Below are positions 1 through 64,000 of a DNA stretch of 64,000 nucleotides, piece after piece (the stretch's first letter is position 1; the number at the start of each line of letters is the position of its first letter). This stretch comes from Macrostomum lignano (Eukaryota), in contig NIVC01003708.1 in the NCBI GenBank assembly GCA_002269645.1, positions 17,469-81,468 of the forward strand, given 5' to 3'. The position numbers were made by a program, and so were the translations under genes. Below the pieces are notes generated by a model. That model saw nothing but the letters and a program-made list of their open reading frames with translations, did not search any database and was not told the origin of the DNA.

Positions 1-10
1 TCCATCACCT

Positions 11-508
11 TACAACCCGATCCAGCACCAATTAGAACCCGATCTAGCACCAATTAGAACCCGATCCAGCACCAATTAGAACCCGATCCAGCACCAATTA
101 GAACCTGATCCAGCACCAATTAGAACCAGATCCAGCACTATTTAGAACCCGATCCAGCACCTCGGAACCCGATTCAGCACCAATTAGAACCCGATCCAGC
201 ACCAATTAGAACCCGATCCAGCACCAATTAGAACCCGATCCAGCACCAATTAGAACCCGATCCAGCACCATTTAGAACCCGATCCAGCACCAATTAGAAC
301 CCGATCCAGCACCATTTAGAACCCGATCCAGCACCAATTAGAACCCGATCCAGCACCAATTAGAACCCGATCCAGCACCATTTAGAACCAGATCCAGCAC
401 CAATTAGAACCAGATCCAGCACCATTTAGAACCCGATCCAGCACCAATTAGAACCAGATCCAGCACCATTTAGAACCCGATCCAGCACCGATTAAAACCC
501 GATCCAGT
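11..508. repeat. 22-bp tandem minisatellite (AATTAGAACCCGATCCAGCACC), about 22 copies, in an intron of the CCDC191-like gene
   Basis: Unit read directly; GCACCA recurs at 25 and 47 (period 22). Confidence 0.95.
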
Positions 509-575
509 AACCTCAAATTCAATGAGATATTATCTATCAGAATTCATAACTTTCACAAAGCCAGAAGACACTGAC

Positions 576-1379
576 CCAGCCCGCCCATAGAACTCACAGC
601 CGACTCATCGTCCAACACCTTAGCTGGCACATAGTCTTTACTCAACAATCGTTTGATTATACGTTCAGCGTCGCTTAGTTCAGCATCGCCAACTGCTGAG
701 TCATCTTCGGGCGCATCGCCAGATTCCAAATGCGGCCACTCCAGCAGGGACCGCGATCTCGAAGAGCTATTACCGCCGCCAGCATTTCTACTAGGATATC
801 TCTCATCATTGTCATCATCGTTGTTAACTTCGCTTAGAAGTGCCGCGTCTGACAGCATTTTGCTGGTCATCCATTCGCGAATCAGACTGCGAGCCTCGTC
901 TTCAACACCTCCGGCGGGAGCGGCAGACTTCGATGCCGCCCCGGATAGAGCATCATCTGTGGCTGATTCCACTTTCTGTTAGCAGAAGAAGGGATTGGAA
1001 GGTTCTTAATTGACTCTTAAATAGAATCTGGACAGGGATGATATCAAATTGTCTCACACTGAATAGATTACTGACAATAGCTAGCATAGTAAGTACGGTC
1101 ATGAATAAAAGTCATTGAAAACAATAAATCAACTATACTAAGCCATGGACCTCTGAATTTTTTTCAATTTAGTTATATTTAAAAGTCTATGACAAAATCT
1201 AAACTCACCTTCAACCAGCTTTTCATATCATAGTCGGATGGTCGCACACCGCTAGTAGCTGCTGCAGCACCGGGGCCAAGAATGCTGCGAGTGGAACTAT
1301 TATTACCACTGTTATTACCAGTAGTTTTTGACGAAGGGCCGGATTTATAACGAAATAGGCGATTAGTTCGATCGGTCAT
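576..1379 (-). CDS. CCDC191: CCDC191/KIAA1407-like coiled-coil protein, 5' exons (1209-1379 and 576-975); gene continues beyond the left edge
   Basis: Phase-0 join: AG|GTGAGT donor at 1208, AACAG acceptor at 976, giving DMKSWLK|KVESATDDA...EARSLIREWMTSKM...AERIIKRLLSKDYV. This recalls the CCDC191 N-terminal blocks (HWIKRVEKASEFA, EAQELVNDWLDTKL, VQKFIDHLLHK). Probable donor G|GTCAGT at 575. Homology is from memory, not searched. Confidence 0.6.
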
Positions 1380-1540
1380 GCTTGCTATGAACTGGACCGC
1401 TTACTTGCCTCTGGCATGAATGAGAATCGCTCATTAGTCCCATAATACAGTTCTTAATATATAAACAATGGAAACTGGAGGAAAAACGCTGCTTAAATTC
1501 TAGGACAAAAGTGCAATAATCCAGTACAGGGCATGGATCC

Positions 1541-2313
1541 TAAGAAATCGAGTGAGAATGACAAGACATAGGGCCTGAATTCTTAGAAAACGAGTAAGAA
1601 TGACAAGGTATAGGGCCTGTACGAGCTATTCTTAGAAATCGAGCGAGAATGACAAGGTATAGGGCATGTATTCTTAGAAAACGAGTGAGAATGACAAGGT
1701 ACAGGGCCTGGATTCTTAGAAAACGAGTGAGAATGACGAGATATAGGGCCTGTATTCTTTGAAAACGAGTGAGAATGGCGAGGTATAGGGCCTGGATTCT
1801 TTGAAAACGAGTGAGAATGGCGAGATATAGGGCCTGTATTCTTTGAAAACGAGTGAGAATGGCGAGGTATAGGGCCTGTATTCTTTGAAAACGAGTGAGA
1901 ATGGCGAGGTATAGGGCCTGGATTCTTGGAAAACGAGTGAGAATGACAAGCTATAGGGACTGTATTCTTGGAAAACGAGTGAGAATGACAAGGTATAGGG
2001 ACTGTATTCTTGGAAAACGAGTGAGAATGACAAGGTATAGGGCCTGTATTCTTAGAAAACGAGTGAGAATGACAAGGTATAGGGCCTGTATTCTTGGAAA
2101 ACGAGCGAGAATGACAAGATATAGGGCATGTATTCTTAGAAAACGAGTTCGAATGGCAAGATATAGGGCCTGTATTCTTAGAAAACGAGTGCGAATGGCA
2201 AGATATAGGGCCTGTATTCTTAGAAAACGAGTGCGAATGGCAAGATATAGGGCCTGTATTCTTAGAAAACGAGCGAGAATGACAAGGTATAGGGCCTGGA
2301 TTCTTAGAAAAAC
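1541..2313. repeat. 42-bp tandem minisatellite (TATTCTTAGAAAACGAGTGAGAATGACAAGGTATAGGGCCTG), about 18 copies
   Basis: Direct reading; produces the 14-aa periodic ORFs at 1583-2326, 1716-2033 and 1895-2335. Confidence 0.95.
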
Positions 2314-3661
2314 CTCGGGATTTCAAAAGATTTAAGGATCGAAAATTAAAATATTCGATCTCGCAATTGAAGTTCTTATCATAGTACTTAAAGTAGCAGT
2401 CCTAAAATTTTAGAAAAAATGAGGTTTTTTGCTGATATTTGAATCAGGAAAATGGATATACCGACAGACTTTTAATTATCAGCGGTATTTATATTTTTAT
2501 TACTTAATTATTAGCCAAAGCAAAAACTATCAGTAGCGAAGAAAGTTTCAGACGCCACGTCAAAAATCCAGTTACCACAAGAACCTGAAAAATAAGCTTC
2601 AAAATAAAAGTTTAGCCCTTGAATCCCCGGCCAAAAAGATCTCAATACTGAATCTCCGGGGTCAACAGCATCAGCTCAAATTCGACAAAGACATAGAACA
2701 CCAGAAACCTAAAAAAACAATTCATAATGTCAATCAAATGTGACAGACATAAGGTAATGAAGCATGGGGTTGAAATCAAAACTATTTTAGCTTCTATCAC
2801 AATAAACTTATCTGTTACAGTGTACTATAATGCTATTGGAAAAGTACATACTAAGTGGGGGTACTTTTAAATAGCAGCAGTCTCAAAAGACTGGGATTGT
2901 TAAAAAATGAAATTATGACAGCAGAGAATGAAAATATGATTTACCAGTTCGACACTTTGATTAAAGTAATGGACGAAAGCACAGGTGATAACAGCGATTA
3001 TAATAAGTAGTTATGGAACTTAATATCTATTAATTTTTCAGAATAAAAAACAAAAGCTACTAAAGGCCAAAAGCATATAAAGTTTACAAAAAAGGCGTAA
3101 ACAAAGAATTTTCACTGTGCAGCAGACAATAAAACGCTTTAAAAAAGAATTAATAAAACAACACAAGACCAGATACCAATAAAAGGGTTAATAATAGGGG
3201 ACTGCAAAACAGAAATCCAAAAAGGAAACAATTTTAAGCTTTTACCAACAAAATGGACAAGAACATCAAAACCTAACGATTAATAATTGTTGTCGCATGT
3301 GATTCCTGCTCTATTTGACTGATTGATTCAAAATCTGTTTTAGTTGACAAGTTGTAGTGTCAATAAAACTAATTCAGAATGGTCAGTAAATTATAAAAGA
3401 TTGGTATATTTTGGTAAAATTTTCTACTTTCAGTAGTAAGTTTCGTCTCAGAGCGTACCACTCAAAGTGGTAATAAGTACCAGTGAATTTTCAAAACTTA
3501 TCTGCATAAAATTCAACTTAAAAACCTTCAGAAACTTACTTCACATTTCATAGCTTGAAATGAAATCTGTAGCACAGGGATAGACACACAAATCCAGCTA
3601 CCCAATAGTATATGAGTCTTGTCAACAATGATATCTCTTAGCACATAGCATCTAAGCTAGT

Positions 3662-6600
3662 TCACTTCCTTGGCTGGTGAATATTGTGAGCTGGCGGAGC
3701 ATGCGGTTTCTCATGCTTTGGCACAGGCTTATCGTGATAAGCTTTCACAGCATCAGGTGTAAAAGCTTTGTCTTCTTTAACCAAGCTGCCAGCCACCACT
3801 TGGCCTTGCTTGGCCTCATCAACTTCTGTGCCATATTCAGCTTCCTGCTTGCGAAGCTCTTCAGCGTTGAGCTTCTCGCCTGAGCCAGAGCTGGTGTTGC
3901 GGGTCCGATGACCAGCTACGCGCATGTTGCCCACCTTGGCTGCATTTGAAAGGCAAATGGGTCAAGTTTGGAAATGTGTTTGAAACTATTTTAATCATTT
4001 CTACTACTATTACACATTACAAAGTTTAAGGCAATTCAAATTAAGTCAGGCTGAATAATTTTAATAAACTGTCCTAAAAAACTGGCTAAAGTTCTTTTTT
4101 TATTTATCACCTAATTTACTCTGTTTTTTTTTTAATCCAAATATTTTTTCTGTAAAAGCCAATACTGTATGATGTAATAGAGAAAAAAAGGCAGTAGTCT
4201 TTGTCCAGTCAAAACTCTAGAAGTTACTACTTTTCTAAGTTTTAATAATCCAGGTTAATCAGTTTGAGCTTAGAAAATATACTAAGTAATTTAAATTTTA
4301 TGTTGACTTATAGAGATATTGTTCTTGTACTTTAGCAAAATTAATCACAAGACTTAATTGTCTTGGTTTTATTAAATCACCAAAGAAACCTTAGCAAAAG
4401 AAACATTTTTATGCTTTTTTTATGCACAAGTTTTTATGCTTGAAGCTAATAGGCATTGAAATGTTTTATCTTTTGGTGCTACATACTCATACTCACTAAT
4501 ATAGCTATTTTTATGACATAGCATAAGACTGAAATAACTGATATTATGTCAACTAATTAAAGTAGGGTCTAACTAATCTCCACTCTATTACTATAAGTAG
4601 GCACTTTAAGTAAGGCTCATAAGTAGGTATTTTTGTTACAAATCTTATTTTGTGTTAAAATCCTTGTCTAAATTTTGTTTTATGTTGTCCCTGCCAATTA
4701 CAATATACTACCCACCATATCATTATTATAAAAAGGCTTTGTCTGACGCGAAAATAAACCAACTTGTGGCAAGGCCCAGTTTGCTTCTAGCTTACCTCTT
4801 TTGCTAAAGGAAATTTCTGCTGATAGCTGGTCTTTGCTTATTTGGTTCTAATTTTAGAAATAGGGATAAAAACTATAAAGGCAACAAAGGTTGTATAGAC
4901 CTAGAAATAAGGATAAAAGCCATAAAGGCGACAGAGGTTATATAGACCCAGAAATAGGAATAAAAGCCATAAAGGCAACAGGTTGTATGGACCTAGAAAT
5001 AGGGATAAAAGCCATAAAGGTGACAGAGGTTGTAAAGACATATAAGTAGAGATAAAAGCCTTAAAGGCAACAGAAGCTGTACAGGCTCAAGGGGTACTAA
5101 GAAGGCCATAAGATTAGGCATTAATATTAGGCATTAGAAGGCAGACAAATATTAGGTATTAGTGCTTGTCACTGGGCACCCTTGATCCCTGGGAATGCTA
5201 TAATTTTGGACTTAGTTTAAATTAGACAGTGTCTTACTGCTCAGGCACTCATAGCTACCATAAGATTTCCAAGAAATCAAGTAACTTTAGGTAACTCTAA
5301 GAACTGTAGACCTAGAACAACTTGGAAACATCAATAAGACAATTTTAGAGGCAGAACAAATAAACTATAACAACTTGGTGGCACAACAATATTTTATAGA
5401 CAAAGAAAAGAAATACCAATACAACTTGGTGACATCAGAGATACAAGGCTGAAGGCATTGAAGAGAATCATAGAAAGATGGAGTTGCTAGCTAACTTAGA
5501 CTTGGCAATGGCATTTGCTGCTGTGCAGCAATTCAATCTGCTAGAAGATCTAGAGTATGATGATTTTAGGGAACAAGTGATTGAGAGATTTGGTGGGATA
5601 TGAAACGCATTGGAATTTGGAGAAGAATTTAGAGGCCATATGCAGGAAAGAAATAAGTTGAAGGATGCTTTCACCAATGCACTAATTGAATTGTCAGCTA
5701 GGGCCTTTCCGAATATGATCAAGGAGCAGAGAAAGGAAGAGATAAAAGCAAATTCATCAAAGGAGTCAGAATTCTGCCAGATACTAGGGAAAATTTAATC
5801 TTTGCTTAACCTGTAAATTTGCAAGAATCTAGGCGAATGCTATAGTGAATTGAAGCCAAAGGAGATGTACAAATAATTAAGGATGAAGCAAATGAGCATG
5901 AAAAGAAGCTCCAAAAGTTAGTGAAACAGCAGAGAGGTGAACTAGAGCAACAGCAGAAGCTGATAGAGGAACTTAGGGCAAATAGGCCATTGTCTATGGC
6001 ATGGCCTCAGCCATTCCTAGCTCAGATGCCACAAAAAACAGCTCACCAACCACCGGCATTTCAGCTGCAAATTCTAGCCTAGGCTAAGGGGGCAATTCAA
6101 TACTAGCTTATATGCTCTGCAACCAGGAAAGTGTGCAGTCTATTAGCATTTCGGCTCAATAAGACCTGGTTTTAGTCATCAGTGCCGCTTGCCCCAAAAC
6201 TAGCCTAAGCAGGGAAACTAAAGTACAAAGGCCACAACCTTCTAGGAAAAGTAGTTTTGAAATGAAGGCCTTCAATTATAGTAGTTATGTTGACTTAAAA
6301 AGTAGGCAAATAGTCCCAATGCAAAGAAGACACATGTTAGTGTACCTATAAATAATGCATTTGCACTAGCATCAACACCTACTTTTTCTGCATCAGCACC
6401 TTATGCCTCTGCACTAGCTGCATCACCATGTGTCACCCCTGCATTTGCTGCTACAAACCTTGCATCAATACAAAAAGAATAATTTGTACCCAAATTTCAC
6501 CAACCAAAGCCAAAAGTAATTAAACTTTAATTAAACAAAAGTAGCTAAAAGAATTTCTTTTGTACAGCCACAATTGCGATAATATATTAGGTATGGAATT

Positions 6601-9600
6601 GTTTAAAGAGCATTGTGAAAGCATCCATTTAGCCAAAGGCATGTTAATTCTAAAGGAGAAGACTTGTGTTCCCATGCAGTACACTCATTTGCCAGTAAGA
6701 GTATGCCAAGTATATACTCAAAAGAGAGCAGTTGTTCTGTCTTATAATGCACTACAAATCCCCATGAGATTATCTAAGAATTCAAAAGCTAATTATGGCA
6801 TGCCAATGACTATTGAGACTATTGGAATTGGAAGTATAAGAACTAAGAGCAAAGCATTAGAAATGAATCCAACCTTAGTTACTATGCGCAATGGTATAGC
6901 CATAGTAGAAGTAGTGAATTGAAGCATGGTAGAAATACAGTTGCCAAAATTGTTGCTGGTAGATCTAGCTAAGCCAATGAGAGCCAGAGAGCTTACGTAT
7001 ATGACTAGTGAATTAGATCAAACTGTGCCACCAAACTAGCTAATCACTGGATGTGTCAATCAAATGCAATCTCAAAGTGAAACTTGGATTAGCAAAATCA
7101 ATATTAGTGAAACCTTGATAGCAGAGCAGAAAGAGAAAGTGATTCAGCTTATAAAAGAGCATAGAGCTTTAAAGAAACCGTTTTGTAGCACAATTTAGAT
7201 ATGGGCTTAACATTGTTAGTCACGCATGAGATATTATTGAAAGATAAGACACCTGTGAGGATTCCAACTAGAAGAATCCCTCTTCATTTCCAAAAACAGG
7301 TGAATGCTCAATTAGACAATATGTTAGCTAAGAATTTAATTAGGCCATGCTATTCAACTTATGCAACACCTTTAGTAATTGTATATCTAAGAAGGATGGT
7401 ACTATTTGAATAGTGACTAGAGTGTTGAATTCATGAGTAAATTATTTTCTATATCCACTGTCAAATATTCAAGAGACATTTTGTATTTAACAGGCAGTCA
7501 ATACTTTAATAGCCTTGACCTAAATTCTGATTTTTGGCAAGTTTAAAAAAAGGAACACAAATAAGTTTAAGTACAAAGTTATGGGTCAGGGCTTATCTAA
7601 TATCTGAGGTACTTTTCAAAGATTAATGAATCTTGTATTGGCAGGCATTCAGCATAAATATTCCATGTCATACATAGAAAGCATAGTGACCTATTCTAAG
7701 AAATTCAAAAATCATTTAGAATACCTAAAAGAGGTATCTCAAAGATTGATTAATACTGGACTGAAACTAAGAGAAAAAAGCGCAATCTGTTCCATAGCAA
7801 ATTAAAATATTTAGGCCATGTAATTAGAAGAAATGGAATCAGGACTGATGAAGCTAAAATAGAAGCAATTAGAAGTTGGCCAAAGCCAAAAGATGCAAGA
7901 GTTGTGAAGTTTCTTAGAAAGAATTGCTCTTTTCTAAAAGAGTTGCTTGTTGTGGCATCATTGCTTAATGATTTTAAGAAAAATGCTTATTTAAAGCTTG
8001 GAATCCCTAATGAAAAGATCCATTCAGTGAAAATTGTTACTTTCAATAGATATGTCATTGATGATGACAATCTCATCCCTGAACTAGCCAAAGAGGATAA
8101 GTTCTAGTTATTCTACACAATGAAAAATAGTTACAAAAGCAGCTAGGTACTGAGATAGCAACTGGTGACCCTGGCCTTATCAATTGCCAATTGATTGAGG
8201 CAATCACCAATTGCCTCAGCTGCAATCAGCATGGTAACCCCCAAATGCACTATTGCTAAAAGGGAGGACAAGCCAAAAACATTGCTAGCATAGCTAAAGT
8301 GGCCTAATGTGTATTCTCTTCCACAAATATACAAGCTTGCCAAGGCTTTGTGTGGGCTTTGGTAACAACTGCAAAATTTGCTGCTAACTGCTAACAACTG
8401 CAAATGCAAAATTTGTCAATTAGTTAATAAAGTAAATCATGGACAAAATTTTTGTAAAATATAAGCAAATCAATGATCTTTATCTATAATCTGTAGAAAT
8501 CAACTATGTATGCTAAGCTATTACATTAATATTTCCATCATTAAAGGACTATTCTCCTGATGGATGCCACTTCTAGGCAGTTAAAGTCTGTTGTTAGCTT
8601 AAAGAGTTTTGTAGCAAAATTCTGCCTGAGCATCAAAGCCTACTGATTTTTCAAATGCAAGCTAAGCATAGGTGGAGCAAGCATAAACTAAGCATTGCTA
8701 TGCTGTCAAAAATGCCAGTTTTTCTATAGCTGCTTAGGATGGCAGTGATAAGGAGAATACAGCGCGTTTGCGCAAAATTCAATATCCATTTCCAGGTTTT
8801 TCCAGGTTCAAATAAGTAAAGCTCCAGGTTGCTACATGGTGGAGCTTTAAAAAATCAAATGTATGTACGCAGCAATGTTTCTTGATTTAGTGTTTCCTAC
8901 TACAAACTATATATTATATATTTCATAGATTATTTAGATTATTTATTTCTTGTATTAACTGAAGAACAAAATTAAAAGTATAAAATAAAAGACTTTTGCT
9001 ATAAATATACAACTTAATAAGAATATAACTATATAGGATAGATTGTATTTGTAACATACTATGACATGGTAGCAACATTTTTTAATACCAAAGTTTCTAT
9101 CACATCATATAGCATTATGGCATGCATTACTAAATTATAGTCTACTACCAGTCTCACATTACACAGATCATGGGAAGAATGATAATTCCAGATTTCCCCT
9201 CCCTCATTGGTATATTTCCAGGTTTTTTCTTCTGTCTTGGGGCATTTCTGGTTTTTTTGCAATTCCAGGTTTTTCCAGGTTGCAGACACCCTGAGAATAA
9301 GAATCAACATTGATGAGGAAGAGCATACCAGAGAGATAGATTACAACTAAGCCAAAACATTGCAAAGTCATGCTTGAGGATGACAACTATTAGTGTTGCA
9401 GCCAAAAGCATATTGCAACAATGAAGATGCAAGAATCACTATTCCTACTGCTCATGAACAGTGTAGGCTAAAGCTAAATGAAAAATGCATTCGTTTGATA
9501 TCTACAACATTCTCAATGAAATGCAACTATGCTTATATTTTTCCTATGCATATCTTGCAATGTCAAGAGCTATCAGTTCTAGAAGAGCTTGAGTTGTACT

Positions 9601-12600
9601 GGCCACTTAAGTTGCCCATGGTAATTGTTCAGGAATGCACTCTGATGATAGAAGCCTATTAACCAAAAGCAAACTGCTAACTATATTCTGCAAAAGTCAT
9701 CTAAGATTGTAATTTGCAATGTAAAGGCTGCTTTGTTAAAAGTATACAAAAAGTGGCATTGCTTTTCAAAACTTCAAATTTTGTAAGGCTTGCTTATCTT
9801 TTATAGACATAGAAGAGTAGCTCCAAGTGGCTATTCTCTTACTTTTGGGCTGGCTAAGGATTGATCTAAATGCTATCTTCAAGGACAATTTTCCAGTTTG
9901 AGCCATTAAAGATGGCTTCAAGAGTGGCAAGTTAGATGAATAGAGCCAATCTATTATTTGAGACACTTATAGATACCATTATTATTTTTGTTCTAGTGTT
10001 CATTGCTTTTAACTTGCAGTATATTTTTATTCTCAAGCCATTCCTTGAATTCATTGAGGTAATGGCAAAGCTGCATTGACAGCATTGTCAAGCTATATGC
10101 AGTGATACTATATCTTTGCTTGCTGCATTTTGCTAATCATGCTTTATTTGTTGCTAAATGATAATGCTAGTGCCTATAGTTTGCTGACATAAAGTAATAT
10201 TTCTACAATCATTTATTTAATTCTTAACAATACATCACATCCATAAAAAACTAGGGATTCAATTCAAAGCAAAATAGCTCTTTGGATAAGGTCATATTTA
10301 TGTTCCCTCTATGTTCAAGCCTGTACTGAAAACACTAGGTTTTATGCCCTGAATATGTGCCATAATACCTTCAGCCTTTCTTTTGCAAATGTCTGCTTGG
10401 CCATAGTTAACTTTATATTTATTATTTTACTCATTTTAAAGTGGTATGCCTTTAGTTAGGCTTTTGTGCTCAATACAGGCAAATGAAATAGTCTATGATT
10501 ATACTTTAGTTAAAAGTACTAGCAATCCAGTCCATTTGATGAGTGCAAAAATGAAAATGAAAATATGGCTAAAAACATTAAAGAATGGACCCATGGTTCC
10601 AGTAAGCCTTGACATCTTAGCAATTCCCCCAGCTGCAAGCCTTGACATCTTAGCAACTCTCCCAGTAAGCCTCAACAATCCCTTGTAAGCCTCGACATCC
10701 CAGCAATTGCCCCATAGGCCTTAACATCCTAGCAATTCCCGTTGTAAGCCTTGATACCCCAGCCATTTCCTCCGTAAGCTTTGACATCTCAGCAATAAAG
10801 GAAACTCATTTCTTTTAATTTTGTGTTAATTTATATTACATTAGTTTGTTTCCAATCTGTCACTTCTATTATATTAAATTTATTGTTTTATAACATTTAA
10901 TTATATTATTTTGCTTAGCAAAATAATTGTTCTTTAAAAAACATATCAAACACATTTTACTAATTATGCCATTAAGAAAACCTTTGTTAGGAAAGCATTT
11001 GCAAATTGCAGCAAATTGCAAATTGTAAAGCTTTTGCAGAGGAGAAAGGAGAGATGAAAGAGTAAATGGAAGAGGAGAGAGGAAAAAGATGAGATTGTAG
11101 AGATGAGAGAGAGAGAGATGAGTAGAGATGAGAGATGAAGGAAGAGAGAGCAGAGTGCAGAGAGACGAGAGAAGAGAATATAGGGGAGAGAGTATAGTAG
11201 AGGGAAGAAAAGAGAGGAGTAAGGAAAGAGAGGAGTCAGAAGAGGGGAAAGAGAAGAGTACACAGTAGAGAGGAGAGTAGAGATGACAGAGAGAGGGGAA
11301 TGAGAGAGCAAAGATGAGAGTGAACAGACGATATAAGAGAGAAGAGGAGAAGAGAGGGGAGTGGAGAGAGAAGAGAGAAGACAAGAGAGGGAGAGAGTAT
11401 AGAAGAGAAGAGTAGAGATGGGAAGAAAGAAGAAAGGAAAGAGAGTCCTGAGTCAAAAAGGGGAAAGAGAGGAGTACAAGAGAGAGGTGAGAGAACATAT
11501 GAGAGTAAAGATGACACATGAGAGAAAGGAGATGAGAGAGCAGAAACGAGAGTGAACAGACGAGAGATAGGAGAGTAGAGAGAAAAGAGGAGAGACAAGA
11601 AATAAGAGATGAGAGATGGAGACAAGGGAGAGATGAAAAGTGAGTGAAGAGAGAGGAGGGGAAGGGAGAGAATCTAGAGGACAGGGGAAACTGATGAAAA
11701 GGATGAGAGAGGAGAGGAAAGAGGGGAGAGATTAGAGAGAAGAGAGATTGGACAGGAGAGAGCAGAGAGATGAGAGGAGAGAGAGAGGGGGGGAGAGAAG
11801 AGAGAAATGAGAAAAGATAAGAGAGAGAGAAGATAAAAGAAGAGAAATGAGCAATAAGAGAGCAAAGACGAGAGAGAAGGGAGGTGAGGGAAGAGACGAT
11901 AGAAGAGATGAGAGAGTGGACAGAGGAGAGAAGAGTGGAAAAATGAGAGTTAAGAGAAGAGAGGAAAAAGGAGAGAGTAGAGATGAGGGAAGTGTTGAGA
12001 GAGGGTAGAGTAAGGAGTGAGAAGAGGAGAGAGGGAAGAGAGAGTAGAGAGCAGAGAGAAATGAGAAGAGATAAAAGAGGAGAAAGGAGATATAAGAGAC
12101 CAGAGACCAGAGAGGAAGAGAGGAGAGGAGAGAAAAAAAGAATAGAGAGAAGAGAGGAGAGGAAAGAGGACAGAGGAGAGAAGAAAGAAGAGATAAGAGG
12201 AGAGAGAGAGAGAAGAGACGAGGGAGAAGATAGGAAACAGAAAAGAAGATGGAAGTTTCAAAGGATGCAAAGATTCAAAGATTTTAGAGAGAGGCAGAAG
12301 TAGAGGTCAGAGTTTGCCTGACATTCTGCCCACTGTGCGCAGCACCCCAGCCAACAATATCAATGCTTGCTTCAAATCCTAATTTTACACGAATGTAAAC
12401 TCTATTCATCCTAACTATTAACAAGTTTTTGTTTGAGTTTGACCTCAGATTTCAGAATACACGCAAAAATAATTCCGGGGAATGGAGTTCCCTGGGTTCA
12501 AAATCCGTGGGTTTCAACAGCTTATATATATATATATCAAGGACTTAAGAGTACCAATCAAGCTTAAGAGTCAAGCTTAAGAGTACCTATATGCACAGTT

Positions 12601-13696
12601 TTTATTACAAATATACTTGATTCAAAAAAGGAACAGCACAAAAAGTTTGGCTAATGCCACTTGTGAGTATTTGCAACTTTGGGCTTATGAAATGAAGTAA
12701 AAACAACATGAAAATGAAAACTTCAATACACAGCTATATGAAAATATAATAGAGTAACATGTTGTGCATGTTAAATTAAAAGAATGGTAGTCTTCACTGC
12801 CCCAGATCAAATACAATCACTGCTTTTGTGACAAAAAACTGATTTTTTCCTATCTCCGCAGTGTATTTTTTCCAGGAAATCGTGGCCTCTAAAAAATTGC
12901 ACGATCTTTGAGTTTTACGTCCTGTTAGTCTAGAAGTCCTTGATATATATATAGAGATAAATAGATCCTTTTAATCTATTTATATATCAATATATAAATG
13001 CTGCAGACCTTACATTATGGACCTTCTAAGGACCTTCTTTTGGACCTTCACAAATCACAATGTAGTAGCTTTAGTTGTTATTAGAATAGAACTAACATTC
13101 ATTAGACTATTGGTTATTTGCCACAATTCTTTTATTTGGCAAAGAGGCAATCTTGCTCATAGATAATAAAATTGGACAGCCAAATCAATACTCTATTCAT
13201 CCAACTTATGTTGCCAAGCCATAAGAATTCTAGATAATAACCTAGATTAAGAAGGGAAAGCTTTTTTATGTATACATAACTAGGCCAAGATGGGAATAAT
13301 GGTAAATTTATCAATGAAATGCATCTCAACAAAATTGAATATTCTGCTAGAAATATTTTCGGCATTTGCAATGCAATGCCTGTCATTGTCAATTAAGGTG
13401 TTAGGAGTGGTATTCACCAAAGAGTAGGCCCTAATGATTGCAAAATAAACCCATTTTTGGGTAAAAAATCAGGCATTCTGCTTGTAAAGTATAAAAACCT
13501 ATAGAAGTAGCATGCCATAGCCTTTTCAATATCATATTATTCTTATTCCTAGCTTTAGCCTGGCCCTGCTATATTTGGAAATAGAAGATAGGCCTAAGCA
13601 GCATGGACCATCGACATAGATAGGGTAGGGAAACGACCCTAAAATCTTACCAGCAGGTGCGTGTCCCGCTTTGAACTCGGTGTTGTTATCCTCCAT
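3662..13696 (-). CDS. DAP1: Death-associated protein 1 (DAP1 family), 2 exons: 13651-13696 and 3662-3939, 107 aa
   Basis: Exon 1 encodes MEDNNTEFKAGHAPA + G|GTAAG; acceptor TGCAG|CC gives A-KVGNMRVAGH...KEDKAFTPDAVKAYHDKPVPKHEKPHAPPAHNIHQPRK*. This matches the DAP1 hallmarks KAGHPPAVKAGGMR and the terminal HIQQPRK; splice phases agree. Confidence 0.92.
4856..5090. repeat. About 47-bp degenerate tandem repeat (AGAAATAGGGATAAAAGCCATAAAGGCAACAGAGGTTGTATAGACCT), about 5 copies; possibly within the LTR/5' region of the decayed gypsy element
   Basis: Direct reading; placement in an LTR is inference. Confidence 0.75.
5420..8110 (+). mobile_element. Heavily decayed Ty3/gypsy LTR retrotransposon (gag-protease-RT remnants) inside the DAP1 intron
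   Basis: Broken ORFs retain motifs: protease C-terminus ILGMELFKEH; RT start HEILLKDKTPVRIPTRRIPLHFQKQVNAQLDNMLAKNLIRP; YFNSLDLNSDFWQV; YKVMGQGLSN..FQRLMNLVL; KYLGHVIRRNGIRTDEAKIEAIRSWPKPKD. PBS-like TTGGTGACATCAG near 5425. Many stops and frameshifts; no paired LTR found. Confidence 0.85.
8140..8700 (-). mobile_element. Second decayed reverse-transcriptase-like fragment, opposite orientation
   Basis: Minus-strand remnants FKLTTDFNCL and FSYASNVFGLSSLLAIVH...LNQLAID lie in the order expected for RT motifs; very degenerate. Confidence 0.4.
8760..9293. mobile_element. MITE-like non-autonomous DNA element with imperfect CAG...CTG termini and TTCCAGG subterminal repeats
   Basis: Left end CAGCGCGTTTGC versus reverse complement of right end CAGGGTGTCTGC; AGAATA flanks both sides (8754-8759, 9294-9299). 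Confidence 0.55.
10580..10797. repeat. About 30-bp degenerate tandem repeat (AAGCCTTGACATCTTAGCAATTCCC...), about 7 copies
   Basis: Direct reading. Confidence 0.8.
11038..12305. repeat. About 1.27-kb GA-rich polypurine low-complexity tract
   Basis: Almost exclusively G/A on the + strand; the ORFs it creates are L/S/F- or R/E-rich artefacts. Confidence 0.95.
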
Positions 13697-14250
13697 TTTT
13701 AAAGCGTTATCAATAAGAAACTTATTTAATAAGGTGCAAGGCGTTTAACTATTAGTGACAGCAGCGCTATGTAACATGCAATGCGATGCGATAAATAAGT
13801 TGAATATCGAATTTACTACTACTTAAATGAAAAGTATTAATGTTGTGTCGTCTTGACCTAAAAAATCCAGGTAATACTATATCCTATGTAGAATATGTTT
13901 TGCAATTCTTAGTAACTAACAAATATATATTATTTCATTCGTTAAAGTTTGTAAATTTTAAATTTAAAATCGTTATCTAATTCGAGCGTAGTGGCAGTAC
14001 GTACAGTAGTTGGTTGTGTTGGGCCGGGTTGGTTGGTGGCTATGGCACACACAGTGTATACTATTGACTTCTCGACTAATGAATGATGTGTTAGCCAGAT
14101 CGGATTCAGTTGTTAAATACTACCTTCCTGACATTGTGATATTAATATGAAACAACTTTTCTTTACTTTTTGAACGTGTTTGTGAACCTTCGTATATTTC
14201 GAGCCAAATTTTGCCATTTTGGGCATAGGGACATTAAAATTAATGACAGT
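13600..14250. promoter_or_regulatory. CpG-retaining island containing DAP1 exon 1; likely divergent promoter for DAP1 (-) and the ENT gene (+)
   Basis: CpGs are frequent here and nearly absent on both flanks; the genes are head-to-head. TSSs are not determinable from sequence. Confidence 0.55.
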
Positions 14251-15185
14251 CTTCTAGTTTGTTTTCAATATTTTTTTCAAGTTTAAATCAGTCCCACCAC
14301 ATAGTGCCTCTAAGCATTAGATGGAGTGGTTGATAAAGTAAATGGATAGAGGTAGGATGATATCTATTTTTGAGATTTTTAGATTTTTGAGACTCAAGAT
14401 CTATTAGGCCTATTTTACAATATTCAAGATTTGATCAAGATTTGAGTTTAAGCCTAAGACTAGGCCTAGACATAATTATTACCTAGTCCTACTACTACTA
14501 GGCCTATTTACACTATTTTATCTATATTAGTGCTAATATTGTTATTTGTTAAATATGTTAGGCCCCTAGGGTTAGGGATAGGGTTAGGCTAGACCTTAAT
14601 AATAGGCCCTAATTGAAGAAAAACAATTCTTTTTTATTTTTAGCTTGTTAGTAACTTGATATATATCAAATATAAATATGATAATAGACAATAGTTTAGT
14701 CACCAAGAGTACCAGATATTTTGGTGACAAATGGTCATTTTAATGACAAGTTGCTTCTTACCAAATCCAAATGCAGACATACTTGACCTATGAGATTCTA
14801 TAAGTTTGTTATTTTAGTGACATAAGGCACTTCATAATATTATGAATTGTATATGTTTTGTATATAAATATTAAAATAATATTCAAACCAATGTATTAAT
14901 ATTTCATTTTTGTGCAGATAATTTTGAATATATATATATAGGGCCTAACACAATTTCTTTATATATTAATATTTTTATATAAACATAGCTTATGGCAAAT
15001 TGACAATTGTTTTCAACAGATTTATATGCATATAAGCCTTTAGTCTCATTATATGCATCCTATTTTATTTTTATTTTTAGTAAGTACACAAGGATAGTAA
15101 AACTTTTTCTAGTAGTCCTTTATATTTCACTTAGCAAATGCACTAAGTTTAACCTATTTTTTTATTAAAAGCAGGGAGCTGTATG

Positions 15186-15498
15186 GCACACTTTAAGCGA
15201 TATAAGCATATAACCGGCGAGATACATTACTGCCCATTCCGCCGACTCCCCTGAGCAGGCATACAAGTGTGCGGATACGTACGCAGGCACACACTCACAC
15301 AGGAGTGTACAACGGCCCTAACTTTATTTTATCCTTAGGCATGTACACTTCACTGTGCCTTGGGGGTTGGCTCTCAACGCTGTTAATTGCACGAGCAGAG
15401 CCAAGCCGAGATTCCAATTCAGCCCCAAATTAATGTGACTACACTTGGAATCAAGCTTGGGTCACTGGCATACCAGAGCTTGTGCTAGATCGCTAGGC
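15186..15498 (-). mobile_element. tRNA-derived SINE family 1, copy 1 (CpG-decayed)
   Basis: Homologous to 34419-34682 and 63641-63996; minus-strand head GCCTAGCGATCTAGCAC...GCTTGATTCC resembles Pol III A/B boxes. Confidence 0.75.
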
Positions 15499-16663
15499 TA
15501 TGGCCCCCTAAGTTTAACCCATAGTTTGGATCAGGCTATGTGCATGCTCATACATGCGCAACTTCCAAAACTTGGTCAGCCATGCAACTTAGTTTTAACA
15601 AAAATGCAATGGAGTTTTTGGCTAAAAAATGCAACTTACATGTAAAAGAAACCCTAAAGCAAAATTAATGCAACTTTGTATAAACAACAGGAGTAACTAT
15701 AACTATCTTATTAAGGCAAAAGCTGCGTTATATACAAATGTACTATTTGGTTATTTATTTTGGTGGTCATTTTTGCAACTTACCTTGGTTGGCTGCCAAA
15801 TCAGTTGGTCAGATCGGCTGACTCATGTATGTGCATGTTGCGCATGTATATGCATGCCCAAACAAAAATCAATAGTTACAAATGGACCCCACAAAAAATT
15901 GTGCCCATTCTTAAAACTCTGCCAGTAAATAAATAATTTTTTATTATTTTTTTCTCTAAGGCTCTGTGATCACTTTTCTTCCAAAAACCTTTTTAATATT
16001 AAAAAGTATATAATAAAAATCACAATGCTAAAATATTAAAACCTAGCAACAAGCTCACTTGATTGCTTAACTATGAGTGTATTAAAAAACTAAATGCCTT
16101 ATCATCTAAATAGTATCCATCTATTTTTGGGTAGGCATTTTATGACTAACCTTTATTGGGCCCCTTGCTAGTTGGCTGGATTGACCAGCTTGGCTGGGTG
16201 TTGCGCATGTTTGTTGCTTGCCCTCCCTACCTTGATCTCTCATTTCCTAGCTCACTTATTGCTTAAGAGTTGCTTTTAATTTGAATACATTGTTCTTCAG
16301 CCTAACCTAATTACCTTAACTGATAAATTCATCCACTGACCATAATTGACAACTACCCTTTCTTTACAATAGATTGAACCTTTTGTTTGCCCAAATAATT
16401 TGAACCTATTATAAACTTAAGCTAATCAAGCCTTTATTTGGAACAGCTCCCAGTTATATTCTTTGTAGGATAACATTGTGAGATTGTGAGCATCAAATAC
16501 AGTGGTCTGTAAGTTAATATCATATGATGCATATGTTCAACTCACTTTTTCATTTTGTTGCAAAAAATTGTTTGTGGTTAAAGTCAACTTTCATTTTTCT
16601 TTGTTATTTCTCATTAAGCGTAACTTGACTTCATGCATTATTAAACCAAGTTGCTGAATCAGC

Positions 16664-19573
16664 ATGGATCTTGACGACAGTACTGTACTACCAGATAAGA
16701 AGCTTATCCCTGCTGATCCCAATGCTGATGACAGCCAGCAGGGAGATAAGGAGCCAACTCCTGAGGCAAACAAAAATGGCAATGGCATGGCAAAAGGCCA
16801 GACAGAAGAGTTGGTAGCCAATGAATTGCAAAATCTCGAAGTTGCCAGGCTGCTACAACCAGAGCCAGATACAAAGGTTCTAGATGATGACAAGCCACTG
16901 GAAGTTGGCGGTTCGGCACCCAACGATGTCTATTATACTGTGTTCATTGTGTTTGCACTGCACGGTATTGGCATCCTATTGCCTTGGAATATGTTTATCA
17001 ATGCCCATTCTTACTTTGTGGATTACAAGCTGTATACTAATGTGTCTGCTAATGCCGATTATCGCTGTAATTTTATGCATTACATTACACTGTCTGCCCA
17101 GCTGCCTAACATGCTAATGATGGCTTTTAATGTCTTCTTCCAACCTACTAAGCCGTCATTGAAGTCCAGCAACGATGTGCGCAAACTGATGCTTGTTATT
17201 CTAATTGAAATTGGCATCTGCTTGTTCACTGTCGCTCTGGCTGTAGTAGATAGTAGCCAATGGCCTGCCACTTTCTTTGGCATCACCATTGCCTGTATTG
17301 TGTTGCTGAATTGCTGCGCTGGTGTGTACCAATCTTCTGCTTATGGCATGGCTGCTCTGCTGCCAATGGCCTACTCCAATGCTATCGTGCTTGGTAAGCG
17401 TTCTGTGCTTTTGTTTAGTGTTGCTCTGTGTTCCTCTGGTCATTCGGCGGGTTCCTATCCCATACACAGGCCATTCGGCGGGTTCCTATCCCATACACTT
17501 GTCATTCAGCGGGTTCCTATTCCAAAGACTGGTCAGTCAGCGGGTTCCTATCCCATACACTGGTCATTCGGTAGACTGTTACCATTTATTATGCTAATCA
17601 GGTAGGCCTAAAGGTTTAAAATTGTACGCATTTCATCTGCATCCATCCCTATCCGTCACCAGGAAACAACGTATCTGGCACAGTAATTAGCTTGGTTAAT
17701 TTAGCCAGCAAAGCCGCTTCAAGTCTCAACCTGCAGCTGACGGCAATTCTATACTTCTCGGCCGCTGTTATCATCCTGCTAATCTGCTTTGGTTCGCTGT
17801 TTCTGCTACCAAAACTCTCATTCTACCAGCACTACCAAGCCAGGGAGTTCGAAATTCCCATGCTAGAATTTGACGAGACTGCGAATAGCAATGGCAAGCC
17901 TGATGGCGGCAACGGCACGGTTTGCGAATCCGCGGAGCCGACTGTTGTTGTGGTGGACGTTGGCGGCGACGGCTGCTGCGACGACTACAGCAATACGGCT
18001 GTTGAATGCTGCGCACTGTGCTGTCTTAGGGGCGGCGACTCTAAGCTGGTCTGCAGCCGGTTAGTTAAAAACCAATGCTTCTACTCATGCTCTCATAGTC
18101 TTGTGAAATTCACAGATCGAAAACTTTCAAGATCCAACTCTCCCAGATCCCTGTTTTTTTAGCAGCCAATTCTCCCAGATACTCGATTGCTGGGCCACCG
18201 TCCCAGATCCCCAGTTTCTGAGCCACCCTCCCAGATCCTCAGTTGCTGGGCCACCGTCCCAGATCCTCAGTTGCTGGGCCAGCCTCCCAGATCCTCAGTT
18301 GCTGGGCCAGCCTCCCAGATCCTCAGTTGCTGGGCCAGCCTCCCAGATCCTCAGTTGCTGGGCCAGCCTCCCAGATCCTCAGTTTCTAGGCCAGCCTCCC
18401 AGATCCTCAGTTGCTGGGCCAGCCTCCCAGATCCCCCAGTTGCTGGGCCACCCTCCCAGATCCTCAGTTTCTGAGCCACCCTCCCAGATCCTCAGTTGCT
18501 GGGCCAGCCTCCCAGATCCTCAGTTGCTGGGCCAGCCTCCCAGATCCTCAGTTTCTAGGCCAGCCTTCCAGATCCTCAGTTGCTGGGCCAGCCTTCCAGA
18601 TCCTCAGTTGCTGGGCCAGCCTCCCAGAGTGTCAGTTGCTGGGCCAGCCTCCCAGAGTGTCAGTTGCTGGGTCAGCCTCCCAGAGTGTCAGTTGCTGGGC
18701 CAGCCTCCTAGAGTGTCAGTTGCTTGGTCAACCTCCTAGAGTGTCAGTTGCTGGGTCAACCTCCCAGAGTGTCAGTTGCTGGGCCAGCCTCCTAGAGTGT
18801 CAGTTGCTGGGTCAACCTTCCAGATCCTCAGTTGCTGGGCCACCTTCAAGATCCTCAGTTGCTGGGCCAGCCTCCCAGATCCTGAGTTGCTGAGCCGGCC
18901 TCCCAGATCCTGAGCTGCTGAGCCAACCTCCCAGATCCTCGGTTGCTGGGCCAGCCTCCCAGATCCTCAGCTGCTGTTTAAACCATCGCATATAATACCC
19001 GTTCCATATTTCATTGTCCACAGCTACTGGCATCGCTATTGGGAGGCCTTTCGTCACTGCTGGGTCCACTGCGTCAGCGTTTGGTGCGTCTTTTTCTGCA
19101 CCCTGGCCTGTTTCCCGGCGCTTCAGGCCACCATTGAGCCGGTGACCCTGCTAAGCCTGAAGGACTGGTTCGTTGACATCTTCGTATTTCTATTCTTTAA
19201 TCTCTTCGCCATGCTTGGCAGCCTGGTGTCAACATTCTGGCAGTGGCCATCGCCTCGCTGGCTAGCCCTATGCGTTTGGCCTCGCCTATTGATCTTTGTG
19301 CCATTCTTCCTCATGTGCAACTGCTTCCCGGATAGCCGCGCCGTCATTCCGGTCCTGATTCGCAGCGATACCGCTTTCATATGCGGTATGATTGTCTTCG
19401 CTTTAACGTCGGGCTATTTATCCTCGCTGTGCATGATGTATGCGCCAAGGAGCGTGGCCGATCCGGAGAAGCACGCAGGCTTAGCCGCTATGCTTGCTGC
19501 GTTCTTTCTTGTATTTGGCGTGTTTACCGGCATCCTGTTTGGCACTCTGTTGAAGGCTATGTTCTTCGCTTAG
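16664..19573 (+). CDS. SLC29A: Equilibrative nucleoside transporter (SLC29/ENT family); coding exons 16664-17393, 17663-18059, 19024-19573; 558 aa
   Basis: ENT motifs FALHGIGILLPWNMFINAHSYF, NAIVLGNNVSGT, VFFCTLACFPA, FNLFAMLGS, QWPSPRWL, LTSGYLSSLCMMYAP, FFLVFGVFTG. Splice phases (1, 2) join into an open 1677-nt CDS. Confidence 0.93.
17427..17575. repeat. 31-bp tandem repeat (TGGTCATTCGGCGGGTTCCTATCCCATACAC), about 4.5 copies, in ENT intron 1
   Basis: Direct reading. Confidence 0.9.
18170..18975. repeat. 28-bp minisatellite (CCCAGATCCTCAGTTGCTGGGCCAGCCT), about 28 copies, filling ENT intron 2
   Basis: Direct reading; 28-aa periodic ORFs in all three frames. Confidence 0.95.
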
Positions 19574-19734
19574 AGTTTGTTGCCGCGGTGTTGAACACTT
19601 CGGAACCAGGTTGATTGAAAGTAGCTGGGCTCTGTTTTTTAGCTACAAAAGGACAAGCAACAACGGGGGTATTTCACACCAGTGTTAGAAAAAAGTGTTG
19701 AGAAATAACACTACAAAGGAGTCGTGTAACGGCA

Positions 19735-20340
19735 ACAAAACAATTATCCTTTACAATGGAACAATGATATTTCAACAACAAAACAATTATCTTTTACAAC
19801 GGAACAATGATATTTCAACAACAAAACAATTATCTTTTACAACGGAACAATGATATTTCAACAACAAAACAATGATATTTTACAACGGAACAATGATATT
19901 TCAACAACAAAACAATGATATTTTACAACGGAACAATGATATTTCAACAACAAAACAATGATCTTTTACAACGGAACAATGATATTTCAACAACAAAACA
20001 ATGATCTTTTACAACGGAACAATGATCTTTTACAACGGAACAATGATATTTCAACAACAAAACAATGATCTTTTACAACGGAACAATGATATTTCAACAA
20101 CAAAACAATTATCTTTTACAACGGAACAATGATATTTCAACAACAAAACAATTATCTTTTACAACGGAACAATGATATTTCAACAACAAAACAATGATCT
20201 TTTACAACGGAACAATGATATTTCAACAACAGAACAGTTATCTTTCAGGACAACAGAACAATGATGTTTTACAACAGCAATGTGTCACAACAGCAGAACA
20301 AGAACGTTTAACAATAAGAATGTTTAACAGGAACAGTACA
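19735..20340. repeat. 43-bp A/C-rich tandem repeat (ACAACGGAACAATGATATTTCAACAACAAAACAATGATCTTTT), about 11 copies, decaying to the right
   Basis: Direct reading. Confidence 0.9.
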
Positions 20341-21699
20341 CTGATGGTTCACAAAAACAATAGATCAAGGGTTGATTAGCGTCAGGTAAGCATGAACAAG
20401 AATTTATTTGTGTTTATCAACAACAAATCAATGGTGTTGCACACAAACAGAGGGAGAGTGTGTTTAACAATGGGTTGAATAGGAAAATATTTGAAGCATA
20501 AATGTAGTCTTAGTTACTTTTCTATTGGGCTAATAAATAAATAAGTATGAAGTGTATTGCAACCATGCTTAAATTTAGTCACATCATAGGGGGCTTGTCT
20601 CTTATTGTCTCTTTTGCGTACATAGTTTGGTCTATATTAATAAATTTAATTTAACCTCTCCTATACCTACTACTGCGAATGTCAGTAGCCTATGCAGTAC
20701 ATAGTTTATTTTGTTATAATTTTACACTGATTTTTCTGTCTTCTACTACCAGTAATATATATTTTTGTACTTTTTTCTGTTACTATCTATCCAATGCTTT
20801 TAATGTAAAAATATAACGGTCACTGTAACTTTTCTTTTTCGCTAGCGTTAGGCATGTTTTTCCGTTTATTATCTGGATAAAATTTATTCGACGCAAGCGT
20901 GCCAATTACGCCAATTGAAATAAAAATGTTAATAAATCACTTTAAATTATGGATAATTTTTGTTAATTTTAGCGCTTTTGCTTTTACAACTCAATACCAA
21001 ATTTTATCCAATTTTTCCTACGCTACTTGGCTTTAATGGGTAACTTATTTAAACTTTGTTTCGTAAATTTATTGACCTAATTTTTATGTATAATAAATGC
21101 AGTTCAATGTTGTACGTGTTTAACTAATTATGCTAATTAGGCACTTTTTGTGGGTATCATTTTATTTCTTATAAAACATATTTTTATATTTTTATCAGGC
21201 ATTGGGCTAGGATGTGCTCGCAAAAGGCATGTAAACTATTTTGTTTTGCTAATATTTGTTTCTGTATTTATTTACTATGTACACTGCATTTTCGCTATTG
21301 TAGTATAACTGCTTCTGTGTGTATTTTCCTATCCTATCAGCTGACCTTCTCGAAACTCAAGGACTCATTTTAAAGTGGTCTAAAAATTGACAGTCCTATT
21401 ATTGTTTGCTAAAGTGGACTCTTTCACTCAAGCTGAACTTTTTATTTGTTCAAACCATCTTTTTGTGTCAACTCGGCCACATGTCGTTACGGACTTTTTG
21501 CTAAATAAAATTGTTTCGTATAGAAAATGTCAAACTCTGCTATTGGTTCTTGGTCTTTCTACGGTCTCATTTGGTTTTTTGGCTATAAGTGGACTGGCTT
21601 TATCTAATCGAGGTGAATCCTGATTTAATCTAGGCTAACTACCCGTAGATGTGTTTCTATAGCCATAAAAATAATAACAATTGATTACACCTGCCCTAA

Positions 21700-21932
21700 T
21701 AAGCAGATGTGCAACCGACAGCTCAGCCGCAGCTATTGTGCGGGGCATCTGCAGGCTGCGTACGGCTGTTCAGTCCAAGGACTGGGGGTCACCACACACC
21801 CTGAATTACCACAGCTAATGCTGGTAATCCATTTTTATGTCTTGCTCAAGGACACAAATCGTCCAGAGTGGGTCGAGAACCGAATCCCCGACCTTTCAGT
21901 CGTGAGTCTGATGCTCCAATCATTGTTAGGCT
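21700..21932 (-). mobile_element. tRNA-derived SINE family 2
   Basis: Minus strand: tRNA-like head (AGCCTAACAATGATTGGAGCATCAGACTCACGACTGAAAGGTCGGGGATTCGG) followed by GTGTCCTTGAGCAAGACA, a motif typical after the tRNA head of invertebrate SINEs. Confidence 0.6.
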
Positions 21933-22894
21933 TCAATCCCGAACATAAGAACTAGAAATTGAGCTACCTGTACCTGACCCTGGGTGCACCGGAGCTCAGG
22001 GCAGCTATTCTATCACATCTCATTTCACTCACCTACAAGGGCCGTCTTGGCGACGCATGCAACAATGTCCTGTCTTATTAGTTTCCCATTCTGCATCTTA
22101 GCTAGGGCGGTCACAGTCACGTTTATCTGATTTTTTTCAAATGAATGGGTCCAAGCATGCACAATTAGTATAGTTATAATACCACCTTTAGTTAAGTTCT
22201 GTTGATAGACAAAAATCTTAACTTTTTCATTCTTTGATTTCTAGCATCTTACAATAAAATCCCCAAGCAATTCACCGAATGGCTTTATGGTTTGGCGAAT
22301 TCAGAGAAAATAAAAAGTTAACTATAAAAATGTGGTCATGATTCGTAGTTTATGGCACAAGCTATAAGGGGCGATCTTAGTTAATCTTTTGCATTATTAA
22401 TGGCGACATGATTCTTTTTTGTTGTAATTAGTGACACGGTTCATAATTTTTATTCTACTGCAGGTGTTTGCGTTAATCTACTTATTGTGAATAAATGATT
22501 CTGCACTCTACACTCATCACGAACTCTTTCTACAACAGAAAAAGTAAATATACGAAGACTAAATTGATGAACGAAGCTTTAGTTTGAGAATTCTGTCGAC
22601 TGTAGAGTGCTTGTCGATCATGAGGGCTTACTGAACTGAAACTTGTCATCAACTATCGCTCATTATCTAGCCTAAGGACTAAACGTTTACGGCTCATATT
22701 AACTCATCAGCTACATGTACGGGTGAATCCTGTATTGAATCGTCAATAAACATAACAACCCTATCGCCATTCCTTAATAGCCTAAATGCAGTCAATTAGC
22801 TGTGCAAATATTCATGAAACCTACAGTATATATCACATAAAGTTAATGCATTGCAATGCGGAGCGGATAAAGCAGAAATCGCTCAACTTTATTT

Positions 22895-23637
22895 ATGGAA
22901 AGTCAAAGCAGCATCGGCTGTGCTGTCTGCTGTCTTCTGCTTCTGCAACCTGTCGTTTGTCGATCCTACGTGTACCACTACATTGGCTGCTACGTTGACA
23001 ACCCCGATAAGGCCAGAGATTTGACTGGTCTGCGGGGCATATTGAAACTCGGCAGCTTGGATGTTGGTGCCAAGCAAGGAGTCATTCGTAGCCACCATAT
23101 GACAGCTGAGTTTTGTAGCAACGCTTGCTCGCTCGGTGGATTTGCCTACTTCGGACTGCAGTACAGTTCGGAGTGCTTTTGCGGTGCCAGCTACGGGTCG
23201 TATGGTGCAGCCAGTTCAGGCTGCGACATGCTTTGCTCCGGCAGTTCCAAGCAGTACTGCGGTGGAGCTCTTAGAAATTCGATGTTCGCTATTCAGTACC
23301 AGGGTGTGTTGGATCGATTTGTATAGGGTTGTGTCTGTTTATCTAGCTCGTATAACCGTGCAACTTGAAAAACGTCCCGCATTCCCCAGATCCATGCCTC
23401 GGATATCGCCAGTCGCCAAGGGCCTACCTGGAGACGTCAACCATAAATTTCCGGCCCTCACGACAAACCTATTGGACTGCCAATGTCAACAATGTGATCC
23501 AGTGCTCGTTCAGCTGCAACTCCAGCTGTCAGGCCTTCATCTACTCGCAGCTCAAGAGCGTCTGTTACCTGCTAAGCTTTGCTCTCGTGCCCAGAGAGAT
23601 CGGCACTATTGACGGTGTGTTTCTTATTAGAAAGTAG
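22895..23637 (+). CDS. Secreted WSC + PAN/apple-like protein, paralog A; exons 22895-23303 and 23390-23637; 218 aa
   Basis: Signal peptide; WSC pattern YIGCY..RDL..MT.EFC...C..GG..YFGLQY..ECFCG...C...C.G....CGG; phase-1 intron; C-terminal CSFSCNSSCQAFIYS....CYLLSFALVP. Confidence 0.85.
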
Positions 23638-23934
23638 AAATAACTATGCACAATGCCTTATAACTATGAGAGTTATAAGCCCAAGAAATGCTATATATAT
23701 CAAATATACATGTATATATATGATAAAAAAGAACATACGCGTTGACTAAAACACTCTTAAAACGGGCCCACCGGCCGGTTGTTTTTATCTGCGCGGTACA
23801 TGTTTTTTTCGAAGCAACATACTGCTGCCTACCTCTAATTACAATCAATAATTGTTGATACATGTTTGGTGACAAATTTAGCTTATTTATAGCGTAAATA
23901 CCATATATTACTACAACGAAGAGTTGTAGGATAT

Positions 23935-25995
23935 ACAAACAACAACAACAAAATACGCGGCCCTGCGAGCAAAGGTCACAGTTGAAGCAGGGCGCGCCGC
24001 AGAGCCTGGGAGCGAACGAAGTCCGCTCCGTTGGCAGTGTCTGGCGCCCCAGCGTCGCACAGCAGGCAGTCCACGTATCGACAGGTCCGGGCCTGACCCC
24101 GCCTGAACGGACCCTGCAAGGTGAGCAGCAGGACGTCCTGAACAGGTTGGGGGCAGTAGCCCTCGGCCCGGATCACGTGGCCGCCAGTTGAAATCGCCGC
24201 CGGCGCAGGATGGTGGACGGACGCTGCAGCTTGGCCCGATCGTACAGGGCCTCGGTCCCGACGCTCTCGTCAGCTCGAAAGGCCGCACGGAGCAGTCCTG
24301 AGTGCGCCGAGTCCAGCTGCCGCTCTAGCGTAACGTCTAGCGTCTAGCGCTCTAGCGTAGCCGTCAGCGTCCACGTCTCGGCGTTGTACGGTCTTGGACG
24401 GTTTCGACCACCGCCTGCCACAGCCGAGCCCTCTGGCGGTCGGGCAGCGCTTCGGACTGGAGGACGGCTCGGATCGAACGAAAGGCCACCCATGCAGGCG
24501 AGTCCTCTGCACCGCCGGAGGTCCTCTTCCACGTGGGGCACCAGACCGCCGAGTTAGGTGAACCGCTGGCAGCGTGCGAGCGTGGTCGTCTGCCAGTCTG
24601 CGCCGCGGCACGTCAGGTCCGCTGAGATGTCGGCCGGCACAGTCAGCACCTCGGTCTTCAGCGTGTTGACGATCAGACCGACGCTCGATGCCACCTCGAC
24701 TAGTCTGTCGATCTGGCGCTGGTCGCCTTCAACGGACGAGGACAGGAGGGCGAGGTCGTCGGCTTAGCCAAGCACTCTTTGGTGCTTTTTGCCGTGTCGG
24801 CGACCGATGCGTCTGCGCAGCAGGAAGCCGTCATTAGCCGAGGGGAGTGCGGTCCGAAGCACCCAGTCCAGCAGCAGCACGAAGAGGAACGGCGCTAGCG
24901 TGTCGCCCTGCAGAACTCCTGATGAAGTATCGAACAGGTCAGACAGGCCGTCCGCCGTCACCACAGCAGCTCGAGTATCGCGATACAGCAACATGATAGC
25001 GTCGATTAGCTGCTGCGGGACCCGGTAGGCTCGAAGGACGACGGAAGGCTCTCAGCACCGAATCAAACGCTTTTCGAAAGTCAACGAAGACAATTATCAG
25101 TGTAGACTGGTGGATGGCCGCCTCCTCGATGACCCGGCGGAGTGCGAGGATCTGTGTCACTGTGGCCGGAATCCGTTCTGCTCGTACCGCAGGTACGGGT
25201 CCAGCACCGACTGCAGACGATCGAGCAGCAGCCGATTGAAGAGCTTCGCGGTGCAGGACATCAGCGAGATCCCGCGGTGGTCTTCTTTCCGCGTTGTCCC
25301 TGCCTTCTTCGGGATCGGCACGATGTGCGCGACGGTCCACTTGGTGGGCGCAGGAGCGCCAGCGAGCACGTGGTTCATGACGCCTGTGACCTGGGAGGCC
25401 ACACAGCGGAGCTGCAGCGCTTCGACCCGGGACTTCGTCGGGGCCAAGCGCCTTGCCGCCTGATGTTTTCCGAGCGAACAGCACAACGTCCTCCGTGGTG
25501 ACTGGGCTGGTGCAGAAGTCCTCCTCAGCTGGGAGCGGCGTGTCCAGTGAGAGTGCAAAACTGGCAGCCAGCGGCGACGCGGGCGCGTTCACGATGCCGG
25601 CGAAGAAGTCGCGCAATTCATTTCTGCGCTCCTCCGGGTTCAGGTCTCCGAGCACTGCCAGCGTGTCGCGGTTTGGCACTTCTTCCAGCTGCTCAGCCAG
25701 GAAGTCGAAGAAGGCACGAGCCTCCTCGGGGTGAGCAGCAGTGGGTGCATACGCGCAGAACAGCCGGATGCAGCGGGCGCACAGTCGCAGGTCAACCTGC
25801 ATCAGTCGCGGGGACAGCGAGATGCAATGCACGCTCTGCTGGAGGCGCGGTCGACGCTGCGCGCTGCGCTGACCTCTGCGAGTCCCTGCTGTGCTGAGCT
25901 TTGCTGCCGCAGCCGAAGCGCGGCCGTCCGAGCCAACCGAGGTCATCCGCGGGCTGGTGATCTGGCCGCGATGCCAGGAGGTGTCAGCTCTATTT
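23935..25995 (-). mobile_element. Dead non-LTR retrotransposon (RTE-like LINE), truncated and internally deleted
   Basis: Endonuclease remnant AYAPTA...VLGDLN; RT motifs FVDFRKAFDSV and GVLQGDTLAPFLF; YADD mutated to *ADD (TAA at 24764-24766); YNAETWTLT C-terminal block; (TTG)n-like 3' tail near 23940. Several frameshifts. Confidence 0.9.
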
Positions 25996-26007
25996 GCACG
26001 GGTGTGC

Positions 26008-26060
26008 AAATATAATAGCTCTGCAAATATAATGGCTCTGCAAATATAATGGCTCTGCAA
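26008..26060. repeat. 17-bp unit x3 (AAATATAATGGCTCTGC) at the 5' junction of the LINE
   Basis: Direct reading. Confidence 0.8.
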
Positions 26061-26536
26061 TTACATGTATGTACTCCTGCATACAGGATATTCAATTTAC
26101 ATTTAATACAACATGCAGTGACATCCAGAAGCTAAAACTCGTCATATATTAAATGCATCAAGTGCTCGCAGAGCTACTAACAAAACTTCAAATAAAAATT
26201 GATGTTTCACTACAGCTTCCTGTCTCACTCTCTAAAAGCTTTCATTGCTTTTTGTATTAGATGCATTCAGCTAAGAAAGCACGGGAAACCGTCCATTTTA
26301 GGCAACTATAGACCATTATATACGATCATATTCCTCAATTCCAGGGGAAAGTGATATTCATACAGAAACGCATCTGATGGCGTTACGAGCGTAAAAGCTT
26401 TCTAATAGCCGTATACATTGTTTGCCATTGTGTCTCCATTTCATTTTTTATGACAAAAAGCATAGCGTTGCTACACACCCATGGCTTTATTTGATTTCAA
26501 TGTCTAAGCTTCAACTGAAGTCAGCTAGACCCCAAC

Positions 26537-27615
26537 ATGCAGCACATCGATTTGGATCTAAAATGGACATTGTCCTGCTGCCTGTTTCTACTATCAAAGC
26601 TACATCTGGTGCTTTCATCAGTTGCGAATAATTTTGACTACGTCGGTTGCTACAATGACACGATAATTCGAGATCTTGATGGACTTTTCGGCATCAAAAT
26701 GCTCGGGAAGTACAGCGTGGCTCAAACAGATGACGGGGGTTTTGTCGCATCAGACAGCATGCGACCCGAACTGTGCAGCTCCATCTGCTCAATCGGAGGC
26801 TTTCCGTATTTTGGAGTACAGAACTCGAATGCTTGCTTGTGCGGCCGCAGATACGGACTGTACGGCGCTCTTGACGAGTCCAAATGCTCGAAAGCCTGCT
26901 TGGGAGACGGTTCTCAACGTTGCGGAGCGGCATGGATTAATTCGGTCTATGCTCATAGGAAACCCGGTGAGATACTTCTGCTGTAATCTGGGCTAACAAG
27001 TCCTCACTGAGTTGCTCTGACGTTCACCTTTTCAGAAGTATTCAAGTCAGCTAAATCAAAGATGTCGAAATGTAGGAAAACTACTCGTAGTTTGAGAAAA
27101 TTCTAGGCCTAGGGAGATGGCTATAGCCCAAACTAAAGTTATGTTTAGATAAATTTAAGTATGGGTAAATTCGAGGCAGCCACAATGAGCAAGTGACAAT
27201 TTGAGCTGAAAACAGCCCTCGAATGTGTTGTGCAATTGCAGCGGCTTGGTCTCAACTTGCAGTATCCAGAAAGTAGGATTTCGAATCCAATACATGAATC
27301 TCGCCGGTTTGCGAAGCAACCCACACGTCATGTACAAAAAGCATCCTTTGGGATTTCTCCGGCATTTCAGTCGGATGCGATCGATTCTATCAAGCTGAGA
27401 GAGACTACCTGACTACCTCATCAAACTACTTAAATCCGCTTTATTGGACTGCCGGCGCCGGCGCCACGCTTGACTGCTCACTCAGCTGCAACTCAAGCTG
27501 CCAGGCCTTCATCTACTCCCAAGCCGAGAGCCTCTGTTACCTGCTGAGCTTTGCTCTGGTGCCCAGAAATCTCACTTATGTCGTTGGATTGTTCTTTGTC
27601 AGAGCCTGGAACTAA
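26537..27615 (+). CDS. Secreted WSC + PAN/apple-like protein, paralog B; exons 26537-26966 and 27371-27615
   Basis: YVGCYNDTIIRDLDG...ELCSSICSIGGFPYFGVQ..ACLCG; donor G|GTGAGA, acceptor TTTCAG|TC (phase 1). Exon 2 encodes VGCDRFY...DCSLSCNSSCQAFIYSQAESLCYLLSFALVP...RAWN*; AATAAA overlaps the stop. Confidence 0.85.
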
Positions 27616-27685
27616 ATAAATTCTGGCTTCACTCTCCCATATTATTAGATTTATAGGCTGCGAATTCACAGAAAAAACATTATGA

Positions 27686-28212
27686 ATATCAGCTACAGAG
27701 GGATGTCAGCTACAGAGGAATTTCAGCTACAGAGGGATGTCAGCTACAGAGAGTTGTCAGCTACCGAGGGGTATCAGCTACCAGGGGTGTCAGCTACAGA
27801 AGGAACGTCAGTTACAGAGGGAATGTCAGCTACAGAGGGAATGTCAGCTTCAGAGGGTATGTCAGCTACAGAGGGAATGTCAGTTACAGAGGGGTGTCAG
27901 CTACAGAGGAATGTCAGCTACAGAGGGGTGTCAGCTACAGAGGGGTGTCAGCTACAGAGGGGTGTCAGCTACAGAGGGGTGTCAGCTACAGAGGGGTGTC
28001 AGCTACAGAGGGGTGTCAGCTACAGAGGGGTGTCAGCTACAGAGGGGTGTCAGCTACAGAGGGGTGTCAGCTACAGAGGGGTGTCAGCTACAGAGGGGTG
28101 TCAGCTACAGAGGGGTGTCAGCTACAGAGGGGTGTCAGCTACAGAGGGGTGTCAGCTACAGAGGGGTGTCAGCTACAGAGGGGTGTCAGCTACAGAGGAG
28201 TGTCAGCTACCG
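27686..28212. repeat. 17-bp minisatellite (GTCAGCTACAGAGGGGT), about 31 copies
   Basis: Direct reading; 17-aa periodic ORFs. Confidence 0.95.
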
Positions 28213-29204
28213 AGAAACCGAGAGGGTAGCAGGCAAGCCACATAGGAAGATAGATACTCAGCTGAAAAAACTCCCGAGGCAATGCTCGTGCTCAGTTGGG
28301 CTCGGTTTTATGGCTATCCATTGTGCAAGTTGACTTAACTATTTACCACTTTTTTTCTCTTGCTAAGTACGCGGATTGAATTCGTTTAAATTTTCACAGT
28401 TCTGTCGCGAAACGAAATAGCATGCTTATGAGGTGTTTTATTTGTATAATTAGCTATCTTTAATTCATTGACAAAAGCATATGCAGTGTTTCCATCCGGA
28501 GGTAAGACATGCTTACAAAACATTTTAGCGTATATTAACTTGACGCTAAAATATATATCGTAGACTTTTTCGTCTTCAATAACTCTTAAAATCTGAACTA
28601 AGTAACAAACAATTTTTGCTGTGGAATTTCAGTTAGGGAAATTCAAGACAATATAATACGAAAATCTATCTTCACAACTGCTTTTTCTGAGTATTTTAGT
28701 GTAAGAAAAGTAAAGAGTTGCAAATCATAGAATACAAGAGGCATCTGGTCCATTGTCTGCGTTGGCTAAAATTAGTACAGACGTATTTTCCTGAAGTTAA
28801 TAAATATTAAGTGATTATATAGACAGGTTTGGTCTACAGTTTGTACTACTCTAACAAAGACGGCTACATAGAAAAGCTGTTTGATGCAGTTATTGGTAGA
28901 AAAGAACGCGTAAAATTACCGCTATCAAAGTAAATTTGTTCAAATTGTTTTTTTCTTTGAAACATTTGATATCTTTAAATAGCTCTAAAATAATAAGTGG
29001 AGAAAACCTACACCCTTAAGTATAAAACTTAGTCTTCAGTCTTCAGTGATAGAGATTAGAGGCTTGTTTTGAACGTTTTATAAAAATCAATCAGCCGACT
29101 GTCTGAGCTGCAGCCTGTGAACCAGCTGCGACCGGCGCGGCGGATACGGCCGTTCCGTTGTCGAGTACCGGCCCGGACAGTGCCACCAGGCCGCCTTGTG
29201 CCCG

Positions 29205-48497
<19,293 letters not shown>

Positions 48498-48699
48498 TTA
48501 CATGCAATTGAAAAGGCGATATTTTTGCTGGGAGCATTTTTAAACATAAAAAATAATAGTATAAAACTAAACGTCATAATTGATTTGAGAATAACGATGT
48601 AGACTAATAATTAATCTAATTTTTCTGTTTTATGTTTTAGATCTGCATATGGCTATATCTAAGGCTGGAATAATTAATTGCTCTAATTAAAGAATCCAT

Positions 48700-49900
48700 A
48701 GGCCCTATACTAAAAATGGTCTGTCGGCAGGTATGCGATCGAACACAGAAAAAAGTTAATAAATTTGAGCCGTATACTAGCTACATCATGATAAAATTTT
48801 GTCTGCTTCTTTCAGTAATTTTTGTCACTGGTAGTAGCTATCGAAAAAAATCTGGATGCATCGAACTCGTTAAAAACTAAAATTTTCTATCCAAAACTGC
48901 TTATGTGACTTTATTAAAAGTCAAAACTCAATTTCAGAACATAAAGTGACTAATTTTCGCAATTTATAAACGTTCTTCGAGGCTTTTTATTGTAGACTCT
49001 TCAAGTTTTTTCAAATCAACTTTTTAGCTTTGGTTTGGCTTTGATTTTGGTTTACCTACGAATAGAAATCGTAGATAAATAAAAAGGATTTGAGAGTCAC
49101 AATAGGCAAAGCCAGTTCTTTTTAAAAAAAAATTGGGTTGTCTTGCTCTTGATATTTTCGGATATTATATTTAAACAGTGTGGCAACGAAAAATAGTATT
49201 CTTTAACCGATATTGAATAATTGAAAGCTTACACCAGTTACAACTTTTAACAAAGTTTGCTGCCGGTTTTACTTTGACTTGTAATAAATGCATATTGTAT
49301 TTACAAGTAATAAAAACTAGTCTAAGTTAAATTTGGGTTTATGTTCAGAAGGGTTACTGTTTAGGGATAATACAAAAAATAAATAATTCGAGCGACAAGA
49401 AATCTTACCACTCGAGACTTACAGATCGATTCGGCAATCTATTGTAAACAAACCACTTCTGCCGAGGACACGCCACGCGGCCGCACGCGGGGTGTCAGGC
49501 TTAAATACAATGTTCATTGTCGTTAAAGATTAGCACGTGACAATGTAGTTTTAGCTCTGTATTTACTTTCTAATGCTACAACCCAAGCAAAACTATGTAA
49601 TTTAATTAAATTACCAGAAACCCTCTAACCAAGTCAAATAAAATCGACTAGGCCCTATTTACTATTCAATTCGATCACTATAAAATAATATAAAATTATA
49701 CTATCAGTTACAATCGCAAAAGTTATGTATTATGTGTTTAAGGCAATTTAGGACCTAATATTTCTACAAGCCTCATTGGGTAATATTATTAGGGCCTAGC
49801 CGGCAAGCATTATTATTAATGAATTCGTTGGGAATCATTTGGGCAGGTATTAATGATCCAGATCCAGAAAATTTTGAACGAGGCGCGCAGATTACTAAGT
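48700..49900. promoter_or_regulatory. CpG-retaining region, likely divergent promoter between the NACHT-TPR gene (-) and the RUN gene (+)
   Basis: CpG cluster (for example CACGCCACGCGGCCGCACGCGG near 49470) and minus-strand GTAAG donors near 49405-49420 suggest a 5' UTR exon; abrupt CpG loss after about 49900. Confidence 0.5.
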
Positions 49901-51968
49901 CATAATTAGGCCTAATTAAAACCAAAGATAGGAACTATTTGCAATTGCAACAATTTTAGCTAAAAATTTCTATATAACTTATTTTTCCTTAAGTTTATAA
50001 ATCTTAGTAACAGTAACATATTATTTGTTTATTACCTTAAAATGGCAGCATAGGCAGAGAGATAAAAGAGGCTGCTGCCCCTAGATGACTATTTTCCTAT
50101 CCTCCTAAGAGGTGACCACCCTCTCTATTACTAGCTTTCTATGGGATGACCTACCATAATTTTTTTAGTATGAGCTCATTATATGTGTTTTTAAAGATTT
50201 TGGTATAATTTTCCATTCCGATTCTAAAAATTTGCTGGGAAAGAGGGGGACCACCCAACCTGCCAACCATTGCCCCCCTAATTTGAAGTGCTATGCCTAT
50301 ACTACTAACAACTTACCTTAGGTCTAATTTAGCTTTTTTAGCTTTTAGGTTTTTTAATATTGTAAATTTGTAAGTTGTGCTTGTATTTGCTATCTTAATT
50401 AATTGCAATTTGCTATAGTAATTATACTTCTCAATTTAACTAATAGTGTTGAACTTGTAATGTTAAAAAATTGTTAATCATGACCAAAAGGCAAAGTCTT
50501 TTTGCATTAAATGACTAAGTACTAAAGGTCTAATTGTACTAAAATACTTGGTCTTTTCATATATCTATTATTAAACAAAATATAGATATGTTCAACAAGT
50601 TTAGTTTTCTTTTTCCTTGCTATATAGACCCTAGTATTATTATTCTAATAGGGGCTTATATTATTTTTTGAAAATTCATATGGACTAATTTAATTGTAGT
50701 AATATAGATAGGCATAAGCTTTGGTCTATGACCTTAGATAAAAATATTCGCTCTGCAATATGGCTTTTAATAAACTTCTAGGCCTTTGCTAAATGTTAAC
50801 ATCAATGTTATAGCAAAGTTGATAATTTATTTATTAACAATCATAGTTTATTAATATTTTATTATGTTTTAAAATAGAAAAGTTTTTAAAACAAAAAAGA
50901 TATATAAAATCTGAGAGTAAGACTAAGTCTCAAATTTGCTTTTGATTTTGTTGGTTAATACTATTTTAAAATAATAACTATCTTTAATGTTTCATGATGT
51001 ACATAATATTTTTGTATCTTTCAGGCACCTTATCAAGTAAAAGTTAGTAAAGAAGTATATAACTAGTCTATTTGTGGCATCTGTCTCCTAACTGAGTCAC
51101 ATGGAACATGACTTCTTTCTTCAGGGTAGGGTAAGTTCTTTTTTTTAATTCAAGCATGTTCATTTTGAACTATTATTCAAATTAAATCATTTGTAAACAA
51201 ATGTTGTCAATGTGTATCATAGCAAACTTAAATTTGGTATTTCATTTTAAACCCTAAATGCCAAATTTATACCCTGTTCCCTGATGTTCTTTAATTTAAG
51301 TTCAGTATTTTTTAAACTTTTTCATTAAGTTAACTTTTTCATTTTTCATTTGAGAGAGAGACACTTAGCAATGTAGATTATGGAATGTAGAAAGAGATGT
51401 TAGTGTTTACTTTGATTTTTTAGTTATTTGACTGTTACCAAACAGCACTATCTAGCACTATCTAGTGATGTGACAATAACAGTTAAAATTAAATTGTATA
51501 TAATCCTGATATGGATTATTGATCTAAAATTTTCATTATTGCTATATTGTAGAACATAATCTACAGTAGTATCTGAATGTAAGAAATCCATTATATTTAA
51601 TGTTTATTCAAATATTATTTTGTCTAATTAATTTGTCCATTTTTTTATAGGTAGTTGATACAATTACATTCATTTCCTTTACTATTGGTGATATTGGTAA
51701 AGTTTTAAAAAATGTATTTCAGTTGGTTCATCTTGCTTTTGTGCTAACAGATATGGTTAAACAGAGAATTTTCTCTTGAATACCAGGGTTACTGAGTTTA
51801 CTGTAGACTCTGTAGGTTTGGGGTCTTACATTTATATGACTTTTACATCTTATATACTGGTTTGGTGTATTTTGCTTTACATTTTTTAAGCCTTCACAAA
51901 GCTATTCTAGCTAATCATTAATCCTAGTGATCTCATTGTGTGGTATATACTTATAGTACTATCACTGT

Positions 51969-52590
51969 CCTCCCAGATCCTTAGTCGCTGCGCCACCTAG
52001 ATCCTCAGTTGCTGAGCCTACCTCCCAGATTCTCAGTTGCTGGGCCAGCTTCCCAGAGTGTCAGTTGCTGGGCCAGCCTCTCAGAGTGTCAGTTGCTGGG
52101 CCAGACTCTCAGATCCTCAGTTGCTGGGCCAGCCTCCCAGAGTGTCAGTTGCTGGGCCAGCCTCTCAGAGTGTCAGTTGCTGGGCCAGACTCTCAGATCC
52201 TCAGTTTCTGGGCCAGCCTCTCAGAGTGTCAGTTGCTGGGCCAGACTCTCAGATCCTCAGTTGCTGGGCCAGCCTCTCAGAGTGTCAGTTGCTGGGCCAG
52301 ACTCTCAGAGTTTCAGTTGCTGGGCCAGCCTCTCAGAGTGTCAGTTGCTGGGCCAGACTCCCAGAGTTTCAGTTGCTGGGCCAGCCTCTCAGAGTGTCAG
52401 TTGCTGGGCCAGACTCTCAGAGTGTCAGTTGCTGGGCCAGACTCTCAGAGTGTCAGTTGCTGGGCCAGACTCTCAGATACTCAGTTGCTGGGCCAGCCTC
52501 TCAGATACTCAGTTGCTGAGCCAACCTCCCAGATCCTCAGTTTCTGGGCCAGCCTCCCAGACACTCAGTTGCTGAGCCAGCCTCTCATAT
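51969..52590. repeat. Second array of the ENT-intron 28-bp minisatellite family, about 22 copies
   Basis: Same CAGTTGCTGGGCCAG core with both GATCCT and GAGTGT subtypes. Confidence 0.95.
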
Positions 52591-52676
52591 CCAGGGCCGG
52601 AGCCGGCCTTTCAGATTCTCAATTTAAACAGGTCGCTAAAACTAACTGATTATCTATCTTCCTTCACCCCCTCAAG

Positions 52677-55600
52677 ATGTGCGAAAGCGCCTTCGCCGCA
52701 TTCGGCGGTGGCGGCGGTATCAGCAGTCCAGAATGTGCAAGCGCCACAGGCGGGCCGCAGCAGCAGCAGCACTGGCGACTAGGATTCCTGGAAAACGCTG
52801 CTGGAAGAAGCGGCTCGGATATTAGCGGACCGAATTCTGCACTGACGGGCGTCGCCATGAACCTAATGCTGGACTCCACCGCTCAGGAGTTGGCATTCGA
52901 CGAAGATTTTATGCAACCGTTTGAACCTCTGGCTTGTAAGTTTAGCGTGAGCGCTGATTTGGGGGCTGGAGAAGTCACTCCTAACCGCAATCTCTAAATC
53001 CATATACAAGCACACATTCTAGTACCACCTAACTCCATCTGCCACCACTATTAGCTCTATCTACCACAGCTCATTAACTCTATCTACCACAGCTCATTAA
53101 CTTATCTACCACAGCTCATTAACTCTATCTACCACAGCTCATTAACTCTATCTACCACCGCTCATTAACTCTATCTACCACAGCTCATTAACTCTATCTA
53201 CCACAGCTCATTAACTCTATCTACCACAGCTCATTAACTCTATCTACCACCGCTCATTAACTCTATCTACCACAGCTCATTAACTCTATCTACCACAGCT
53301 CATTAACTCTATCTACCACAGCTCATTAACTCTATCTACCACCGCTCATTAACTATCTACCACCGCTCATTAACTCTATCTACCACAGCTCATTAACTAT
53401 CTACCACAGCTCATTAACTATCTACCACAGCTCATTAACTCTATCTACCACAGCTCATTAACTATCTACCACAGCTCATTAACTCTATCTTCCACAGCTT
53501 ATTAACTCTATCTTCCACAGCTCATTAACTCTATCTACCACCGCTCATTAACTCTATCTACCACAGCTCATTAACTATCTACCACAGCTCATTAACTATC
53601 TACCACAGCTCATTAACTATCTACCACAGCTCATTAACTCTATCTACCACAGCTCATTAACTCTATCTACCACAGCTCATTAACTCTATCTACCACCGCT
53701 CATTAACTCTATCTACCCATTAACTCTATCTACCAAAGCTCATTAACTCTATCTACCACAGCTCATTAACTCTATCTACCACAGCTCATTAACTCGATCT
53801 ACCACAACCCAAAATATCTAGCGCAACCCCTAAAACTACCTACCACCTTCACCACTCCCAAACGCTACTACTATAGCCTACCATTATCACCCATTGTCAT
53901 AATAAATGATTGATGAACTGATCAAACCTATGTAAAATTTGTGGTTGAACTTTTATATACTCGTAAAAGCTGAACAATATAATCCATACTGTTTCATTTC
54001 ATTACTTTTCTATTTGAATTCCTTACAACTTATTCCCTTTAATAAATTATTGTAGCTTTACTTCCCTAGACTGTCAAAGATAATGTCGTCATACATTTAT
54101 TCCTGCCCGTTTATACCCAGGCTCTTCAGTGCCATTGGCTAAGTGTCTCTTGTCTTTTTTAGATTAACTCCTTTCCTTAGTCCTATCCTTTTCTGTACTA
54201 GGGTTGTCCAGGGAGGCTCAGGAAGGCTATTCTGAAAGAGAGAATAATATTCAGATCGATATTCTGAGCTTTCAGTTCGGCCTTTGAGGGCTACTAAAGG
54301 CTAAAAGGTTTAATCCTTTTTCACTTTCTCACCCCATAATGTGACAGAGTTTCACACTTGGTATGTGTCAATAATATTTCAACTTGAATTATGTTATAAA
54401 TATTATTTACAATAGTAATCTTGTCAACATAATTAATCTGCTAAGAACCTCCCTACTGATTTATTAGTAGGCCTACTAGATATCTGAGTTTGCACTTTTG
54501 TTCAACCTCTGAACAACCCCTAGTAGAAACTGCTGCATAGTGTAGCCAATTCTGTATGGTTTTCTCCTGGGAGGTAGGGAGAGGGAAGCATGTATTCCCC
54601 ACCCACTGGATACTGACCAAGACAAGGCTAGGTAGGATCAGTGTTTCACTGACACTGTTCTGCCCCGGTCTCTGTAAGAAGCAAGCAGAAAAGTGCGAAC
54701 TTCGGTTATTAATGTTCATAATTTTATAACCATAATTATTTCTTCAAAAGTTTAAAGTTTCGGCGCAAAAGATGTTTTTTATATGGAGAGCGACTTTTAG
54801 AACTTTTTTTGGTTAGCGAAAATTCGTTAGCAAGTAATACAAGATAGAGAAAAGTCTGCACTTTCTGCTTTAAAAGAAGAAAAACACAGAAAAATGCAAT
54901 CTAGAAGCAATTTTAATGTTCTGTTTTTTCTAGCGTCAAAATGTTTCTAACCGTGCATCTAGTGGCTGAGGTAGGGATGCTGGCTGTTGACTCGGGCTGT
55001 GTGGGCGGCTGATGCCTAATGGCCCACTGGGTGCAAGCTCGGCAAATCCAGCAATTGAAAGTGTACGTATGGGGTTTCTCTCTCTCTCTCTCAGTCTTTC
55101 CTGCTCTCTCTACTTGCTTAGTCATCAATCTATATAATACACTAGCATCCCGCGGTGCGGTTTCTTTCTTAGAAAAAAGTTACGATAGGAAACATGTTTC
55201 AGTGGTTGTAGGGGCGTCGCCATGGATTTTTTGGTGGGGGGGACAAAGCCAATAATTATACATGTACATGTACATGACTAAATTCTTACATGTACATTAT
55301 TTTCAGAATCGGTGTTGTTAGCAGTTATTTTAACGCAGCAGGCACTCATTTTAGCGCCTCGAGCACTCATTTTAGCGCAGCAGGCACTCATTTTAGCGCC
55401 GCAGGCACTCATTTTAGCGCAGCAGTCACTCATTTTAGCGCCTCGGACACTCATTTTGGCGCTGTATTGTCGCCCTGCAGCAAAATTATTGATTTCCATA
55501 ACGGGTCACACGGTGGGGTGGGGGACAGCATGTCCCCCCCCCAGATCTTTACTGGAGGGGAGGGGGGCATGTCCCCCCCGTTGGCGACGCCCCTGAATGG

Positions 55601-58600
55601 TTGTAAGCTGTATCAAAGCTTCTACTTGGAATCTTGCGAATGGATGTTTGTCAGAAATTGGCACTGTTACCATGTTGAATCTATAGGTTTTACTAGCTAT
55701 AATAAACAATTCATAATTGTTCATAATAAACAACAAGATGTAGTAAAATCTCTATGTTTTCTATGATTGAACGATAATTTGAGCTATTTAGGCACAAGCT
55801 CCAGCCCCAGGTTGAATTGCACTATCCCCAAGACTAATTTTTGCACACACATTGAAAACTGCATTACCGTGACAAGAATTATCAGTCATTTCAAACAACT
55901 CACTTGTAACTCTAGCCACTCAGGGGCGATTCTTGCTCCTTTTTAACGACTCAAACGACTGTAATGCGATTGAGAGGCGAATTTTATAAAAGAAGTTGCA
56001 AAAATGTCGTCTAAGAGTCGCTGTGTAGCGCTTAACTTTCTACTGACTCTAGTAGACTGAATAGAGTTGTTATAGATACGAAATGCGATCGTACTTTATG
56101 AAGTGAACCCACAGTCGCTTTGACGACTTTTTGGCGACTTGTACCATGATATCCCATTCTTTTTCGAGTCGTTTTAGAGTCACTTCTTTTCTGTTTTACC
56201 TGTGTTACCTGCAACGACGCTGAGGCGATGCAAGTGACTTTAGGACGCTTCTGGGCCTAGGTATCGGGGGTTGCTTTCACAAACGCGAAATTTCACAACC
56301 GCTAAATCATTTACTTTCACAACCGCGAAACTTCATAACCGCGAAACTTCACAACCGCTAAATCACCTACTTTCACAACCGCGAAACTTCATAACCGCGA
56401 AACTTCACAACCGCTAATTTTTTTGCAGTCACTTTCATAAACGCGAAACTTCACAAAAGCGAAACTTCACAACCGCTAAATCACCCACTTTCATAAGCGC
56501 GAAACTTCACAAACGCGAAACTTCACAACCGCTAAATGTCATCTACTTTCACAACCGCGAAACTTCATAACCGCGAAACTTCACAAACGCGAAACTTCAC
56601 AACCGCTAAATGTCATCTACTTTCACAACCGCGAAACTTCATAACCGCGAAACTTCACAACCGCTAAAAAGACTGCAGTATATGAAAGTATGTGCAAAAT
56701 TTTTAGCGGTTGTGAAGTTTCGCGGTTATGAAGTTTCGCGGTTGTGAAAGTAGATGACATTTAGCGGTTGTGAAGTTTCGCGTTTGTGAAGTTTCGCGGT
56801 TGTGAAGTTTCGCGTTTGTGAAAGTGACAGCAAAAAATTTAGCGGTTGTGAAGTTTCGCGTTTATGAAATTTAGCGCTTATGAAAGTAGGTGATTTAGCG
56901 ATTGTGAAGTTTCGCGTTTGTGAAGTTTCGCGTTTATGAAAGCAAATGCTTTTAGCGGTTATGAAATTTCGCGTTTGTGAAACCCACCCGGTATCGGGCC
57001 CACACTGCAGTCATCGTCAATCAAAGAAAGAAACTTCAAAAAGGAGGTTTCTGATTATGTTAACAGTAAAACAGCTAAGAGACTGATCGTCTACATTTTC
57101 TTCAATTGCGTCATCGCCTTAACAGGGGCAAGCCTAGCCAATCTACAAATCAAAAATATCCAAACACCTCAATTGAACCCGCAGACAAGTCAGCGTCCCA
57201 GCACAGTGCCAATGGGCAACCAATCGATATGCTGTTGGACATGTCTCAAAGCGACTCGTGTCTGCTTTTGCAACAACAACAAAAACAACAGCAGCAACAA
57301 CAACAACAGCAACAGAAGCAACAGCAGAGTGCTCAAGATCGGCAAGCCTACTGCTCAGACGAGGCGATGGCCCTGGCGACTACTCCGACACCGCCATTAA
57401 CAGCGGCTTCGCAGGATGGCGGCTACTCGGCCGACGACAGCGAGTCAGGCGTAGGCGTCGGCGGCGTCTGTCAACGTTTGCTGGCCGCATCGCCTCCGTC
57501 CACTAGGGAGCGATACCGCCTGGTGGTCGGGCTGGAGGCCTCCGGGACAGCTTCCGAGTTGGGAAAGAATATAACTGGTTAGTGTTTTCAATCTTGTATT
57601 ACGAGTATTGCTTTTAGGAGTATGTCTACCACTGGTCAACGCTCCTAACTTCAAACCACCCTTTAATAACTTTTGGAACCTTTAGAATCGTCCTTTGTTT
57701 AGAAAATTTGTTTCTATTTGTTTCTACCGTTATGCAGTATACAATCACCATTGTTCGAATTTTAGGCGTTGCCATAGCAACTAGAGGCGCTGCGACAGCG
57801 ACGGAATCTGGCGCCAATACGACCACGTGGCGCCGATTGAAAAGCAGCGCCGGCAACCGGCTGGCATCTTGGCGCGCTTTAAGCGAAATTGCGCGAGTAC
57901 CGCCTACCATGGCAACCTCGCTTAGATTAGATAACAACAAAGACTTCTGCTTGGACAAAGACTGCACAGAAGAAGCCGCCAACGTTGTCTCGCCCTGGTC
58001 AGAGCGGGCTCAGTACTCCGGCACTCTGCTCGAGCTGTTCCAGCGATCGCGAAGGCGCAACAGCTCGCGAGACGGCTCGCACGGTTCGCTCCTGTCTGTC
58101 GCCGCCGCTGCCGCCGCTGCTGCCACAGCTGCCGCTTCCTCGTCGGCTTCGTCGACTCCAGCCGATCGTCAAAGCGTCGCCTGCCAGTTCCCGCCGCGCC
58201 GCTGGCTTGTCGGCGCATTTAAGAAGGCAACGCGCCGGCGGCGGCCCCTTGCCTAGCGGCCTTGGCTTCCTTGGCGACCCTCTGCCTCCGCCACCACCGC
58301 CGCCTCCGCCGCCTGGCGACACCAGCGATTCCGGCATCGACACGCCTGGAGCTGCTGCGGCCAGTTCGAGTTGCAGCACCGTCGTCTGTCGGAAATGCGG
58401 CTGCCGTCAGCGACCGTTGAAGTCCTGCCTACTTGGGGCGGGGGCGGCGGCAATGTCGGTGGCGCTGGCGACGAAGCTGACGTCGATTCTTCGTCGTCGT
58501 CCTCGTCGGAGTCAGTTATCGATGCGGACATTGCCGCTGCCGCAGCTGCCGCCGACAATGACGCCGCTGCTGCAGCAGCCGACGATGGCGCTGGCAGTAA

Positions 58601-60841
58601 CGGCGGATTCCGCGCTAAAAAGTCCGTGTCCTTCTGCGACCGGCCACCGTCGGCGCCGACGTCCGCGCCAACTAGTCGACGATCGACTTCGAGGAAGAAT
58701 TCGGCGGCTGGACTGTCGACAGCTACGGCTAATGCGTCGACGTCGACTTCAAAGTCGAAGATTCGTAGGCCGCTTAGTTTGCAGCTGAACGATTTGACGA
58801 CTAATGTTATACCGAAACAGGTAATGCTCAGTTGTTTCATCTTGTAACCTGCGTTGTTTATCTATTCTATTGTTATTGAAATTAACTACCAATCTGATGC
58901 TTAACCAATATGTATCGAAAGTAAACACCCGCAACGATAATCTAAGGTTGGTCTATACGGCGGCGACAGCGACAGTCCGCCTCTGCTGTTCCACGGCTCG
59001 CCGCCGGAATCGCCGCGTGCTGTTGGCGAAAAATCGCATCGACAACGCTTGCAGACTCTCGTCAGCGACGCAATCCGTGGCGTTAACGACCTGCTGCTGG
59101 CGATCGCCTCTGGCGGCGACCCGCAGTCAGCCGCGGCCCGCAGGCTCTGCCCACCGTTGCACGGCCTGCTGACTGACGAGTTGCTGGCGCCTGGCAGCGG
59201 CGGCGCTGCCTCCTCGACGTCTTCGGCCGCGTCGCCTGCGGCGCCATCGTCAGCGGTGACTGCTAGTAGTCGTCTGGGATTCGGCGTGGTGAAAAATCGC
59301 TCTCACCTGTGGCAGATGATCGAAGAGTCCTGCAAACCCGGTATGGCGGGTTTTGGTTCTGTCGTAATGCATCGAAAAGTTTTTTTAGTTGCCAAAACCG
59401 CATTTAGTTGTTTGTTTTGCCTATATGAGGCGAAAATTGGATTTTATCTTTGACTTTATTGATATGTAAAAAAGTACTATTAAATATGCTGCTATGTATG
59501 TAAAATGGGCGTAGTTACGAGCATATCCGCTAAATGTATATCTTTAGAATTACCGATATGTATCGGACGTGTTTATTACTTTGCTAGCTACCATTTTATC
59601 ATCCCTACTACATTTTCTAGGCCGTACAACACTCTGTTTAGCGAAGCGTTGCGTTCTGTTCGAAGTATCAGCGGTCTATCTCTTGAACGGCTTAAATTTA
59701 ATGCTTTTGTTATGGCCTGCCTAAAGTGAGTTAGATCACCTCCAAGCTATCAAGTTTCTCTAACTTTAAATCTTTAACCACCCTTTTCCCAGGTAATAAA
59801 ACTTCTCTAGCCCCTAATTTACATCAACTCGTTTCTACAAGTAATAAAATTTCTCTGCCCCTAAATATACACCACCTTTTTCCCCAGGCAATAAAACTTT
59901 GTCGCCCCAAAATGTACATCACCCTTCCCCAGCAATAAAACTTCTCTAGCCCCTAAATGTACACCACCCCTTTCCCCAGGCAATAAAACTTTTGTCGCCC
60001 CAAAATGTACATCACCCCTTTCCCCTAGCGATAAAACTTCTCTAGCCCCTAAATGTACACCACCCCTTTCCCCAGGCAATAAACCTTCTCTAGCCCCTAA
60101 ATGTACACCACCCCTTTCCCCAGGCAATAAACCTTCTCTAGCCCCTAAATGTACACCACCCCTTTCCCCAGGCGATAAAACTTCTCTAAGTCCTTAAGTG
60201 TACATCACCTCGTTTCTACAAGCAATAAAATTTCTCTGCCCCTTACTGTACCTTTCGCCCGCAGCACTCGCATCCTACTAAGCTGGCTAGTTGAACTAGC
60301 TCGCAACGAGGCCCTATTAAAGCGTTACTACCGACAGACAGCCTTCATACGAGGCTGTCACAATCGCTATTGCGAACTTTTTGCTGATTTGACCACCGCT
60401 CTGGAGCTTCTATTGTCGCACGCTTTCGCCTTCGATTTAACATGCCCGGGCGGCGGCGAGACTGCGACTGGTATCACTACTACTAGTACTACGAATACTA
60501 CTGTTAGTAGCGCCAATGCACCAAATGTTTCACTCACTAGGCAGCGCTCGTCCGAACTGCCACCGCAGCCACCGCCGCCTCCGCTGCCAGTTCGTCGTCA
60601 ACAAATGATATCAGCTGATAGGCAGGCGGCCTGTTCTCAGCAGGCGTTAAAAGTCACGCGCGTGGCTGGACTCAGGCCGCCGCCGCCGCCACCGCCGCAC
60701 ATGACTGGTGCAACTGCTGCCACTACTACCACTGCTACCACTACTGTTACATCGCCTAACGCCCTGGTTACACCGCCAAGCAGAGTGATTCCAACTAAAC
60801 CGGCTAGGCCGCGAGGAATTCGTCGACTCTGTCCGGTTTGA
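52677..60841 (+). CDS. RUN-domain protein, RUSC1/2-like; exons 52677-52935, 57185-57577, 57766-58820, 59055-59340, 59621-59725, 60265-60841 (possibly to 60978); possible upstream exon 51101-51130; apparent frameshifts
   Basis: RUN blocks LCPPLHGLLTDEL, HLWQMIEESCKPG, LKFNAFVMACLN, ILLSWL..LARNEALLKRYY, FADLTTALELLLSHAFAFDL resemble the RUSC RUN domain. Long low-complexity N-terminus with polyQ (about 57270-57325). The reading frame is broken at several homopolymers. Confidence 0.75.
53035..53805. repeat. 23-bp minisatellite (CTCATTAACTCTATCTACCACAG) with 21-bp variants, about 33 copies
   Basis: Direct reading. Confidence 0.95.
55209..55595. mobile_element. hAT-like MITE carrying an internal 21-bp tandem repeat (GCAGGCACTCATTTTAGCGCA, about 6 copies, 55336-55460)
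   Basis: TIRs TAGGGGCGTCGCCA / TGGCGACGCCCCTG; 8-bp TSD AGTGGTTG / AATGGTTG. Confidence 0.85.
56268..56989. mobile_element. Foldback-type element: long inverted arms built from tandem subrepeats around a short spacer
   Basis: Left arm (AACCGCGAAACTTCAC / AACCGCTAAAT)n, right arm its reverse complement, spacer about 56670-56700; termini GGGTTGCTTTCAC / GTGAAACCCACCC; flanking direct repeat GGTATCGG(G), 8-9 bp. Confidence 0.85.
59775..60240. repeat. 48-bp minisatellite (CCCAGGCAATAAAACTTCTCTAGCCCCTAAATGTACACCACCCCTTTC), about 9 copies, in a RUN-gene intron
   Basis: Direct reading; 16-aa periodic ORF. Confidence 0.9.
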
Positions 60842-61414
60842 TGCGTCGCAATGGTGGCGGCGCTGGCGCAGCCTCTGGCAGCGGTGCTACACCAGCAGCA
60901 GGCGTCAATGCTAGCCAGAGGGTACCTAAGCAAACTACCGCCGCCAGAAGCAGCGGCACAAGTCGTAAAGCGACCTAGCTATGAATTGCTAATAATGGTA
61001 TTGTCAAAGTTTTATATCGAATAAAATGGTCTTCCCACTGATTGATCTTCAAGAGAAATGGGGTATTTAGTTTCATTGCGTTTCCTATAATAATTTTATT
61101 AGTAGAGTTTGAATATTTACAGTCTATATTGTTCTGTCTTAGCCCAGTCAAACACGCGCATAGCCAGCCATAGGGTGTACAGTGGCCTTTTGAATTTCTA
61201 ATGTTCAAGCAATGTAACCTCGCAGTTACTAAAGTAACTAGTTATGTCTCTCGCAATTGAAGTTTTTGAAAAAGTAGAGCGTCTACTCTTTCCTCAGTAG
61301 TCTGTATAGTGGCACTTGATTTTTTTGTGGCAGCTAAAATTTCCTGTTTATTTTCGAAGGTTTGCAGCTTCTGTGGAATTGTGCCTGTTTAATTCAATGT
61401 ACGCAATTGAACGT

Positions 61415-61655
61415 AAGACAGACGAAACTCAGCTCAGCCAATGGTAGAGCAGTGAGGAGAGAGGGCAGTGCCCCAGACGGACGAGAGCTTACGGGCTGGC
61501 CAATGAGAGGGCAGTTAGACGGACGAAACTCAGCCTCAGCCAATGAGAGGGCAGTTAGCCGGACGAAACTCAGCCTCAGCCAATGAGAGGGCAGTTAAAC
61601 GGACGAACTCAGCCTAGGGGCTGGCCCAATTTATCTCAGCCAATGAGAGAGCAGT
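61415..61655. repeat. 40-bp tandem repeat (GGACGAAACTCAGCCTCAGCCAATGAGAGGGCAGTTA...), about 5 degenerate copies
   Basis: Direct reading. Confidence 0.8.
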
Positions 61656-63640
61656 AAGGAGAGAGATCAAAGACACAAGCGGGCAAGAGGAAAGCCAAAC
61701 TGTTTATCAGCCTGTCTGGGGTTGGGGCGCCATCCCACTAGTTTTGGGTGCATCCCTCGAACAGGCTGAAGACTAAAAGGATACGAGCTCGTAAGCGCAC
61801 TTTTTGCGAGAGTATATCAAGTTATTCTAGTATCTGTGGTGTAAACCTTGCACGACAAATGATCAGTAGTACATCAGTTGTAGTTTTGCTACTTGATTAT
61901 CATGGAGCATCTCATATGCAAAAATTTTTTATATCAGTTGGCAATCAGTTTTCCTTTTTTGTCTGTCTCTACTGCTATAAATTGTATGACGAACTGTTAT
62001 GAAGCGCTATTATACACACCGCTAGTCTAATTTGTATTTTGGCTATTAATCTAATCCTATCTATTAATTCGCAATTACTGTGTGTATTATGGATCATTTT
62101 TTCGTTTTATATTATATTCTCGTATTAAAATCTTATCAAATCATAAAAATATTAAATTATGATTAAAATTTTCTCGTCAAACCTGTCTTTCCTCTGTCAG
62201 TTGGTTTTATTAACGAATTTAGATTTAATGTCTGTCGTTTTTAGTTCAATAAATTAGGATCATATGTCTTATTGACCAGATCAAGTATTATGTATAATGT
62301 ACTAATAAACTACTGTTAGTATGCGCCTCATAATTGATACGATTACGACTCCTTGTGTGAAATGAATTTCGATTTCTAATCTTCATTTACTTTGCCTGCA
62401 ATCTGTTTGGTCTTGGTGGAATTTCTAGTGGCGTGTCCTGTTGTCGCGTATTTTCTTTTTCTTAATACATTGCCCTTTGTTGCTTACTTCGCTTTAAACA
62501 AAGACCTATTGAAGGTTTCAGTGAAGCAATGCTATATCGTTAGTTACTTTTTACCAACAATATTGAGTATTGTCGCTTCCATAATATAGCTATGCAAGTC
62601 GCTGAGCTTTCATAGAATTCAGACCCGGATTTAAATCTAATCTCCATTAAACTTCCTTGATTGTCATGTCGCTTATTTTTGTCTTTCCGATCAAAATTAT
62701 CTTTATTAATAACTTTAGGCATTACCTGTTCACTGTTTGCTTACTTTTCATTTGCCTGCTTACTAAGTCACTGATTGTTTTATTATGAGTTCATATTGTA
62801 GTTGAGCATGTCCGCATCTCTATCTTCTTCTAGTCAAACGCTTGCTGCTGCGCACTTGTGTTTACTTTTGTTAATATAAATTTATTGCGCTGATTTCTTT
62901 TTCTGTACCATCGGTGACTTGTCAGTAGTAAGTATTTTTATTTTATATTGTTAAATTCGGATTTAAATACTGAAATTGAGTAAGTAGTGTGTTCTTGCTC
63001 ATTTATCTTGAAATTTTCTGACAAAATTCATCATTTTACAAATAAAAATACTCTTGTCGATTTATATATATACTACTGATATAGTTGAGAACTTATTAGT
63101 AGTATCAAAATTTTCGCCATTTGCTGGGGCATCGTGTCTGCCATTCGTGAGTGACTGTTGCTTCCTTTTGTGCTTTTTATATATTCGCACAGAGCACGCG
63201 GTTTTGATGAACTCATTCAGTATTATTATCATCAATATTATTAATAGTAATGTTATTATATACCCTCGCTTTGTGATAAAGCTGGCATGTAGTTGTGTCG
63301 TCTGCTTATTCGCTGCTGCGCAACTATGATATAAATAAATTGAACTATAGTATTTTTGTTCTGGAATAATTAATATCATAATAATGTTGATATTCGCTTT
63401 TACATGTACGAGTTGTTCAGTCTTTCGATTTGTTTACTATAATTTTTGTTTAGTAGCACTGTAGAATATTCCACCAGCCTCAATTGAGTAAAGCAGGATG
63501 TGTGGAGACCGAATATGCGACAAAAAGTGTACAAATGCTTTTATAATCCTACTCACAAGTAGTAGTGAACCACTAGTAGAAGTACAATAGATCAGCTAAA
63601 AATCCATCCATCATGTTATCATAGGCATCATTTTTAGACT

Positions 63641-63996
63641 ACAGGCAAGGATTGTGTGCACTCTGGCGCACTTTAAGTGACATTGTCACACAACCGGCGA
63701 GAGGCATTACTGCCCATTCCGCCGACCCCCCTGAACAGGCACACAAGCGCGCGGATACTGTACGTACGCAATCATACGCACTGGCGCACACACACAGTAG
63801 TGTACAGCGGCCCTAACTTTATTTATCGTTAGGCATGTACACTTCACTTCCGTGGGGGTTGGCCCTCAAGGGCGTTAATTGCACGTACAATTGCACGTCA
63901 GCTAAGATTCCAATTTATAGCCCCAAAATAAATGCACTTGAAATCGAGCCTGTGCCGCTGGCACACCAGAGCGCCGCGCTAGACCACTAGGCATGT
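63641..63996 (-). mobile_element. SINE family 1, copy 3 (most intact, CpG-rich)
   Basis: Minus-strand head GCCTAGTGGTCTAGCGCGGCGCTCTGGTGTGCCAGCGGCACAGGCTCGATTTC with A-box-like TAGTGG and B-box-like GGCTCGATTTC; body homologous to copies 1 and 2. Confidence 0.8.
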
Positions 63997-64000
63997 CAAA

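What the first reader, a model, noticed from the sequence alone, without database searches (positions are those of the whole stretch)
2700..17400. Sharp CpG mosaic: gene-body CpG deserts flanking a CpG-rich divergent promoter (DAP1/ENT)
Seen: by eye only about a dozen CpGs in 4900-8400, versus about 18 in 700 bp of equally AT-rich DNA at 28370-29080. CpGs return abruptly at about 13600-14250 around DAP1 exon 1, drop again through ENT exon 1, and return in ENT exons 2-3. Established: germline 5mC drives CpG-to-TpG/CpA loss, and invertebrate mosaic methylation marks the bodies of constitutive genes while sparing promoters. Inference: this is a fossil map of gene-body methylation. That is notable if the host is a flatworm, since the best-studied planarian and parasitic flatworms are reported to have little CpG methylation.
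Basis: partly seen in the sequence, partly recalled or inferred. Interest (0 to 1): 0.72.

Follow-up and report, generated by a model that had tools for sequence, protein, structure and literature searches.

The report
Methylation footprint around flatworm DAP1/ENT genes
In this piece of the Macrostomum lignano (free-living flatworm) genome, the DAP1 gene and the 5' part of the neighbouring nucleoside-transporter gene have lost almost all CpG dinucleotides while their shared promoter and the surrounding DNA keep them. This is the classic mutational footprint of germline DNA methylation over transcribed gene bodies, in a flatworm already reported to keep the methylation enzymes.

Summary
The DAP1 intron (3941-13649) has 42 CpGs against about 278 expected (o/e 0.14). 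The stretch 14251-15190 has none. The 600-bp DAP1/ENT promoter region (13601-14200) has o/e 1.19, and 19-50 kb has 0.92. GC-matched controls show the loss is CpG-specific, with a matching TpG/CpA excess.

The window is Macrostomum lignano, assembly GCA_002269645.1, contig NIVC01003708.1. Both gene models match annotated proteins at 99-100% identity.

New evidence comes from comparison with a paralogous copy on another contig (90-98% identical across aligned blocks). Transitions hit 36% of CpG-context sites inside the deserts, against 4.5% in CpG-normal DNA and 3% in the promoter. CpG hypermutability is therefore region-specific and acted after the copies diverged. The low-CpG domain runs from the exon 1/intron junction to about 950 bp past the stop codon, some 200 bp short of the only poly(A) signal. 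It includes non-TE intron sequence and ENT exon 1.

The 4900-8400 stretch is largely a decayed intronic Ty3/gypsy-like retroelement (about 5400-8100). TEs outside the domain keep their CpGs.

The best reading is a gene-body, 5'-biased methylation footprint. It is a known kind of feature. Reviews report that M. lignano retains DNMT1/DNMT3 with low 5mC, so interest is moderate. No 5mC data were available to me.

The parts
3645..3940 (-). DAP1 exon 2 (coding part, ends with the stop codon); CpG o/e 0.50
   Evidence: Translation; Pfam DAP E=2.6e-20; spliced model 100% identical to M. lignano PAA50148.1; CpG statistics.
2480..3644 (-). Putative DAP1 3'UTR; CpG o/e 0.39 over 2701-3644, rising to about 1 below roughly 2700
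   Evidence: The only AATAAA on the minus strand downstream of the stop is at 2496-2501. CpG profile. The UTR end is inferred, with no RNA data.
3941..13649 (-). DAP1 single intron, the main CpG desert (42 CpGs, o/e 0.14)
   Evidence: Splice junctions and the sequence; statistics (Poisson P=8e-70).
5400..8100 (+). Degraded Ty3/gypsy-like retroelement (gag-like, protease-like and RT remnants in several frames with many stops), antisense to DAP1; CpG o/e 0.14
   Evidence: Pfam RVT_1 E=2.3e-7 at about 7518-7790; frame translations; present in all paralogous copies; CpG.
13650..13696 (-). DAP1 exon 1 coding part (ATG at 13696)
   Evidence: the model matches the annotated protein.
13601..14200 (.). 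Undepleted patch (22 CpGs, o/e 1.19, GC 0.35) between DAP1 and ENT: presumed bidirectional promoter
   Evidence: HMM segment; CpG sites here differ between paralogs at only 1/32; the paralog L001 has the same patch. Promoter function is inferred from position.
14201..16663 (+). CpG-poor stretch upstream of the ENT start codon, probably a 5'UTR intron (donor-like site at 13869, strong acceptor at 16618)
   Evidence: The splice assignment is inferred.
15184..15498 (+). SINE-like dispersed repeat inside the desert, partly decayed (o/e 0.62, against 0.95 and 0.96 for the copies at 34414 and 63640)
   Evidence: 10 of 29 CpG-context sites differ from the paralog.
16664..17393 (+). ENT exon 1, CpG o/e 0.37
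   Evidence: Gene model, 99% identical to M. lignano PAA91711.1 over 558 aa.
17663..18059 (+). ENT exon 2, CpG o/e 0.96
19024..19573 (+). ENT exon 3 with stop codon, CpG o/e 0.95
49901..52600 (.). Second CpG desert (o/e 0.06), outside the finding's coordinates; its last 600 bp is a CpG-free minisatellite
   Evidence: Gene status unknown.

Best explanation
This is the mutational footprint of heritable CpG methylation laid over transcription units in Macrostomum lignano. In the cells that give rise to gametes, CpGs are methylated across the DAP1 transcription unit (from just inside intron 1 to about the 3'UTR end) and across the 5' part of ENT (the upstream intron-like stretch and exon 1). The shared 600-bp promoter is kept unmethylated. 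5-methylcytosine deaminates to thymine, so methylated CpGs decay to TpG/CpA several-fold faster than other C/G sites change. Neutral intron sequence, including an old intronic retroelement, has been driven to CpG o/e of about 0.13. Coding exons are held part-way by selection, and younger insertions are caught part-way. Neighbouring DNA (WSC-domain exons, NLR-like ORFs, a young LTR element, old SINE-like copies) is unmethylated and stays at o/e about 1. Shown here: the composition pattern, its sharp boundaries, and the region-specific CpG hypermutability. Inferred: that the cause is 5mC, that it is targeted by transcription, and the exact transcript ends.
For: 1. CpG loss is specific and GC-corrected: 0.13 vs 0.91 in GC-matched windows. 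TpG/CpA rises reciprocally (1.24 vs 1.05) and symmetrically between strands.
2. Boundaries are sharp at 100-bp resolution. The left edge of the undepleted patch (13600) lies about 50 bp from the DAP1 exon 1/intron junction (13649/13650), and its right edge is at 14200. At the far end, o/e returns to about 1 near 2700, roughly 950 bp past the stop codon and 200 bp short of the only poly(A) signal at 2496-2501.
3. Window vs paralog L001 (90-98% identity across aligned blocks): transitions at CpG-context sites are 25/70 (36%) in the deserts, 1/32 in the promoter and 41/904 (4.5%) in CpG-normal DNA. Desert vs normal gives OR 11.6, p=4e-14. Within the deserts, CpG vs non-CpG C/G is 36% vs 7% (p=3.5e-11). 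The effect holds separately for the DAP1 intron (11/26), the ENT 5' stretch (4/15) and the SINE copy (10/29).
4. A three-lineage polarised comparison of 3941-6640 shows 5 of 12 ancestral CpG sites lost by transition, against 8.3% of non-CpG C/G sites (p=0.002).
5. The depletion does not follow transposable elements. The same SINE-like family keeps o/e 0.95 and 0.96 at two sites outside the domain although the three copies are only about 73-76% identical, and has 0.62 inside it. The young LTR element has 0.85.
6. Tandem units inside the desert show CG/TG/CA variants at the same position (4855-5081 and 10600-10790).
7. The paralogous locus shows the same mosaic, and its lineage-specific insertions are intermediate.
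8. Reviews state that M. lignano retains DNMT1 and DNMT3 and has low-level 5mC (PMC9246332, PMC11292947, PMC10658182).
Against: No direct 5mC measurement was available. ENT is depleted only in its 5' part; exons 2 and 3 have o/e 0.95 and no excess CpG change, so the domain does not match that gene's full body. Only two depleted genes and a few undepleted ORFs are in view, and none has expression data, so the 'constitutive versus inducible' contrast is untested. Reported adult 5mC is 'low', which has to be reconciled with near-saturated decay here. Non-CpG C/G transitions are also 2-3 times higher in the deserts. The second desert has only a weak TpG/CpA excess.
Confidence: 0.8

Rival explanations
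1. TE-directed methylation rather than gene-body methylation. On this view the deserts are patches of old repeats that were methylated as genome defence, or that arrived already CpG-poor, and their position inside DAP1/ENT is incidental.
For: About 2.7 kb of the main desert is a degraded Ty3/gypsy-like element. M. lignano is repeat-rich, and I could not test the other intron segments against a repeat library.
Against: Depletion covers the whole intron, the 3'UTR region and ENT coding exon 1, and it begins about 50 bp from the DAP1 exon 1/intron junction rather than at the ends of the retroelement. TEs outside the domain are not depleted: the young LTR element has o/e 0.85, and SINE-like copies that are only 73-76% identical to each other keep 0.95. 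The SINE copy inside the domain is decaying.
Confidence: 0.1
2. A pure fossil. The lineage once methylated these domains, but methylation there has since been lost, and the pattern is only slowly relaxing.
For: Adult 5mC is reported as low (PMC11292947, PMC10658182). Composition alone cannot date the process.
Against: CpG sites in the deserts are still about 8 times more divergent than CpG sites elsewhere between paralogous copies that are 90-98% identical across aligned blocks. Younger insertions (the SINE copy and paralog-specific inserts) are partly decayed. The process therefore acted after the duplication. DNMT1 and DNMT3 are reported as retained.
Confidence: 0.07
3. A cause unrelated to methylation: local compositional or mutational heterogeneity, such as transcription-associated mutagenesis or AT-biased decay of introns, that happens to remove CpG.
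For: The deserts are AT-rich, and non-CpG C/G transitions are also raised there.
Against: GC-matched AT-rich DNA elsewhere has o/e about 0.9-1.2. The shift is specific to CpG, with a symmetric TpG and CpA gain and no strand asymmetry of the kind expected from transcription-coupled deamination. The raised GpC o/e and lowered ApC/GpT follow arithmetically from CpG decay.
Confidence: 0.03

Closest known systems
Invertebrate mosaic (gene-body) CpG methylation and its CpG o/e footprint, as described for Ciona, oyster, annelids, cnidarians and insects
   Same: CpG-depleted transcribed regions lie next to undepleted DNA. Promoters are spared. TpG/CpA is in excess. The depleted genes are of a housekeeping type and the undepleted ORFs are of an inducible or lineage-specific type. 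An intragenic TE is swept into the methylated domain.
   Different: The host is a flatworm, a phylum usually cited for loss of DNA methylation. Depletion of neutral intron DNA is very deep (o/e 0.13, a vertebrate-like level). In ENT only the 5' part is affected. Methylation itself was not measured here.
Vertebrate global methylation with unmethylated CpG islands
   Same: Near-saturated CpG decay (o/e 0.1-0.2) flanks a sharply bounded undepleted promoter patch.
   Different: Most of this 64-kb window is undepleted (o/e about 0.9-1.1), so methylation is the exception rather than the default. The promoter patch is AT-rich (GC 0.35), not a GC-rich island.
5'-biased intragenic methylation of insects
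   Same: In ENT, and possibly in the unit at 49.4-53 kb, depletion is concentrated just downstream of the presumed promoter and fades towards the 3' exons.
   Different: DAP1 is depleted along its whole length, including a 9.7-kb intron. Insect footprints are usually exon-centred and shallower.

Membership tests
Mosaic gene-body methylation footprint | CpG o/e deficit over the transcribed region that survives GC correction | tested here: met
   0.13 vs 0.91 in GC-matched windows, p=1e-7. The DAP1 intron has 42 CpGs observed against about 278 expected.
Mosaic gene-body methylation footprint | Reciprocal, strand-symmetric TpG/CpA excess, with other dinucleotides not comparably skewed | tested here: met
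   TpG/CpA is 1.24 vs 1.05, p=5e-5, and all other shifts are 0.22 or less. TG and CA are about equal. The excess is weak in the second desert.
Mosaic gene-body methylation footprint | Promoter/TSS region spared; domain limits follow the transcription unit | tested here: inconclusive
   The spared patch 13601-14200 abuts DAP1 exon 1, and the DAP1 domain ends about 200 bp short of the only poly(A) signal. ENT is depleted only through exon 1. TSS and poly(A) sites are inferred without RNA data.
Mosaic gene-body methylation footprint | Elevated CpG-to-TpG/CpA substitution rate confined to the depleted domains | tested here: met
   36% vs 4.5% of CpG-context sites differ between paralogs, OR 11.6, p=4e-14. 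The promoter shows 3%.
Mosaic gene-body methylation footprint | Broadly expressed genes depleted, tissue-specific or inducible genes not (bimodality) | not testable with these tools
   DAP1 and ENT are low, while WSC-domain and NLR-like ORFs are high. This is only a handful of units, and neither expression data nor the genome-wide distribution was available.
Mosaic gene-body methylation footprint | Host encodes DNMT1 and DNMT3, and 5mC is present at the residual CpGs | not testable with these tools
   Reviews state that DNMT1 and DNMT3 are retained and that 5mC is low in M. lignano (PMC9246332, PMC11292947, PMC10658182). The primary paper (Wasik et al. 2015) could not be read. No methylome data were accessible.
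TE-targeted (genome-defence) methylation footprint | Depletion coincides with TE boundaries, and copies of the same family are depleted wherever they lie | tested here: not met
   The desert extends well beyond the retroelement. SINE-like copies outside the domain have o/e 0.95 and 0.96, and the young LTR element has 0.85.
Vertebrate-type global methylation with CpG islands | Genome-wide CpG depletion as the default state | tested here: not met
   19574-49500 has o/e 0.92 and 52601-64000 has 1.03. The 6 kb beyond the window start is also about 1.

The most novel reading that the evidence does not exclude
M. lignano, a member of a phylum usually described as having lost or nearly lost DNA methylation, may carry canonical and locally very heavy (vertebrate-level) methylation of selected transcription units. 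These would have razor-sharp promoter protection and 5'-biased spread, active in the neoblast/germ lineage. The reported 'low' adult 5mC would then reflect few methylated domains, or lineage-restricted methylation, rather than weak methylation. That would make M. lignano a tractable flatworm model (transgenesis and RNAi exist) for what gene-body methylation does in stem cells.
Probability: 0.35. Interest if true: 0.55.

Novelty: new member of a known kind. Interest (0 to 1): 0.4.

Why it matters
[quoted passage not shown] Later reviews group flatworms with the divergent, non-canonical spiralians (PMC11292947). This locus gives sequence-level evidence that M. lignano has the ancestral mosaic pattern: a methylated gene body, a protected promoter, and unmethylated lineage-specific ORFs and TEs. 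It also shows that the pattern has kept shaping mutation since the recent duplication of the genome. That fits loss of methylation within flatworms, in planarians and parasitic groups, rather than at the base of the phylum. It also names exact coordinates where existing or new methylomes can be checked. The phenomenon itself is textbook, so the value is taxonomic and practical rather than conceptual.

Tried and rejected
- Rfam scan of the whole window: no hits, so the CpG-bearing patch at 15184-15498 is not a known RNA gene. It proved to be a dispersed SINE-like repeat.
- Exact-protein look-ups of three window ORFs found nothing.
- The first homology search, with ENT exon 1 alone, gave only a 53% M. 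lignano hit and wrongly suggested a different species. The full spliced model found the 99% match.
- Loci L003-L005 were not exported to the scripting machine. They were brought in through one 4-way alignment. I did not extend that alignment over 6640-13650 because of output cost.
- Pfam on ORFs near the second desert found no family, so its gene context stays unknown.
- I considered testing CpG decay in the retroelement through Arg-codon fates against intact relatives. I dropped this because no close intact copy was available and the paralog comparison answers the question more directly.
- The raised GpC o/e in the deserts looked odd at first. I take it to be largely an arithmetic consequence of losing C and G through CpG decay; I reasoned this through but did not compute it.
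- The primary M. lignano genome paper could not be read.
Full report
**1. Observation**

A sliding-window scan shows an extreme CpG mosaic. CpG o/e is 0.00-0.17 in most 1-kb windows from 4001 to 11500 and 0.23-0.37 from there to 13500. It rises to 0.59-0.77 around 13000-14500, falls again, and is about 0.8-1.1 over most of 19-50 kb.

- 13 CpGs in 4900-8400.
- 19 CpGs in 28370-29080, at GC 0.32.
- 23 CpGs in 13612-14200.
- None from 14201 to 15197.

By annotated segment:

| Segment | CpG o/e |
|---|---|
| DAP1 intron | 0.14 (42 CpGs in 9.7 kb) |
| DAP1 coding exon 2 | 0.50 |
| DAP1 exon 1 plus intergenic patch | 1.17 |
| ENT exon 1 | 0.37 |
| ENT exon 2 | 0.96 |
| ENT exon 3 | 0.95 |
| 19574-49500 | 0.92 |
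| 52601-64000 | 1.03 |

The intron count has Poisson P=8e-70 against the window's own background. A two-state HMM on 100-bp bins places the low state at 4001-13600, 14201-15200, 15401-16900 and 49901-52600. The remaining low segments are four short minisatellites whose unit lacks CpG, plus 54101-54600, which I did not examine.

In GC-matched 500-bp windows with tandem repeats masked, CpG is 0.13 vs 0.91 (p=1e-7) and TpG/CpA is 1.24 vs 1.05 (p=5e-5). No other dinucleotide moves by more than about 0.2. TpG and CpA rise equally, so there is no strand asymmetry. The higher GpC and lower ApC/GpT in the deserts are what CpG decay should produce arithmetically. This is my reasoning, not a computation.

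**2. What is there**

DAP1 lies on the minus strand.
- Exon 1 is 13650-13696 and exon 2 is 3645-3940, with a single 9.7-kb intron between them.
- The spliced protein hits Pfam DAP at E=2.6e-20.
- It is 100% identical to M. lignano PAA50148.1.

ENT lies on the plus strand.
- Its exons are 16664-17393, 17663-18059 and 19024-19573.
- The 558-aa product is 99% identical over its full length to M. lignano PAA91711.1.

Locus L002, from GCA_002269645.1 contig NIVC01003708.1, is 100% identical to window 1-23696. The window is therefore the last 64 kb of that contig.

- It has gag-like, protease-like and RT remnants with many stop codons and frameshifts.
- Pfam RVT_1 matches at E=2.3e-7.
- It is present in all paralogous copies, so it predates the duplication.

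The small CpG-bearing patch at 15184-15498 is a SINE-like dispersed repeat. Other copies lie at 34414 and 63640.

CpG-normal DNA holds several features:
- WSC-domain exons.
- DUF4062/AAA/TPR NLR-like ORFs.
- A young LTR-type element whose 199-bp repeats are 99.5% identical.

**3. Direct test of CpG hypermutability**

The assembly holds diverged paralogous (probably homeologous) copies of this locus. They are L001 and L003 on contig NIVC01000077.1 and L004 on NIVC01001009.1. L005 is a near-identical duplicate of the window, at 99.97% identity.

I aligned the window to L001 in 13 syntenic blocks of 90-98% identity. I then classed every C/T or G/A difference by whether the C or G sits in a CpG.

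| Region | Transitions at CpG-context sites | Transitions at non-CpG C/G sites |
|---|---|---|
| Deserts, all | 25/70 (36%) | 7.1% |
| DAP1 intron 7878-13599 | 11/26 | 7.3% |
| ENT 5' stretch, SINE excluded | 4/15 | 5.3% |
| SINE copy 15184-15498 | 10/29 | 12.9% |
| Promoter patch | 1/32 (3%) | 5.3% |
| ENT exon 1 | 2/32 | 2.0% |
| ENT intron 1 end plus exon 2 (17572-18171) | 3/64 | 2.2% |
| ENT exon 3 | 2/78 | 1.8% |
| CpG-normal DNA 18977-27683 | 41/904 (4.5%) | 2.5% |

Within the deserts, CpG vs non-CpG gives p=3.5e-11. Desert vs normal at CpG sites gives OR 11.6, p=4e-14.

A polarised three-lineage comparison of 3941-6640 gives 5 of 12 ancestral CpG sites lost by transition. The figure for non-CpG C/G sites is 8.3% (p=0.002).

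Other observations point the same way.
- The paralogous locus shows the same mosaic, and its lineage-specific insertions have intermediate o/e.
- Inside the desert, tandem units at 4855-5081 and 10600-10790 carry CG, TG and CA variants at the same position.
- The SINE copy inside the domain has o/e 0.62. The two copies outside have 0.95 and 0.96, although the three copies are only about 73-76% identical.

**4. Gene body or TE?**

On the DAP1 side, the edges follow the transcription unit rather than the retroelement. The undepleted patch begins about 50 bp from the exon 1/intron junction. At the other end, o/e returns to about 1 near 2700. That is roughly 950 bp past the stop codon and about 200 bp short of the only minus-strand AATAAA, at 2496-2501. 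It then stays near 1 for at least 6 kb beyond the window.

Intron sequence with no recognisable TE match and coding ENT exon 1 are also depleted. TEs outside the domain are not. This favours transcription-unit methylation, with the old intronic TE simply included.

The stretch 14201-16618 is probably an ENT 5'UTR intron. There is a donor-like site at 13869 and a strong acceptor at 16618. This is inferred without RNA data.

ENT's 3' exons are not depleted. The domain is therefore either 5'-biased within ENT or a block centred on DAP1 that crosses the promoter. I cannot tell these apart (note 4).

**5. Mechanism**

The best-supported account has four steps.
- CpG methylation occurs in the heritable cell lineage over these transcribed domains, with the bidirectional promoter protected.
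- 5mC deamination drives CpG to TpG/CpA.
- Neutral sequence approaches equilibrium at o/e about 0.13.
- Exons are held back by selection, and younger insertions are caught mid-decay.

The composition, the boundaries and the rate contrast are shown. The involvement of 5mC, its targeting by transcription and the cell lineage are inferred.

**6. Comparison with what is known**

This is the classic invertebrate mosaic footprint. It is not the vertebrate global pattern, since most of the window is undepleted. It is not TE-targeted methylation, since that defining feature was tested and not met.

For flatworms, reviews state that planarians and parasitic groups lack DNMT1 and DNMT3. M. lignano retains both and has low-level 5mC (PMC9246332, PMC11292947, PMC10658182). 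[quoted passage not shown]

I could not read the primary genome paper, so I cannot exclude that it already describes gene-body methylation. My literature searches found no CpG o/e or methylome study of M. lignano.

**7. Verdict**

It is a new, well-documented instance of a known kind of feature. Interest is moderate at 0.4, mainly as a precise and testable lead on flatworm methylation.

Noticed in passing
window 49901-52600: A second CpG desert (o/e 0.06). It follows a CpG-bearing patch at 49400-49890 and precedes an ORF at 52677-52997 that has no Pfam match. It could be the first intron of another methylated transcription unit. Its TpG/CpA excess is weak.
   Followed up: partly
window 18172-18976 and 51969-52625: The same 28-bp CpG-free minisatellite (about 80-84% identical arrays) sits in ENT intron 2 and at the end of the second desert. 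Units at the array edges carry CG where the consensus has TG or CA.
   Followed up: partly
window 42464-45867: A young LTR-type element. Its 199-bp direct repeats (43179-43377 and 45351-45549) are 99.5% identical, and each adjoins a 30-bp minisatellite. The intact 417-aa ORF has a gag-type aspartyl protease domain, no RT was seen, and CpG o/e is 0.85.
   Followed up: partly
window 56276-56981: Two arrays of a 16-bp CGCG-containing unit (TTCACAACCGCGAAAC) lie in inverted orientation (56276-56668 forward, 56702-56981 reverse complement). Together they form a large imperfect palindrome with CpG o/e about 1.7.
   Followed up: no
window 11038-12235: A 1.2-kb purine-rich (AG) low-complexity block in the DAP1 intron. 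It is absent from the paralogous copy L001, and a similar block in reverse orientation lies at 46829-47098.
   Followed up: no
whole window: GpC o/e is high throughout (1.3-1.6, up to 2 in the deserts). The window is dense in minisatellites with 17-48-bp units, plus a (TATC)n run of about 196 copies at 41016-41800.
   Followed up: no
window 22895-33718 (+) and 32554-32985, 45897-48497 (-): Several WSC-domain exons, plus DUF4062/AAA/TPR ORFs that resemble an NLR-type gene. All lie in CpG-normal DNA. No gene was listed at 19.6-23.7 kb in the called-gene table returned for L002.
   Followed up: partly
L001, L003, L004, L005 vs window: The assembly holds at least three diverged lineages of the DAP1-ENT locus (about 94-96% identical in the DAP1 intron; 90-98% across blocks on the ENT side). 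It also holds one 99.97% duplicate (L005). This fits the reported (my recollection, not checked here) recent genome duplication of M. lignano and some uncollapsed haplotypes.
   Followed up: partly
deserts vs CpG-normal DNA (window vs L001): Transitions at non-CpG C/G sites are also 2-3 times more frequent in the deserts (7.1% vs 2.5%). Transversions differ by a smaller factor (about 1.4x).
   Followed up: no
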